A DNA stretch of 64,000 nucleotides from an uncultured Ruficoccus sp. (GCA_965140785.1 OZ223519.1:32001-96000), one strand, 5' to 3'; counted from the first letter of the stretch, positions 1 through 64,000 are shown. The notes: generated by a model from the letters alone, not told the origin. Numbers and translations: made by a program.

Positions 1-975
1 GATGCACTTGGGGAAGCTGGAGAACGCGGTCTCGTTGCGGTGGATTTTGCCAATGAGCATATCGACGGCCGCCTTGCCCGCGTGGTGGTGGTTCTGGCTC
101 ATCCCGGCCCACGCGGCCAGCGCAGGTTCGTGGTCGAGGTGGATGAGGCCGACATCGCGGGGCGCGAGGATATCGATCTCCTCCAGCCACGCCCGGATCT
201 CGGTGTGCAGGGTCAGGATGATGTCGGGACGGCGCTGCCGGAACCATTTTTGGAAGAGTTCCTTGCCCTCGCTCATGTACTCGAAGGGCATCAGCTTGCT
301 CTGCCAGGGTTGGGTCCGGAGTTGCACCAGATAGCCGCCCGTGAGACGATATTCGAGGATCTCATCAACGTAGGGATGGACGCAGAGCGCCGGTTTGCGG
401 TAGCCCAGTCGGTGCGCTTCGATCATCGCCTGGCGAACCGTGTTGTATTGGTCGTTAATGACGGAGGAGAGCGAGGTCCCGTCCGGGCGTTCCCCCAGGA
501 TGATGGCGGCGAAACGCTCCCACAGCGGCGCGTACTTGGCGGCGATGTCATCGTCGTGAAAAGGGCCAGTCACGATGAGGCCCTTGATCCCGCGGGTTTC
601 CAGCACCTTGGCGAGCCGCTGAGGGCGCATGGGCTCCTTGGCCAGGACAAAGTGGTCCACCGTGTAGCCGAGTTCGGCCGCCCGCTCCATGCTGGCGTGG
701 TTCCAGCTCAGGACCGTGTGCTCTTCGGCGTCCTTGCGGTGCTGCGCGGTGTTGATGACCGCCAGCGTGCATTTGTAGTTGGCGCTCTGGCCGGTGCGGA
801 CTTGGGCGATCAGTTGCGAGACAATGGGGTTGGGCTTGTAGCCTTCTTTTTCCGCGAGTTCCTGCACGCGCTTGCGCACTTGCGCGCTGATGCGGATGTC
901 GTTGCGGAGGGCGAGAGAGATGGTGGCAGGCGAGACGCCCGCCAGTTTGGCAAGGCTCCTGATCGTTGGGGGCAT
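1..975 (-). CDS. LacI-family transcriptional regulator (runs off the left window edge)
   Basis: Not in the ORF track; translated by hand from ATG at 975: MPPTIRSLAKLAGVSPATISLALRNDIRISAQVRKRVQELAEKEGYKPNPIVSQL (LacI HTH). The same frame at the window edge reads AVDMLIGKIHRNETAFSSFPKCI, resembling the C-termini of the other LacI proteins here. Confidence 0.92.
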   Translation of the reverse strand, partial: MPPTIRSLAKLAGVSPATISLALRNDIRISAQVRKRVQELAEKEGYKPNPIVSQLIAQVRTGQSANYKCTLAVINTAQHRKDAEEHTVLSWNHASMERAAELGYTVDHFVLAKEPMRPQRLAKVLETRGIKGLIVTGPFHDDDIAAKYAPLWERFAAIILGERPDGTSLSSVINDQYNTVRQAMIEAHRLGYRKPALCVHPYVDEILEYRLTGGYLVQLRTQPWQSKLMPFEYMSEGKELFQKWFRQRRPDIILTLHTEIRAWLEEIDILAPRDVGLIHLDHEPALAAWAGMSQNHHHAGKAAVDMLIGKIHRNETAFSSFPKCI

Positions 976-1018
976 AGCTCTTAGTTTGTCCTTGTGTATC
1001 CGATAATGTCAACGCGAA

Positions 1019-1031
1019 GTTAACTGTTTAA
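1019..1031 (+). promoter_or_regulatory. Starch-regulon operator-like box GTTAACTGTTTAA
   Basis: Lies between divergent lacI and the 1122 gene; related 13-mers recur in other intergenic regions of the starch locus. Confidence 0.6.
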
Positions 1032-1121
1032 GGGCTCGTCCTTTGATTAATTCCTCCCAGCGCCTCTTATGGTTATAACGATTTCCCCCTCCTTTCAGAC
1101 GAACCATAACTCAATCTGCCT

Positions 1122-3623
1122 GTGGCGACACCCTCGATCATTTACAAGGACCTGCTGTTTCAACCTCACACCGGAGCGAACGGTCTGCCAACGGTCGAAA
1201 TGGTCGATGAATCCGCCAGCGGCGCACGCGCCTATGAACTGCGGACGGACCGGCCCTTGCGGGATGAGTTTCCGCCCGACGGACGCATCCATATTGCGGA
1301 ACCGGAGGCAGGGCCACGCTGCCGCAGCGGCAGTATGCGCTTTGACGCGCTCTACGCGATGGCGGTCCAAGAGGCGCGGCAGAACGCCGTCTCCCGGGTC
1401 AGCGACGCCGACTACGCGCACGGCAAAGACTTCGAGGCGGATGTTTACCAGACCGGAGAAAAGTGGCACTTCGTGTGGACGCGGGATCTGGCCTACGCGC
1501 TTCACTTGGGGCTGGCTCTTTACGACCCCGAGCGTGCCCTCCGCTCGCTGCGCTTCAAAGCCTCGGACGTGAAGGCTTGCGTGGAGGGCGGATTCCGGCA
1601 CCAGATCGTGCAGGATACCGGCTCGGGCGGGAGCTACCCGGTCTCGACGGACCGTGTCGTCTGGGCGCTCGGTGCGCACCAGACTCTGTGCTGCTTGGAA
1701 CCGGCCCGGCGCCCGGCTTGGCGGGCGGAGGTGTTTCCGATCTTGCGTGACACCATCGAGCAGGACCGGCGGTTAATCTTCGACGGGGAGGACGGGTTGT
1801 ACCGCGGCGAGCAGTCGTTCCTGGATTGGCGGGAGCAGACTTATCCGCGATGGACCGAGGATAACGTGCTACCCATTGCCATGTCCAAGGCCCTCTCCGT
1901 CAACGTCGCCTATGTCTTTATGCTGGAGATGGCCTCGGTCTGCGCGGGCGAGCTGGGGCACACTGCCGAGCATGCGCGTTATGCGGGCTGGGCGCGTGAG
2001 CTGCGGGAGGCGGTCAACCGCGCCTTTTACGATGAACAGGAGGGCTTGTATCGGACCTATCTGTTGACGGAATTTGGCGAATACGCCTTGCCGGTCAAAC
2101 GCTACGACCTGCTCGGGCAATGCCTGGCGATCCTGTTTGAGGTTGCCGATGAAGGGCGTGCCCGGCGGATACTCTCCCGCTATCCGGTCGGACGGCACGG
2201 GCCGCCCGTGGTCTGGCCTCAGGAGGCCGGTGTCCCCATCTACCACAACCAGGGGATTTGGCCCTTCGTGACGGCCTACTGGATCAAGGCGGCCCGTAAG
2301 GTGAACCACGTCGCGGCGGTGGATGCCGGGGTCCGCTCCCTGATTGAGCTGGCCGCCTCCAATCTCTCCCATATGGAAAACTTCGATTTCGTGTCCGGGC
2401 TGGCCCATGTCACGGCGGGTGAACGGGTGGGGCCCGTGATCAACTCCCGGCGGCAACTGTGGTCGGTCGCCGGGTATTTGTCCCTCGTTCACGAGGTGGT
2501 GTTCGGCTTCCGGGCGACGGAGGAGGGACTCCGGCTGGAGCCCTACGTCACGGCCTGGATGCGGCGCTCGCTCTTTGCCCGGAGCGCGCACATGCAGATC
2601 GAGGGCTTGCCGTACCAGGGGACGGTCAACGACATTTTGGTTCACCTCCCGCCAGCGGCGGAGTTTCACTCCGCCGTCGCCCGTTGCGTCCGCGTGCTGC
2701 TCAACGGGGTGGATGTGACCGGGCGGACCCTTTGCGCCTCCGAGCTGAGCCCCTGCAACGCATGGGAGGTCTTCATGGAGGCTTCGGCTGACGATGTCCC
2801 AATCGAAAGACTCCACACGGTCAATGACCGGGACGGTATCTACTGTCCGGCGACCCCGGCATGGGGCGATGATGTCGCCGGGGCAATCCAGCCCGAGGAT
2901 GGCCGGTTGCGCCTGAGTTTTAAGCAACCCTCCGATCCCCGGCTCGTCGTCGATATTTTCCGCGATGGTCAGCTCTGTGCGCAGGGGCTCGCGCAGGGCG
3001 GGTGGGTGGACCCCGACTCGGGCGCGTACAGGGATCAAATCTACACCTACCACCTCGTGAGCCGCCATCTGGACTCGGGCTTCACGTCCCATCCGACACC
3101 GGGGCGCAGCTACCGCGGCGCCGGGCAGTCGGTCCATATCCCCGCCGCGCAGATCGCGTCAGCGGGCGGCCAGCGGAACGGGCGCGACAGCCTGGAGCGC
3201 TGGGGCAGGCCGGAGGATGTCATCGACCTGCGGGAGGTGAGGGTGCCCCGCTCCGGACGCTATGCCGTGAGGGTCGAATTCTCCAACGGCTCCGGCCCGG
3301 TCAACACCGGTATCACCTGTGCGGTGAAGCGCCTGGATGTGCTGGCCCAGGCCAGTGGCGAAGTAATCCGCTCGGCCTATGTGGTCATGCCGCAATCGGG
3401 CAGTTGGGATAAGTATGCGCTGTCCAACTCGCTGCTTGTTGATCTGGACGAGAAGGCGTATTATCGCCTGCGCTTGCTTGAAGACCCCCTCTCTCGGAAC
3501 ATGAGCTACCTTGCCAGCAACGAAAAGTACACGGCGCGGGCCGGTGGCGGCGACTCTTGCTATAACTTTATCAACCTGGCGGGAGTCCACCTCTCGCTTA
3601 TCAACGCCAGTCAGGACCAGTGA
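1122..3623 (+). CDS. Six-hairpin (alpha/alpha)6 glycosidase, amylo-alpha-1,6-glucosidase/debranching-like, with C-terminal beta-sandwich (CBM6/35-like)
   Basis: 833 aa. Motifs TGEKWHFVWTRDLAY, QDTGSGGSYPVSTDRVVW, GEQSFLDWREQTYP, YHNQGIWPFV, INSRRQLWS. No signal peptide. TGA overlaps the next ATG (TGATG at 3621-3625). Confidence 0.7.
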   Translation: MATPSIIYKDLLFQPHTGANGLPTVEMVDESASGARAYELRTDRPLRDEFPPDGRIHIAEPEAGPRCRSGSMRFDALYAMAVQEARQNAVSRVSDADYAHGKDFEADVYQTGEKWHFVWTRDLAYALHLGLALYDPERALRSLRFKASDVKACVEGGFRHQIVQDTGSGGSYPVSTDRVVWALGAHQTLCCLEPARRPAWRAEVFPILRDTIEQDRRLIFDGEDGLYRGEQSFLDWREQTYPRWTEDNVLPIAMSKALSVNVAYVFMLEMASVCAGELGHTAEHARYAGWARELREAVNRAFYDEQEGLYRTYLLTEFGEYALPVKRYDLLGQCLAILFEVADEGRARRILSRYPVGRHGPPVVWPQEAGVPIYHNQGIWPFVTAYWIKAARKVNHVAAVDAGVRSLIELAASNLSHMENFDFVSGLAHVTAGERVGPVINSRRQLWSVAGYLSLVHEVVFGFRATEEGLRLEPYVTAWMRRSLFARSAHMQIEGLPYQGTVNDILVHLPPAAEFHSAVARCVRVLLNGVDVTGRTLCASELSPCNAWEVFMEASADDVPIERLHTVNDRDGIYCPATPAWGDDVAGAIQPEDGRLRLSFKQPSDPRLVVDIFRDGQLCAQGLAQGGWVDPDSGAYRDQIYTYHLVSRHLDSGFTSHPTPGRSYRGAGQSVHIPAAQIASAGGQRNGRDSLERWGRPEDVIDLREVRVPRSGRYAVRVEFSNGSGPVNTGITCAVKRLDVLAQASGEVIRSAYVVMPQSGSWDKYALSNSLLVDLDEKAYYRLRLLEDPLSRNMSYLASNEKYTARAGGGDSCYNFINLAGVHLSLINASQDQ

Positions 3624-5812
3624 TGACACTGCCCCTTCCCCTGTTTCCCTCCCGCCTGCTGCTCGCGCTCGCTTTTGCCCTGATGCTTCTGGGCGCGTGC
3701 GCCGTGTCCGCAAAAACATCCGCATTCGAGGTGCCGATGAACGTAACATTTGAGCAATCGTTGGAGACCGACGGGCCTCCGCTGGTTGGCACCGCAGGGG
3801 TCTTGTTCCGTTTTACGCCCCCGGAGGAACTGGACGTGAAGCAGGTCCACCTGGCCGGTTCTTTCAACAGCTGGGCCAGTAACGACGATGGCGTGATCCG
3901 CGGCTCGCGCTTCGCGATGCGCCGGGCGGATTCCGGCGTCTGGTATAAGCTGATCGACCTGCCGGAGGCGCAGTTCGAGTACCAGTACGTGGTGGAAACC
4001 GCAGACGGGGCCATGATCTGGATCGCGGACCCGAATGTGGACGAGCGGGACGGGAGTAATTCGGTCGGGCACTTGGGCCGGATGGCTACGTTGCCGGGCG
4101 AAGTAGCAGCCGCGTTGCCCGAGGAATCGCCAGTGCTGCAACTGTCGGCGGGCAAGGTCTGGGTCGCCTCCGGCCAGCCGAACGAGATCAAGGCCCGCGT
4201 CCAGGCACCGGAGACCGGGATGACACTGCATATGCGCGTGACAACGCCTTGGGGGCGGGGGCTTTACTCGGCCTCCGAGCCGGTCAGGGGAGCGCAGAAC
4301 GTGCTGCCGGTGCCGGGCTTCCCCGCGAACGGCGGCTACGTGGCCCAGGTCGCGCTGACTTCGCCGAGCGGGGAAACGCTTGCCATCGAGCGGATCATCC
4401 TGTCGGTGACGGACGAGCCCGAAGACGATTTGCGCTACGGGTTTTTCGCCAGCTATCCCGGCGAGCCCGCGGATTATACGGCCAAGGCGGACATCCTGGC
4501 GGACCTGTACATCAACGCGGTCGAGTTCTACGATTACTTTCCGGCTCACGGTAACTATGCCCCGCAACGTGAAGCGTACAAGTTCGAGCCTTTCGGCATC
4601 GCCATCAACGGCCTCGACGTGAAGCAGAAAATCGAAGCCTGCCAGCGCAAGGGGATTCTGGCCCTGGCCTATATCGCCGCTTACGCCGCCTCCGAAAGCG
4701 TGTACCGCGAAATCCCCGACCCGATGACCGACGCCCAGGGCACGCCGAAGATCTTTAACGGCGAAATCATGACCGAACGCAGGGCTGACGCCGAAGGTAA
4801 ACAGAAATGGTTCTGGCTCATGAACATTTCCGAAGGGTCTCGCTGGCGCTCCTATATCATGCCGGAGCTGGAGCGTGCCCTTCGCCCAGGCGGCGGGGAT
4901 ATCGCGGCTTTTGACGGATTTGAGATCGACACCTACGGTGACAATGCCGATGCGCGCTTCTACGCGGACGGCAGCCGCTACGACGGCGAACCGCTTGCGG
5001 AGGTGCTTCAGGGCTTCGTCGCCGATGTCACCGAGATGACCCACCTGACCAAAGCGCACGGGCTGGTCTCCTTTAACAGTGTCAACGAGTTCGGGGTGGA
5101 AAACATGTACGGGGTGACGGATTTCCTCTTTCTGGAGATCTGGCGTTGGCACGCCCCCATGCTGAGCGATCTGGTCGATATCTGCTTCCATCACCGCGCG
5201 TCTCGCAACCAACGCGTCATCCTCAAGCTCTATCCCGCCGATATGGACCCGCCCCGCTCGACTTGGCCGACGCTGGCCCTGGCGCGTATCCTCGGCGCGA
5301 CCATGACGGGCGGCGGAAGCCTCATGGTGGTCGGTGAACCCGATGAGACAACGGGCAGTATGCACGCCCTGAACTCGCTGTACTACCCGGACCATCAGCC
5401 GCTGAGCGCCGCCAGCGAGGCCCTGCTCAAGGCCTACTACGCGCATGACGCCATGCTCTACGGCTACACACACGGGCGCGAGGTGGACAATTGGGATGCC
5501 TACGTCCCCGTCGAGGGTTGTGTGACCCGCTCCTTCCTCGCTCCTCGCCGCCGGGCGTTGTGTCTGCAAATGCTGAACGTTGGCAACCAGCCTAAGTGGT
5601 CGGAAGTCCCCGGCTCCGTTTCTGTGAAAAAGGACTTTCCCGTCTCGCTGGCGCTTCCCGACGGGGTGCGTCCGAGCGCTGTTTTCTACGCCAGCCCGGA
5701 CAGCCCGCAGTATCAGCTCCCGGTCGAGCTTCCCTTTGAGCTTCAGAATGGCCAAGTGCTGTTCACTGTCCCTGAGCTGGCTGTGTACGGCACCATCATC
5801 GTCCAATACTGA
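3623..5812 (+). CDS. GH66 dextranase/cycloisomaltooligosaccharide glucanotransferase-like protein with N-terminal CBM48/E-set-like domain
   Basis: Signal peptide; QVHLAGSFNSW...YQYVV (glycogen-binding E-set); GH66 motifs RYGFFASY, INAVEFYDY..H, ALAYIAAYAA, FDGFEIDTYG, FNSVNE, FLEIW. Confidence 0.8.
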   Translation: MTLPLPLFPSRLLLALAFALMLLGACAVSAKTSAFEVPMNVTFEQSLETDGPPLVGTAGVLFRFTPPEELDVKQVHLAGSFNSWASNDDGVIRGSRFAMRRADSGVWYKLIDLPEAQFEYQYVVETADGAMIWIADPNVDERDGSNSVGHLGRMATLPGEVAAALPEESPVLQLSAGKVWVASGQPNEIKARVQAPETGMTLHMRVTTPWGRGLYSASEPVRGAQNVLPVPGFPANGGYVAQVALTSPSGETLAIERIILSVTDEPEDDLRYGFFASYPGEPADYTAKADILADLYINAVEFYDYFPAHGNYAPQREAYKFEPFGIAINGLDVKQKIEACQRKGILALAYIAAYAASESVYREIPDPMTDAQGTPKIFNGEIMTERRADAEGKQKWFWLMNISEGSRWRSYIMPELERALRPGGGDIAAFDGFEIDTYGDNADARFYADGSRYDGEPLAEVLQGFVADVTEMTHLTKAHGLVSFNSVNEFGVENMYGVTDFLFLEIWRWHAPMLSDLVDICFHHRASRNQRVILKLYPADMDPPRSTWPTLALARILGATMTGGGSLMVVGEPDETTGSMHALNSLYYPDHQPLSAASEALLKAYYAHDAMLYGYTHGREVDNWDAYVPVEGCVTRSFLAPRRRALCLQMLNVGNQPKWSEVPGSVSVKKDFPVSLALPDGVRPSAVFYASPDSPQYQLPVELPFELQNGQVLFTVPELAVYGTIIVQY

Positions 5813-5817
5813 AAACG

Positions 5818-5830
5818 TTTAACTGTCAAA
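5818..5830 (+). promoter_or_regulatory. Starch-regulon operator-like box TTTAACTGTCAAA
   Basis: Matches the locus consensus; upstream of the PEP-CTERM gene at 6071. Confidence 0.55.
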
Positions 5831-6070
5831 TCTTGTCAGACTGGAGAATCCGCTCACTCTGAATAAGAGTCACCCTGTCATTGTTAATCAAGAATGTGTA
5901 CTTTTTCGCATGGACCAGGCACCTGGGGCTATCCGCTGGCAATCCCGGATTGCGCGGCGATCGGTTTATGGGTTTCAGCGCTTTGGTGTGCCTCAGGGGT
6001 ATGGAGCCCTTGGGGGGCCATGCGAGAGAGTACCTGCTTTCTATCTCACGCCTAACCCAACTGTCTAAAT

Positions 6071-6853
6071 ATGAATAAACTAACTAATCTTGTCCTCGCT
6101 CTTGCGAGCGGTATTGCGCTGCCTTCACTGGCCTTTTCAGCGACTGACGGCACGGATAATGCGAGCGCCTCCGCCTATGATAGCGGATGGGTGGATGGGA
6201 CCGATGGTTTCATCACCGGTCCCGGTGCCTATGGCATGTGGTTCCTCAACAGCGACACCTTGGATATCACCCACGAGACGGCCAGCGTCTCCAGCCTCAG
6301 CAATAATGCGCCCCTTCTGGATACCAACGGGGTGTCCTTCCGCATGGCCGGGAGCAATGGATCCGAGGCGACCGCGTTTCGCTTCATCGACCCGGCGGGC
6401 CTGAGCGCGGGGCAGAGCTTCTCCATCGACCTTGCGGTCAACTTCCGCAACGGCTACAAGGGGATTGACCTGCGCGGAACCTCGGAGGAAACCATCTTCA
6501 ACTTCAATGTCGGCGGCGACGACTATGTCGTGAACAGCGCCGCCACCGGTAACGGAAGCATCGGTAACTCCTATAGCGACGACACGCTCTTCCACATCGT
6601 CTTCACGCAAGACTCCGCCGCGGGCGGCACCTGGTCGATCACCCGCAGCGGCGGTGTGGAAGACTATGCCAGCGGTACCTACGATGGCGTGGCCCGGAGC
6701 ATCAAACTGTACGTGGGGAACACCGCCGGGACCGACGCCGACGCGCTGTTTATCAACAATCTCTCGACGATCCCCGAGCCGGGCCAGATGGCCGTCCTTT
6801 TCGGGGTGGTCGCTTATGGTCTTGTCGCCCTGCGCCGCCGTAGAAAGGGCTGA
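6071..6853 (+). CDS. PEP-CTERM sorting domain surface protein
   Basis: Signal peptide; C-terminal IPEPGQMAVLFGVVAYGLVALRRRRKG (PEP + transmembrane helix + Arg cluster). Confidence 0.92.
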   Translation: MNKLTNLVLALASGIALPSLAFSATDGTDNASASAYDSGWVDGTDGFITGPGAYGMWFLNSDTLDITHETASVSSLSNNAPLLDTNGVSFRMAGSNGSEATAFRFIDPAGLSAGQSFSIDLAVNFRNGYKGIDLRGTSEETIFNFNVGGDDYVVNSAATGNGSIGNSYSDDTLFHIVFTQDSAAGGTWSITRSGGVEDYASGTYDGVARSIKLYVGNTAGTDADALFINNLSTIPEPGQMAVLFGVVAYGLVALRRRRKG

Positions 6854-6883
6854 TTCGGGCGGTTTTGTTGTGCCAGTCAAAGA

Positions 6884-6916
6884 GCGGTCCGGCAGTGTAT
6901 GCCGGGCCGTTTTTTT
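6884..6916 (+). terminator. Intrinsic terminator
   Basis: GCGGTCCGGCA-gtgta-TGCCGGGCCGT hairpin followed by a T run, just after the stop codon. Confidence 0.8.
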
Positions 6917-7250
6917 GTGGGCAAAGACGGCCGGTGGGAGGGCGAGTTTTCGTTGGGTTGGGGCCAGGGCGGGTCTTGCCCGGAAGCCAGCAACGAAAGC
7001 GCTCTGCCATGCGCTGGGACAGGCACCATTCCGGGCCGCGGTTGAGGCCAGGGGATGCCTCGCGGATGGGCGCAATCTCTCAGTCCGTTTCGTGGCAGGG
7101 GTGATCATCGGGATAATCCGCGCTTCATCCGCGGCTTAGCAATGATCTCAACCATAATGAGACGCGTGGTGTGGGATGAGGCTTTTTACGGCTGCGCAGG
7201 GAAGCGTTGCTCACCGCATCGGTAGCGTTCCGGCATCGTTTCCTGGCCGA

Positions 7251-7304
7251 CAAAGAAGAAGGCCTGTGGCCCCGGTGTGCGCGTACCGCTCAGAGCCACA
7301 GGCC
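7251..7304 (-). terminator. Probable intrinsic terminator of the pullulanase gene
   Basis: Perfect 10-bp inverted repeat GGCCTGTGGC (7261-7270) / GCCACAGGCC (7295-7304), followed on the minus strand by TTCTTCTTTG. Confidence 0.65.
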
Positions 7305-7332
7305 GTGCGCCTGATCGTTGCGTGAAGAGGAT

Positions 7333-10212
7333 CTATTCCTGGTAAAGCACTGTGACGGCAGTGCCCTCGGCGACGATGCTGCCGGATACCGTGCGGCCGT
7401 TGCCCTGAGTGGGGTCGGCTTTCTCGATCGCGACGTGCCAGTCGCCCGAGGGGAGGGTGACGGTCGTGTTGGGGCCGCAGTTGTAGATCACGAAGATTTC
7501 GCTCCAACTGTCGCCGTTATTGGCGGCGCCGTGGATGTGGTTGACGAGGACCGTGGAAGTGGGGCTGTAGGTGGTGATATTGTCCGTGATCGCCTGCCAG
7601 GAGTTCATGCGAAAGCCGGGGTGAGCCCGCCGGGTGCTGATGATATCCTGATAGTAGGCGAAGATGTCGAGGTTGTCGGCCTTGCGCTGCCAGTCGAACT
7701 GGTTGATGGCGTCGGGCGACTTGTAGCTGTTGCTGTCGCCCTGCTTGGTGCGCAGGAACTCTTCGCCGCCGTGGAGAAAGGGTATGCCTTGCGAGGTCAG
7801 GACGATCCCGTTGGCGAAGGTCGAGATGCGCTTCTTGTAGGTCGGGTCGCTGACGCCGTTCAAGACTGCCCACGCTTCGATCTTGTCCCACAGGCAGAGG
7901 TTGTCGTGCGCGGAGACGTAGTTGATGCATTGCTCCGGGTCGTTGGCGAACATCGAGTCCCAGGTGTTGACCGTGGTGCTGGGGGTATAGGCGTAGCGGA
8001 TGCCTCCCCGGCTGCCGACCTGGATTTCCCACATATTGGCGAGCTGGTTGAAGGCGTATCCGCCGCCGTTGCCGTTGTCGTTGTTGCCCTTGATGGCTTC
8101 GCGCAGTTTCGGGTTGAAGCAGCCGACATGGGCGTCGGCGATGAGCCCGATCGTGCCCAGCCGCACGCGGTCGGCTTCGTCTGGATCGGTGGCGTAGCCG
8201 TTCCAGGGCTCGCCGTAGATCAGGAGTTGACGGTCGGGGAAGCGCGTCTCAAGGTAGCTGGCCCAGCCGGCCACTTCCGCGTAGTCGAAGATGCCGATCA
8301 GGTCGAAGCGGAATCCATCGACCCCGATCTCACCGGCCCAGTATTCGAGGGAGTCGCGGATCATGCGGCTGACCATGGGGACGCGCGGGTTGATCGAGTT
8401 GCCGGTCCCGGCCAGCCCGTAGGTCCCGGGCGCGTTGGTGTTGAAGTAATCCAGCGTGATGTCCGAGAACATGTTCTCGCCCTCGGGATGGGAGAACTGT
8501 TTGTTCCCGTAGGCATCCTCGGTCTCGATGACCCACGTGTGGTTGTAAACCACGTCCATGATGACGCGGATGCCATGCGCGTGCAGGATATCGATCATCT
8601 CCTTGAGCTCGCGGATGCGCCCGTGATAGTCGTAGGGATCGACCGCGTAGCGTTCCTCGGGGACATTGTAGTTTTCCGGGTCGTAGCCCCAGTTGTAACT
8701 GTCCGGCTGGTAATCGGGATCCTTGGCGGAGCAGGTCCCGTAGTCGTAGATGGGCAGGAGTTGGACATGGGTGACGCCCAGGTCGATCAAGTGCTGAAGC
8801 CCCGTGCTGACGCCGCTATAGCTAGTACCGGACTGGACCATCCCGAGGAACTTTCCGCGCTTGTCCGTGTCGACGCCGCTGGAACTGTGGATGGTGAAGT
8901 CGCGCACATGCACTTCATAGATGACGGCGTCCTCGCGCTCGGCCAGAGCGGGCGGGGCGACGCGTCCCCCGCTGGGGGTGGTTTGAAACGGGTCGATCAC
9001 GATGTTTGTGTCCGTGCCCGGCACAACCATGCGGCCATAGGGGTCGCGCACCTGCACATCGTCGATGAGGAAGTAGTACTCTTTCAAGACAAGGTCGCCG
9101 TAAACCTGAATGGCGTAAACATCGGTATAGTCGCCACTATCGGGCTGCTTGAGCATCGTGTACACATCCCCGTCGAGGCACAGCTTGACGTTGGCGGTGT
9201 CGGGGGACCAAATGGCGAAGGTGGTCAGCCCGGGTGAATAGGTGTGCCCTAGTTTGACCGGTTCGGCGGCGTCGGTCGATGTGACGGAGTAGGCGAGCGT
9301 GTCGTCGTCGAAGGTGATGACATAACGGCCCGGGGAGACGTGGATGTCGACGCCGCCGCTTTCGGCGATGCCATCAGGCTGGTTGTCGCCGTAGTACTCG
9401 GACCAGTCCCCGAAGCGGTCGAACTTGAACCGGTCAGAAGGCTGCCCGACGAAGTTGGCTTCGATCACCCAGGTGTGGTCACCGACGAAGCTCATGGGCG
9501 CGCTGCCCCATCCGTTGAGGGTCCCGCGGAAGTAAATCTGGTCGAAGTTGCGGGCGCTCATGTTGGCGAAGTTGTAGGTGTGCGTCTGGTCGTTGAGTGT
9601 GATGAGGTAGCTGCCGGCCTCCGGGATGGGAATGTCCCCGCCGTTGGACTCGACGGTGCCGTCGAGCGCCGTGTCGCCCAGTTTGCCCGACCAGTCCTGC
9701 GAGTGGTCGAAAACGAAGCGGTCGTTGGGGTCGCCGGAGAAGCTCAGCTCGGCTTGCCAGGTGTGATGATCAATCAGCGTCATCGGGCAGCTCAGGTCGA
9801 ATCCGTTGGCCGTGCCCCGGACATAGACCTCGGTGTAGTTGCGCCGGGTGACGGCGTAGGCGAGGGTCTCGTCGTCGAAGAGGATCCGGTACGAGCCCGG
9901 CCCCAGCGGCGGGTAGATGTCTCCGCCGCCGGGCTCGGTAATTCCGTTGGCGTCCGTGTCCCCGTAGGCCCCGGAGAAATCATAGGAGGTGTCGAACTTG
10001 AACCGGTCGTCGCCGTTGGCGTCACCGAGGCCGCTGAAGGTGGTATCGGTCAACCACAGGTGGTCGTCGATGAGCGTCATGGGCTGTGTGTTCCAGCCGT
10101 TGGGGGTGCCTCGAAAATGAAGCTGGCTGAAATTGCTGGCCTGGGCGAACGCGGGGCCGCCCGGGAGCAGGGCGAGGATCGTGAGGAGCAGATAACAAGG
10201 TCGGGTTTTCAT
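7333..10212 (-). CDS. pulA: Secreted type I pullulanase (GH13) with three N-terminal repeated binding modules
   Basis: Signal peptide; YNWGYDP signature; catalytic regions DGFRFDL, YGEPW, YVSAHDN; three repeats of RGTxNG(W/F)...F.FD. Confidence 0.92.
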   Translation of the reverse strand: MKTRPCYLLLTILALLPGGPAFAQASNFSQLHFRGTPNGWNTQPMTLIDDHLWLTDTTFSGLGDANGDDRFKFDTSYDFSGAYGDTDANGITEPGGGDIYPPLGPGSYRILFDDETLAYAVTRRNYTEVYVRGTANGFDLSCPMTLIDHHTWQAELSFSGDPNDRFVFDHSQDWSGKLGDTALDGTVESNGGDIPIPEAGSYLITLNDQTHTYNFANMSARNFDQIYFRGTLNGWGSAPMSFVGDHTWVIEANFVGQPSDRFKFDRFGDWSEYYGDNQPDGIAESGGVDIHVSPGRYVITFDDDTLAYSVTSTDAAEPVKLGHTYSPGLTTFAIWSPDTANVKLCLDGDVYTMLKQPDSGDYTDVYAIQVYGDLVLKEYYFLIDDVQVRDPYGRMVVPGTDTNIVIDPFQTTPSGGRVAPPALAEREDAVIYEVHVRDFTIHSSSGVDTDKRGKFLGMVQSGTSYSGVSTGLQHLIDLGVTHVQLLPIYDYGTCSAKDPDYQPDSYNWGYDPENYNVPEERYAVDPYDYHGRIRELKEMIDILHAHGIRVIMDVVYNHTWVIETEDAYGNKQFSHPEGENMFSDITLDYFNTNAPGTYGLAGTGNSINPRVPMVSRMIRDSLEYWAGEIGVDGFRFDLIGIFDYAEVAGWASYLETRFPDRQLLIYGEPWNGYATDPDEADRVRLGTIGLIADAHVGCFNPKLREAIKGNNDNGNGGGYAFNQLANMWEIQVGSRGGIRYAYTPSTTVNTWDSMFANDPEQCINYVSAHDNLCLWDKIEAWAVLNGVSDPTYKKRISTFANGIVLTSQGIPFLHGGEEFLRTKQGDSNSYKSPDAINQFDWQRKADNLDIFAYYQDIISTRRAHPGFRMNSWQAITDNITTYSPTSTVLVNHIHGAANNGDSWSEIFVIYNCGPNTTVTLPSGDWHVAIEKADPTQGNGRTVSGSIVAEGTAVTVLYQE

Positions 10213-10352
10213 ACGGATACTTTGCTTGGGGGTGGTGTGGCTGACCTCTGGCGCTGCGGATGGGATCCGTCCTGCCTGTCAGGTGATCGGTGAGGTGAGA
10301 ATCACAGGCGGAACGCTACCCGCGTTCGGCGAAGCTTGTAATCCCTTTGAGT

Positions 10353-10365
10353 GTTGACAGTTGAA
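10353..10365 (-). promoter_or_regulatory. Operator-like box TTCAACTGTCAAC upstream of a putative pulA promoter
   Basis: On the minus strand: box, 11 nt, TTACAA, 17 nt, TAGCGT. Confidence 0.65.
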
Positions 10366-10423
10366 CAGCGGTCGATGCCCGTGCGCAGACGGGCGAGAGG
10401 AAGCTACGTAGCGCGGGCAATCT

Positions 10424-10436
10424 GTGAACTGTTTAA
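10424..10436 (+). promoter_or_regulatory. Operator-like box GTGAACTGTTTAA upstream of a putative GH31 promoter
   Basis: Box, 11 nt, TTTAAG, 16 nt, TAGGGT. Confidence 0.6.
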
Positions 10437-10684
10437 CGCGATCGGGCTTTAAGGTTCGTGAGCGGTTGGTAGGGTAGCGCTATTGCGAGGAGACTGACTC
10501 CTCTTCCCCTGTTGCTGAAAACCTCTGACTCTTCTCGCCGGGCGTTATGCCTCTGCCCGCGTTACCAGTCAGGATTTATCCCCTAACGTGACTGCCTTCG
10601 TCCGGTGTTGTTTTGCTGAGCAAGCCCGGCTTCGAGGACGGCCCCAACGACTCCTCACAAGCGTTCGTTTAACCCTGTCTTATC

Positions 10685-13600
10685 ATGATGAAAAAATATA
10701 AAAATGCCGCGGGCTTGAAGGGCCTCGGCGCGCAAAGAATCGCGTTGTTCGTCGCGCTCCTGTTTTTCGGATGGAGCACGGCTTTGTTTGGCCAGACGGT
10801 TACGGTCGGTTCCGTGACATCGGCGACCACGGCGACGGAATCGGGAAAACAGAAGGCGGTCTTTGCCCTGAGCACGGGCGGGGTCTGCGAAGTCATTCCC
10901 TACGCCCCGGACCTGATCCGGGTGAAGTTTGACTGGGGCGGTATCGAGTCCCACGAGGATGTCGCGATCGCCAAGCCCCTGGACCAGTGGCCCGCGTTCA
11001 GCGCCACCTTTACGGACGGCACCGTCTATACGATCGAGACCGACGAGCTGATCGTTCATGTGACGAAGAGCCCGAGCCTCAAGATCGACTTCATCGACAA
11101 GACCCAGAGCGGGCAATACCTGCTGCGCGACAAGCGCATGGAGTACGACACCGGCTACGATCCCTACAATGACACGTCCTTCCAGTTGCTCAAGAACAGC
11201 AACAACATCGCCGCCTGGTACCGTGTGCGCGTGGTGAAGGAAAGCCCGTCCAACGAGTCCTACTTCGGCCTGGGCGAAGTGCCCTTCCAGCTCAATCGCC
11301 GCGGGCAAGTAGTGCAGGGGTGGAACTCGGACGCCTTCTATTGGAATCAGGATAAGAACCCGATGTACATGACGATGCCGTTCATGTACGGCGTGCAGGC
11401 GGCCACCTCCACGCAGCCCGGTTTCACCTATGGTGTTTTCTGGAATAACCCGGCCCGTCCCAACTTCATGTTTCAGAAGGAGCGGCCCTATGGCGGTGCC
11501 CAGCGCGGCCAGTTGACCACGGTCAGCGACCAGTTTTCCTTTGAGGCGACCGAGGGCTATATTGACTACTTCTTCTTCGGCGGTGGCGACGATCATACGC
11601 CCGCGCAAGTGCTTTCCCGTTACTCCGAACTGACGGGCCTGCCGACGCTCCCGCCCCGCTGGGCGATGGGGCACCACCTCTCCCGCTGGACCTACACGGA
11701 AGACCAGATGCGTAACGTGGTCGCGACCGCGCGCGCGCAGGGTTATCCGCTTGATGCCGTCTACTTCGATATCGACTACATGGACAGCGACCCTCACATC
11801 GTCCCGCCCGGCGGCACTTTTGACGACAATGAGTACCGGGGCAACAACGACATGCGCCAGCTGACCTTTCAGGACGACCCCAATAACGCGAATTACTGGT
11901 TCAAGGATGGCGTCAGCCTGATCAGCTATCTGCACTCGAGCCATGTCAACGCGGTGCCCTTGATCGAAGCCTGGGTGACGACGCCTGACCCGCTGTGGTC
12001 GGAGGCCAACAGCGCCTCGCACTTGGTCAAGAGCAACAACGGCAGTTCCGCTGTCGCCTGGCTGTTCTTCGGCGACGTGTCCTTCATCGACTTTACCAGC
12101 TCCAGTGCCCAGAGCTGGTGGAAGACCAAGCAGAAGAACTACCTGAACACCTACGCCTTTGACGGTATCTGGAACGACCTCAACGAGCAGGCGGACGAGC
12201 GCGACACCGTCGCGCAGTCGCAGCCCATCCCGCTGAACGGCCTCTACTCGACGGACGGGCGCTATGGGTCGAGTACCAGCGACTATCGCCGCCAACAGAT
12301 CTACCTGAAGAACACCTATAACGTGTATCAGGCGAGCAATACCTACGCGACGCTGGCGGAGCAGTACCCGAACCGCCGCCCGTTTGTGCTCTCCCGGGCC
12401 GGTTGGCCGGGCATTCAGCGCTACGCCTTCAACTGGAGCGGTGATAACGTCAACGAAAGCGCGGGATCGGGCTACGGTCAGGTCCCCAGCCTGCGCGTGG
12501 GCTTGAGCACGATGATCTCCGGACAGGTGTACTTCGGGCATGACCTGGGGGGCTTCCTCGGGGATGTCTCCAGCGCATCGATGGCCCGCTGGGCCCAGTG
12601 GTGCAGCCTGATGCCCTTTTTCCGCAATCACTCCGGCAAATGGGACCAGTTGCGCGAACCCTGGCTCTATGCCAACGCGGCCCAGATCAAGAGCGCGATC
12701 GAGATGCGCTACGCGCTGATGCCGTACCTGTACTCGCTCGCTTACCGCGCCTCGCAGACGGGCCTCCCGCTGAACAACCCGATGTTCTTCTCCTTCCCGG
12801 ATGATTCGCAGACGCACCAGGCCAGCAGCGACACCGACTTCATGGTCGGCCCCTTCCTCATGGCCTCGCCCGTCTATCAGACCGGGGCCACCCAGCGCAG
12901 TTCCTATCTGCCCAGCGGCACCGACTGGTATTACTGGTACGGGGACGCCTTCCACAGCGGCGGCTCGACTGTGACGAAATCGACGCCGATCGATGTCATG
13001 CCGATGTATGTCACCGAGGGGGCCATCATCCCGATGGGCCCGGTCATGGAATACGCGAACGAATACCAGGCCGAGCAACTGCTCTTTCATGTCTGGCCGG
13101 GGGACGAGACGACGACGTTCACCCTCTATGAAGATGACGGTGAAAGCTTCGACTACGCGTCCGGAGAGTACGCGATCACCCCGCTGACCAACTCCACCAA
13201 CGCCGGAGTCTGGACCTTCACCATCGGGGCCAAGCAGGGCACGTACGACCATGGCCACACCTCCTACATGGTCGCCCGGCACGCGATTGACACTCCGACC
13301 ACGGTGCAGATCGGAGGCGTTGCCGCCGATCCGTATCCGAGCCTGAGCGCGCTCGAAGCCGAGGACACGGGCTACTACTACGACAGCTCGGCCCGGACGC
13401 TCTATCTCAAGACCGACGAGACCGAGCAGTCCGTGTCGATCACCGCGACGGACAGCACGGCCAACCAGATTACGATCTACTACATCACCGACTTCGCCGA
13501 GCGCATCCACTATGACGCGGGCATCGACGGGAGCTGGACGACGTTCCCGGGCGAGTTGCTCTATAGCAGCGTTTATCCCGGCGTGAAGGCCGTGACCATC

Positions 13601-14854
13601 CCCGCCACGAGCGTGGAGTTCGCCTTCACCGACGACGGCACGAACTGGGAAAACAACGGGGGCAGCAACTACACGATCAACTCCTCCGGGACCTACACGG
13701 TCGATCCGGTTTCCGGGACGATCATGAGCGGCGAGCCCAAGAGCTTCACGGTTTACTACTTGCCGCCCGCCGGTTGGACGTCCGTGAAGATGCACTACCA
13801 GGCCAACGGCGGAGACTGGACGGCGTTCCCCGGCGTGTCCATGGCGACCAGCTCGCTGGACCCGGACTACGTCGAGCTGAGCGTGTATGCCAACGAGCTG
13901 ACCCAGGTGGCCTTCACCGATGACGGCACGAATTGGGAAAACGACTCCGGCTCAAACTATGCGCTCACCCTGCCGGGCACGTACACGATCGACTCCACGG
14001 ACAACTCCGTCGTCAGCGGGACACCGGGCGGCATCCGTCTCTATTATGAAACGAGCTGGAGCACCCCGTACATCCACTACAATGCCGATGGGGCCGGCTG
14101 GACGACCACTCCGGGCGTGCAGATGCAGTCCACCGCGCTGTCGAACTTCAAGTACATCGAGATCAACGCCCAGAGCCTCGAGTTCGCGTTCAATGACGGC
14201 AACGGCACCTGGGACAGCAACAACGGGAGCAACTACGCCATCACCCAGCCCGGACTCTACACGGTGGGCTTCGGGGGTAACCTGCTGCCCGATTATAATC
14301 CGATCAGGATCGAGATCTACTACGATTCGGCCTTCACGCCGCAGACGCATATCCACTACAATGTGGACAACAAGGGCTGGACGACGCTCCCCGGCGAGCT
14401 GATGGTCGAGGACGCGAACTTCCCCGGTTATGCTTACCTCGCGATCGAAGGCACCTCGGTCGAGTTCGCCTTCACGGACGACGGCACAAACTGGGAGAAC
14501 AACTCGGGCAGCAACTACACGATCAGTGCTCCGGGCAAATACTCCATCGACGCGGCCACCCACAGCGTCAGCTCCGGCTATCCGGCTGTGACGATCTACT
14601 ACGCGACGACCTGGAGCCAGGCAAACATCCACTACAACGCCGACAGCGCCGGGTGGACCGCCCTGCCGGGCGTGACCATGGCGAACAGCTCCGTGCCGGG
14701 TTACAAGGTCATCACCCTCGACGCGACCGCGGTGGAGTTCGTCTTCAACAACGGCAGCGGCACCTGGGACAACGGTAGCGGTTCGAACTACACCGTCAGC
14801 GCCAAGGGTATCTATACCGTGGATAACGGCGTCCTGAGTGTCGGCGCACCTTGA
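10685..14854 (+). CDS. Secreted GH31 alpha-glucosidase/alpha-glucosyltransferase with five C-terminal CBM25-like starch-binding modules
   Basis: 1389 aa, signal peptide. GH31 motifs LPPRWAMG, YFDIDYM, DGIWNDLNE (nucleophile), WSGDN (acid/base), GHDLGGF, PFFRNH, LYEDDGES. Five repeats of IHY...WT..PG...(E/Q)(F/V)(A/V)F....W(D/E)N..G.NY. Confidence 0.9.
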   Translation: MMKKYKNAAGLKGLGAQRIALFVALLFFGWSTALFGQTVTVGSVTSATTATESGKQKAVFALSTGGVCEVIPYAPDLIRVKFDWGGIESHEDVAIAKPLDQWPAFSATFTDGTVYTIETDELIVHVTKSPSLKIDFIDKTQSGQYLLRDKRMEYDTGYDPYNDTSFQLLKNSNNIAAWYRVRVVKESPSNESYFGLGEVPFQLNRRGQVVQGWNSDAFYWNQDKNPMYMTMPFMYGVQAATSTQPGFTYGVFWNNPARPNFMFQKERPYGGAQRGQLTTVSDQFSFEATEGYIDYFFFGGGDDHTPAQVLSRYSELTGLPTLPPRWAMGHHLSRWTYTEDQMRNVVATARAQGYPLDAVYFDIDYMDSDPHIVPPGGTFDDNEYRGNNDMRQLTFQDDPNNANYWFKDGVSLISYLHSSHVNAVPLIEAWVTTPDPLWSEANSASHLVKSNNGSSAVAWLFFGDVSFIDFTSSSAQSWWKTKQKNYLNTYAFDGIWNDLNEQADERDTVAQSQPIPLNGLYSTDGRYGSSTSDYRRQQIYLKNTYNVYQASNTYATLAEQYPNRRPFVLSRAGWPGIQRYAFNWSGDNVNESAGSGYGQVPSLRVGLSTMISGQVYFGHDLGGFLGDVSSASMARWAQWCSLMPFFRNHSGKWDQLREPWLYANAAQIKSAIEMRYALMPYLYSLAYRASQTGLPLNNPMFFSFPDDSQTHQASSDTDFMVGPFLMASPVYQTGATQRSSYLPSGTDWYYWYGDAFHSGGSTVTKSTPIDVMPMYVTEGAIIPMGPVMEYANEYQAEQLLFHVWPGDETTTFTLYEDDGESFDYASGEYAITPLTNSTNAGVWTFTIGAKQGTYDHGHTSYMVARHAIDTPTTVQIGGVAADPYPSLSALEAEDTGYYYDSSARTLYLKTDETEQSVSITATDSTANQITIYYITDFAERIHYDAGIDGSWTTFPGELLYSSVYPGVKAVTIPATSVEFAFTDDGTNWENNGGSNYTINSSGTYTVDPVSGTIMSGEPKSFTVYYLPPAGWTSVKMHYQANGGDWTAFPGVSMATSSLDPDYVELSVYANELTQVAFTDDGTNWENDSGSNYALTLPGTYTIDSTDNSVVSGTPGGIRLYYETSWSTPYIHYNADGAGWTTTPGVQMQSTALSNFKYIEINAQSLEFAFNDGNGTWDSNNGSNYAITQPGLYTVGFGGNLLPDYNPIRIEIYYDSAFTPQTHIHYNVDNKGWTTLPGELMVEDANFPGYAYLAIEGTSVEFAFTDDGTNWENNSGSNYTISAPGKYSIDAATHSVSSGYPAVTIYYATTWSQANIHYNADSAGWTALPGVTMANSSVPGYKVITLDATAVEFVFNNGSGTWDNGSGSNYTVSAKGIYTVDNGVLSVGAP
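13462..14851 (+). repeat. Five tandem CBM25-like module repeats (about 92 aa each)
   Basis: TIYY/VYY...HY...WT..PG...AFTDDGTNWEN..GSNY units visible in the protein and in the DNA. Confidence 0.8.
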
Positions 14855-14884
14855 TTCTGGCCGCCCTGCATCCTGCTTAAACAC

Positions 14885-14920
14885 AACGCGTAACGGTTAA
14901 ACCCGTTACGCGTTTTTTTT
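14885..14920 (+). terminator. Intrinsic terminator after GH31
   Basis: Perfect 12-bp stem AACGCGTAACGG / CCGTTACGCGTT, loop TTAAAC, ending in a T8 tract. Confidence 0.85.
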
Positions 14921-15009
14921 GTGCCCGGATTGTGCATGATAGGAGGGCAGATCGCCGTCGGCCCCACCGACGGAGGCACGATCCCCAACCCCAGCGAGCG
15001 ATTATTTAT

Positions 15010-16146
15010 ATGGCGAAGGTAAACCTAACGAATCTGGTCAAGGAGTACCGCGATGGCAAACGCACGGTCTTCCGGGCGGTCAAGGGTATCGACCTGGAGA
15101 TCCGGGACCGCGAGTTTATGGTCCTGGTGGGCCCTTCGGGCTGCGGGAAATCCACCTCGCTACGGATGATCGCTGGCCTGGAAGATATTACGGACGGCAG
15201 CATCAGCATCGCCGACCGGGTGGTAAACGACGTGCTGCCGAAGAACCGCGATATCGCCATGGTTTTCCAGAACTACGCGCTCTATCCCCATATGAGCGTT
15301 TACGACAATATGGCCTTCGGCTTGAAGCTGATGAAGTATTCCAAGGCCGAGATCGACGAACGGGTCCGCTACGCCGCGGGAATCCTGGGGCTGGAGAGCC
15401 TGCTCGAGCGCAAGCCCAAGCAGCTCTCCGGCGGGCAGCGTCAGCGTGTCGCCGTGGGGCGGGCCATCGTCCGCAAGCCCAAGGTCTTTCTCTTTGACGA
15501 GCCACTCTCGAATCTGGATGCGAAGATGCGCGTGCAGATGCGCACGGAAATCTCGAAGCTCCACACCCGGCTGAACACGACCATGATCTATGTGACGCAT
15601 GATCAGGTCGAGGCCATGACCATGGGCGACCGTATCTGTGTGATGAAGGACGGGCACATCATGCAGGTGGCCGAGCCGCTGGAGCTGTACAACCGTCCGG
15701 CCAATATGTTTGTCGGCGGTTTTATCGGAAGTCCGCCCATGAATTTCTTCCGGGGAACGGTCCATCAGCACGATGGCGTTTTGTTTTTCACCGAGCGCAA
15801 CGATAGCGATAACGCCTTCGGCGTTGGCCTGGACGCCCGTTTTCGCGAGCAGGTCGGGCAGGGGATCGGGGGCGAGTTTGTGCTCGGACTGCGGCCCGAG
15901 GACCTGCGCCTGGCGCAGATGGGGGAGGAGCCCGCCGTGCGCGCAAAGGTGGAGGTGTCCGAGCCAATGGGCGCGGAGACGTATTTACATTTGGATACAG
16001 GTGGGCACGCGTTTGTCGCGCGGGTCGGTTGCTCGCAGCGTTTCCAGAGCGGCGAAATCGTTGGCCTGGTGCCCGATATGGGCAAGGCGCACCTCTTCGA
16101 CCCGATGACTGAGGCCAACCTCGCCACCGCGAACACGCGGAATTAA
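15010..16146 (+). CDS. malK: Carbohydrate ABC transporter ATP-binding subunit (MalK/MsmX/UgpC type)
   Basis: Walker A GPSGCGKS, signature LSGGQ, Walker B FLFDEP, YVTHDQ, C-terminal TOBE-type domain; start placed at MAKVNL. Confidence 0.9.
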
Positions 16147-16264
16147 CGTCTGCGAAGGTCGGCACCACGCACGTGGGGTGCCTTAACCCGGGCTTGCTGC
16201 GGCCTTCCGCCGCACGGTGCTGCTGCGTTGGGTGGGCGCTGGCGGGGTGAGCGGGTGGTCGTGG

Positions 16265-16277
16265 TTCAACTGTAAAA
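16265..16277 (+). promoter_or_regulatory. Operator-like box TTCAACTGTAAAA upstream of a putative amylase promoter
   Basis: Box, 11 nt, TTATCC, 16 nt, TAAAGT. Shares CGGGCTT at the same offset as the 10424 site. Confidence 0.62.
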
Positions 16278-16374
16278 CTCGAACGGGCTTATCCGGCTGC
16301 GCAGTTTTGCTAAAGTCAGCGTTGTCCGAGAACACGTGTTCTCTCTGCCCTTACCCCACCGAAAGGATACTCCC

Positions 16375-19272
16375 ATGAACCGCTTTGTCTCCCACGCTTG
16401 TCCGCTTCTGCCGGTTGTTTTCGTCATGTTGACGTTGGGCAGCCTTGTCTCGCACGCCGAATGGTATTTTCGGGGAACCCCGAACGGCTGGGACGCCGCG
16501 CCGATGACCCAGGTGGATGCGACCACTTACGAGATCGTTCAGAGCTTTGACGGCGAGGACACCAACGCCCGTTTCAAGATCGACCGCAGCGGTGACTGGG
16601 CCGAGAGCTACCCGGCGGCGGACCGCGTGGTCGATGACCACAAGACCTACCGCATCACGTTTGACACGGTGTCCAAGTCCATCACGACCGAGGAGATTCT
16701 GCCGCAGCAGACGTGGTACTTTCGCGGCACGCCCAACGCCTGGAATACGGCGGCCATGACCTACCTCGGCGCGAACCTGTACGAGTACATCGCCACCTTC
16801 GGTGGCGAGGAGAGCCCGGCGCGGTTCCTCATCGACCATACGGGGGACTTCTCCGAGCGCTATCCCGCGCAGGACTATCCGGTGGACGATTATAAAACGT
16901 ACCGCATCCTTTTTAACCAAGCGACCCAGGCGATCACGACGGAAGAGATCTGGTTGCCCGACACGTGGTATTTCCGCGGGACACCCAACGCCTGGAACAT
17001 GGCCGAGATGACGCGCCTGTCCACCAATACCTACGAGTATATCGCCACCTTCGATGGCGAGGAGAGCCCGTCGCGGTTCCTCATTGACCACACAGGCGAT
17101 TTCTCTGAGCGCTATCCTGCGCAGACGGATGTCAACGTGACCGATCAACGTATTTACCGGATCACCTTCAACAGCGACACGAAGGCGATCACGACGGAGG
17201 AGCTGGGAGTGATTGAGCCCTGGTATTTTCGCGGCACACCCAACGCCTGGAACACGGCGCAGATGACGCATCTGGGCAACGGTTATTACGAGTACATCGC
17301 CACGTTTGACGGCGAGGAGAGCCCGGCGCGGTTCCTCATCGATCGTTATGGCGATTTCTCTGAGCGATACCCGGCGCAGGACTATCCCGTTCAGGATCAC
17401 AAGACCTACCGCATCCTCTTCGATATCCTGACCAAGACGATCACCGTGAGCGAACTCGGCGTGAGCGGCGGGGATTTTCGGGAGGAGACGATCTATTTCG
17501 TGATGACGACGCGTTTCTACGACGGCGACCCCTCCAACAACATGAAGTGCTGGGACGGCGGCCTGAACCCCAGTACGGATCCGGCCTGGCGGGGAGATTT
17601 CAAGGGGCTGATCGAAAAGCTCGACTACATTAAGGCACTCGGTTTCTCGGCTATCTGGATCACCCCGGTGGTGAAAAACGCCAGCGGCTATGATTACCAC
17701 GGCTATCATGCCATCGACCACAGCAAGGTGGATTTCCGCTACGAATCCGCGGGCGTGAGCTACCAGACCCTGATCGATGAAGTGCATGCGCGGGGGATGA
17801 AGCTCGTTCAGGACATCGTACTCAACCACAGTTGCAACTATGGCGAGGAAAACCTCTACCCACTCTTCCAGCGTTCGGAGACGATCAACTTCAATGAAAC
17901 CGCCGACAGCGCCGTCACCATCGACGATCCGATGGGAGTGCTGCCGCTGGACTACGCGAGCCTGGCTCCGAATAACCAGTACGGTGCCCGCATTGACGCT
18001 ATGAAGGAGGACGCCAACGATGTGGACTTTATCTACCATCACGAGAAATCGCTTCAGTGGGAGGGCTACACGGTGCAGACCGGACAGATCGCCGGTGACA
18101 CGGTTGATCTTAATACGGAAAATCCCGTGACGGCGCAGTACCTGATCGACGCGTATAACCAGTACATTGATATGGGCGTGGACGCGTTTCGCATCGACAC
18201 GGTGAAGCATATCTCGCGGCTGACGTTCAACAACACGTTTGTCCCGGCCTTCAAACAGCGCGGGGGCGAGGACTTTTTCATGTTCGGCGAGATCGCAAGC
18301 CGTTACCGCCAGGTTTGGAACAGTAACATCCCTGCCATCTCCACCCCGTTCTATACCTGGGCCGAGACCGTGTCCTATCCGTGGGGTACACGCACGCTTA
18401 ACGAAGCTTCCGTCTACCAGCACTGGCAGGACAACTCGACGGTGGACAACGAGCCGATGAGCAACAATCACCGGCTCCTCGGCAACGACTATCACACGCC
18501 GGACTATTCGCTGAACTCGGGGATGGCGGTGATCGACTTTCCCATGCACTGGAACTTCCAGTACGCGGCCGATGCCTTCGGCGTCGCGGTGGGCGGGGAC
18601 CTGTGGTACAACGACGCCACGTTCAATGTGACCTACGTGGACTCGCACGATTACGCCCCGGATGGCGCGCCGGAGAACCAGCGCTTCGCGCAGCCTCAGG
18701 ACAGCTGGGCGGAGAACCTGAGCCTGATGTTCACGTTCCGTGGCATCCCGTGCATTTACTACGGCAGTGAGATCGAGTTCCAGAAAGGCATGCCGATCGA
18801 TGTCGGGCCGAATCAGCCGCTCTCGCAGACCGGGCGGGCATACTACGGAGATCATCTGCAGGGCAGCGTGTCCGTGAGTGATTTCGGCCAGTACAGTAGC
18901 GCCAGCGGCGAGATGGCCACTACCCTCAGCCATCCGCTGGCTCAGCATATCCGCCGCCTGAACCAGATCCGGCGTGCCGTGCCGGCCTTGCAAAAGGGGC
19001 AGTACTCGACCGACGGCATCAGCGGGGGAATCGCTTTTAAGCGCAGGTACACGGATGCCGAGACGGATAGCTTTGTTTTGGTGGCGATCAGCGGCGGAGC
19101 GACCTTTAGCGGCATCCCCAACGGAACTTATGTGGACGCCATTACCGGGGATGTGCAGAATGTCGTAGCGGGTAGCTTGTCGGCCTCTGTCAGTGGCAAG
19201 GGCAATATGAAAGTTTATGTGCTCAATGGCCCCGGAAAGATCGGCGAAGACGGGACTTACCTCAAGCCGTAA
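16375..19272 (+). CDS. Secreted GH13 alpha-amylase with four N-terminal tandem binding modules
   Basis: RBS GAAAGGA before ATG 16375; signal peptide; DFREETIYFVMTTRFYDGD, DIVLNH, DAFRIDTVKH, FGEI, YVDSHD. Resembles GH13_41-type amylases (tentative). Confidence 0.9.
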   Translation: MNRFVSHACPLLPVVFVMLTLGSLVSHAEWYFRGTPNGWDAAPMTQVDATTYEIVQSFDGEDTNARFKIDRSGDWAESYPAADRVVDDHKTYRITFDTVSKSITTEEILPQQTWYFRGTPNAWNTAAMTYLGANLYEYIATFGGEESPARFLIDHTGDFSERYPAQDYPVDDYKTYRILFNQATQAITTEEIWLPDTWYFRGTPNAWNMAEMTRLSTNTYEYIATFDGEESPSRFLIDHTGDFSERYPAQTDVNVTDQRIYRITFNSDTKAITTEELGVIEPWYFRGTPNAWNTAQMTHLGNGYYEYIATFDGEESPARFLIDRYGDFSERYPAQDYPVQDHKTYRILFDILTKTITVSELGVSGGDFREETIYFVMTTRFYDGDPSNNMKCWDGGLNPSTDPAWRGDFKGLIEKLDYIKALGFSAIWITPVVKNASGYDYHGYHAIDHSKVDFRYESAGVSYQTLIDEVHARGMKLVQDIVLNHSCNYGEENLYPLFQRSETINFNETADSAVTIDDPMGVLPLDYASLAPNNQYGARIDAMKEDANDVDFIYHHEKSLQWEGYTVQTGQIAGDTVDLNTENPVTAQYLIDAYNQYIDMGVDAFRIDTVKHISRLTFNNTFVPAFKQRGGEDFFMFGEIASRYRQVWNSNIPAISTPFYTWAETVSYPWGTRTLNEASVYQHWQDNSTVDNEPMSNNHRLLGNDYHTPDYSLNSGMAVIDFPMHWNFQYAADAFGVAVGGDLWYNDATFNVTYVDSHDYAPDGAPENQRFAQPQDSWAENLSLMFTFRGIPCIYYGSEIEFQKGMPIDVGPNQPLSQTGRAYYGDHLQGSVSVSDFGQYSSASGEMATTLSHPLAQHIRRLNQIRRAVPALQKGQYSTDGISGGIAFKRRYTDAETDSFVLVAISGGATFSGIPNGTYVDAITGDVQNVVAGSLSASVSGKGNMKVYVLNGPGKIGEDGTYLKP
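16462..17460 (+). repeat. Four tandem intragenic repeats (84-85 aa, WYFRGTPN(A/G)W modules)
   Basis: Units start at 16462, 16714, 16966 and 17221 (spacing 252/252/255 bp); units 2-4 are highly similar at DNA level. Confidence 0.92.
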
Positions 19273-19421
19273 GCTGTTGCTGATCGCGTACGCCACTTTT
19301 AGTATACATAATTATTATAAGTATGTAATTTCTGAGGAGATATCGATTTTGTGAAATATATTATATTATTAAAGTGTTGGTGAGGTGATCGGAAACGATG
19401 AAATATGTTATGTGACCTCTA

Positions 19422-19480
19422 CCGGGCCTGATCGTTAAACGTGGACGGCTAGGCGGGGCTCCTGAACTACGACCACCGGG
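19422..19480 (+). pseudogene. Tiny remnant of an integrase/transposase C-terminus
   Basis: Reads PGLIVKRGRLGG(+1)LLNYDHR, matching the C-terminus IRKSERLGGLLNYYYR of the transposase at 60936-62073. Confidence 0.55.
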
Positions 19481-19960
19481 TACCGGACCCCGATGAGCCC
19501 CCAGAAAAAGGGAGGGAGAGCCCGAAGCAGCCTGAACCCCCATTAGTTAACAGCTTTTCAACCACCGGAGATTGCGGAGAAAATCTTCAACTTTCCGAAG
19601 AGTGCCATGCTTGGGCAGCCAAGATTTCCGTTCGGAAACTCTCCCCGCTTCCGATTGACTCCAGAGACCCGAGACCACGTTTGGCTCGGGATTTTTTATA
19701 TCCCGCTGTCAGCAAAGGCTTACGAAAGCCACCCACACGGGACCGCTCTTCCTCTCCCTGCCATCTGAGAAACTGGCCTGTTAAGCACTTTTCGCCCACC
19801 GGCCCCCAAATGGCTCTTATTCTCCGTTTCTCCGCCAGAGACGCAAAATAAGTTAACAAGGCGTCAGCCTCGCCCCGAGCCTGACTGTTTCGGAAGCCAT
19901 TTTTTGTCGTTATCCAAAGGCGCTTGAAATCAACTGTTCTACAGAGTCCCCCGTGACAAG

Positions 19961-21046
19961 CTATCTCGATTTTATTGTTTTTCCATAGCGCCAATTTCCA
20001 CGAATCAACGTTTCGTGGAAGATCTCAGGCGGTCCAATTTGATTCGTTTGAAGCATGGTGATTAATTCGCGGAGTGCCTGGGCACCAATGTGACGCTTGT
20101 TCTGCCAGATTCCGGCCCAGTCCGCACAGTCGTCATCCAAGGCCAGTTGGGCGACACCAATATCATCGGGTACGCGTAATCCGAGTTCAATTAACCACTC
20201 TATTATACTCTGGTTCTGCACGACAATGGCGTCTGGATGCTCCTTTGCTATCCAGTCCCTGAGCATACCCAATGGCTTTGCGCGTAAATTTCCCTGATCT
20301 GGTTTCTGACTTTCCTCGGCAGCCCATTTGGAAAATTGAATTTCATTGGGAAGCCCCCAGATACTTTTGAAGGTTAAAGGCCGTACCTGCTCATGCTTGG
20401 GGAGGTCTTTTTGAAAGTAATGCAGGGCTGCCAAATAGGTGTTTTGGGAACGGCGGTTCTCAAGATTATGCATGAACAAGCCAATACGCCTATAGCCATT
20501 TCGACGTAATACTTTTAGGGCAAGCATTAGGTTGTAGTGATAAGAGGGTGCAACACGGTGAAGGCGGGGGGAATGAAGTGCGCTCTCAAGGGTGATGCCG
20601 CATAAGCGTTCCCAATCGAAGGCCAGGTGGGAGACGCCCAGGATAGTGGGAGCGGGCGTAATAATGACTCCACGAATGCCACGATTGATCAGTATCTGCG
20701 ACATCCTCTTTTCGGTCATGCCAGGCTCATACAGCCAGAAATCGTCCAGCCGGTATCCCAACGCTGCACACTCTTTTTGAGCCCCTTCCATGTAGGGGGT
20801 CAACCATTTGTAGTCCCGCCAATACCACCGTTCGGGGGAGGCGTTGAGCCAAGCAAGAGGCTCCAGATAACGCTTTTTTGCTGCGCGTACGCTCGCCATC
20901 ACTGCGGAAACACGTGGATCGGGGACATAACCCAATTCGGCCGCTTTTTTTCTGATGATAGCGGCGGTACTGGCTTTGACCTTGGGTGAGGAGCGCAGAG
21001 CGCAAGAGACGGTAATGCGTGAATAGCCAGTAGCTTCGGCAATGTC
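19961..21046 (-). pseudogene. LacI-family regulator, 5' end cut by an IS3-family insertion
   Basis: The frame extends upstream of the called ORF to DIAEATGYSRITVSCALRSSPKV (HTH) and meets the IS end at 21047; no in-frame start codon inside the IS end. Confidence 0.82.
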
Positions 21047-21054
21047 TGACCTGC

Positions 21055-22035
21055 CTACGCAAACTGTACCGCATTGAGAGTTAGTCTGAGCGGGTTAATG
21101 ATGTGATTTAGGGTTAGGTTGTAGAGGGTGTCAAGGCTTGGGCGCAAGGAGGGCGTAGCCCGAGTGTAGCCCATGCCTTGGAAGTTGATGTCGAAGGGGG
21201 TTGGTGCGGTTTCTTTGGCTGCAAACTCGAGCGGCGTGAGCAGTCCGAGTGAACGGTGGGGTCGGATGTTGTTGTACTTCCATCGCCAGTCCTCGATGAC
21301 GACGCGTGCCTCGGTGAGCGTATAAAACCACTCGCGGTTGAGGCACTCATCGCGGAGTCTGCCGTTGAAGGATTCTATGTAGCCGTTCTGCCAGGGACTG
21401 CCCGGCTCAATGTAGAGCGTCTTGATCTCCTCGTCCGCGTACCATTTACGCAGGCTCTTCTCGATAAACTCGCTGCCGTTGTCGCTACGGATGTGCTCGG
21501 GGCTGCCGTAGGCACTGATCAACTCGCTCATGACGGCTCGCACCTTGGCGGCGTTGAGGTGGCGATCGACGTGGATGCACAGGCACTCACGGGTGTACTC
21601 ATCGAGTACCGTGAGCATGCGGATTGATCCGCCCTTAGCCGTACGGTCGGCCACGAAGTCGCAGGTCCACACGTGGTTGCGATGAGTAGCCTTTGTCGGT
21701 AAGCCCGTCGAGGGGCCGCGCCGACGCTGACGAGGCTTCTTAGTCGGACACTTCAGCCCCATCTCCTGGCGCAGGCGCTGCACCAGCCGCTTACCTACGT
21801 CCCAACCATCGCGCTTGAGTAGATGAGTGATTTTCGGGTAACCCAGCTCGGGATGCGCTTCGCTCTTGCGACGCAAAGCCCCACGTAACTTTGCCAACCA
21901 GGGCGTAGTCTCCTTCGCCTGATAGCCGAAGGTACTGCGATGCAACCCAAAGTGACGGCAGGCCGCCCGCGCTGAACATCTGCCCTGCGACACCAGAGTT
22001 TGCGCCATCTCGCGCTTGTGTGCAGGGCTTACCAT
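21055..22035 (-). CDS. IS3-family transposase OrfB (DDE, rve core)
   Basis: WTCDF, RSDNGSEF, PGSPWQNGYIESFNGRLRDECL, YNNIRPHRSLG; -1 frame relative to orfA. Confidence 0.92.
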   Translation of the reverse strand: MVSPAHKREMAQTLVSQGRCSARAACRHFGLHRSTFGYQAKETTPWLAKLRGALRRKSEAHPELGYPKITHLLKRDGWDVGKRLVQRLRQEMGLKCPTKKPRQRRRGPSTGLPTKATHRNHVWTCDFVADRTAKGGSIRMLTVLDEYTRECLCIHVDRHLNAAKVRAVMSELISAYGSPEHIRSDNGSEFIEKSLRKWYADEEIKTLYIEPGSPWQNGYIESFNGRLRDECLNREWFYTLTEARVVIEDWRWKYNNIRPHRSLGLLTPLEFAAKETAPTPFDINFQGMGYTRATPSLRPSLDTLYNLTLNHIINPLRLTLNAVQFA

Positions 22036-22295
22036 TTTTTTTCGAGCGCCTCCTTCAGCAGCTCCTTACCAAGTATCTCGTCCGCCAGCATACGCTTCAG
22101 CCGAGCGTTCTCCTTTTGCAGTTCCTTCAGTTGCTTGGCCTGATCGACTTCCAGCATCCCAAGCTCCCGCTTCCAGCGGTGAAACGTCTGCTCGCTGATC
22201 CCTGCCTCGCGGCAGACATCTACGATCGCTCTGCCAGCATCAGCGGCGCGTAAAATGCGGATCTTCTGTTCGGTACTGTATCGCTTGCCTTTCAT
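22029..22295 (-). CDS. IS3-family transposase OrfA
   Basis: HTH VCREAGISEQTFHRWK plus a leucine-zipper-like segment; ends at an A8 slippery run (T8 at 22035-22042 on +). Confidence 0.9.
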   Translation of the reverse strand: MKGKRYSTEQKIRILRAADAGRAIVDVCREAGISEQTFHRWKRELGMLEVDQAKQLKELQKENARLKRMLADEILGKELLKEALEKKW

Positions 22296-22599
22296 CGTCT
22301 GAGTCCTTTCTAAGCACTCAGACTAACTTTGCAAGTGGCACAGTTTAAGTGGACACGGTCAATCCCGTTCGCCCCACATTTATGCGACCGGGTAAAAAGG
22401 AATGACCGAAGGTATCGCTCCTGGTGCGTTCGGAGTGGAGAGAAAATTAATATTTTATAAGTATGTTTGTCTGTCTGTCCCGTTGGCTGAGTCCCACGGT
22501 TTGGACCAATAGCTATGATAGGTTTCCGGTCGTTTGGTAGCCAAAAAACGTATACTTCCGGGACATCTTTACGATCTCGGATTCCAGCAAACGTTGTTT

Positions 22600-23400
22600 C
22601 TCGGGCAGGGGTTTGGGACGATCGACCTACCGTTACCAACCCAAGCCGCTACCCGAGAAGAAGCGACTGCTCGAGGCCGGTTGGAATGTGGGCAAGAAGC
22701 TGGTGCAACGCGTACGTCGGCAGGAGGGCCTGCAAGTGCCCGCCCCTAAACCGCGCACGCGTCGTCAGGGCTTGTCGACGGGACTGCCGCAGCAGGCTAC
22801 GCACCGCAACCACGTCTGGGCCTGGGACTTGTTTTCTTGTGATCATGTCGCGCTTCGCGCTCGGTAGTCTCTGGCCACACTCAGCGCGGCGGAGCCCTGC
22901 GCTGTTTTAACCTCATCGACGAGTTTACGCGGGTACCGAACTGAGGCGCAGCCTCGGTGACAAAGCGAAGCGTCCATGCCACTGCATCCATGCGGACCGC
23001 TCGCTCAAAGCCGACGATGTGCTCGCCGTGCTCAAGCGGGCGATCTCCACCCATGGTGCTCCCCAGTATATCCGCGCCGATAACGGGCCTGAGTTTATTG
23101 CCAGGCCGATCAAGCGCTGGCTGGCCGACAACCAGATCAAAACGCTCTATATTGATACGGGTTGCCCCTGGCAGAATGGCTACGTCGAGTCCTTCAACAG
23201 CCGCTTCCGGAAGGAGTGCCTGGATCGTGAACTGCTCTACACCCTCAGCGAATCACGCGTCGTCTTTGATGATTGGCGCAGCTACTACAACAACGAACGC
23301 CCTCATCGCTCTCTGGGCTTGCTCACACCAACTCAGTTTGCCAAACAACTAAACACAGGTTCCGGCTCCGTTCGGCCTACGGCCTCTCTACGCCAGAACC
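22600..23400 (+). pseudogene. Decayed IS3-family OrfB
   Basis: GRSTYRYQ...RNHVWAWD, FNLIDEFTR, RADNGPEF, WQNGYVESFN, RPHRSLG, split by an internal deletion and two small insertions. Confidence 0.85.
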
Positions 23401-23443
23401 TCCAAAAACAAACTAACCAACAAAACAACCACACCTGCTTTCC

Positions 23444-23951
23444 TTGCCCCCAGAATCATGGCAGAAGTGTCGCGCCGATGAGAGTTATTTCGGCGGCACA
23501 CGCAAGGGCAAGCGAGGCCGTGGGGCGGCAGACAAGGTGGCTGTATTCGGCCTACTCAAGCGGGGTGGGAAGGTTTACACGGCGATTATCCCCAACTCGA
23601 AAACCGAAACGATCTTGCCGATCATCAAGCAGAAAGTTAAGCCAGACAGCATCGTTTACACCGATACCTTCCAGGCCTACAACGCCCTTGATGTTGGCGA
23701 CTTCCACCACATGCGAATCAACCGCTCAACCCTCTTTGCTGACAGACAAAACCATATCAACGGCGTCGAGAACTTTTGGAACCAGGCCAAGCGCAACATG
23801 CGCCGCTTCAACGGCATTAAACCCGACAACTTCTATTGGTTCTTCAAAGAGTGCGAATGGCGCTTCAACGCAGGTAACCACAAACAGCTCCTCAGACAGC
23901 TTAAACACTGGTATTCAGACGCAAAACACTGACCTTAGCTACTACAGCCCC
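23444..23951 (+). mobile_element. IS1595-family (IS1016-like) transposase 3' fragment with its right end
   Basis: ADESYFGG..KGKRGRGA..K..VFG, IVYTD, HINGVENFW, KECEWRFN; terminal CTACTACAGCCCC at 23939-23951 (GGGGCTG on the other strand). N-terminus missing. Confidence 0.85.
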
Positions 23952-24169
23952 AAACTTTTTTGCACTACTTTCATCAGAGCCTGCATAGCTTTCATGAGCA
24001 GCGCCGTATCCGCTATGCCCGATGCCGATTGCTAGAGCCCGGCAGCCGTATTAAGTCTGTGGCGTACGAAATGGGCTTTCACGACCTGTCCAAATTCTCC
24101 AATTGGTTTAAACGTCTGGAGCAGGCTTCGCCTAGGGAGTACAGGCGAAAATCTATAGATGTCAGCTAA
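23952..24169 (+). pseudogene. AraC-family regulator C-terminal fragment
   Basis: RRIRYARCRLL...IKSVAYEMGFHDLSKFSNWFKRLEQASPREYR (second AraC HTH) starts immediately after the IS1595 end. Confidence 0.8.
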
Positions 24170-24276
24170 GAGTTACCCTTGATCGGTTTTATGCAAAAGT
24201 GTTAGTTGTTATAAATTAAGCTTCTACCCGCCAGAGTATCAAACGCAATGGTACGGTTCTAGGAGGTCACGCCAAT

Positions 24277-24552
24277 TCAATCGGGCGAGGCCTTTGAGGT
24301 AAGCGCACCCAATGCCCATGCTGAAAGAGCAGGCAACACCCATTGAGGAAGGATGTGAGCGTTCGTTAAGAGTTCGGCCAACATGGTGAGATTCTTGTCA
24401 CAAGACGTGACGGACCCAGCTAGTTTTTCCTTTAACTCCCCCAATTCCTTCGCCGCAAAAATCGTGGCGACGATCCAAGCATTCCAACCGAAAGCCCAAC
24501 GCATGGAAGCTCCAATAATAATATGAATCAGGGTGCCGATGATCAGGAACAT
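24277..24552 (-). CDS. Small hypothetical membrane protein
   Basis: 91 aa from MFLIIGTLIHIIIG with hydrophobic segments; no family recognised. Confidence 0.4.
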   Translation of the reverse strand: MFLIIGTLIHIIIGASMRWAFGWNAWIVATIFAAKELGELKEKLAGSVTSCDKNLTMLAELLTNAHILPQWVLPALSAWALGALTSKASPD

Positions 24553-24720
24553 GGCTTCAAGTATGCGAGTGGTGAGCTCGGCCACAACGAAGTCAGTCTG
24601 CACCAGAATGCCTATCTTTATGCTCAGTGTGCCTATCGCCAGGGGTATGGCTCTTTTTCCTTGGACCATGCAATCCCAGGGGTGTAATCGGGAGAGTAAA
24701 TCTAAAAACTCGCAGCCGCT

Positions 24721-26106
24721 ATGGATGCCCCCAGGCCTAACTTACTCTTTGTATTCAGTGATCAGCACCGTTGGTGTGACCTGGGTTGCTACGGCAACCA
24801 GGAAGTCACCAGCCCGCATTTCGATGCTTTTGCCTCGGAGGGATTGCGTTTCGATAACTGCTATTCGCACTGTCCGCTGTGTGTGCCCGCCCGAGGTACT
24901 ATCTTGAGTTCCCTTCATGCGGTTCGGCATCGCGCGGCAGCGAACGATCTGCCCATCGATACCCGGCTAGAAAGTGTGGCTCACGTGCTGAACAGAGCGG
25001 GATATGAGAGTGGTTATGTAGGTAAGTGGCACCTCGGGGGCATTCCTCGAGATCAGGCAGTCCAGGCTGATCGCCGCTTGGGGTTTAAGCACTGGAAAGT
25101 CCGCCAGTGCAGCCATGATTACCTGGAGCCGGAGTATTATGATGAAAAGGATGTCCTCCACCGCTGCTCGGGCTACGAGCCTGCCATTCAGACCGATCTT
25201 GCGATGGCATTCATCCGGGAGCAAAAGGATAAGCCTTGGGGGCTCGTGCTGTCATGGGGTCCGCCACACGACCCATACGATGAGGTGCCGGGTAAGTATA
25301 AGGCGCTCTTTGATCCGGCCAGGCTTACCCTTCGCCCAAATGTCGCTGAGCGCGTAGAGCATTCCTACACCGGGCCCTTGGACCGCGACGACCTGCGCCG
25401 TGACTTGGCTGGTTACTATGCGCATATCGCAGCGCTTGACGAGCAGTTCGGCTGTTTGCTCCAGCACGTGAAGGATCTCGGGCTTTGGGAAAATACTATC
25501 ATCGTCTATACCAGTGATCACGGCGACCTGATGGGGAGTCATGGCATGGTCCAAAAGCAAATGCCTTACGAGGAATCCGCTCATATTCCTTTGCTCGTAG
25601 GCGGTGGACTTTCGCAATTGCGCCGGGGTAGATGCGTGGAGCTGATAGGCCTGGTTGATCTTTTTCCGACACTTCTCGGCGCACTTGGCTTGGCGTACGC
25701 ATCCGACATAGACGGTAGTGATTTAAGCCCGCTGCTTAGCCAGAGAGAGGCCAAAGGCAAGGAGGCTATCTATTTAAATAACCCGATTCCCTGCCACTTA
25801 GGAGCGGACCGTGGCGACGGCTCCTGGCGCGCGATCCGCAAGGGAAACCACTGTTATGCTATGGATTTGGATGATGGTCTCGACTGGTTCTTATACGACC
25901 TGCAAGAGGATCCCTTTCAACTCAATAACCTGCTGGGTTCGTCACCGCAGATGGATCAACTGGCTCGCGAACTGAGAGCCGAACTGCTTGAGATGGTTAA
26001 GCGCCATGATGCCCCGCTGCCATGGGAGAAACTGATCGAAAAATTCGATCTGGTGGACGCATGGAATACGAGCCAGCGCTACTTCAAGTTGCCGGAACTT
26101 CAGTAG
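24721..26106 (+). CDS. S1 (formylglycine-dependent) sulfatase, no signal peptide
   Basis: PNLLFVFSDQH, CVPARG (CxPxR), GYVGKWH, PPHDPY, YTSDHG. Confidence 0.93.
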   Translation: MDAPRPNLLFVFSDQHRWCDLGCYGNQEVTSPHFDAFASEGLRFDNCYSHCPLCVPARGTILSSLHAVRHRAAANDLPIDTRLESVAHVLNRAGYESGYVGKWHLGGIPRDQAVQADRRLGFKHWKVRQCSHDYLEPEYYDEKDVLHRCSGYEPAIQTDLAMAFIREQKDKPWGLVLSWGPPHDPYDEVPGKYKALFDPARLTLRPNVAERVEHSYTGPLDRDDLRRDLAGYYAHIAALDEQFGCLLQHVKDLGLWENTIIVYTSDHGDLMGSHGMVQKQMPYEESAHIPLLVGGGLSQLRRGRCVELIGLVDLFPTLLGALGLAYASDIDGSDLSPLLSQREAKGKEAIYLNNPIPCHLGADRGDGSWRAIRKGNHCYAMDLDDGLDWFLYDLQEDPFQLNNLLGSSPQMDQLARELRAELLEMVKRHDAPLPWEKLIEKFDLVDAWNTSQRYFKLPELQ

Positions 26107-26274
26107 CGCCCCATACCCTGGGCTGCTGAACTTTGTCCGACTATTGCCCGTATCTATGAAATAGGGGACGCTATTGCGTTTCTATGGCACTCTCGTGATA
26201 GCGTGGCGCGTTAAAATGCGATAAGATCGAATCCGTTTGGGCCATCTCATTCCGGATGACCGCTTATTGAATAA

Positions 26275-27552
26275 ATGATGATGAACTCGTTTGCTTCCCG
26301 CTTATTAATCGCATTGCTCAGTCTTGGCATGGCTGCCGTATGCCAAGCCTCCGATGTTACCCCGGCACCTCAGTTTCAGGCCTTTCTGGAGAAGGCTTCC
26401 AAGGGAGAGCCCATTGTTATAGCCTATCTCGGTGGCTCTATTACTCAGGGTGCGACCACCTGGCCGGTAAAAGGTGAGAGTCCCGACGGGCGTCCTTTTG
26501 ATTACTCTTCTTACAGTGCCGATGCGGACTCATGGCGGGCTTTGACTTACGAATGGCTGCGCTCGAACTATGAGCAACGTCCCGGACAATTCAGGCAGGT
26601 CAACGCGGGAGTCGGTGGTACCCCGAGTCTCCTCGGAGCCTATCGCCTGGAGGAAAACGTCCTGAGTGAAAATCCGGATTTGGTTTTCTTGGAGTTTGCT
26701 GTCAACGACAACGGAAAGGCCAAACTCACGGCTAACAACCCCGCCGAGGACGATTCGATATACCGAACGAATGCCTCGATCATTCAACGCTTGCGTGAGC
26801 AGAATCCGCAGGTGGCGATTTTTATGCCCCTGAGCACACACCGCATGCTTGAAGGCTCGAGCTATACCAAGTGGGCGGAGGTATTGGACCTGGGCCTGGA
26901 AGAAACGCGTAAGGCTGCGGAAGCCCTGCGTGTGCCTTACCTGAGTCTCAAAGAGGCATTTTATGGTAATGGGGTCAGCCCTGAGGCAGCCTTGTACTAC
27001 GATGGAGATGACAGCGGGGGCAATTACGTGCACCCATCCCCCTTGGGTCATGAAGCCTACGCGCTTGCCGTGCAGGAAGCCCTTGCTGAGTTGTTTGACG
27101 CGGGAACCTTTGCGTTTGCGGACGAGGCGCTTGTCATTGCGCCTTACCCGATTTCACCCCGGATAATTTCCCCGGATGAATTAGTCTCATATGAGCCGGG
27201 CTGGACCAGTGAAGTCCCGGAAAAGCCGAATCTACCAATCATGGAGGGTAAGCCATTTCTGGTAGCCGGTGCGTCCGGTGAGTCACTGGTGTTTACTTTT
27301 GAAGGAACTGCCATCGGTATTTGGTGCGATGCCAAGAGCAAGGGTGCCATGATGATTGAGCTGGATGGTGTTACGCTGGGTAAGTATACAAACCGTATTG
27401 AAGAACGCGGCAAATACAGCGGCCGATTCTCTGTATTGAGCAGCGGCTTAGATGGCTCCATACCCCATACCTTGAAGTTGACGTCTGTCAGCGAGCCGGA
27501 TGCCCCGGTGCCTCATATTCTGATCTACGGCTTATGTGTTGATGAGGGGTAA
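26275..27552 (+). CDS. SGNH/GDSL hydrolase (putative carbohydrate esterase)
   Basis: Signal peptide; YLGGSIT, NAGVGGT, EFAVND, VHPSPLGH. Confidence 0.85.
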   Translation: MMMNSFASRLLIALLSLGMAAVCQASDVTPAPQFQAFLEKASKGEPIVIAYLGGSITQGATTWPVKGESPDGRPFDYSSYSADADSWRALTYEWLRSNYEQRPGQFRQVNAGVGGTPSLLGAYRLEENVLSENPDLVFLEFAVNDNGKAKLTANNPAEDDSIYRTNASIIQRLREQNPQVAIFMPLSTHRMLEGSSYTKWAEVLDLGLEETRKAAEALRVPYLSLKEAFYGNGVSPEAALYYDGDDSGGNYVHPSPLGHEAYALAVQEALAELFDAGTFAFADEALVIAPYPISPRIISPDELVSYEPGWTSEVPEKPNLPIMEGKPFLVAGASGESLVFTFEGTAIGIWCDAKSKGAMMIELDGVTLGKYTNRIEERGKYSGRFSVLSSGLDGSIPHTLKLTSVSEPDAPVPHILIYGLCVDEG

Positions 27553-27689
27553 GCTCGATAGCGGTCAATCGCGATATTGCGAGGCGACGGATTGCCAGCC
27601 TGTCTGTTTTCTGCCAGAAGTCTTGCCACTGGACGCTTCTGTTGCCGCTTTCTCAAATGGCATGAGGCTGTATAGGCGAGGGTAGAGAT

Positions 27690-28481
27690 CTAGTCGAAGT
27701 AATCCTCGCCGAAGTAGTAGTCGAACTTCTCCAGTACTTTCGTTCTCTCAAGGCTTTCGGTGTGACCGTCCGCAAAGACCATATTTACGTGTCCACCGTG
27801 GCGGTCTACCGGGAAATAGCTATCCTTGGCCGACTTCACCTGATAGGGAATGATTTGCCATGTGGACAACGGAAAGTTGGAGCTGGTTGGGTTTAACGTC
27901 TCACTATACAGGGCCGTGTGGGAAGGGGCAGTGATATTATGGGCATAGTTCATGGCCTGGGCATCGTCAGGGCGAACAAAGACATAGCGATTTGCTCCAT
28001 AGTGGGTAACCGGATATGCCATCGTGCGATCAACAGAGGGGCAATAGAAGGTCTCCAGGTTATACTGCGTAGCGGTGCTTTGGTCGTAGCCTAGACTTGT
28101 GCTGTGCGCACCGAGGTATGGTCTGAGCTCCTTGTACCAAAAAGACTTGTAGGAGCCATCAACTCTGAGACTTATCAAGGGATAGCGATTATTGTTTTCC
28201 GACGTAAAGAGTATGGTGGCTGCTCCCAGTTGACGGAGGTTGGCGATGCACTGGGTATTTTCACGTATGTCTGTAATTTTGCTGTAGGCCGCAAACGAGA
28301 TAGCTGTGAGTACAGAGACTACGGCGATAGAGACAAGGAGTTCTACCAGCGAAAATGCCTTCGCACGGTGCAGGTGAACGTTGCGAGATGGAGTGCGTGC
28401 GGGGTAAATTGATGAGCTTTTCATCGTAAGACTTAAGCTGGCTGTCTTCATGGTCGGGTTAGGGGCGAGAATGTAGCGCAC
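27690..28481 (-). CDS. Prepilin-type N-terminal cleavage/methylation protein with H-X9-DG C-terminal motif
   Basis: AFSLVELLVSIAVVSVL, CIANLRQLG, RHGGHVNMVFADGH; start codon uncertain. Confidence 0.9.
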   Translation of the reverse strand: MRYILAPNPTMKTASLSLTMKSSSIYPARTPSRNVHLHRAKAFSLVELLVSIAVVSVLTAISFAAYSKITDIRENTQCIANLRQLGAATILFTSENNNRYPLISLRVDGSYKSFWYKELRPYLGAHSTSLGYDQSTATQYNLETFYCPSVDRTMAYPVTHYGANRYVFVRPDDAQAMNYAHNITAPSHTALYSETLNPTSSNFPLSTWQIIPYQVKSAKDSYFPVDRHGGHVNMVFADGHTESLERTKVLEKFDYYFGEDYFD

Positions 28482-28599
28482 AGGATACCAGCTTTCTCAC
28501 CTCAAGGCCTTCCTGTAATGGACATACTCTAGCACCATAGCGACAGGGGCTGGGTGTACGCAGTAGCCACGGGTGCTAGAGTACCTCTTCATCGCCAAG

Positions 28600-29649
28600 C
28601 TAGTTTTCGGTTCGGGAGGGCGTATGCGTGGCACGTTTTGGCGACTTCGTATGAGAGGGGGAATATCCGCCGGGGACCTGATGCGCGCTGCGGTATTCTG
28701 AGGGCGTCATATTATAGGTCTTTTTGAAGGATCTCGAGAAGTGGTTGCTGTCGTTAAAACCTGAAGCAAAGGCCACCTCGGTAATGGTCATGACGGGGTC
28801 CCGAAGCAGGCGCTCTGCGCGCCTTAGACGCAGATAGTAAATGTACTCCGAGGGAGTCTGTCCGGTGCACTGCTTGAATACGCGGAAAAACTGGCGTCGG
28901 GAAAGCCCGCAGACTTTGCCCAGCTCAACAATGGATATCGGCTCATCAAGCTGTTGCTCCATCTTTACAATCGCTTTGGCCACCCGGCGGGGGTCCGTGG
29001 CTTTTTCACCCGCGGGGTATCCATGCCAACGCGAGAGCAGGGCTATGATCATGGCGAGTTGTGCCCGGGCGACAGAGGTGTAGCCTGGTGAAGCCTGCTG
29101 TATCTCCACATCCAGTTCGTTGGTCAGGGCGAGGAGGCGAGCCAGTTGTTCGGGGTTGAGGTACATCAACTGCTTGAAGTCGCCTTTACTGTTCATAGGC
29201 GAAGCCAGTTCAAAAAGCGTCCGATACGCCGGGACGTCGGGAAACTCCTTAGCGGAAAATCCGAGGATCTCCGGGTAGAAACAAATATTGAGAATTTCTA
29301 GCGAATCCGGTTTTTCGATGCTGTGTTCGTGGGGGCCCTGGATGACGAAAACGTTCCCGGCTTTCAGTTCGAATTCCTGGCCGTCGATTCGATTCATCCC
29401 GAAGCCACGTATCACGATGCCAATTTCTGTAAACTCGTGACGGTGTACCGGAAAGGCGGGATGTGAATGAATCCTCATGACGGCGATTGGGCACTCATCC
29501 GTGCAAACCCAGTCGCGCTTTAGCACGAGTCGGCCATCGCGTATTTCGTAGCCGGCTAAGGCATCCGGCAGGTCTTCGTAATGATAGTAGCCACGCAGTA
29601 TATTAACAATCTCTTCGTAGGCCTTTTCTCCTTGGGAAGGGTCGCTCAT
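28600..29649 (-). CDS. AraC-family regulator (RhaS/RhaR-like, cupin sensor)
   Basis: HRHEFTEI cupin; C-terminal ITEVAFASGFNDSNHFSRSFKKTYNMTPSEYR. Confidence 0.9.
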   Translation of the reverse strand: MSDPSQGEKAYEEIVNILRGYYHYEDLPDALAGYEIRDGRLVLKRDWVCTDECPIAVMRIHSHPAFPVHRHEFTEIGIVIRGFGMNRIDGQEFELKAGNVFVIQGPHEHSIEKPDSLEILNICFYPEILGFSAKEFPDVPAYRTLFELASPMNSKGDFKQLMYLNPEQLARLLALTNELDVEIQQASPGYTSVARAQLAMIIALLSRWHGYPAGEKATDPRRVAKAIVKMEQQLDEPISIVELGKVCGLSRRQFFRVFKQCTGQTPSEYIYYLRLRRAERLLRDPVMTITEVAFASGFNDSNHFSRSFKKTYNMTPSEYRSAHQVPGGYSPSHTKSPKRATHTPSRTEN

Positions 29650-30023
29650 GGGGAGTATTATTCTAGAGTATCGACTCCAGTTGCGCTCAGATGCTAGCAT
29701 ACGAATACAGGATTTCAATATATTCGAGCGATATACGCAGAGGTTCCTTTGGGGTATTTAACCGGGCGCCTGTTTGAGGCTGAGGTTTCGCTCGTTGGGG
29801 TACTGACAGTGGGATTCCGCGTTGTAAATAATACTAGATGAATGACTTATGTCATCTAGGGAGTATTTCCATCGCGGATTGACAGACGTTACGGCGGGAG
29901 GCGCGTTCATTTCTACCACAGGGGGGGCAATATAGCCTGCATGAGCGTGCCATTCCCCTGTCTTTGGGTGAACTATTGCGCCGTAAGGCTATTCCCAGTC
30001 TGCCCGGCATCGGGGCATTCTGC

Positions 30024-31412
30024 TTAATGCGATTTCTTGTAGGGCCAGGCTGAAGGCTGGTTTAGTGCATCCCACGCCTTCCATGCTGCCGTCATGGCTT
30101 CGACACGCTGCGGATCTTCCTTTGCCAGATTCTTCTTCTGGAGCGGGTCCTTTTCTATGTTATAGAGCTCTGCGCGCCCATCTGGACCATCGAAGCCCAG
30201 AAGCATCCAGTCGCCTCGTCGAATACCCCACAATTTGCTCCAGGCGTAGAGCTTGTAGCATAAGGTGTCGTGCGGAGCAGACGTATCCTGCCCGGTGATG
30301 TAAGGCATGAGGTTCACACCTTCGAGTTTGGGCTGGGCGTCCGCTTGTGGCCCTGCCAGCGCCACTGCTGTGGCAGCAATATCCAGTGAGCTGACCGGAT
30401 ACGGGTAAACTTCACCAGCGGGGATCGTGCCAGGCCATTGAGCGACAAACGGCACGCGAATACCACCTTCGTAGAAGTTGCCTTTGACTCCGCGATAGGG
30501 CGCATTGGAGCCACCGCCGTGTTTGGGGGCGGCTCCGTTGTCGCTCAGGAAAAACACCAGCGTGTTTTCGGAGATACCCTCCTCGTTGAGCGTATCCAGT
30601 ATTTGCCCAATGCCGTCGTCCATGGCGATCACCATGGCCGCATAGGTCCTGCGGTCGGGTTCCTCAATACCCTCTACGCGATCAAGATACTTTTGGGTCG
30701 CCTGAAGGGGGACATGCGGGGCTGTGTATGGCAGGAAGAGGAAGAAGGGGCCACTCGCATTGCGTTTAATAAATGACACGGCTTCGCGACTGAAGGCGTC
30801 AGTCAGGTAATCGGCTTCCTCGACGATGCAATCTTCGTTTCGGTAAATATCGCTCACACGGTCCACCTTCAGGTATTCGGTGGCCCAGCGGTAAGGCGGC
30901 TTATAGTCGCTGGATCCATTACCGATGCCGTAAAAGAAGTCGAAGCCCCGCTGAAGGGGAAGATACCCATCGCCGGTTCCGAGGTGCCATTTTCCAACAA
31001 TCCCGGTGGTGTAGCCGGCCTGGCCTAAGCGGGTCGCAAGGGTCGTTTCTTCGAGGGAAAGTCCCAGGTGGTCGGCATCGCGGACAGGAAAGTTGAACTC
31101 GAACCCGCTACGCTGCTGGTAGCGTCCGCTGATCAGTCCTGCGCGGCTTGGGGCACACTGCGGCGCGGTGACGTAGCCTTGTTCAAAGAGAACGCCGTTT
31201 GCGGCCAGGCGGTCGAGGTTTGGCGTTTCAATATCCTCTGAGCCGTAAGCGCTCATATCACCAATGCCAAGGTCGTCGGCGAAGATCACGATGACGTTTG
31301 GCTTGGGGGCTGGCTCGGCGCTCAGAGTCGGCACTATGCATGAGGATAGTGCGGCGAACATACTGGCGACGCAAAAGGCTAGGGCGCGGGGAGATTTAAA
31401 CGGTGCAATCAT
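30024..31412 (-). CDS. Secreted S1 sulfatase (arylsulfatase A-like)
   Basis: Signal peptide; PNVIVIFADDLG, CAPSRAG, GKWHLG, APHVP, FLSDNG. Confidence 0.93.
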   Translation of the reverse strand: MIAPFKSPRALAFCVASMFAALSSCIVPTLSAEPAPKPNVIVIFADDLGIGDMSAYGSEDIETPNLDRLAANGVLFEQGYVTAPQCAPSRAGLISGRYQQRSGFEFNFPVRDADHLGLSLEETTLATRLGQAGYTTGIVGKWHLGTGDGYLPLQRGFDFFYGIGNGSSDYKPPYRWATEYLKVDRVSDIYRNEDCIVEEADYLTDAFSREAVSFIKRNASGPFFLFLPYTAPHVPLQATQKYLDRVEGIEEPDRRTYAAMVIAMDDGIGQILDTLNEEGISENTLVFFLSDNGAAPKHGGGSNAPYRGVKGNFYEGGIRVPFVAQWPGTIPAGEVYPYPVSSLDIAATAVALAGPQADAQPKLEGVNLMPYITGQDTSAPHDTLCYKLYAWSKLWGIRRGDWMLLGFDGPDGRAELYNIEKDPLQKKNLAKEDPQRVEAMTAAWKAWDALNQPSAWPYKKSH

Positions 31413-31635
31413 GGGAACAAGAATGGATGTTTATGGGGGTGAGTATATGTCATTTGCATGCGCTCATGCCATCCGCTCCGTGCCATAATCGGTGTATGAA
31501 ATGACATTAGGGGCAAGCGCATTACCAAGCGATGCGATTACCGACAGTAGAATGACACGCTGTGCCAATCGCATTACTTTGGTCTGAGAACAAATTGCAG
31601 CTAGCTTCTCGAACACCGAGTCGCAATGGGCCGCA

Positions 31636-32817
31636 TCAAAGCGGGAGTGGTTGTTTACTCTGGCAAAATACGTCGCGAATCGCCTCCAGGTACCCCATGC
31701 CGTGCCTGGTGTCTGGCTCCAGGTAGCTCCCTTCTGTCCATTCGTTCCATGCATTTATGGTCATGAACGGATGAGGCGGATTATAGGATTCCAGCTTCTC
31801 GCGTATTTTTGCGGCCGAGGTTCGAAAGGCTTCCGGTGTGTTGCCCCCGATAATTGGCGTAAAGGGGTAGCCCCGTTGTAGATAGCGATCGGATTGTACC
31901 GTGCGTGGGCTCGGATCCCAGCCCATGCTGAGGTTTGGATAATAGGGTAGTTTAGATTCGCTCTGCGCCTTTTCCCAATATTCCATGTATTGCTGCTCAA
32001 TGCTCTGGAAATCGGTGAGGGGAAACTGGTTCAGGGTGGCGTGGTGAATCCAAGTGTAGGAGCTAACACTATCGAAGCCAAGCTCTTGAACAAGGGTATA
32101 AGGGTCTGCTGCGGTCTGCTCACCGGGAAGAATCGGGTTATTCCAGACGATGGCGTTCAAATGCAAATCCGGGAATCCGGCTGCGCGGACCGCGTCACGA
32201 AAGCGTTGGAGGCAGCGGCGCGTGTTTTCCTTAGACCCGAAACTGGCCATCAGCTTGGTCAGCTCATAGACGGAGAAGTAGGGGCGTCCATCACGGCACC
32301 AGTACGAGGGGTGGCGAAAGTAGACATTGACGCACTGCTCGATAATGCGGTCGAAGGTCTGCTCCGTAACCGTGCCAGGATAGAGCAACTGAGCAGACTC
32401 TTCAGGGCTTTTAATGGACGTCTTGGCCGGGTGAATATCGATCCAGCTATGATTGGCCCACATAAGGGCAAAACGCATACGGTCATTGTTTGGCGCTTTC
32501 ATGAATCCGTCTTCGAGCGCTCGCTGAAGGAAGGGGCCATCGTCGTAGTAGTACCAATCGAAAATAAAGGCGTCGATGCCGTGATCGGCTGCGGCGTCTA
32601 TGCGCAGGGCCATGCGCTCGGGATCGGACTCGTCGTCGTAACCCCAGGCTGGCACTTTGGGTTGTTCATGCCCGGGAAACCTGACCTCCGCGCGCTTCAT
32701 CAGATCCCACTCATTCCATCCTGCTCCGTGGAGTTCCTCGTTACGGCTGTCGGCGTGGTAATTGGGGAAATAGTAGGCTGCAACTTCGATGGCCTGACCT
32801 TGTGAGTTAGTTGACAT
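31636..32817 (-). CDS. WbsX-family / GH99-like TIM-barrel protein
   Basis: AAYYFPNYH, HGIDAFIFDWYY, FALMWANHSW, GWDPSPR, INAWNEWTEGSYLEPD; no signal peptide. Confidence 0.82.
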   Translation of the reverse strand: MSTNSQGQAIEVAAYYFPNYHADSRNEELHGAGWNEWDLMKRAEVRFPGHEQPKVPAWGYDDESDPERMALRIDAAADHGIDAFIFDWYYYDDGPFLQRALEDGFMKAPNNDRMRFALMWANHSWIDIHPAKTSIKSPEESAQLLYPGTVTEQTFDRIIEQCVNVYFRHPSYWCRDGRPYFSVYELTKLMASFGSKENTRRCLQRFRDAVRAAGFPDLHLNAIVWNNPILPGEQTAADPYTLVQELGFDSVSSYTWIHHATLNQFPLTDFQSIEQQYMEYWEKAQSESKLPYYPNLSMGWDPSPRTVQSDRYLQRGYPFTPIIGGNTPEAFRTSAAKIREKLESYNPPHPFMTINAWNEWTEGSYLEPDTRHGMGYLEAIRDVFCQSKQPLPL

Positions 32818-32989
32818 ATGCTGACCGAGGGTAGCAGACCCGATTTTTAGCAGCCTTGATTTCGGTGACAATACACCGTCTCAAGATGCCATGCTTTCAT
32901 GGCAAGGCTGTCGGAGCTCCCTACGATGTCAGCTCGCCGAGGCAGTTGGCTCGGCAGGGATGCGCATTTCGTGCCTACCCCGTGTTGCT

Positions 32990-35900
32990 TTATTCCGGGT
33001 GGTCGCCCGTGGAGACAGGTTGCTGGTAGAGAAGATGATAGACGCCGCTGCTCAGTGTGACTCTCGACTTTCCTAGCGTATCTGGCGTTTGCTTGGGAAA
33101 CTGGATATCGCTGCGCACAGGGCCTCCCATACTTACTCCTGCGGCATTAGGTAAGGGGAGTCCGCCTTCGGTCCAATCAGAAGCCTGTCCCACAGGGAGA
33201 GAAACAACCGTTTCAGAGTTTGGGGGGACTGTTATCGCCCATTCGATCCGATCGTCTTCCCGGCTATAGCGACTTGCAATCAGACCGCGTGGGGAGTTGT
33301 AGGCAAAGTCGTAGTCGGGGCTGCTGGCAGAGACCACCGGATCGAGATAAAAGCGCTGGAAGCCCGGGTGTTCCATGTCTGGTTGGATGCCGACGAGTTC
33401 ATTGTAAAACCAGTTCCCTACGCCGGCGACACCTTCGGCCTGGATGAAGCTGTTGTCCGCAGGAAATCCGGGAAATCCCCAGCCCTCGGCTACGCTCCAG
33501 CCGGTAACCGTGAGCATCCCTCCGATGCTGGGGTAGGTGTCGCGGTGTAGCAGACGGAGTGCCTCTTCATGGTACCCGAAACGACTCAACAGCTGGAGGT
33601 ACCAGTACGGCGATTTTACACTGACGACTTGATGCCCAAGGGTTTGTTCGTGCATGTTTATAACGATGTCGTCGACGAGCGCTTGGCTTACATCTTCATC
33701 AACCAGACCAGACTTGATCGTGAAAATATCCGTCTCCTGAGTGATTTCGCGCGGTCGGTCAAAGCGCTCGCTCTCGAAGTCGTAAAAGCGATCAAAGGCT
33801 TCGTCTTTGTAGTCCTCCACCATATGTTCATAGTCTTCCCAGACTTCGTCGTACCCGATGAGTCGGCATAGGGTTTGAAATTCGTCTGCTTGGTAGAGCA
33901 AGTTCCCGACACGCCCGAAGGCCTCACTTGAAGGTTGTTTGTTGTCACCCCAGGGCGGGCCCCACGGGCCGCCTGGCACATCCCGCGCACTGGTCCAGTC
34001 TAAATGTGTTGAGGTGCCGCGCGGAAAGAGTTCCCCCCAGCGTATGTCTACGTCTGTGCGAAAGAAGTAATCGAAGTATAGTTGCGCCACCTCCATGTTC
34101 TCCTCGGCGATTTGGCTATCTCCGTAGTAAATGTATTGGCGCAGCGGAACGCCGACATGGTGTGCGTTATTGTTCACCTTGAGAAAACCCCGGCTGATTC
34201 GCTCCTGCAGATCGACTATACCTCTTCGGGTCAACGTAACCGGGTTGGGCATGCCTGTTTCTAATGCGAGTATCCGGTTGTCCTCAATGCTCTTCTCCAA
34301 CTGGCGGGCATGGTTAGCAGTGTATTGAGCAACATCGTAAAAACACAGTGGAGTAATCGCGTTGCCGCCGAGTTTCTCCGCCCCGGGATTGTCCTGATAG
34401 AGCCCGAGCATGTTCATAATAATCGAGTTCACACATGCATCGTGGATTCGCTGGAGAAAGGGGTCTTCGATCATGAGTTCCCCCACGGGCTCCAGTGAAG
34501 AGTAGATGCCCACGGCCTCAACATCGTCCAGGGAAGGACCATCGGGTAGTGTAGATATCTCGATGTATCGAAAGCCGTTGTAGCAGAAACTGGCCATGTA
34601 GGTGCAAGGCTCGCCGTTCGATTTGAACGCATCCGCTGCGCCGATGACGAGGCGTTCGGCTTCTTGTCCGTTTGCCAGTTCCAGTTCTTCAAAAAGCGCC
34701 GCGGTTCCTCGGTGCCGGGCAAGGGGTAGCTTCTGGCAGTTGCTGAAGAGAACTTCCGTATCGTAATCTTGAAACAGAATACCCCCTGCTTCGGGGTTTT
34801 CGCAGAGTGTATCGGCATAGCGGATACGTACTTGTGTGCCCGCGGGAAGGTCAAATCTCACACTCGCTCGCCCTGTGACCATCTTCCCAAAGTCATACAC
34901 CCAAACGCCGGGTATCGGGTTGTAGCGAGCCACTGGCTTGAGTACGAAGTTTGCTTGAATAGGTTCAGCCTGGTCGGCTTGCAAAAGAGGGGGAGGGGAA
35001 TTTACAGGCTGTGCCGTTTCCCAGTCCTGCTCGAAGTCAACGGTGTCCCAGCCGGTTGGCTCCTTGGTCGCGTCAAATGCTTCGCCGATCCAGAATGACG
35101 TCCGGCGGTAGCCACCGCTGCCAACCTCCCAGTCCAAGTCGGTTGTTACCACTTCGACCGATCCGTCCGGCATTTCCGCTTCCAGGCGCACAATGAGGAT
35201 CGGCGTCTGCCCATAGCAAATTGCCGGCCACATCAGGCCTCCGGGAGCTTCATAGTAGCGGCCAGGCGCGACGATGACACCGATGCAGTTTTCCCCGTCG
35301 GTGAGGTCGGCCGTGACGTCGTAGGTATTATACAAGGCGCGAAGGTCGTAGTGGACAAAGTTTGGTCCCAGTTGCGTTTCGCCAATGAGCACGCCATTGA
35401 GGAAGGCGATATTGAAGCCGAGCCCGCTGATATACAACCGCGCCCGCGTCGGCTTTTGAGAAAGGTTAAATGTTTTCCGGAAGTAGACCGGAGCTTTAAC
35501 CTGCTGAAATTTGCTGCCGGCTTTTTCCCAGGCCCTGTCGGGATCGGCATAGCTTCCGAAGGCGGGAGGGGGCGCATCTGGAGAAGGTTTCCCGCGTGGG
35601 TACTCCAGGGCGAGTAGCGCGGAGTCTTCCCAGAAGGTGATGAAATCGTCTGCTTCGGGCAATACATTGGATGTGATCCATTCGGCCTTTTGGCCTTGCT
35701 GCCAGTCGTCCTGATGGAGCAGTCCGGTTTCGAAATACGAGGCGGATGACCAATCTGAGGCGACCCCATCCTGATCCCAGATACGGACTCTCCAGAAGTA
35801 CTCGGTGCGCGACTTTAGGTCTGCCTGCAGGGGGATCAATAGCTGGTTGCTCGATACGACTTTTCCGGAGTCCCAGATGTTCTGGTGTACGCCATTGTAC

Positions 35901-36250
35901 AACGTATAAACCTGAATCTGGTAGGCGCTTTGAGAGACTCCACGTTTTATCTCACCATTCCCTGCTTGCACAAACGGAAGCTTCCAGGACAAACGCAGGT
36001 AATCCCGTCCGGCAAGGTCGATGCCGAGTGGGTTTTTCTGGTGATTCACGCGCAGGCCGAACGGTGTGGGAGAAGGTGCCGACTGGCGAAGCTTCTCAGC
36101 ATCGAAGCGCTGTCGGTAGGGAGCACGTGTGTCGCTTGGAGAAACCACCGGTAATTCTGGAAGGGGTGTGATGGCCGGGGGCGTTCCCTGTAGCGCGAGG
36201 ACGGTGAGTAGATAGAAAAGGTAGGGGGAGGAGGTGGGGAGGGGGCGCAT
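32990..36250 (-). CDS. GH78 alpha-L-rhamnosidase-like protein, divergent active site
   Basis: Signal peptide; NPLGID, WDSGKV, YFWRVRIWD...FETGL, YFRKTF, ARLYISGLG, YDFG.MVTG, GFRYIE, PGFQRFYLDP, ITVPPN. Confidence 0.8.
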   Translation of the reverse strand: MRPLPTSSPYLFYLLTVLALQGTPPAITPLPELPVVSPSDTRAPYRQRFDAEKLRQSAPSPTPFGLRVNHQKNPLGIDLAGRDYLRLSWKLPFVQAGNGEIKRGVSQSAYQIQVYTLYNGVHQNIWDSGKVVSSNQLLIPLQADLKSRTEYFWRVRIWDQDGVASDWSSASYFETGLLHQDDWQQGQKAEWITSNVLPEADDFITFWEDSALLALEYPRGKPSPDAPPPAFGSYADPDRAWEKAGSKFQQVKAPVYFRKTFNLSQKPTRARLYISGLGFNIAFLNGVLIGETQLGPNFVHYDLRALYNTYDVTADLTDGENCIGVIVAPGRYYEAPGGLMWPAICYGQTPILIVRLEAEMPDGSVEVVTTDLDWEVGSGGYRRTSFWIGEAFDATKEPTGWDTVDFEQDWETAQPVNSPPPLLQADQAEPIQANFVLKPVARYNPIPGVWVYDFGKMVTGRASVRFDLPAGTQVRIRYADTLCENPEAGGILFQDYDTEVLFSNCQKLPLARHRGTAALFEELELANGQEAERLVIGAADAFKSNGEPCTYMASFCYNGFRYIEISTLPDGPSLDDVEAVGIYSSLEPVGELMIEDPFLQRIHDACVNSIIMNMLGLYQDNPGAEKLGGNAITPLCFYDVAQYTANHARQLEKSIEDNRILALETGMPNPVTLTRRGIVDLQERISRGFLKVNNNAHHVGVPLRQYIYYGDSQIAEENMEVAQLYFDYFFRTDVDIRWGELFPRGTSTHLDWTSARDVPGGPWGPPWGDNKQPSSEAFGRVGNLLYQADEFQTLCRLIGYDEVWEDYEHMVEDYKDEAFDRFYDFESERFDRPREITQETDIFTIKSGLVDEDVSQALVDDIVINMHEQTLGHQVVSVKSPYWYLQLLSRFGYHEEALRLLHRDTYPSIGGMLTVTGWSVAEGWGFPGFPADNSFIQAEGVAGVGNWFYNELVGIQPDMEHPGFQRFYLDPVVSASSPDYDFAYNSPRGLIASRYSREDDRIEWAITVPPNSETVVSLPVGQASDWTEGGLPLPNAAGVSMGGPVRSDIQFPKQTPDTLGKSRVTLSSGVYHLLYQQPVSTGDHPE

Positions 36251-36549
36251 TGTCGACTTATGTGGAGCGATTAAATGGTCATACGATGAGCGAGAAAACT
36301 CAATGATTAGATTACAGTATAGGCCTCGGTGAAGGTTTGCACCTTACTGCGCGCGTCATGCTTCCGCACTGCGGGGACATATTTGCGCGCCAAAGGGTAT
36401 CGGTAAGCTCAACCGACTTAGAATGACATTCGGATGCGAGGTATTGTCACTGCGATGATGGTTGAGAGCGAAGCGATCTGGTAGCCTGAGTCTTTCAATT
36501 GGCAGCCTGTGTATACCATCATCCTTGTACCTTTTTCCCAATCCCCTTT

Positions 36550-37590
36550 GTGAAACATCTGTCCATGCTGCTGCTTATTCCAAGCCTGCTATTCTTGGTT
36601 TTATCAGGTTGTGGAGATCAGGGCGATGTACGAGTGCTCAGGCTGGGGCATACTCTCGACGCCAAGCACTCGGTCCACGTGGCGATCGAGTACATGGCGC
36701 AGCGGCTGGAAGAGATATCTGGCGGCAGGATGCGTGTGGAGATTTACCCCGGGGGCGTCCTTGGCTCCGAGCGTGAAAGCCTCGAACTGCTACAACTCGG
36801 GACGCTCGATATCACCAAAGTGTCGACGGCTGCGCTGGAGGGCTTTGTCGAGGAGTACCGTGTATTTGGTTTACCTTACATTTTCAGGGACAAGGAGCAT
36901 GCCTTTGCCGTGCTGGATGGTCCGATCGGTCAGGAATTACTCGGAAAAGGCGAGTCTTGCTGGCTGAAAGGCCTGTGCTTTTATGACTCCGGCGCGCGCA
37001 GCTTTTACTCTTCGATACCGATTGAATCGCCGAGTGATCTGGCGGGACTCAAGATTCGTGTCACCCAGAGCATCACGTCCTTTGACATGGTGCGGGCGAT
37101 GGGGGCTGCGCCTACTCCGATCTCATGGGGCGAACTTTACACTGCTTTGCAGGGCGGCGTTGTGGATGGGGCGGAGAATAATCCTCCGAGCTTTTACCTG
37201 TCTCACCACTACGAAGTCTGCCCATTTTACAGTCTTGATGAGCACACAAGGATTCCGGACATCCTTATTATCAGCACGCACACGATGGATGATTTAAGTG
37301 CCGAGGAAAAGGATTGGCTTATGCAGGCCGTGGGTGAGTCAGTCCAGGTACAGCGCGAAGAGTGGGAGCGCTCGGAGCAGGAAGCGCTGGAGTCGATTGT
37401 GCGCCGTGGTGTGACGGTTTCTACGCCCGAGAGAGAGGCTTTTGTCGAAGCGTCTAAGAGCGTCTACCAAAGCTACGAGAGCAACCCTGAGCTAGCTCGC
37501 CTAATCGGAGAAATTCAGGCGACGAGTCCTGAATCACCTGCGGAGAAACGCCCCTTGGAGGCCGAAATTTCTTCCTTTGATACCCCTTGA
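36550..37590 (+). CDS. dctP: TRAP transporter substrate-binding protein
   Basis: Lipobox-like LSGC; LKIRV, WGELYTALQGGVVDGAENN; start (GTG 36550) approximate. Confidence 0.92.
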   Translation: MKHLSMLLLIPSLLFLVLSGCGDQGDVRVLRLGHTLDAKHSVHVAIEYMAQRLEEISGGRMRVEIYPGGVLGSERESLELLQLGTLDITKVSTAALEGFVEEYRVFGLPYIFRDKEHAFAVLDGPIGQELLGKGESCWLKGLCFYDSGARSFYSSIPIESPSDLAGLKIRVTQSITSFDMVRAMGAAPTPISWGELYTALQGGVVDGAENNPPSFYLSHHYEVCPFYSLDEHTRIPDILIISTHTMDDLSAEEKDWLMQAVGESVQVQREEWERSEQEALESIVRRGVTVSTPEREAFVEASKSVYQSYESNPELARLIGEIQATSPESPAEKRPLEAEISSFDTP

Positions 37591-37594
37591 TCCC

Positions 37595-38071
37595 ATGCGT
37601 ATAAGACAGGCCATAGATCGTTTTCTGGAGGTGTTTCTCGTTGTGCTGATGTCTGCGTTGGTGCTCGATGTTGTCTGGCAAGTCGCGAGTCGCTACCTCC
37701 TAAGCAGTCCGAGTTTTTTCACAGACGAGTTGGCAGTATTCCTCTTGATCTGGGTGGGCCTGGCAGGAGCTGCCTATGCCAAAGGCAAGAACGAGCATCT
37801 ATGCATCGACATCCTGTCGGAAAAGCTATCGGCCAGTCCGCGAAAGTGGCTTCAGGTGTTTATCCAATGCGCGATCATCGTGTTCTGCCTGAGTGTGCTT
37901 GTGATCGGGGGCGTGTGGCTGGTGTACACGCGATTTAAGCTCGGGCAGGAGTCTTCTGCTCTCCAACTGCCTATCGGATATGTTTATCTCATCGTGCCCA
38001 TTAGCGGCCTGTTTATGATCTACTACAGTGCGGCTGACCTGCTCCTTCTCATCCGTAGTCAGCAAACCTAG
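37595..38071 (+). CDS. dctQ: TRAP transporter small permease
   Basis: Four TM segments, QVASRY...TDELA, HLCID; lies between dctP and dctM. Confidence 0.9.
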   Translation: MRIRQAIDRFLEVFLVVLMSALVLDVVWQVASRYLLSSPSFFTDELAVFLLIWVGLAGAAYAKGKNEHLCIDILSEKLSASPRKWLQVFIQCAIIVFCLSVLVIGGVWLVYTRFKLGQESSALQLPIGYVYLIVPISGLFMIYYSAADLLLLIRSQQT

Positions 38072-38073
38072 CC

Positions 38074-39387
38074 ATGTTTAGCCTCTCTCCAGATATTCTC
38101 GGGCTCGTTGTCCTGGTAACATCCTTCTGCCTATTTCTCGCGATTGGGACACCGGTGGCATTCAGCATTGGCCTTTCGACCCTGTCGGCAATGTTGGTAA
38201 ACTTTGACGCGCTGCCTGCCTTTTCCACCATGGCCCAGCGGATGGCCACAGGGCTGGAAAGCTTTTCGTTGTTGGCAATACCGTTCTTTATCCTGGCTGG
38301 GCAGTTGATGAACTTCGGTGGCATTGCGATGCGCCTGATCGAATTCGCGAAGGTGATTGTCGGTCGGCTTCCTGGTGGGCTGGCCATGGTCAACGTCACG
38401 GCAAATATGCTTTTTGGGGCAGTCTCGGGGTCGGCGGTGGCCTCGGCCTCGGCCATCGGTACGATTATGGCTCCTAGGATGGAGCGGGAAGGATATGACC
38501 GTGGCTTTTCGGCAGCCATTAATGTCACGTCCGCGACGACAGGCCTGGCAATTCCACCGAGTAATATTCTTATCGTTTACTCGCTGGCCAGTGGAGGTGT
38601 CTCAATTGGTGCACTTTTTCTGGCCGGTTATGTGCCGGGTATCCTGACTGGTGTTGCCATTATGCTGGTCGGTGCCCTCTACGCCCGACGCAAAGGCTAT
38701 CCTGTCGCGGATAAGGTAAGTTTAGCTGAATCGCGGCGTATCACACTGAGGGCGATACCCAGTCTGCTGATGCTGGTGGTAGTCATCGGGGGCATTATCG
38801 CCGGAGTTTTTACTGCGACTGAGGCGGCAGCGATTGCTGTGGTCTACAGCCTGATGCTGGCCCTGATTTACCGTGAGTTGAGTCCCAAGCATCTCCCACG
38901 GATTATCCTCAATGCCGTGAGGACGACGGGGGTAGTTATGCTCCTGATTGCCGTATCAATCTGCTTGTCTTGGGTCATGTCGCTGGAGCGAATTCCGGAG
39001 ATTACCAGTAGCGCGCTGCTGTCTCTGTCATCGGACCCTATCGTGATCCTCCTGATCATCAATCTGATCCTCTTGCTGGTTGGCGTTTTCATGGACATGA
39101 CGCCTGCCGTGCTCATATTCACTCCGATCTTCCTGCCCATCGTGACACAGCAGCTGGGGTTGAACCCGATTCACTTCGGTTTGATGATGATTCTGAATCT
39201 GAACGTAGGTCTGTGTACCCCACCCGTGGGATCTGTATTGTTTGTCGGATGTAGTGTTGCTGGCCTGAAAATACAGAGTCTTGTTAAGCCATTGATTCCC
39301 TTTTACTTAGCAATGGTTCTTGTGCTGGTGCTGGTGACATTTATCCCCGAGCTGACCTTGTTCTTACCGCGTTTTTTCCTCGGCTGA
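38074..39387 (+). CDS. dctM: TRAP transporter large permease
   Basis: LLAIPFFILAG, FGAVSGS, IPPS, FTATEA, GLCTPPVG. Confidence 0.93.
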   Translation: MFSLSPDILGLVVLVTSFCLFLAIGTPVAFSIGLSTLSAMLVNFDALPAFSTMAQRMATGLESFSLLAIPFFILAGQLMNFGGIAMRLIEFAKVIVGRLPGGLAMVNVTANMLFGAVSGSAVASASAIGTIMAPRMEREGYDRGFSAAINVTSATTGLAIPPSNILIVYSLASGGVSIGALFLAGYVPGILTGVAIMLVGALYARRKGYPVADKVSLAESRRITLRAIPSLLMLVVVIGGIIAGVFTATEAAAIAVVYSLMLALIYRELSPKHLPRIILNAVRTTGVVMLLIAVSICLSWVMSLERIPEITSSALLSLSSDPIVILLIINLILLLVGVFMDMTPAVLIFTPIFLPIVTQQLGLNPIHFGLMMILNLNVGLCTPPVGSVLFVGCSVAGLKIQSLVKPLIPFYLAMVLVLVLVTFIPELTLFLPRFFLG

Positions 39388-39553
39388 TAGGCGGTGTATG
39401 GGACGGGGCTTGTGTTCCGCGATGCATGGAGCGGTGTGCCGGAGTGACGCGACAGCACTTCAAGGCGGAAAAATGACCCTCTAAGCAAGGCCATCGAGAG
39501 AGCTTTCTAGTAAAATCCTCAGGCCACTAAAGATCTACAACCCAAATACGAAA

Positions 39554-40303
39554 ATGAAAAAATCTCTAATTCTTGGTTCCCTTCTCACGTTAAGTACCCT
39601 CACCCTGCACGGTGTGGATACCTATACCGATAACTTCGACTCGATAGGGGACGGTATTGCGATTCAAACCACCCCTGACTGGTCACTCTTACAGGGGAAT
39701 TCCTTTGTAGGTACCGGTGCCGGAACCGTAGAGTGCCCGGGTGGCCCGGATAACTACACACTGCTGAACAGCAGTGCGATTAGCTGGGGCGGTGAGGATT
39801 TTTCGTTTAACACCGTAATCGACACCAACGGCAACAGCTCTGGCCAAATATCGGGCGTGCTTTTTGGCTACTCGAGTCTCACTAACTTTTACCGGATTCA
39901 GATATCTACAGGCGCCGGTGCTCTGGCAGTGATTCAAAATATATCGGGAAGCTCGTCTACGCCGTACTATGCACCAGGCACGTTCAACAACAGCAGTGAG
40001 ACCCAGGTGGAGTTACTCTCTATCGAGGTAAATTACACTGCGAGCACAAATGAAGCTAGCGTTGTTTTTACGGCAGTTTCAGGAACACTGGCTGGAACGA
40101 CACTGGGCTCATATACGATTGGAGACGTCGGTCTCTTGTCAGGTCAATTTGGTCTGTATTCTCATTATGCTACTGCGCATGACATCAACAGCTTCGATGT
40201 AGCGCTTATCCCCGAGGTAAGCAGCAGTTCGGCCGCACTCGTGGGGATGTTTACCCTGATGCTGGTAGTTGTTGGTCGTCGTATGAAGCACAGCAAAAAA
40301 TAG
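39554..40303 (+). CDS. PEP-CTERM-like surface protein (IPEV variant)
   Basis: Signal peptide; C-terminal IPEVSSSSAALVGMFTLMLVVVGRRMKHSKK. Confidence 0.8.
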   Translation: MKKSLILGSLLTLSTLTLHGVDTYTDNFDSIGDGIAIQTTPDWSLLQGNSFVGTGAGTVECPGGPDNYTLLNSSAISWGGEDFSFNTVIDTNGNSSGQISGVLFGYSSLTNFYRIQISTGAGALAVIQNISGSSSTPYYAPGTFNNSSETQVELLSIEVNYTASTNEASVVFTAVSGTLAGTTLGSYTIGDVGLLSGQFGLYSHYATAHDINSFDVALIPEVSSSSAALVGMFTLMLVVVGRRMKHSKK

Positions 40304-40556
40304 GCGCTGGCTGTAGACGATACCGAGTTTACAGACTGTTTATATGAAGATTGCTACAGCGAAGCGGGCTGCTTGTCCGTGGAGCTGGTAGTGTTGAGTT
40401 ATTTGACAGGGAGGGGGCGACGTGGGCACTCTTCTCTGTTTCAATGTACGTTGTGTCCACCCACTTTACCATCGCTGTTCTACCTCCATTGGCTGTAGAT
40501 ACTGTATCCGTGTTGGCACATTCCCTTAGGCGCAACAGACCTCGTTATTCCAACCC

Positions 40557-43500
40557 ATGTATTGCAATACCCCCCGTTTGTCTGGCTGGAGCCCTACAAG
40601 TCGCTATCTGGCTCGTTCACTCGTGCTGTTTGTCGGCGCATCCGCTGCCATCTGTCTTCTGCGAGCAGAAACGTTGACGAGAGAACAGACGCCCACGGCG
40701 AGCGATTCGCTTCCACTGGTGTTGCCGGATGATGCCGTCATCCCCGAATACGCTTCGTATGACCCGGAGACGATTGCTCAGCCGCGGAATACCAGCCAGC
40801 CCTTTGACCTGCAACTGGAGTATAAGACCGATCCGCTCGGGGTTGATCTGGGCGAATATGCGCACTTGAGGGTTTCGTGGCAATGCCCCCTTGTTATGTC
40901 CGCAGACGGGATTGTGACGCGTGGGCAAGGTCAGCAGGCTTACCAGATTGAAGTTTACAAGATTTCGACCAAGGGTGAGCCAAGTCTAGCCTGGGATTCA
41001 CAGAGAGTTAATGCTGATCGTCGGCATCTTGTGCCGCTAAGGTTTGAGCCAGACTCACGTACTCAATACCGGTGGCGGGTACGCATTTGGGATAGCCAAG
41101 GGCAACTTTCCCCATGGTCTGAATGGGCAAGTTTCGAAACCGGTCTGCTGATGCCGGACGACTGGAGCGAGGCTATCGAAGCGAAGTGGATCACCTCGGA
41201 CCTTGTCCCAGCGGAGGATGACTTTGTGAAATTTTGGATCGAATCAGCACTGCTGGATTTGGATTTTGCGCACGGCCGGAAATCAATGGATGAGACGTCT
41301 AAGTACTCCGTTGATGAGCAGGCATCGCGCAGAACAGTTCAGCTTAAGCAAATCGAGAAAGTCAAAGCGCCGATATACTTTCGCAAGGATTTTGAGCTAA
41401 AGGGCGAGCCTGTGCGGGCGCGGCTGTACGTTTCCGGCCTTGGCTATCATCTGCCTTTTATCAATGGTACCCGACTGGGAGATGATCACATGGCTCCTAG
41501 CTTTGTCAGCTACGTGTTGCGGGCTTACTACCAGGTGTTCGACTGTACGGACCAACTGAAACAAGGCGGCAACTGCGTAGGTGCCATCGTCGCGCCGGGC
41601 CGATACAATGAGTATCCCGGCCCATACTACTACAGCGAGCGCATGATTTATGGGGAGCACCCGATCTTGCTGGCGCGGCTGGAAGTCGAGTACGCTGATG
41701 GCAGCTCGGAAGTCATTGCTACCGATACCAGTTGGCAGGCTGGGCTTGGTGGCTATAGGCGTACGGGCTTTTGGTTGGGGGAAGCCTACGACGCCACGGC
41801 TGAGCCCAAGGGCTGGAGCAAGCCGGGCTTTACTCAGGACTGGAAGTCGGCTGAAGCTTCAGAAGTAATCCCGCCAGTTCTGCAGGCGCAGCCTGTTAAG
41901 CCGGTTCGTGAAAACTTTGCGATCAAGCCCATCTCACGCACGAATCCTATGCCCGGAGTGTGGGTCTATGATTTTGGCAAGGTCGTCGTTGGCAAGGCAC
42001 AGGTACAGTTCGACTTACCCGAGGGAGAAATGGTACGCATCCGGTATTCGGATGTCACACTTGGTAGTTGGGGGAACAGCGCAGTCATTAAGCAATGGGC
42101 GTTCTTCAGAGATTATCCGGAGCCCTTTATTCGTGAGGATGCAAAGGATATGCTGGTCTGTCGCGCACGTGGGACCTCCCCCGTCATGCATGCCAAGGAA
42201 ATTGGGGACTACGCGGTTTTATATGGGACGACGGATGCTTTCCGATCAGATGGTGAGCCTTGCGAATATCTCTCCTCGTTTGACTATACTCCCTTCCGCT
42301 ACATCGAAATCTCAACGCTAGAAGAACCGCCCACGCTCGACGAAGTCGAGGCGGTTGCGTTGTATTCCCCGCTTGAGCCTATTGGAAAAATGGTTATCGA
42401 CGACCCGCAACTGCAGCGCATTCACGATGCCTGTCTGAATTCCGTCAGCATGCTGACGCACGGGCATTACCTCGATAATCCTGGCGGCGAGAAGATGGGG
42501 AGTAATGCGCCTATCCCGATTTGGAACTATGACCTCATGGTGTACACCTTTGATCATGCGAATCATTTCGCCAAAAATGCCGATGACAGTCGCCATCTCT
42601 CGGAATACACGGGGGTGCCGCACGCGATCACCTTGACTCGCCGCATGGAGCAGGCTGCGATGGGCGGTGGGAGCCCATTTGTAAACGTGAACAATAACAT
42701 TCATCAGGTGGGTGGCCCCTTGCGTGATCATGCTTATTTTGGTGACACGGAAAGTATGGAGTTGAACCTTGAGCAGGCCCGTTTGTTCTGGGATTACCTC
42801 ATTGAAAATGACCTGCTCGAAAATGGAATCAGTAGCTCTGCGACTCACCTCGATTACACTGGTGCGGTCGATGTGCCGAGTGGGCCTTGGGGGCAGGGGG
42901 AGAACGCTCGTCACTTGACCGACCGTAAATTCGCCCGTTGCTGCTTCGTGCTTATGCTGGCGCGCGAGTATGAACTGCTCTGTGAGATAGCCGGAAGACT
43001 CGATCTATGGGACGACATTGCGCCTCGCATCGAGGAGTTCAGGCTTTGGGTCGAAGACACCTACCGTGATCCTGTGACAAACCGCTATAGCAGAATCGAT
43101 AACACCGATTCACCACGTCCGGTGATCCAGGGGACGAATGTCGTTACCCTCAAAGCGGAACTGGTGGAAGAGGACGAGTACGCAGCTCTGCTCGATGAGA
43201 TTGTGCAGAATATGGAGGATGTTACGAAAGGCCATCAAGTCATTGGTGTGAAATCGGCTTACTGGTTTTTCGAATTACTGAGCCACTACGGCTATAACGA
43301 GACCGCGTTGCGCCTGCTGCGTTCGAACGACTACCCCAGTATTGGAAGAATGTTGAACGATACCGGTTGGGTGGTAGCTGAAGACTGGGGCTGGGGAGAG
43401 CGATCTGCATTTGTCAACAGTGCGGTACAATTGGAAGGGCTGACTGGAATCTCCAACTGGTTTTACCGCGAGATGGTGGGCATCCGTCCCGACGTGCTTG

Positions 43501-43859
43501 AGGGCGGTTTTAAGAAGTTCTATCTGGCACCAATTGTTACCGAGACCAGTCCAAGCTATCACTTTTATTTCGATTCACCACAAGGCATGATTGTCAGTGA
43601 ACTTTTGCGTCGCAGCGATTCGCTGGACTGGGAGATAACTGTGCCCCCGAACTCAACTGCAGTCGTCACGATGCCAGTGGGAAAGCTCTCCAACTGGACG
43701 GAGTCGGGACAGCCTCTCGGCAACGTTCAGGGGATTTCCATAGGTGGCTCTGACGGGCTGCGCATGCAGGCACCTGATATTTCGCCGGCTTATGCCGGGC
43801 GACCTCTGGTGACGTTGATGTCCGGACAATACCGTTTTCACTATGCAGGTGGGCAGTAA
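40557..43859 (+). CDS. Second GH78 alpha-L-rhamnosidase-like protein, paralog of 32990-36250
   Basis: DPLGVD, YRWRVRIWD...FETGL, YFRKDF, ARLYVSGLG, YDFGKVVVG, FRYIEIS, GFKKFYLAP, ITVPPN. Confidence 0.8.
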   Translation: MYCNTPRLSGWSPTSRYLARSLVLFVGASAAICLLRAETLTREQTPTASDSLPLVLPDDAVIPEYASYDPETIAQPRNTSQPFDLQLEYKTDPLGVDLGEYAHLRVSWQCPLVMSADGIVTRGQGQQAYQIEVYKISTKGEPSLAWDSQRVNADRRHLVPLRFEPDSRTQYRWRVRIWDSQGQLSPWSEWASFETGLLMPDDWSEAIEAKWITSDLVPAEDDFVKFWIESALLDLDFAHGRKSMDETSKYSVDEQASRRTVQLKQIEKVKAPIYFRKDFELKGEPVRARLYVSGLGYHLPFINGTRLGDDHMAPSFVSYVLRAYYQVFDCTDQLKQGGNCVGAIVAPGRYNEYPGPYYYSERMIYGEHPILLARLEVEYADGSSEVIATDTSWQAGLGGYRRTGFWLGEAYDATAEPKGWSKPGFTQDWKSAEASEVIPPVLQAQPVKPVRENFAIKPISRTNPMPGVWVYDFGKVVVGKAQVQFDLPEGEMVRIRYSDVTLGSWGNSAVIKQWAFFRDYPEPFIREDAKDMLVCRARGTSPVMHAKEIGDYAVLYGTTDAFRSDGEPCEYLSSFDYTPFRYIEISTLEEPPTLDEVEAVALYSPLEPIGKMVIDDPQLQRIHDACLNSVSMLTHGHYLDNPGGEKMGSNAPIPIWNYDLMVYTFDHANHFAKNADDSRHLSEYTGVPHAITLTRRMEQAAMGGGSPFVNVNNNIHQVGGPLRDHAYFGDTESMELNLEQARLFWDYLIENDLLENGISSSATHLDYTGAVDVPSGPWGQGENARHLTDRKFARCCFVLMLAREYELLCEIAGRLDLWDDIAPRIEEFRLWVEDTYRDPVTNRYSRIDNTDSPRPVIQGTNVVTLKAELVEEDEYAALLDEIVQNMEDVTKGHQVIGVKSAYWFFELLSHYGYNETALRLLRSNDYPSIGRMLNDTGWVVAEDWGWGERSAFVNSAVQLEGLTGISNWFYREMVGIRPDVLEGGFKKFYLAPIVTETSPSYHFYFDSPQGMIVSELLRRSDSLDWEITVPPNSTAVVTMPVGKLSNWTESGQPLGNVQGISIGGSDGLRMQAPDISPAYAGRPLVTLMSGQYRFHYAGGQ

Positions 43860-44032
43860 GTGTCTCTCCATACAGCACGAACCAGGCGCACCTGATGACG
43901 CTGGAATGGCACAGATGTAAAGGCTGGGGCGATGCGTATTTGTTACGATATCCACATATCTGCGAGCATAGATCGTTGCCAACAAAAGCATGCCTATGCT
44001 ACTGAGCTTACAAGCGTTGAATATAATATTCT

Positions 44033-45718
44033 ATGACCCCAATCGTTTCGCGTGCCTTCTTTTCCTGTTTGAGCCTGTGGAAGAAACCCCTGGTGCTCAT
44101 CATGACTTCGCTTCTATTGACATCTTTGCTGCTTGGGGCCTCCAGTGACTCGGTCAAAGTGCTGACACTTGAGCAGTTCGGTGGTTCACCGCAATCCGTC
44201 GACAATACGGCAGCCTTTGAGGCAGCGATCGCGGCCGCCAAAGCTACCGATGGACCAGTGGTAATTCAACTTCAGCCGAGCGCATCCTACCGGGTGCAGG
44301 GGAGTGGCCGGCAGGCGTGTGCGATCATGATCAAAGGCGTGGACGATTTAACCTTCGACGGGCAGGGGGCGACGCTCATCATAACTGATCCCACTCGTGG
44401 CGGCCTGCGTACTGAAGACTGTGAGAGCATAGTGCTTAAAAATTTCGCCATAGACTATGATCCGTTGCCCTACACGGTTTCTACAGTGACCGACATCAAT
44501 GTCTCGGATAACTGGTTCGAAATCGCAATCGAAGAGGGCTACCCGAGCCCGGGCCTTCCCTTTTTTGAGGAGGCCAAAAGTCAGTCAGGCCTGATGATTC
44601 TTCCGCTGCCTGACGGTGGAACGCGGTTCGGGCCGGATGTGATTTCGCCTGAGCGAAAAGAAGACATGGGTAATGGGATTTGGCGCATCTATCCCAAAAT
44701 GCAATTTGGGGGGTACTCGGATCCGCTTGGCAGTAACCGGGTGACAGTGGGGGAGCGCTTTGTCTTGTGTGCGCGTACCTACGAACAGGCACTTTCCTCG
44801 ATCGATTGCACGGATCTGCTTTGGGAGAATATCACCGTGTATGCTTCCCCGGGGCTTGCCAGTTACCCGCGTGGCAACGAGCAGCATACGATTCGTGGAT
44901 TTCATGTCGCGATAAAAGAGGGACGTATCTTTTCCAGTAATGCGGATGGCATTCATATGCGCGGTTCACGTGGGGATGTGCTTATCGAGGGGTGCACGTT
45001 TGAGGGGATGGGGGACGACGGCATCAATGTTCACAGCTCGGCCATGGCCGTTACCGATCAGCCCGCCGCCAACCAGGCTGAAGTTCGTAAGCACACCTAC
45101 AGCGTGCGTGTTGGCGACCGCGTTGTCGCCGTAAATTCCTCGACGGCACAAATTATCGGAGAGGCTGAGGTAGTTGCCATTGAGGACAGTCAACGGACAT
45201 GGTTGCTGACGTTTGACCGCGATCTGATTTTGCCAACTACGGATGCCGAGGGGGAAGAGACGAATGCACATGGTGCGCCGATTGCGACGGCTAACCTGTA
45301 TAATTTAGACGAGAGTGCCTCTCCATTTGTTGTTCGCGATTGCGTGTTCAATGATTTCCGCGGGCGAGGGCTTTTGATAAGCGCACGCGACGGGGTCGTC
45401 GAAGATAACGTCTTTCGCGATCGAGAGGGCTGGGGGATCGTCATGCACTACGAGTCGAGTCGCTGGGCTGAGGGTCCGATTAGCAGCGACATTCTGATTC
45501 GCAACAATACGTTTATCAAACCCTACGGTGCCATACAGCCGGCGATTGTAACCGGGATTTCTGCGCGCAGTGGAGACGCGAAGGTCCCTGCATTCTTCGA
45601 GGACATCCGCATCGAGAATAATACCTTTTATGGGTGGGAAGAGCCGTTGCGTCTGAAAAACATGGATGGCCTTGTCCTGGTCGGAAACGAGATATTTCCA
45701 GATAGCGTGCCCGAGTAG
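44033..45718 (+). CDS. Right-handed beta-helix glycosidase, GH110 (alpha-1,3-galactosidase)-like
   Basis: Signal peptide; NFAIDYDPLPYT, SSNADGIH, IEGCTFEGMGDDGINVH. Confidence 0.72.
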   Translation: MTPIVSRAFFSCLSLWKKPLVLIMTSLLLTSLLLGASSDSVKVLTLEQFGGSPQSVDNTAAFEAAIAAAKATDGPVVIQLQPSASYRVQGSGRQACAIMIKGVDDLTFDGQGATLIITDPTRGGLRTEDCESIVLKNFAIDYDPLPYTVSTVTDINVSDNWFEIAIEEGYPSPGLPFFEEAKSQSGLMILPLPDGGTRFGPDVISPERKEDMGNGIWRIYPKMQFGGYSDPLGSNRVTVGERFVLCARTYEQALSSIDCTDLLWENITVYASPGLASYPRGNEQHTIRGFHVAIKEGRIFSSNADGIHMRGSRGDVLIEGCTFEGMGDDGINVHSSAMAVTDQPAANQAEVRKHTYSVRVGDRVVAVNSSTAQIIGEAEVVAIEDSQRTWLLTFDRDLILPTTDAEGEETNAHGAPIATANLYNLDESASPFVVRDCVFNDFRGRGLLISARDGVVEDNVFRDREGWGIVMHYESSRWAEGPISSDILIRNNTFIKPYGAIQPAIVTGISARSGDAKVPAFFEDIRIENNTFYGWEEPLRLKNMDGLVLVGNEIFPDSVPE

Positions 45719-45791
45719 CGGCATGTCTCCTCGCTGGATCAAGTAAATGAAAAACCCGTACAGTGCAGCCCTAGGAAAACCACTTTTTTAT

Positions 45792-45870
45792 TGACCGTGT
45801 CCACTTAAACTGTGCCACTTGCAAAGTTAGTCTGAGTGCTTAGAAAGGACTCAGAGTATGAAAGGCGAGC
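45792..45870 (+). mobile_element. Orphan left end of the same IS3-family element as 21047-22361
   Basis: 45792-45855 is an exact 64-nt reverse complement of 22298-22361, followed by ATGAAAGGC and then unrelated sequence. Confidence 0.9.
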
Positions 45871-46551
45871 CATTGATGAGCGCGCTCACACGTGAGTTCG
45901 CTGCTTTGTTGGCCTGACGGAGGTGACTCAAGCCGGGTGACCAGTTAACTTTTTCTGAAGGAACTGCACGGCAACAGTAAGCGGCATGCGTCGTGCCGTT
46001 TGGTTGTGCTTGTATACGATTTTAGGTCATTAGTGTCGAGGCTGCGAGGTGATGCTGGGCATTGTGGCCAGTGGTGGGAGCCCGGAGGCTTTGAGTCCGA
46101 TACAGGATGTAGGTGTCGGGTTCGAGCCCGTGACGCTTGGTGGCCTAGATTATGGGGTGGGTGGTCTCGCATTCAGTTGAGGTCGAGAGTTCTTTTCGGG
46201 AGTTTAGTGAGGCAGCACCCCTCAGACGACAACCATGGTTGACATTTTGATCTTAGCGGGAGGCGATTGTCGGTTTTTAGGATGTTTTTTCATGGGCCAT
46301 GGGAAATAACCGCATAGAGATAAGTGTGTTGTTCGCATGTTTTGTTAGCCCCTGACAGCGATGAGTAGCCTCCACAGCTTGGATATTCCCGAGACGACCC
46401 ACACGACGGTCGATATCCTGCTTGGTCCGGATAATGCCCGGCGTCAGGCCCGTGTCGCTGAGATAGCTGCGATCTACCAGCCGGTATTGAAAGGGGTGGC
46501 TGCCGCCTTTATGCTCAAGCATGCGGATAATGGCGAGGGCCTGTCGGAGGT

Positions 46552-46833
46552 GATCGGCCAGCAGCTTCTTTAGCTCCGCGTTTTCCTTCTCCAGGTTACG
46601 TAAACGCTGCGCCTCCTTAAGGTCCATACCGCCGTATTTGTCGCGCCAGCGGTAGAAGGTCTGCGTGCTGATGTTATGCTTGCGGCACAGTTCTTCGGCA
46701 CTTAAGCCCGTGTCGGCCTCGCGCAAAATGCGCATCATCTGTTCGGTCGTTCGTCTTGTCTTCTTCAACGTGATTTTCCTTTCATTAAGGAAAATCACTC
46801 CAGCGGCAATGGGTTACGTTTCGGGGGTTTTCA
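46552..46833 (-). mobile_element. Truncated IS3-family element (left end plus partial OrfA)
   Basis: TGAAAACCCCCG end at 46833; (L/M)KKTRRTTEQMMRILREAD...LCRKHNISTQTFYRWRDKYGGM...LEKENAELKKLLAD; no orfB. Confidence 0.82.
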
Positions 46834-46895
46834 GCCCTTTTCAAGCCGAAGATAGCAAGAAGGTCATATTGGTCCCGGCTTGGAGGAAACGGGGT

Positions 46896-48080
46896 TCAAG
46901 TGACTTGCTGAAAACTGTGTTTCTTCCGGTATTCTAGCGGAGACTGATCAAGAATGCGCCGGAAGATGCGCCCCATTCGGTCTTCGCTGGAAAATCCACT
47001 GGCTTCGGCGACGTCTCGGGCTCGCATGCCGGTTTGGGTAAGAAGCTTTTGCGCATGTTCAAGGCGCTTTAACGTGATTTCCTCCGCGATGGTGCGCCCG
47101 ATTTCCTGCTGGAATAGTTGATAAAGGTGACGGTAGGAAAGCGGAATCGTGGCCGAGACGGTCTTGGCATTAATGGGGCGGGTATAATTCTGCCAGATAT
47201 TGTGCAGGACGGCTGCGACCTGTGGGTGTTTCACGGCGAGGATGTCGGTGCTTAGACGGGTTGTAATTCCTGCCGGTGGAATCTTAAGCTCAGAGGATAC
47301 GACGCGTCCACCTTGCAGTAAGCGATCGAGGATAGCTGCTGCGCGGTAGCCTTCGGTTTCTTGATTGTTGTTGATGCTCGACAGAGGGACTGGAGCGAAT
47401 TCGCAACGTAGCGGGTCATCGTCCACACCGAGTACAGCGACTTGCTCTGGGACCGGGATGTTGTGGAGACGGCAGGCGTACAGTGCCTCAATGGAGACAT
47501 CGTCGTGCTCGGAAAAAACTGCTAAGGGACGGGGTAGGCCGCGTAACTGTTTGCCGAGCCACTCAATTCGCTTGGCTTCGTTGGTGTGGTTTTGCGGATG
47601 CGTTGCCAGCCAGTCGATGTCATAAAAGTTGGCTCCGGCCCTCTTAATATATTGCCTGAAGGTCCGGTGGCGGCGGATTGCCGAAGCAGTGTCTGATATG
47701 CGGTAAAACGCGGCATGGCGGAATCCCCGGTGAAGAAAGTAGTCGGCAGCCAAGCGGCCAATAGCCGCATCGTCGCAACGGACTGTAGGAATGCCGCGTA
47801 GGGTCACGTCTCCTATGTTGACGACTGGTTTTGCGCACTGGCGGACAAAGTCATGCAGTTCAGTGTCTTGGTGGAGCAGGCATATGATGCCGTCACTCTG
47901 CCATGACCTGGGAATACGGCCGTCGCGAGCCATGCGGGAATCTAGAATCCAATTCGCCTGCTTGGCGTAGCGGGCGATGCCTCGGTGGATAGCTGGTGAG
48001 TACCATCCCGGCGCAAGCATGATGTTGGGGCGATAAGCGCTATCTTGGTCTGACGATTTTTGGGGATGATTGGTTGGCAT
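46896..48080 (-). CDS. XylR-type regulator (periplasmic-binding fold plus AraC HTH)
   Basis: GIARYA, CDDAAIGRLAADYFLHRGF, VPEQVAVLGVDDD...PLSSI, C-terminal VAEASGFSS...SPLEYRK. Confidence 0.9.
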   Translation of the reverse strand: MPTNHPQKSSDQDSAYRPNIMLAPGWYSPAIHRGIARYAKQANWILDSRMARDGRIPRSWQSDGIICLLHQDTELHDFVRQCAKPVVNIGDVTLRGIPTVRCDDAAIGRLAADYFLHRGFRHAAFYRISDTASAIRRHRTFRQYIKRAGANFYDIDWLATHPQNHTNEAKRIEWLGKQLRGLPRPLAVFSEHDDVSIEALYACRLHNIPVPEQVAVLGVDDDPLRCEFAPVPLSSINNNQETEGYRAAAILDRLLQGGRVVSSELKIPPAGITTRLSTDILAVKHPQVAAVLHNIWQNYTRPINAKTVSATIPLSYRHLYQLFQQEIGRTIAEEITLKRLEHAQKLLTQTGMRARDVAEASGFSSEDRMGRIFRRILDQSPLEYRKKHSFQQVT

Positions 48081-48229
48081 TGAAAACAAAAATCTCCATT
48101 TTCGACGAAAACTAAACCTATTTTATGTCTTTATGCGAGATATTTGAGAGGATATGTAGGAAAGCGATGACATAAATAGATTTCGGTGCGGTTTCCGAAG
48201 CGCCTGTTTCTGCGTACTACCCAAAACCC

Positions 48230-49441
48230 ATGATGACATCATCAGAAAAACTCCGTGAACTTGTCTCCTCCCATGAGCGACTGCTTTCCCGCCCGAACGA
48301 GGTGGATGAGTCTTTTGACAACGGGATTTATCGGCGCTACAGACATTGCGTGCTGACCCGTGAGCATACGCCTGTTTATTGGAGGTATGACATCAATCCA
48401 GAGACGAATCCGCGCCTCTTGGAGCGTCTGGGGGTGAACGCCGTGATGAATGCCGGTGCGATCTATCACGCCGGAAAGTTTTATCTGATGGTGCGTGTGG
48501 AAGGAAACGACCGCAAAAGCTTTTTTGCGATCGCTGAAAGTCTGAATGGCATCGACAACTTCCGTTTCTGGGATAAGCCGTTGGTCGTGCCAGAGTTGCC
48601 GCGTGACGGTACGAATCTGTATGACATGCGCCTGGTCAAGCATGAGGATGGGTGGATTTACGGCGTGTTTTGCGTCGAGCGACGTCCTGACGATGCGCCT
48701 GCTTCAGACCAGTCCGTGGCCGAGGCACAATGCGGCATTGTCCGCACCCGTGATCTGATCAGCTGGGAACGCCTGCCGGATTTTCAGAGTCCCTCGCCGC
48801 AGCAGCGCAATGTCGTGCTTCATCCCGAGTTCGTGGATGGCAAATACGCTTGGTACACTCGGCCGCAAGACGGATTTATTGATGCGGGTTCCGGGGGGTG
48901 GTATCGGTTTCGCCCTGTCTGACTCGGTGAATCCTGCCATTTGCGGGGAAGAAAAAATCATTGATATGCGCGTTTACCACACGATCAAGGAGGTGAAGAA
49001 CGGCGCGGGTGCACCCCCGATCAAGACGGACCGAGGCTGGCTGCACATTGCCCACGGCGTGCGTGCTTGTGCGGCGGGCTTGCGTTACGTGCTCTACGTT
49101 TTTGTCACCGCGCTGGACGATCCGGCAAAAGTGATTGCCAAACCCGGGGCGGTTACTTCATCGCACCGCTGGGTGACGAACGCGTCGGCGACGTTTCAAA
49201 CGTGGTTTTCAGCAACGGGATCGCCGTTAAGGACGAGGATGTGTTCATCTACTATGCTTCGTGCGACACTCGGCTTCATGTTGCCACCAGTGACATTCCG
49301 ACCTTGCTTGATTATGCCTTTAACACGCCGCAGGATGCCGAGCGTACCCAAGCGTGCGTTAGCCAGCGTATCGATCTAATCGAGCGTAACCTCGGCTATG
49401 CCCGCGCGCATGGTTTGTCTGTCGGCCAGTGGGCGAATTAA
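48230..49441 (+). pseudogene. GH130 4-O-beta-D-mannosyl-D-glucose phosphorylase-like gene with two frameshifts
   Basis: Continuous homology across three ORF pieces ([24 protein letters not shown] / [25 protein letters not shown] / [22 protein letters not shown]); shifts at G runs 48893-48898 and 49146-49149. Confidence 0.85.
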
Positions 49442-49800
49442 TCGACGACCACATTTTTGCCGCGGCACCCGGACGTGTTAAAATATCCTCGGTGAAGAAG
49501 AGGGGAGATGCGCCTGCCAAAAAAGGAAAATGTATTCTTGAGATGACCCTGGTCGGCCCCCTGTTTTCGTACCAGCGCGATGAGACACTGGTTGGGTAGG
49601 ATTATGTTGGTTGTGTTGTGGGTTGAGAGAGTGCTTGGTGCAGTGAGCCCGTAGGGCGAACGGAGCCAAGCACTGCCTTAGTTTGTTGCCAGATTTTGGC
49701 AAAAGGCGTCGGGTCTGTGGGAAGCGGCGATTCTGACGGGTGAAACGCAGAATGCGGCTTCTCGCGGCGAGGATGCGTAAACTTTTGCCAGCAGCGAGTT

Positions 49801-49840
49801 ACAAAAAATCCCGCTCGGTGTGCGAAGCGGGATTTTTTGT
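49801..49840. terminator. Bidirectional intrinsic terminator
   Basis: ACAAAAAATCCCGCT...AGCGGGATTTTTTGT, a perfect 15-bp inverted repeat between convergent genes. Confidence 0.8.
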
Positions 49841-49969
49841 GGCGGGGTGGGTCGGTGCGCCCGCGACAGGGGAAAATGGGGTCCGTTAGGCAACCCTAAT
49901 CGTCACGATTCTGAGTTTTAGGAGGTTTTCGAGAGAACAGGAGATATCTGTTGAGTTACATTAGGCGCA

Positions 49970-50896
49970 TTATGCAAAAATGGAATGCTGAGGCCTTGCT
50001 TCTCTGACTTGACAGGCCCGGGCACCACATTGCGTTGCGGTCTTCAGGGCAATTTTCAGGGGATGGCCCGTGCCCAGTGCCCAGACTAATCCACCATGGA
50101 AGGCATCACCGGCCCCGACCGTATCGACGACTTCGACGGGGATAGCCGGCTGATGAAGGAGCGCTCTTTCGCTCTCTATGGCCCAGGCGCCCTCGCTACC
50201 AGCGGTAACGACGACAGGGACTTGGTAATCGCGAAACATGGTTGAGGTTAATGCTTCCGCTGAAATCTCTCCGTAGATCGAGACGAGGGCATTTCTGTTT
50301 GGGATGAGGAGGTGCGCCAGCCCGAACAGGGCCCGAACCTCATCAAGAGATGCGCCGCATTGTTTTAAGGGATCGAGGTCAACATCAACGGCCACTCTAA
50401 CGCCATTTCTAGTTAAGCGCTGCACGGCTTCATGCAGGATCGGTAAAGGAATTTCCCCAATCTCTACAATCAACCAGTTCTCGGGCTGTACGAGGGACTC
50501 CCAGTGGGAGATGTCGTCGTCTCTGATGGTGGATAAACTGTTGGGAAGCAGCCATCCACCCACGCGCCGCCGTGCCTCCCCGGCGTAGGCGGCTAAGTTA
50601 AAAGGAGAGCAAGCACCTGAATCGTATCGCACACCCTCGGTACTGATGCCGGAGTCGGTGAGTTGCTGGATGATTTTTTGACCAATCCAATCTCGCCCCA
50701 GTTTTCCTAGCCAGCCGGCTCGGGCACCTAAGGCACTTATTTGAGCGAGGCAGTTGGCCACGGAGCCGCCCGGGCAGACGTTGACCTCCTGTGCCAGTAG
50801 CTTTTCCGTGTGGCCCACGCCCATCTCCGCCGTACGGATACGGAAGTCAATGGAGGCACTGCCCAGTCCCCAAAAACGGACATTGGATTTTTTCAT
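49970..50896 (-). CDS. PfkB-family carbohydrate kinase
   Basis: PGGSVAN...LG..AGWLGKLGRD..G; VVDTVGAGDAFHGG. Confidence 0.9.
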   Translation of the reverse strand: MKKSNVRFWGLGSASIDFRIRTAEMGVGHTEKLLAQEVNVCPGGSVANCLAQISALGARAGWLGKLGRDWIGQKIIQQLTDSGISTEGVRYDSGACSPFNLAAYAGEARRRVGGWLLPNSLSTIRDDDISHWESLVQPENWLIVEIGEIPLPILHEAVQRLTRNGVRVAVDVDLDPLKQCGASLDEVRALFGLAHLLIPNRNALVSIYGEISAEALTSTMFRDYQVPVVVTAGSEGAWAIESERALLHQPAIPVEVVDTVGAGDAFHGGLVWALGTGHPLKIALKTATQCGARACQVREARPQHSIFA

Positions 50897-50899
50897 GAA

Positions 50900-51598
50900 C
50901 TATTCGGCGATGCCTTCCATCTGTATGGCGTGGGAGAGGTAGCTGACATCCTCGTCTTTGACGTTCTTCCAGTTGCGGGCGAAGAGCATCTCGGCGCGGT
51001 CGCTCAGCGTATGGGTCATCATATCGCGCACCATCGGGTAACGCATGCCGACGGCATCGACACCGGCCCGCAGGGCGAGGTCCACGTCCGCGACGGATTT
51101 CATGCTTACGGCGATGATTTCAGGCGCTTTATCCAATTGGCTGTAGCCTTGCTTGATGGAGCGGAGTGTCTCAAAGGCATCCATCCCAATCGCCTGTGCG
51201 CGTGAGACAAACGGGCAGATTCCGAACGCGCCGACACTGGCCGCCACGCAGGCCTGGGACAGGCTGAACAGCGTTGTCGCGATGCAGTCGATACCTTCCT
51301 GCTGGAGAATGGCGATGGCCTTGAAGCCTTTTTCGTTGGCGATGATTTTAAAGCCAACCGTCGGGGCGACCTTGCGCAAATCGCGGGCGCGGCGGACGAT
51401 TTCTTCCTCGTCTTTACCGTGAATCTGGATAAAGACCGGCAAGTCGGTCAGTTCGACAATGGCCTCTGTGATTTCGTACAGGGTGAGTTCGCCCTTGTAG
51501 TACTGATCGAATCCCTGGGGATTGGTCAGGATACCCGCGACTCCGAGTTCGAGGCATTGGCGTATGTCTTCAAGCGATCCAGCTCCGTAGATTTTCAT
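50900..51598 (-). CDS. Small transaldolase / fructose-6-phosphate aldolase family protein
   Basis: GILTNP, Schiff-base Lys in GFKII, TTLFSLSQA, CPFVSR, IIAVSMKS; ATGA overlap with the upstream ADH. Confidence 0.85.
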   Translation of the reverse strand: MKIYGAGSLEDIRQCLELGVAGILTNPQGFDQYYKGELTLYEITEAIVELTDLPVFIQIHGKDEEEIVRRARDLRKVAPTVGFKIIANEKGFKAIAILQQEGIDCIATTLFSLSQACVAASVGAFGICPFVSRAQAIGMDAFETLRSIKQGYSQLDKAPEIIAVSMKSVADVDLALRAGVDAVGMRYPMVRDMMTHTLSDRAEMLFARNWKNVKDEDVSYLSHAIQMEGIAE

Positions 51599-52680
51599 GC
51601 GTATGTACTCCAGGATTGAGTGATAAGGGTTCTGAGGTCTTCCAAAGTGATTTCGACGTTGGCGTTGTGGCGTCCATAGGAAGCGTAGCCGAGGGCGGCC
51701 CATTCCTCGATCTTGGCCTCGTCGATGGCTGGAAGAGTGGGGATGGGCACATGTTCGCGTATGTAGTCGCTCATGCGGTCTTCAAAGGCGGCGCTGATAT
51801 GTTTTGCCCTCGGGCAACCTTTGGCCGCCAGCACCTCGACCAATGCGGCGAGAAAAATAGCGTTGGCGAGGCCGTGGGCGTAGCCGTATTCGCGCGTCAG
51901 CGCGTAGCCTAGCGCGTGCGCCATGACGGTCCCGCAATGCGCCAGAACAATGCCTCCGCCGAGGGCGGTTTCCATCATTTGGCTACGGGCTTCGATGCTG
52001 TTGGACTCCGCGAGCACATCGGGTAAGGCGGCAATGCCCTTGTCGAGCGATGTCCGGGCGATGTCAGCAAGGATGCTGACGCAGGAGCGCGTCAGGTAGC
52101 CCTCTATCAGGTGGGACAGCGCATCGATTCCGCTGTGAGCAGTCACGTGTGCTGGAAGTGAGAGCGTGAGTTCCGGATCGCAGAGCGCGACGCTGGGGAC
52201 CAGCCGGTCGTGCTTGAGGATGCGCTTGAAATTTCCCTCGTCGGTGATGATGGAGTAGGGCGAGACTTCGCTGCCAGCTCCCGAGGTGGTCGGTACGGCT
52301 ACGATAGCGATGTCGGGAGCTACTCCCGGAGCATTTTCCCCCGTCAGTTTCCAGGCAGGATTTTTGGCGAACCAGGCGGCGGCTTTTGCGAGGTCGATAG
52401 CGCTGCCGCCTCCGACCGCGATGATGGTTTCGATCTCGTTGTCGGCTGCCATTATTCCGAGTTGTCGAGCCATCTTTTCTCCGGGATTTTCTTCGTAAAG
52501 ATTGGGAACGAGCAGGGTTGCGCAGTGCTCTTGCAACTGCTGTTGGACGGCGTCCATCTGGCAGCGGCGAAAGCGCAGGAGCATGCAACGCTTGCCATTG
52601 GTTTCTGGAAGGCTGGCGAGCTTATTAAAATTACCAGGTCCGAAAAGAATGCGTGTAGTCAGTTGGAATTCAAAATTCAT
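51595..52680 (-). CDS. Iron-containing alcohol dehydrogenase
   Basis: IAVGGGSAIDLAK, VPTTSGAGSEVS, DPELT, DALSHLIE, AHALG, HGLANA. Confidence 0.92.
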   Translation of the reverse strand: MNFEFQLTTRILFGPGNFNKLASLPETNGKRCMLLRFRRCQMDAVQQQLQEHCATLLVPNLYEENPGEKMARQLGIMAADNEIETIIAVGGGSAIDLAKAAAWFAKNPAWKLTGENAPGVAPDIAIVAVPTTSGAGSEVSPYSIITDEGNFKRILKHDRLVPSVALCDPELTLSLPAHVTAHSGIDALSHLIEGYLTRSCVSILADIARTSLDKGIAALPDVLAESNSIEARSQMMETALGGGIVLAHCGTVMAHALGYALTREYGYAHGLANAIFLAALVEVLAAKGCPRAKHISAAFEDRMSDYIREHVPIPTLPAIDEAKIEEWAALGYASYGRHNANVEITLEDLRTLITQSWSTYA

Positions 52681-52768
52681 AGTTGGAAGGCAAACTTGGT
52701 AAAAGGTGATGGCGTAACTGATGCTGAACAGCATCTTGATCTTGCATTTCTTCGCAATGCTCCCATAG

Positions 52769-52783
52769 CTTTCCCTATCAAGT
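52769..52783 (-). promoter_or_regulatory. Operator box ACTTGATAGGGAAAG upstream of the ADH-aldolase-kinase operon
   Basis: Identical to 54942-54956; followed on the minus strand by 11 nt, TTGCGA, 16 nt, GATGCT. Confidence 0.78.
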
Positions 52784-52804
52784 GTTCACGCCTTTAAATT
52801 ACCA

Positions 52805-53869
52805 ATGGAGAGAAAGCCCCGCATTACGATTAAGCAGATGGCAGCCCAGTTGGGGGTGTCGCATACAACGGTTTCGCTGGCGCTACGTGAGCACCCATCC
52901 ATTCCTCCGACGACGCGAGACCGGATCAAAGAGCATGCCCAGAAAGTCGGTTATCGTCCCGACCCTATGCTGGCTTCGCTCGTGGCCTACCGGCAGCGTA
53001 ATCGCTCTGAGCAGTCGTTTAAAGGGGCACTGGCCTGGCTGACGAATTATCCGACGCACGATGGCTGGCGCAAAGTTGGGCCGGTTGGATACTTTACTGG
53101 CGCAATGCGCCGTGCCGACGAACTTGGCTATCGTCTCGACGAAATATGGCTTAACGAGCCAGGGATGGATGCCAAGCGGATGCGTCAGGTCTTGATCGCG
53201 CGTAATATTCGTGGATTGCTATTTCCACCGCAACCGGTGCCGGGTACGAAAATTGCGCTGAACATCGACGGATTTGCGGCTGTGAAATTCGGCTACACGC
53301 TGGCCAGCTATCAGTTGCCCGTGGTGATGAATCATCAGTTCCGTAACATGATGTTCCTGATCGAGCAACTGACGAGGATCGGCTATAGCCGTATCGGATT
53401 GGCGATGCCAGTGATCAACGACGAGCGTGTCCACCACAACTATGCGGGTGGTTTCTGGGCAGGTACACATTTCTCGGGACTGGTAGAACGCTCATCGCGA
53501 TTCCTGCCCAAGAGCATGGACAACACGGCCTTCTGGCGCTGGTTCGACAAGCATCGTCCCGATGTTATTATCGGAGAGGCAGGTTATGCAGGGACCATGC
53601 TTGAATACCTGCGTGAAGGTGGGGTGGACGTTCCCCGCGAGGTCGGAGTCGCGGTTGTCAACATTCCGTACGGCAATACCTACTTTGGGGGCATTGATGA
53701 AAACCACGAGTTGATCGGTGCCTCCGCAGTCAATCTAGTGGCGGGAATGCTTCACAATAATGAGACTGGAGAAAGCACCAATCCCCGTCATGTGCTCATC
53801 GACGGGAGTTGGCGCTTGGGAAAGAGTCTGCGGGAAGTAAAACCGGCTCAGGCCAGCGCGGGCTCCTGA
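52805..53869 (+). CDS. LacI-family transcriptional regulator
   Basis: ITIKQMAAQLGVSHTTVSLALREHPSI...GYRPDPML; C-terminal VLIDGSW. Confidence 0.93.
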   Translation: MERKPRITIKQMAAQLGVSHTTVSLALREHPSIPPTTRDRIKEHAQKVGYRPDPMLASLVAYRQRNRSEQSFKGALAWLTNYPTHDGWRKVGPVGYFTGAMRRADELGYRLDEIWLNEPGMDAKRMRQVLIARNIRGLLFPPQPVPGTKIALNIDGFAAVKFGYTLASYQLPVVMNHQFRNMMFLIEQLTRIGYSRIGLAMPVINDERVHHNYAGGFWAGTHFSGLVERSSRFLPKSMDNTAFWRWFDKHRPDVIIGEAGYAGTMLEYLREGGVDVPREVGVAVVNIPYGNTYFGGIDENHELIGASAVNLVAGMLHNNETGESTNPRHVLIDGSWRLGKSLREVKPAQASAGS

Positions 53870-54876
53870 ACCGCCTGCCACAGTGGCTGATGGTTGGTAC
53901 TGCGTTCGGCACAATATCCGGTGGGTGGAATCAGTTCCGGATAGTGTTCCTCCGCATAATCACGAATACGCTGGATAAGGTTCGTCGGGACGGGAATCGC
54001 TGGATTGCGAACGGGGCCGACCTTCAGGAATCCGAGCGCATCGATAACGGCTTTGTGGCGGGCCAGCGGGCTATATTGAGTGATTGCTTCGAGTTCTGGA
54101 GGGAAGATATGAGGTTGCCCTTGGCCGAGTTTGAGTCGCGAGGGAAATTCCGTAAAGCTGCACTGAGCCTGCTCTGCTTCGACGTATTTACCCTGAGCGC
54201 ACAGGTCGAGGATTTCACGCATCTTATGAGGCATCCATGGCATGTGTACGCTGCCGACTCCGATGGCCCCGTTACGATGGAGTTCGGTTAGCCAGCCAAT
54301 GTCGGTAGAGCTCATATGGAGCAAAGGACTTTTTTCGTGCAGGCTCTTCCATTTCTTGAAATCCCAGTGTGCTTCCTTGCTGCCGATGACATTGGGCAGT
54401 TCGGCCAGGCGCTTGAACATCTCCAGCGAGTAGGGCTGACGTACCCATCCGTAATGATAAATCAGCAAGCTGATATCTGGGCAGGCTTCGGAAACTCGCT
54501 TCCAGAACTGAAAAAGCTCATCATCAGTCAAGGGAGTGTGGTAGGGAGCGATTACCAAAATAGCATCCACACCTGCGGCCATGGCCAGCCGTCCACGAGC
54601 GATGATTTCAGTTTCGGAAAGTGAAACTGCCCCCATCAAACTGATGGCTCCAGCTTGCTGCGTCTCTTCGCTCATAATCTCGGCGATGCGGCGTAGTTCC
54701 GCTTCGCTCATTGTGTAGAATTCTCCAGATGTACCAGCCATAGAGATACCTTCAGCTCCTGCGTTGAGGAGCTTACGGATGTTCCATCGGACGGCTTCTT
54801 CGTCAAGCTCAAGGCTCGGGGTAAACGGAGTTGGCGGATAGGCGATGACGCCACGGTAATTCTTTTTGCTCAGCAT
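53848..54876 (-). CDS. DapA/N-acetylneuraminate lyase-family class I aldolase
   Basis: GVIAYPPTPF, AGTSGEF (GxxGE), GVDAILVIAP, IYHY, GSKEAH (Schiff-base Lys). Confidence 0.88.
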   Translation of the reverse strand: MLSKKNYRGVIAYPPTPFTPSLELDEEAVRWNIRKLLNAGAEGISMAGTSGEFYTMSEAELRRIAEIMSEETQQAGAISLMGAVSLSETEIIARGRLAMAAGVDAILVIAPYHTPLTDDELFQFWKRVSEACPDISLLIYHYGWVRQPYSLEMFKRLAELPNVIGSKEAHWDFKKWKSLHEKSPLLHMSSTDIGWLTELHRNGAIGVGSVHMPWMPHKMREILDLCAQGKYVEAEQAQCSFTEFPSRLKLGQGQPHIFPPELEAITQYSPLARHKAVIDALGFLKVGPVRNPAIPVPTNLIQRIRDYAEEHYPELIPPTGYCAERSTNHQPLWQAVQEPALA

Positions 54877-54925
54877 GATTGGGTGGTTTTCATCGCCGGG
54901 AGCGGCAATCGCAAGTTTGGCGGAG

Positions 54926-54956
54926 CTTTCCCTATCAAACAACTTGATAGGGAAAG
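54926..54956. promoter_or_regulatory. Back-to-back operator boxes CTTTCCCTATCAA-acaac-TTGATAGGGAAAG
   Basis: Perfect 13-bp inverted repeat between the divergent aldolase and EamA genes. Confidence 0.82.
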
Positions 54957-55068
54957 TGTATGCTCAGTCGCCTGCAGAGTCTATGTGGGGCACCCTTCAG
55001 GCATTTTGCCTCGGAAGCGTTCTGCTCGGTGAACACGGCGTAGCCAAGGCACATGGAAACCCATTCAG

Positions 55069-55971
55069 ATGAAATACGATGCTCATGCTGTTCGCGTTGC
55101 GATCGCGCTCTCCATTACCTGTTTTTTCTGCGGAACAGATTTTATTGTGACGAAACTGCTCATGGCTACATTGCCGCCGTTTTTGTATGCGGGTATGCGA
55201 TGGATGATCTGTGGGCTACTGGTGTTTGTTTACCTGTATAGGCGCGGGGTGCCGTTACCAACTGCCCGTCAGGCCCGTAATGCGCTGCTGGTTGCAGTTT
55301 TCCTGATTGTCGGGGGCAACGGTATACGCGTGCTGGGGCAGACGATGGCGGCGGCGGGTATCACCTCGGTCGTTATGGCGACTGGGCCCATTTTGCTGAT
55401 GCTGTTGGCTATTTTGTGTAAGATGGAGCGGCTTCCGCATTGGCGGATTTGGTTGTACATGATCGGCGGTGTCGCGGGCATTATTCTGATTATTCTTCCA
55501 CGCGCCGAGCAGGGAAGTTCGAATACCTCACTGGCGGGTGTGCTGGTTGTGCTCGCTGCCTGCCTTTGTTGGGCGGTTGGGGCACTGCTATCGCGCCATG
55601 CCTCTTCGCACCCCAACCGTATGATGGCAGCATCCCTGCACATGCTGTTAGCTTCGCCGGTACTTTTGCTGATATCATGGCTGTCGGGTGAATGGAAGGC
55701 GTTTGATTTCTACCTGCTGCCATGGACGACCTATGCCTGGTTTGCCTACATGGTGATTTCTTTATCCAGCTACACAAGCCTCGTGTGGCTGCTAGGGCAT
55801 ACGAGTGCGGAGGTGGCGACCTCCTATGCCTATGTCAGTCCGGTGATTGCACTGGCCTTGTCGTGTTTATTTCTGGGCGAACGCCTGACGCTGCCGGGAT
55901 TCGCCGGTTGTATTCTCGTACTGACCATGGTGAGTTTGCTCATGCGCAGCAAATTTCGCAGGCAGGCTTAA
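55069..55971 (+). CDS. EamA/DMT-family transporter (YedA-like)
   Basis: About 10 TM segments; LPPFLYAGMR, ATSYAYVSPVIA...FLGERLT. Confidence 0.88.
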   Translation: MKYDAHAVRVAIALSITCFFCGTDFIVTKLLMATLPPFLYAGMRWMICGLLVFVYLYRRGVPLPTARQARNALLVAVFLIVGGNGIRVLGQTMAAAGITSVVMATGPILLMLLAILCKMERLPHWRIWLYMIGGVAGIILIILPRAEQGSSNTSLAGVLVVLAACLCWAVGALLSRHASSHPNRMMAASLHMLLASPVLLLISWLSGEWKAFDFYLLPWTTYAWFAYMVISLSSYTSLVWLLGHTSAEVATSYAYVSPVIALALSCLFLGERLTLPGFAGCILVLTMVSLLMRSKFRRQA

Positions 55972-55990
55972 GTTAGTCTGTCCTGATGCG

Positions 55991-56005
55991 ACTTGATAGT
56001 GAAAG
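55991..56005 (+). promoter_or_regulatory. Operator box ACTTGATAGTGAAAG upstream of the sialidase-like gene
   Basis: One mismatch to the other boxes; followed by 11 nt, TTGTCC, 16 nt, TATCTT. Confidence 0.78.
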
Positions 56006-56089
56006 TGCGAAGGGAGTTGTCCTGGTAAGAGAATCGTTTATCTTAGGTATCGTTTATAACCCCTTTGTCGCCTTTTTACCCGTATTCAA

Positions 56090-57364
56090 ATGCCCCCGGA
56101 ACTTGCCCCAGATTACACCATCGTTGTCGAATCTCCAGATCCGAAAGACATTTACTGCTACAGTCCAGGTCTGTGCCGGTGCCCGGATGGAACATTGATC
56201 GCGACGATGGATTTTGGGGGAGCAGGGGCGATCCGGCTCGACGGTCCGAAATCGAGCCGGGGCGACGCCCAATCCGTCGGTAACCAGGGCCGTGTTTACC
56301 GGTCGGAGGACGCCGGCGCGACTTGGCATCTGAAAATTAAATTCCCCTTCTATCACTCGAGGCCGTTTTATGCGGGGAAAACGCTTTACGCGCTTGGCCA
56401 TTCGGGAGACTTGATGATTATCCGGTCGGATGACGATGGCCGCACATGGTCTGAGCCCGTTAAACTGACCAAGGACGAAATCTGGGGGCAGGCTCCGTGC
56501 AATGTCCACACCGCCAATGGATGCGTTTACCTGACGATGGAGAAGCAACTGCGCTCTGACGCAGGTTCCTGGCGCAGTAATGGGTACGGGCCGATTCTTA
56601 TGCGAGCCTGCATCGGTGATGACTTGACGAATCCTGATGCCTGGACTTACGCAAAGAGTTTTTCTGCCCGGGACATTTGCCCGGATCAGGAAGTGCCTTG
56701 GATGGGGATTCCCTTTTTCAGGTTTATAGAAGGGCTGGAGGGAGAGTTGACGCCCGGACGGCGTCCCTGGCCGCTTGGCTGGATCGAGAGTCATGTCGTC
56801 CAGATTGTCGATCCAGACCACTATTGGTATGACTCGAAGGGGAAGACTTTTCATTTGTTGGCACGCGCCACGACTTCGACAACGGGGTTGGCAGGGCTGC
56901 TGAAGGTAATCGAGCATGACGACGGTTCGATGACGACGCATCTGGAGCAGGCTCCTTCCGGGGTGGATATGCTCTACCTGCCCTTACCAGGAGGCCAGAT
57001 GAAGTTTCACATTCTTTACGATGAAGTTTCACGTTTGTATTGGCTTTTAAGTACACAGGCGACCGACAGTATGACCCGTGCCGATCGTTTGCCGGATGAG
57101 CGCTTCAATACGCCCAACGACGAGCGCCAACGCCTGCAACTGCACTATTCAAAAAACTGCGTGGATTGGTGTTTTGCCGGAATTGTTACCAGTGGTGCTT
57201 CTCCGAAACAGGCCAGGCATTATGCTAGCATGGCCATCGACGGCGAGGATCTGCTCGTGCTGAGCCGTTCCGGGGACGCGCAGGCCAAATCCGCCCATAA
57301 TGGGAACCTAATTACTTTTCACCGAGTACGTAATTTTCGCAGCCTTGCCGATCTTGCAGGCTGA
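56090..57364 (+). CDS. BNR/Asp-box beta-propeller, sialidase (GH33)-like, no signal peptide
   Basis: Asp-boxes YRSEDAGATW and IRSDDDGRTWS; C-terminal HYASM. Confidence 0.75.
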   Translation: MPPELAPDYTIVVESPDPKDIYCYSPGLCRCPDGTLIATMDFGGAGAIRLDGPKSSRGDAQSVGNQGRVYRSEDAGATWHLKIKFPFYHSRPFYAGKTLYALGHSGDLMIIRSDDDGRTWSEPVKLTKDEIWGQAPCNVHTANGCVYLTMEKQLRSDAGSWRSNGYGPILMRACIGDDLTNPDAWTYAKSFSARDICPDQEVPWMGIPFFRFIEGLEGELTPGRRPWPLGWIESHVVQIVDPDHYWYDSKGKTFHLLARATTSTTGLAGLLKVIEHDDGSMTTHLEQAPSGVDMLYLPLPGGQMKFHILYDEVSRLYWLLSTQATDSMTRADRLPDERFNTPNDERQRLQLHYSKNCVDWCFAGIVTSGASPKQARHYASMAIDGEDLLVLSRSGDAQAKSAHNGNLITFHRVRNFRSLADLAG

Positions 57365-57442
57365 CGATCATGCATTCTATCTACGGCGATTGATTCAAAT
57401 TTTTCTCAATAGTACCACCCCCAACAACATGACATACCACCT

Positions 57443-58357
57443 ATGAAAACGAATGTATCCATACTCACGAATCTCATCGGCAAGCGTTCCTTCGCTCCTG
57501 CATGTTTGCTGATCGCAGCAGTTACGCCCGCTCTAGCGGACAGTTATTCCGACGCAATCATGGCAGATAATCCTCTGATTTATTACCGCTATCAGGATAC
57601 CGGTAGCACTGTGACCGACCTTGGCTCTGGAGATGTGGACGGTACGGTGTTCTCTGGTGCTACACAGGGGGTCTCCGCTGGGCCTGTCGCTCCCTTGTAT
57701 CCAGGATTTCAGAGTGACAACAAAGGCATCACCTTTAACGGGAGCAGCAGTAGTTACGTTTCTGTCGATACTGTTTCGCTAGGTAACGCCGGGCTTGAAG
57801 GGGCTTCGGCAGTCACGGTTGAATTCTGGCTCAATCCTACCAGCTACAGTACTGGAGTAATTCTCGATATTCCATTAGGGAAGGCGGGGTTCGGTGATGT
57901 TACTGGTATTGGAGTGAATATCTCAACTGATGGAAATGTTCGGTTGAGTGGACGTAGCAATGGCAATGATAGTTTCCAGCAGTATACTTTTTCCGACACA
58001 GGGATTGGGCTTAATGAGTGGAGTCAGGTTACTGCTATTTTTGACTACACTAACGATACGGTCTCGCTCTATGTCAACGGGCTTTCTATCGGAGTTTCGG
58101 GTACATTGGCATGGGGATCGTCAACACTTGATGGAGTGGATATTGCCACTACGGATACACGACAGGGAATATCCCGGGCGGGTATTAATCCTTTTGAAGG
58201 TGCTCTGGATGAATTATCCATTTATAACTATGGACTAAGCTCCACGGAAATTGCCGATCACTATGCAGCCGCCATCCCTGAGTCATCTTCGATGAGCCTC
58301 TTGATGGGAAGCGTAGTACTATTGGCGCTTCTGTTTCATCGAGTCCGCCGCGTTTGA
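57443..58357 (+). CDS. PEP-CTERM protein with LamG/ConA-like domain
   Basis: Signal peptide; TVEFWLNP, NEWSQVTAIFD...LYVNG, FEGALDELSIYNYGLS; IPESSSMSLLMGSVVLLALLFHRVRRV. Confidence 0.88.
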   Translation: MKTNVSILTNLIGKRSFAPACLLIAAVTPALADSYSDAIMADNPLIYYRYQDTGSTVTDLGSGDVDGTVFSGATQGVSAGPVAPLYPGFQSDNKGITFNGSSSSYVSVDTVSLGNAGLEGASAVTVEFWLNPTSYSTGVILDIPLGKAGFGDVTGIGVNISTDGNVRLSGRSNGNDSFQQYTFSDTGIGLNEWSQVTAIFDYTNDTVSLYVNGLSIGVSGTLAWGSSTLDGVDIATTDTRQGISRAGINPFEGALDELSIYNYGLSSTEIADHYAAAIPESSSMSLLMGSVVLLALLFHRVRRV

Positions 58358-58475
58358 CGATATTTTTTAAAATAGCACTACATATATATTCGCCTCTTAA
58401 GCGACCTTGCCGCGGGAACAATTCGCGCTGGGGTATACTTACGCATACATACCATTCATAACCCAATATTAAGAC

Positions 58476-59252
58476 ATGGACTATACATACAAAAAGATGC
58501 ATAGGACAAATCTCCATTATCAGAGGCGAGTTGGGTTTAAGGGGTGTTCGGCGACCGGAGCGGTTGTCCCCGCGTTCAGTCTGATAGAGTTGTTGGTGGT
58601 TCTGGCGATTATTGCCGTATTAGCTGTGATCCTAATACCTGTCATCGGCCAGGTGAGAGGGGCTGCGGCGCAGACGGTTTGCCTTGGGAACCTGAGACAG
58701 ATAGGACAGGGAATTATGGTCTACAGTGTGGATCATAACGGATACGCTCCGGTCGCTCGCATCCCGGCGCAGACCGCGGAGACCAGTAACTGGTTGGACT
58801 GGGTTGCACAATTGAGCGAAGGTGATATCAACGGTGAGCACTCGGTTTTCTCATGCCCGGCTGACGCCTGCGAGAGACAATATCTCGTCCGTGGTAACAG
58901 CGTACAGATTAGTTATGGGATCAATGAAGCTGTCTCCAACCCAAACTTTACGGGTGTTTACAGCAAAATCACTGATATCGAAGGCCATCGCGCAGCGATT
59001 ATGCCATTGGTGGCCGACAGTTGTTTTCCCGTCATTGTGGGGTATTCCTCTACCTTCCGGGCGCGGGTAGCGAACGCAAACAATCCCACTTCTGCGTCCC
59101 CTCCTTCTGGACTGAACGATGCTCTCCAGCGGCACCCGGGCGGTTCGGGTGTGTGTTTTGTAGACGGTCACACTGAACTCGTTGACTACGATAGGGCCAT
59201 GAATGGATACCGTGACGATAAATTCAACTACTCTCCCAAGGCGTTCTGGTAA
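58476..59252 (+). CDS. Prepilin-type N-terminal cleavage/methylation protein with H-X9-DG motif
   Basis: AFSLIELLVVLAIIAVLAVILIP, CLGNLRQIG, SYGIN, RHPGGSGVCFVDGH. Confidence 0.9.
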   Translation: MDYTYKKMHRTNLHYQRRVGFKGCSATGAVVPAFSLIELLVVLAIIAVLAVILIPVIGQVRGAAAQTVCLGNLRQIGQGIMVYSVDHNGYAPVARIPAQTAETSNWLDWVAQLSEGDINGEHSVFSCPADACERQYLVRGNSVQISYGINEAVSNPNFTGVYSKITDIEGHRAAIMPLVADSCFPVIVGYSSTFRARVANANNPTSASPPSGLNDALQRHPGGSGVCFVDGHTELVDYDRAMNGYRDDKFNYSPKAFW

Positions 59253-59329
59253 ATCAGACCCAATCGCTCTTATCACGATTCGGGATATCGTCAACTATGT
59301 CTATGATTTCTATGACCTCTTCTTTCCAT

Positions 59330-60730
59330 ATGAAAATTACCCGTACAATCCTTCTTGGCCTAATGTGGGGTATTGCCGTACAGATGCATGCCCAAAATGA
59401 CAACAACTCGAAGACTCAGATTACTCCTGATATTGATACCTTGGTTGCCCCTTTACCAGATAACGGAGGCCGTAAGGTTATCATCCATGTGGTGCCATGG
59501 TATCCACCGTCGAAGGAACGGGCTACAGCTGGGAGTACACTAGCGGCGGGGATTGAGCCTCGTCAGGCGAGAGTTGATCAACACGTGCTGAAAATGAAAG
59601 AATATGGTATCGACGTGATCGCTCTGGATGTCCAAGTGAGGGATAGTTGGAGGCCCGGCGGCAATCCCGCAAAGGCTATTTGGCAAGATGGCATTGCTAT
59701 GGAGTGGATGGACGCAATAGAGCGGCTTGCTCCTGAGATGAGGTTCGTCCTACAGCTTGACCGAAAACCTTACCCGGATAGTGATGAGTATTGGCCTGCC
59801 ATTATCGACGCACTCTATGAGGCTTTTACGGATAACCCCGTTTATCTGCGTGAAAACGGACGCCCTGTGCTGCTCACTTTCTTCATCAACGAGCGTGTAC
59901 CATTGTCCAAATGGGAAACTCTCTTACTGGAATGCGAGAGCGATTTTTTCCTCGTAGCAAACCCGGTTGAGAATCCGCGTAAACTCAACCATTCGTTTAC
60001 ACGGCAGTATATTGATCAGCAAGAGATGGATGGTATGGCGTTTCTTTTTGATGCCATTGAGATATCTCCATTGGGGGCACATCTGTCATGGCTTCAGGCC
60101 AGCAATGAAGCTATTGGTAAGTATACTGCCGAAGAAGGGAAGCCTGTCATCCATGGGGTCAGTACTGGTTATTACCGAAAACGCGTTGCCTTTATTGAAC
60201 CACGCTACGATTACTTAGACGGAACATGGCGTATGGCAATCGATAGTGATGATCGCTATGCAATTATCTATACGTGGAACGATGTGGCAGAGGACCATGA
60301 TGTTTACCCATCGATAATGAAGGATGAGGCTATGCTAGAGCTTAATAAGATTTATATTGATTGGTTTAAAAGCGGTCATGTGCCTCGGGATGATGAAGAT
60401 AAAATTTTCATAAATTACCCGGTTAGTAACAGCGGGCGGCGTATAACTACAGGGGGTGAGGATCCGACTTATCCCAATATGAATTACTGGGCTTTTGTTA
60501 AGTCTCCCTGCACCTTAAACATCGACGGGGTTGGATCAGTTTCGCTTAAAGCGGGAATGAATCTCGGCCAAATAGGTCCAGTCAGTCCAGGTGAGCCGGG
60601 TTCTTTTCAGCTCGTACGAGATGGCCAGGCTATTATGCAGGGAACGGTTGATGAGCCTATGATTGATTTGCCTGAAGGAGAAGATCTCCGTTACCGGTGG
60701 GTAGCGCTGCATCGTGTGGAGGATGACTAG
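59330..60730 (+). CDS. Secreted GH71/GH99-like glycoside hydrolase
   Basis: Signal peptide; KVIIHVVPWY, YGIDVIALD, YLRENGRPVLLTF, YTWNDVAEDH. Confidence 0.65.
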   Translation: MKITRTILLGLMWGIAVQMHAQNDNNSKTQITPDIDTLVAPLPDNGGRKVIIHVVPWYPPSKERATAGSTLAAGIEPRQARVDQHVLKMKEYGIDVIALDVQVRDSWRPGGNPAKAIWQDGIAMEWMDAIERLAPEMRFVLQLDRKPYPDSDEYWPAIIDALYEAFTDNPVYLRENGRPVLLTFFINERVPLSKWETLLLECESDFFLVANPVENPRKLNHSFTRQYIDQQEMDGMAFLFDAIEISPLGAHLSWLQASNEAIGKYTAEEGKPVIHGVSTGYYRKRVAFIEPRYDYLDGTWRMAIDSDDRYAIIYTWNDVAEDHDVYPSIMKDEAMLELNKIYIDWFKSGHVPRDDEDKIFINYPVSNSGRRITTGGEDPTYPNMNYWAFVKSPCTLNIDGVGSVSLKAGMNLGQIGPVSPGEPGSFQLVRDGQAIMQGTVDEPMIDLPEGEDLRYRWVALHRVEDD

Positions 60731-60935
60731 ACGGGTTCATTACGACATTTGATCCATTGTTCTTCTAAGTATCTAAAGCGGTTATGTCCAAAGGCAGGGT
60801 TTTGGTGTGGGGTTCCAAGCGCGACCGTCTTCGGAAGAATTCACGCAGTTTGACGACCCTTTCCGAACTCTCTTCAGACGTTTTTCCGTTTCAGGGCTAC
60901 AACAGCGTGTCGTTTTGACTCAATTTCGAGTTTTG

Positions 60936-62073
60936 TCAGGCAGCTATAGGCTCCTCCTTTCCGTTTTCGGGTTGGGCCTCTCGATAATAGTAGTTCAGCA
61001 AGCCTCCCAGCCGTTCACTTTTACGAATAGCTGAGTATTTATCGGGTTTGGTGGGCGAGTAGGGGAAAGGGATCAGATTGTCCAAGCCCTGGTGATTGCG
61101 TTCGTGGTGATAGTGCTCGACGTAGTTTTCGACGGCCTTTCGCAGTGATTTTTCACCGAGAAAAATGAAGTGGTCGAGACATTCGGTTTGCATGGATTTG
61201 ACGAAACGCTCGGCGTAACCATTTTGCTGAGGCGTGCCGATGCGGGTCTGGATGACCTCCGTGCCTGAGTCTTTGAGTGTCTTGCGGAATGCCTGGGTGT
61301 AGAGCGGGTCATGATCGCAGATAAAATATTTCATGCCATTGAGAAAGCCGTCCTCGGCGTCGGTGAGATTGCGGGCGACCTGTTCCATCACGCGACCATC
61401 GGTTTGGCAGCCAATGTGGGCGATGTGAACCTGGCGTTTGGCCAGCGACATGGCGAAAAACACGTGAAAGCGAACCAGTCTGCGCAGGGTCCAGACCTCG
61501 ACATTGAGAAAATCGGCAACGGCTATCACATCCATGTGGGAGCGCACGAAGGTTTTCCAGTTGGATTGCTTTGCGCGTTCAGGAGCGGGGAGGATGCCTG
61601 CGGAGCGAAGGATGTTGCCCACCGTTGTATCGCTGACGATATGTCCAAGGTTTTCCAATGTTCCTTGGATTCTGCCGTAACCCCAGTCGGGGTTCTCTTC
61701 GGCAAGCTTGACACAGGGTTCTCGAATGATCGCCATTTCCTTTTGACGCTCAGTTTGAGCATGCCGCTTCGCCGTGTATTTGGCGGCAATGAACCTGCGG
61801 TGCCAAGCCCATCAGCGTGCTTGGAGTTACGAGGTTTGCATACTCCTGAAGCGTCGCCCAGCCCAGCTTCTTACCTTTCTTCGCCAAGCTTCGTCGTTGA
61901 GCGTTAGTCAGGTCCAGCTTCTTGCCAGTGGCGTCGAACTGCTGCTTGAGGATGCGGTTCTCCTCAAGCAGATAATCAATGACTTGCTGCTGTTTTCGGT
62001 TCATCCAGCCTGCGATGGCCGAGAGCAAAATGATGGTCTGCGTCTTCAAAGAAAGATTTTTACAAACCTGCAA
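60936..62073 (-). mobile_element. Integrase-core (rve/DDE, IS481-like) transposase, frameshifted
   Basis: IDYLLEENRILK, VTPSTLM/WHRR, ENPDWGYGRIQG, ADFL, ICDHD, NGYAERFV, HHERNHQGLDN, RLGGLLNYY; one extra G in ATGGGCT (CCC at 61808-61810 on +). Terminal IRs not identified. Confidence 0.82.
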
Positions 62074-62212
62074 GTTGCTGTCAATCAGGATGTTTTTTCT
62101 GCTAATTCAAAAAGTGAAGGGTACAGGAATTAGACAGCGAGAGATTAAAAGTAAATGTTACAAGTAATAAGTAATTTTTAACCTGTCTAGCAACTATCAG
62201 TTGTTGCCGTGA

Positions 62213-63493
62213 CTACTCCAGATCAGATAGCAGTTCCTGCCGCGTGGGAAGTGTATCGAGATCGGAACGCTTCAGGCGAATGTGTAGAATTTGGCGCATT
62301 TGATGGTCAACAAATAACTCCAATTGATCGCCGTTCACCAGAAGGTCCGCATAGGAAAACATGGGTGTGGTTCCGCCCCAGCCATTCATCACCGCAGGCT
62401 CGCAGGCATTAATCGCTACAAGGCGTGGTTCGCTCCAAGAGAGGGAACCGTCCATTGAGAGAGCACACCACAGCTCCATCCGAGACTCATGGGCGAAGGG
62501 GTGTGTGATCGGCCCTTGCGGACGACTCTTATTATGAAAGAAGGCCACCAGCGTCTTATTGTCAGCTAAAGTAAAAATCATCGGTGGGGAATCTAGGTGC
62601 GAAAGCGGCGTTGGTTCGAACTCGCTCCAGTTCAGCCCCTCGTCGTCACTACGCGCCTGCCACAGTCGCCCCTCAGGTGTGCGGGCTATGAGCAGTACCT
62701 GTCCGCCCGGCAATAGGATCGGGCGGGCCTCGTCCATGCGATAGGTACCGGGACATTGCCAGCCATGGGGCCGGGCCTTTGGAAGCACCCGCCAGGAACG
62801 TCCTCGGTCCATGCTGCGCAGCAAATACTGAAGTGTAACCACATGATCGCCAGCTTCTGAGTGTGTCCAGCACGCGCAATGCGAGCCGACCAACCATGCT
62901 CCCCCCAGTGTCTCGCACATGCGCATGGCGGACATGCCGCCAAACCCAGGATCGTTCTCTGGGCGGATTAGAACCACGTCACCCCAGGTTCGGCCATCAT
63001 CATTTGAAAGCCGATAGCCAATCGGGGCATTTTCGCCGCCATTATAAAACGGGGGAATCGGCTCGGTCCCGAAAGCATAAATAGTAGAACTGTCAGACGG
63101 GACAAAAAGGATTGCCGCATGCATACTGTAGGGAACATCCCAGGCGATTTGTGCCGACGTCCATGTTTCGCCACGATCCGAAGATCGGTATTGATACATA
63201 CGATTGCCGACATTTTCACTCCCAGCCCAAGCATAATGCATCGGACCTGCCGCGTGCATCAGCAAAAAATCGCCATCCGGCGTAATAATACTTCGGGGGT
63301 GGCACACAAAATCGTCCAAGCAGATCCGACGAACAGTGAGTCCAGCTACCAAGGCAATACCGAGTTCAGTTTCCAAGTGCAAACAATCTGGTAAAGCTCG
63401 TATGTTAAATGTTCTTCCGGCAAGTGTGAGCGAATCCAGGCAGTTTATCTTCCTGGCGGAAGCTCGTGAATATTTTAAAGGAGAGTCAGACAT
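62213..63493 (-). CDS. BNR/Asp-box sialidase-like protein, no signal peptide
   Basis: Five Asp-boxes: SSDRGETW, SNDDGRTW, SMDRGRSW, SDDEGLNW, SMDGSLSW; start placed at MSDSPL. Confidence 0.8.
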   Translation of the reverse strand: MSDSPLKYSRASARKINCLDSLTLAGRTFNIRALPDCLHLETELGIALVAGLTVRRICLDDFVCHPRSIITPDGDFLLMHAAGPMHYAWAGSENVGNRMYQYRSSDRGETWTSAQIAWDVPYSMHAAILFVPSDSSTIYAFGTEPIPPFYNGGENAPIGYRLSNDDGRTWGDVVLIRPENDPGFGGMSAMRMCETLGGAWLVGSHCACWTHSEAGDHVVTLQYLLRSMDRGRSWRVLPKARPHGWQCPGTYRMDEARPILLPGGQVLLIARTPEGRLWQARSDDEGLNWSEFEPTPLSHLDSPPMIFTLADNKTLVAFFHNKSRPQGPITHPFAHESRMELWCALSMDGSLSWSEPRLVAINACEPAVMNGWGGTTPMFSYADLLVNGDQLELFVDHQMRQILHIRLKRSDLDTLPTRQELLSDLE

Positions 63494-63803
63494 GACGAAA
63501 AATTGGAGACCGGAAGCGGTTAAGAATGAAAGTAGGTCTGTTCGCCATACACCAAATGCTGAGACCGATTTCGATGGAACAGTGAAGGGTGTTTGCGAGC
63601 AATTTGCAACAGTTGCAGCCGACTTGGGCACGCAGACGAGCATTTCCGCGATGGGTCATTTGTCGCGCGATCTCCCACCGGGTTGGGGTACTCCAGCATG
63701 GCCAATCGGGTCGGCGAGATTAATGAAGGAGCTAGACATGGGAGACTATTATCTTAATCTTCATGCGTCCTTACATGCTTATACGTTCAAGGAATTTCCG
63801 GCT

Positions 63804-64000
63804 TTAGGTCTCAACAACGGCCCCGGTGTCAACGATTGCTCCGCCATCCCGCAACTGCGCCCGCAACTGATTAATATTAACAGAGCCGAAAGAGCCTCCA
63901 CTTCCTACGCTCATCACGGCCGCTATTCCAGCAGCTTCCCCCATCGCGTAACAGGGTGCCATTACGCGCAAGGGTCCAAGCACGTCCCGCTCCACGCTAA
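63804..64000 (-). CDS. FAD-dependent oxidoreductase, C-terminal end (gene starts beyond the window)
   Basis: LRVMAPCYAMGEAAGIAA...VNINQLRAQL..GGA, typical of the FAD_oxidored family C-terminus. Confidence 0.78.
   Translation of the reverse strand, partial: SVERDVLGPLRVMAPCYAMGEAAGIAAVMSVGSGGSFGSVNINQLRAQLRDGGAIVDTGAVVET

Follow-up and report, generated by a model that had tools for sequence, protein, structure and literature searches.

A directional two-part promoter element and a recurrent enzyme module, possibly for an acidic ulosonic-type sugar, in an uncultured Ruficoccus sp.

The window, a 64,000-nucleotide stretch from the genome of a marine bacterium, an uncultured Ruficoccus sp. (G000), contains a group of genes arranged around a LacI-family regulator. 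The first three lie on the minus strand: a PfkB-family sugar kinase (49970..50896; Pfam PF00294, 133 bits), a transaldolase/FSA-fold enzyme (TAL_FSA, hereafter FSA-like; 50900..51598; PF00923) and an iron-type alcohol dehydrogenase or aldehyde reductase (Fe-ADH; 51595..52734; PF00465 and PF25137). We set the start of the FSA-like protein at M36 of its long ORF; this ATG overlaps the Fe-ADH stop codon (ATGA). A terminator-like hairpin with a T-run, found by consensus scan only, lies 3' of the PfkB stop on the same strand (49810..49826) and is likely the end of the Fe-ADH/FSA-like/PfkB operon. The regulator is on the plus strand (52805..53869) and matches the Pfam LacI HTH with 33.6 bits (cut-off 27) and Peripla_BP_3 with 24.6 bits, just under the cut-off. 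It is followed by a DHDPS/NAL-family class I lyase on the minus strand (53848..54876; PF00701, 114.9 bits), whose start we place at M23 of the long ORF and which extends by about 50 residues at the C-terminus. The plus strand then carries an EamA/DMT-family transporter (55069..55971; PF00892), a sialidase-fold six-bladed beta-propeller of the BNR/Asp-box type (56090..57364; one Asp-box by Pfam, AF2 pLDDT 90.5) and a secreted LamG/concanavalin-like protein (57443..58357; PF13385), whose gene is likely co-transcribed with the BNR gene. For all seven genes named in the first-pass annotation, Pfam agreed with the identity given. Its view that the locus does not encode the canonical Neu5Ac route, with no nanE, nanK (ROK) or nagA/nagB nearby, was also borne out: a scan of 14 proteins between 46.9 and 61.7 kb gave no match to the NanE, ROK, NagA or NagB families, and NanE (PF04131) was absent from a search of the whole genome, which is 90.85% complete.

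The exact 13-mer TTGATAGKGAAAG has four matches in the window against 0.00 expected from 100 shuffles, and the same four copies of TTGATAG(G/T)GAAAG are the only exact ones in the assembly of 4,361,983 bases; the seven additional copies with one mismatch are at chance level (eight for the reversed control). Box 1 (TTGATAGGGAAAG, 52769-52781, minus) faces the Fe-ADH operon 34 nt before the Fe-ADH ATG (52734) and stands, in antisense orientation, 23 nt before the LacI ATG. Box 2 (TTGATAGGGAAAG, 54926-54938, minus) faces DHDPS, 49 nt before its ATG (54876), and box 3 (TTGATAGGGAAAG, 54944-54956, plus) faces EamA, 112 nt before its ATG (55069); together they form a perfect 13+5+13 inverted repeat. 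Box 4 (TTGATAGTGAAAG, 55993-56005, plus) faces the BNR gene 84 nt before its ATG (56090) and, like box 1, has no inverted partner; the single copies are not palindromic. The first-pass annotation had counted four boxes, one before each transcription unit, and both statements hold, each copy being oriented towards its downstream unit; the 15-nt ranges that it gave for three of the copies were 2 nt too wide for a 13-nt motif. Rather than being common genome-wide, the box is the locus-specific cis-element it had proposed to tie the four units together, the 4.36 Mb genome having all four of its exact copies here. In the other 400 genomes of the order, a search gave no clustered copies: 13 carry at least two, each placed copy listed being on a different contig, and G127 has five copies on five contigs.

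The box forms the first of two parts of a longer, directional signal: 11 nt after it comes the second part, T(T/C)G. A fuller form of the signal, TTKATAGKGAAAG, 11 nt and T(T/C)G(C/T)(C/G), is found at four promoters, those of Fe-ADH/FSA-like/PfkB, of DHDPS, of EamA, and of BNR with LamG. The second element reads TTGCGA after boxes 1 and 2 (52752..52757 and 54909..54914, both minus), TCGCCT after box 3 (54968..54973, plus) and TTGTCC after box 4 (56017..56022, plus), always 11 nt downstream, and a whole-genome scan for the two-part form matched just the four known sites. G008, a genome from the same family but another genus, has two copies of TTTATAGGGAAAG, which face the orthologs of DHDPS and LamG, with both halves of the signal kept, 12 of the 13 box letters retained and TTGTCG as the second element at the promoter corresponding to box 4. 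The LamG ortholog there (contig C38, 44% identical) lies directly behind the conserved box, and a 29-residue remnant of the BNR gene is left between the second box copy and LamG. When the six sites are aligned without gaps, no variation is seen in 11 of the 13 box columns or in the T and G of the second element; by our own count in this alignment, the orthologous DHDPS promoters are otherwise about 45% identical. In a variant contig from metagenomic run X3, roughly 95% identical to the window, nine bases of the 70-nt Fe-ADH/LacI spacer are substituted, all of them outside box 1; the box 2/3 pair is also kept (2 differences in 32), while identity on either side of it is under 80%. The signal occurs nowhere else in the genome, is locked in orientation and conserved across genera, and these comparisons support the view that the two-part element is under selection. 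Its two-part directional form and its conservation in another genus are new.

LacI 52805 had been taken as the protein binding the box. As the operator of this repressor, the box would keep the four units and the repressor gene itself shut as long as the repressor has no sugar or intermediate bound. Catabolic genes are usually controlled by a regulator encoded nearby; the LacI gene is central among the four units with box 1 close before its start, its HTH is intact, and the perfect inverted repeat of the central boxes could be straddled by a dimer. Classical LacI/GalR operators are similar in that a LacI-family gene is divergent from possible targets and one spacer holds a perfect inverted repeat, but they differ in that two of the four sites here are single non-palindromic copies. 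The orientation of the boxes also tracks gene direction, the divergent DHDPS/EamA pair needing two copies and not one symmetric site; the second element at a fixed distance makes each site directional, and the spacing of the inverted pair varies from 5 nt in G000 to 33 nt in G008. In contrast to the box, sites found beside other LacI-family paralogs in G000 include classical CG-centred palindromes of 14-16 bp, such as GAGTTTACGTAAACTC. LacI 52805 is one of at least 33 paralogs in the genome, with a best non-self identity of 41%. No ortholog was found in G008, where the best match, at 41-42% identity, is no closer than the paralogs within G000, and where the local regulator at the box locus is an unrelated GntR/PBP protein. 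As the box is nevertheless kept in G008, LacI 52805 is a weaker candidate binder than assumed, and we find its role as the repressor acting through the box doubtful. It may act instead via the perfect 7+2+7 palindrome GATGCTGAACAGCATC (52720..52735), which spans the annotated Fe-ADH start, has a single copy in the genome and is unchanged in the X3 variant contig; this 16-bp palindrome is a possible candidate for a classical LacI-type operator.

The persistence of the signal in G008 without a LacI ortholog would also fit a promoter proper, with the box and T(T/C)G as the -35 and -10 elements of an alternative (ECF-type) sigma factor encoded elsewhere. The signal is two-part and directional with its spacing fixed in six of six sites, no sigma-70-like -35/-10 pair overlaps any box, and G000 and G008 have 13 and 12 sigma-70-family genes, respectively. 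We nevertheless regard a sigma factor as unlikely: the gap from GAAAG to the second element is 11-14 nt, below the 16-17 nt usual in ECF promoters, the second element is poorly conserved beyond T.G, and no sigma-factor gene was seen in the window's contig region or on the G008 contig C38. Most likely, a dedicated transcription factor would dock at the box, which stands at a set distance from a weak -35-like hexamer; such a site would serve positive control or define the promoter and would not be a LacI palindrome of the classical kind. LacI 52805 is one candidate binder.

The enzymes encoded behind these promoters form a real module, as seen from their co-occurrence in distant lineages; this is the neighbourhood conservation that the first-pass annotation had suggested looking for. 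In a distant Victivallales genome (L028), BNR, Fe-ADH, FSA-like, DHDPS and PfkB stand in one co-directional run, four orthologs being 50, 52, 77 and 60% identical to those of the window. Fe-ADH, BNR, FSA-like and DHDPS are together in L029, and partial sets are found in L030 (FSA-like and PfkB) and L032 (Fe-ADH and FSA-like). A sialidase-fold/DHDPS pair is present in 6 of the 11 loci examined (window, L027, L028, L029, G000:C10 and L022); in the other five sialidase-fold loci (L021, L023-L026), the genes around do not include a DHDPS, a kinase or an FSA-like gene but code for SSF transporters, DUF3748, FG-GAP proteins and fucosidases. EamA was not found in the related loci, and both EamA and LacI stand outside the module elsewhere. 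No member of this conserved enzyme set reaches a curated family cut-off: every NCBIfam equivalog cut-off was missed, in line with the earlier expectation that the proteins would not map to a characterised pathway.

The FSA-like protein scores 118.5 bits against fsa_talC_mipB (cut-off 245.95). It has the fold and length of the TalC/FSA/MipB family (type 3B transaldolase/FSA) as well as the Schiff-base K84 and the neighbouring T108, and it combines a Gln as in FSA with a Phe as in transaldolase. Unlike that family, it has Gly for the catalytic Asp and, with Gln for Glu and Phe for Tyr, lacks both the transaldolase Glu and the FSA Tyr; K84, Q58, F130, T108 and G5 are the same in all 30 subfamily members compared. 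Also unlike TalC/FSA/MipB, its neighbour is a PfkB kinase or Fe-ADH wherever the contig permits a view, the Fe-ADH gene adjoining it in 4 of 6 loci. Orthologs in L028-L032 are 61-77% identical. The module is rare: two samples, of 401 and 151 genomes, each gave one genome with an ortholog of the FSA-like protein. Judged from its residues, it is a distinct subfamily of transaldolase/FSA-fold Schiff-base enzymes, neither canonical FSA nor canonical transaldolase. Since both known subfamilies use the Asp that is missing here, the protein may be something other than an aldolase, and with the catalytic residues replaced, the second cleavage assigned to it in the first-pass annotation is weakened to a conjecture.

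The other proteins likewise stay under their family cut-offs. The DHDPS protein scores 90.8 bits against dapA, 84.3 against KdgD-type and 72.2 against NanA models, all under their cut-offs, and window-type proteins match KdgD-type dehydratases and NanA about equally. Its ortholog in G008 (contig C38) is 61% identical; since the window protein is only 26% identical to the L028 protein and no window-type DHDPS was found in G721-G723, the conserved DHDPS step rests on non-orthologous family members. The best match of PfkB is ribokinase with 94.7 bits (cut-off 299.65), its ortholog in the L028 operon being 59.5% identical, and EamA reaches 141 bits with a YedA-like model, under the cut-off of 270. 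Fe-ADH reaches no cut-off, with 120-126 bits for lactaldehyde reductase and 96 bits for sulfoacetaldehyde reductase models.

The AF2 model of the BNR protein aligns to GH33 sialidases with Z of 29-31 and rmsd of about 3 Å over 300-320 residues, compared with Z of 24.8 for GH93 and 18.8 for GH143. It is 15-18% identical to GH33 enzymes and belongs to a large unnamed sialidase-fold family with at least 2134 homologs. Having no hydrophobic N-terminal stretch, it is probably cytoplasmic. Of 34 family members, only 24 have an N-terminal Arg where the sialidase RIP motif would place one, and the L028 ortholog has Lys there; this residue not being conserved, a carboxylate-binding Arg triad is not supported. 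Sialidase-fold paralogs adjoin GH29 fucosidases and a rhamnose mutarotase.

The pairing of a sialidase-fold enzyme with a DHDPS/NAL-family Schiff-base lyase in six loci, together with a transporter and local transcriptional control, resembles nan (sialic-acid) loci. These differ from the window in their NanK/ROK, NanE, NagA and NagB genes; the window's propeller protein is remote from GH33 in sequence and in its RIP-type Arg, its lyase is under both NanA cut-offs (72/281 and 54/382 bits), and it has three extra enzymes, PfkB, the Tal/FSA-fold enzyme and Fe-ADH.

The fucosidase and mutarotase neighbours of the paralogs and the lactaldehyde reductase scores of Fe-ADH would suit a 6-deoxyhexose-derived acid (2-keto-3-deoxy-fuconate or -rhamnonate), split by the DHDPS-type aldolase into pyruvate and lactaldehyde, with Fe-ADH giving propanediol. 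In L028, the genes 3' of the module encode a dehydratase-family glycyl-radical enzyme, its activase and an acylating aldehyde dehydrogenase, the equipment required for anaerobic use of such a diol. However, no locus has a sugar dehydrogenase, lactonase or acid-sugar dehydratase, every Fe-ADH match is far under the cut-off, and the kinase, the Tal/FSA-fold enzyme and the sialidase-fold protein would be left without a role, making a deoxyhexose substrate improbable.

Still less probable is a sulfosugar, the alternative raised in the first-pass annotation, which gained no support. Sulfo-EMP and sulfo-TAL operons have a PfkB-type kinase, a class I aldolase or transaldolase, an aldehyde reductase and an exporter in one regulon, a set and logic that the window shares; PfkB would phosphorylate the sugar and the Tal/FSA-fold enzyme split it, with reduction of the sulfolactaldehyde by Fe-ADH and export of the product by EamA. 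Fe-ADH does match the sulfoacetaldehyde reductase model, and the L028 glycyl-radical enzyme matches sulfopropanediol dehydratase models (511-513 bits), but these sulfo-specific matches are far under the cut-offs of 700 and 1000 bits and the latter enzyme is closer to other family members. The FSA-like protein is no closer to sulfofructose transaldolase, known from a solved structure (56 bits), than to ordinary transaldolases (85 bits). No locus has a GH31-type sulfoquinovosidase, isomerase or mutarotase, the sialidase-fold and DHDPS-type enzymes, unused in those pathways, would have no role, and a full-text literature search gave no co-occurrence of "sialidase-like" with "sulfoquinovose".

We favor, at a probability of roughly 55%, a small locus-specific regulon in which the directional two-part element at four promoters controls an enzyme module for an acidic ulosonic-type sugar. 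In the window genome, its parts would be a cytoplasmic sialidase-fold hydrolase, a DHDPS/NAL-type lyase, PfkB, a remodelled Tal/FSA-fold enzyme, an iron-type aldehyde reductase and a DMT transporter. The propeller enzyme would hydrolyse an imported glycoside of an acidic 2-keto-3-deoxy sugar, and the DHDPS-type enzyme would act on the free acid by cleavage or dehydration; PfkB may then phosphorylate what is left of the sugar for the Tal/FSA-fold enzyme to split, and the leftover small aldehyde or ketone may be reduced by Fe-ADH. This order of reactions and the identity of the substrate are conjecture; an origin of the ulosonic-type substrate from sulfated marine glycans is plausible. Sulfatases are found beside the sialidase-fold/DHDPS pairs in L027 and G000:C10 and beside the FSA-like/PfkB pair in L030.

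The gene identities proposed in the first-pass annotation were confirmed for all seven genes, among them that of the LacI-type regulator (52805–53869, plus strand). The regulator is preceded by genes for a PfkB-type kinase (49970–50896, minus), a TAL_FSA-fold protein (transaldolase/fructose-6-phosphate aldolase; FSA-like below) whose start we place at 51598 on the minus strand, its ATG overlapping the Fe-ADH stop codon as ATGA, and Fe-ADH (51595–52734, minus); it is followed by those for a DHDPS-family protein (53848–54876, minus), an EamA transporter (55069–55971, plus), and a sialidase-fold propeller protein with an Asp-box (BNR; 56090–57364, plus). The genes are co-located and share a promoter signal, and the enzyme module is conserved. 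When the proteins were compared with curated families, none of those of the locus reached an NCBIfam equivalog cut-off. We found no close characterized or solved relatives of the kinase and Fe-ADH, nor solved close relatives of the locus enzymes, and a full-text literature search, judged from its search results, returned no report of this gene set. A catabolic regulon assembled from known superfamilies is of a familiar kind; the gene combination, two of its enzyme subfamilies and the promoter signal appear to be undescribed.

The enzymes form a real module. Using the FSA-like protein as the query, a scan of one genome per species gave three loci and a metagenome scan two short ones, and the enzyme module recurred with the FSA-like ortholog in distant loci (L028–L030 and L032). 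In a Victivallales MAG (L028), co-directional genes code for GntR/FCD, DUF1559, an 807-aa secreted protein, BNR, Fe-ADH, FSA-like, DHDPS and PfkB, and the identities to the window proteins are 50% for BNR, 52% for Fe-ADH, 77% for FSA-like and 60% for PfkB. A locus from Victivallis (L029) has Fe-ADH, BNR, FSA-like and, where the contig ends, the first part of a DHDPS gene of the L028 type; in L030 a sulfatase lies near FSA-like and PfkB; L032 has Fe-ADH and FSA-like; and the contig of L031 is too short to judge its neighborhood. Of the six loci that carry an FSA-like ortholog, four have Fe-ADH next to it, three have PfkB and three have BNR, and two of those that show no adjacent PfkB end at or just past the FSA-like gene. 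In the Victivallales MAG the module continues co-directionally (12386–17569) with genes for acylating acetaldehyde dehydrogenase and 4-hydroxy-2-oxovalerate aldolase, and then for a glycyl-radical enzyme, assigned to the PFL2/dehydratase subfamily by a score of 728 bits that exceeds the cut-off, and its activase.

The distribution of the FSA-like ortholog is sporadic: among 401 genomes sampled from the phylum only the host genome itself had it, and among 151 from the order of L028 only one. Four genomes of the same genus gave only matches to the BNR protein at 53% identity or less, or none. The GC content of the locus is 55% in comparison with 59% for the genome, and an IS481/IS3-type transposase with rve domains (60936–61736, minus strand) lies 3.5 kb beyond the BNR/LamG unit. 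Given the sporadic module, its absence from the relatives searched, the lower GC content and the nearby transposase, the locus was likely acquired horizontally.

The FSA-like protein carries the Schiff-base lysine of FSA, K84 aligning with Lys 86 of the Thermoplasma enzyme chain, and in comparison with solved type 3B transaldolases both K84 and the neighboring T108 are kept. Gln58 occupies the position of the catalytic Glu of transaldolase, as in FSA; Phe130 that of the catalytic Tyr of FSA (Tyr131 in Escherichia coli), as in transaldolase; and Gly5 that of an Asp common to FSA (Asp6) and transaldolase. For these five positions, we assume the residue roles given in the FSA and transaldolase literature. 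The protein lacks the catalytic Tyr and the N-terminal Asp of FSA, scoring 118.5 vs. 245.95 bits on the equivalog, and with Gln58 and Gly5 it also lacks the catalytic Glu and Asp of type 3B transaldolase. The 30 subfamily members compared all share these five residues, and the altered catalytic residues place the enzyme in neither the FSA nor the transaldolase subfamily. Its own subfamily comprises at least 180 clusters at E ≤ 1e-20, and those with a named source come from Clostridiales, Spirochaetales, Sedimentisphaeraceae and Victivallales.

The sialidase-fold protein has at least 2,134 homologs among the 7,999 candidates scored, with 55–60% identity across Planctomycetota, Verrucomicrobiota, Chloroflexota, Poribacteria and Paenibacillus. 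These are named only "sialidase family protein," and the ESM Atlas gives only "exo-alpha-sialidase" cluster names. The AF2 model (pLDDT 90.5, pTM 0.91) predicts a six-bladed sialidase-type beta-propeller, for which GH33 sialidases rank first with both Foldseek and a Foldseek-independent aligner (Z 29–31, rmsd 2.8–3.5 Å, 300–321 residues, 15–18% identity); the fold scores are lower for KDNase (Z 27.6), GH93 (Z 24.8) and the GH143 DHA-ase BT_1020 (Z 18.8). One clear Asp-box (SxDxGxTW) is present at residues 112–121, with a Pfam BNR match (E = 9.4e-5, 22.3 bits) below the 27-bit family cut-off, and the sequence and profile matches to solved sialidases cover Asp-box stretches only. The protein gave no match to Pfam BNR_2 or to an NCBIfam sialidase model, and its close paralogs score 26–30 bits vs. 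the BNR_2 cut-off of 31.4. The first arginine of the GH33 triad, within the N-terminal RIP motif, is not conserved in the family: the only RxP-like motif is R30-C-P, which we put at the RIP position by inference from sequence order, and its Arg is found in 24 of 34 members, with Lys instead in the L028 ortholog and any of Val, Ala and Asn in members from Paenibacillus. Y378, E233, E275, R259, R346, R376, R393, D74 and D248 are invariant in all 34 members, the invariant residues including six Arg and several Asp; they would be the candidates for the nucleophile Tyr and its partner Glu, the acid/base Asp and the second and third Arg of GH33. A carboxylate-clamping Arg triad is possible. With a GH33-like fold and invariant residues but a RIP-like Arg in only 24 of 34 members, we consider the protein a sialidase-fold enzyme of a separate family. 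As it has no hydrophobic N-terminus, it is probably cytoplasmic and would act on an imported small glycoside. Paralogs in relatives adjoin SSF transporters, DUF3748 and FG-GAP proteins, GH29 fucosidases, a SASA-type esterase and sulfatases; for DUF3748, a full-text search returned unrelated papers only, as judged from the search results.

Of the 11 loci examined, six pair a sialidase-fold protein with a DHDPS-family protein: the window, L028, L029, L022, a second cluster of the host genome on contig C10, and L027, the locus on contig C38 of a genome of another genus of the same family (G008). This pairing is the strongest argument for a logic of releasing a ulosonic acid and then cleaving it. 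The DHDPS partners fall into at least three clades that are 26–27% identical to one another, and the clade of the window protein scores on KdgD-type dehydratases as well as on NanA. The window protein belongs to the DHDPS/NAL superfamily (PF00701, 114.9 bits) and falls far short of the NanA equivalogs (72.2 vs. 281 bits and 54.4 vs. 382), scoring higher on dapA (90.8) and the KdgD type (84.3) than on NanA. Its GTSGE motif and the Lys in IGSKEA, which we take to be the carboxylate motif (GxxGE) and the Schiff-base lysine of the superfamily, align with their equivalents in two other family members. The second, distantly related cluster of the host genome (L077, contig C10, 464000–482000) has the order LacI, GH4, sulfatase, DHDPS-family gene (325 aa), sialidase-fold paralog (a protein of 477 aa sharing 27% identity with the window BNR protein), Sortilin/BNR, LamG and GntR/PBP regulator.

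In the route that we propose, a glycoside of an acidic 2-keto-3-deoxy sugar would be imported and then hydrolyzed by the propeller enzyme, and the DHDPS-type enzyme would cleave or dehydrate the freed acid. The leftover sugar would be phosphorylated and then split by the Tal/FSA-fold enzyme, with Fe-ADH reducing the small carbonyl product. The Victivallales carrier, an anaerobe, would turn the resulting diol into an acyl-CoA with its glycyl-radical dehydratase and acylating aldehyde dehydrogenase, and the genes downstream of that module agree with a two- or three-carbon diol as the end product. We give a chance of about one in four to the reading as a whole: an undescribed route for a ulosonic sugar (Kdo, Dha and KDN being candidates) of algal or bacterial sulfated glycans, which would be entered through cytoplasmic sialidase-fold glycosidases of a new and very large family, involve a Tal/FSA-fold enzyme with its family's catalytic Asp, Glu and Tyr set replaced, end in a small diol that anaerobes such as the Victivallales carrier would ferment via the glycyl-radical dehydratase, and be switched on in an Opitutales-type host via a directional box by a factor other than the neighboring LacI.

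Kdo, Dha and KDN are found in lipopolysaccharide, pectin and microalgal surface glycans, and sugars of these types in algal or bacterial glycans are equal candidates for the substrate. Full-text literature searches, judged from the matches listed, gave no catabolic route for ulosonic acids beyond sialic acid, no paper combining FSA with glycolaldehyde and arabinose 5-phosphate, and only surveys for GH33, Verrucomicrobiota, sulfatase and Kdo in combination. A route for an acid derived from fucose or rhamnose would be a less complete account of the locus. The first-pass annotation had offered a sulfosugar as the alternative substrate, pointing to the PfkB kinases, transaldolases and aldehyde reductases of sulfoglycolytic pathways. 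This alternative is poorly supported. The sulfo-EMP and sulfo-TAL pathways call for a sulfoquinovosidase, a sulfoquinovose isomerase and a kinase or transaldolase specific for sulfofructose; no GH31 or isomerase family is present in the 14 window-locus proteins or the 32 proteins of L028–L030, the FSA-like enzyme scores 56 bits to a sulfofructose transaldolase chain vs. 85 to a generic transaldolase, and the search results included no paper joining a sialidase-like protein with sulfoquinovose. If the module acts as its composition suggests, the ulosonic sugar route would provide a function for a sialidase-fold family of at least 2,134 members and for a transaldolase-fold subfamily that numbers at least 180 clusters and is found chiefly in glycan-degrading anaerobes; the marine carbon cycle would gain a further route.

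On the regulatory side, the report of a shared box before four transcription units held up. The window contains four exact copies of the 13-mer TTGATAG(G/T)GAAAG, with none expected in 100 shuffles, and each copy points toward its own downstream unit. Box 1 (52769–52781, minus) lies 34 nt upstream of the Fe-ADH ATG and also 23 nt upstream of the LacI ATG, antisense to LacI; box 2 (54926–54938, minus) lies 49 nt upstream of the DHDPS ATG, the start being M23 of the long ORF; box 3 (54944–54956, plus) lies 112 nt upstream of EamA; and box 4 (55993–56005, plus) lies 84 nt upstream of the BNR gene. Boxes 2 and 3 form a perfect 13+5+13 inverted repeat. Allowing up to two mismatches, the window has seven sites vs. 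1.69 expected. The whole 4.36-Mb host assembly has no exact copy beyond these four; when one mismatch is allowed, seven further sites appear vs. eight for the reversed control, and such degenerate matches are thus noise.

The box is not common in relatives either. Of 401 genomes searched in the order, 48 have an exact copy, and outside the host genome every copy with a listed place was alone on its contig; none of the 15 other genomes of the family had an exact copy. A relaxed form was present in 3 of 16 family genomes, with five copies in the host, three in G008 and one in G001 in comparison with 0–1 in controls, and the extra single sites (in G001 and on contig C39 of the host) lack a second element or fall inside an ORF. 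One genome of the order, G127, has five exact copies of TTGATAGGGAAAG on the small contigs C91, C97, C131, C145 and C174, and for four of the copies a contig end is no more than 400 nt away; these may be a dispersed repeat unconnected to the regulon.

The conservation of the signal could be followed in two related loci. A variant locus with a coding sequence about 95% identical was found in contigs of a marine metagenome run (X3). In its 70-nt Fe-ADH/LacI spacer, nine positions differ and none of them is within the box, the flanking positions 52768 and 52784 being among those changed; taken alone, this is weak evidence, as nine changes among 70 positions would all spare a given 13 with an estimated probability of about 16%. 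At the divergent pair, 32 nt with both boxes align with two differences, and either side falls below the 80% threshold. The stronger evidence for selection on the box comes from G008, where a DHDPS ortholog (61% identical) is divergent from a LamG ortholog (44% identical) and the spacer contains two copies of TTTATAGGGAAAG, each directed at its own gene. Between the plus-strand box and LamG, a remnant of 29 residues (L027 3028–3114) shows 59% identity to residues 8–36 of the BNR protein: the propeller gene has evidently been deleted and its promoter kept, and the order box, BNR, LamG, still intact in the window, is therefore ancestral.

An ungapped alignment of the four window and two G008 sites has 11 of 13 box columns invariant and reveals a second element, with T at +12 nt and G at +14 nt after the box in six of six sites (TTGCGA, TTGCGA, TTGCGG, TCGCCT, TTGTCC and TTGTCG). 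Counted on the same alignment, the orthologous DHDPS promoters are about 45% identical outside the box and second element, and in the host genome the two-part pattern is found at the four window sites only. The comparison points to selection on the box and gives it a second half. The G-to-T change is identical in both G008 copies and fits either co-evolution with a binder present in G008 or gene conversion between the arms.

The first-pass annotation took the LacI at 52805 to bind the box. The central position of its gene favors this, and the protein has the makeup of the LacI/GalR family, an HTH (PF00356, 33.6 bits, cut-off 27) and a periplasmic-binding-protein-like effector domain (PF13377, 24.6 bits, just under the cut-off of 26.5). 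However, the binding sites of LacI-family proteins are two-fold symmetric, whereas the shared box is not: boxes 1 and 4 have no inverted partner, and the box is direction-locked with a one-sided second element. The two copies at the divergent pair are 5 nt apart in the host and 33 nt apart in G008, and such variable spacing is not how a single dimer site looks. Among 60 relatives, the best match of this LacI is 41–42% identical, the level of its best paralog in the host, so that G008 (95% complete) has the box but no detectable ortholog of the regulator; the G008 locus has a regulator of its own, a GntR/PBP hybrid that is unrelated to this LacI (E = 0.98). Other LacI paralogs of the host lie beside classical CG-centered palindromes (e.g., GAGTTTACGTAAACTC, TTTCATACGTATGAAA and TTTATGCGCATAAA). 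The gene's position stands, and we hold its product to be a possible but rather doubtful reader of the box. A more conventional candidate operator for it would be GATGCTGAACAGCATC, a perfect 7+2+7 palindrome of 16 bp (52720–52735) that spans the start codon annotated for Fe-ADH; it occurs once in the host genome and was also flagged by a terminator scan.

We favor a dedicated factor that would dock at the box, with a weak −35-like hexamer (TTGnCn) at constant spacing from it. The regulatory side offers a compact test case, with a unique, direction-locked two-part signal that has a LacI neighbor in one genome and no LacI ortholog in the second. Several other readings of the box were discarded. 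The TTGATA start does not mark an ordinary sigma-70 −35, as no passing −35/−10 pair overlaps any box and the promoter scan of the region gave 4 matches vs. 5.7 expected; for a sigma-54 reading of TGG...TTGC in the Fe-ADH leader, the spacing would have to be 3 nt longer, and the other sites lack the motif; and no Rfam family matches at the boxes. No sigma-factor gene was found on the contig of the window or on C38 of G008.

The LacI-type family is greatly expanded, with at least 33 copies scored in the host and similar numbers in relatives. The search for locus-specific repeated k-mers at the other paralogs was noisy and gave few clear palindromes, some of them repeated within the locus (e.g., C26:177403–177418, C10:582619–582634 and C39:41250–41263 of the host). 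A distant LacI paralog in G008, on contig C38 and 24 kb from the locus, adjoins a GH130-like gene. In the window, two overlapping plus-strand ORFs (48230–48922 and 48810–49379) match different parts of beta-mannoside phosphorylase (GH130-type) models and look like one gene split by a frameshift; divergent from them is a hybrid regulator (46896–48089, minus) with a periplasmic-binding-protein domain and an AraC HTH. Farther away, at about 16730–17400 (C48:48730–49400 of the host assembly), k-mer listings show 13-mers recurring with a period of 252–255 nt, a pattern that points to a gene whose domains are repeated in tandem.
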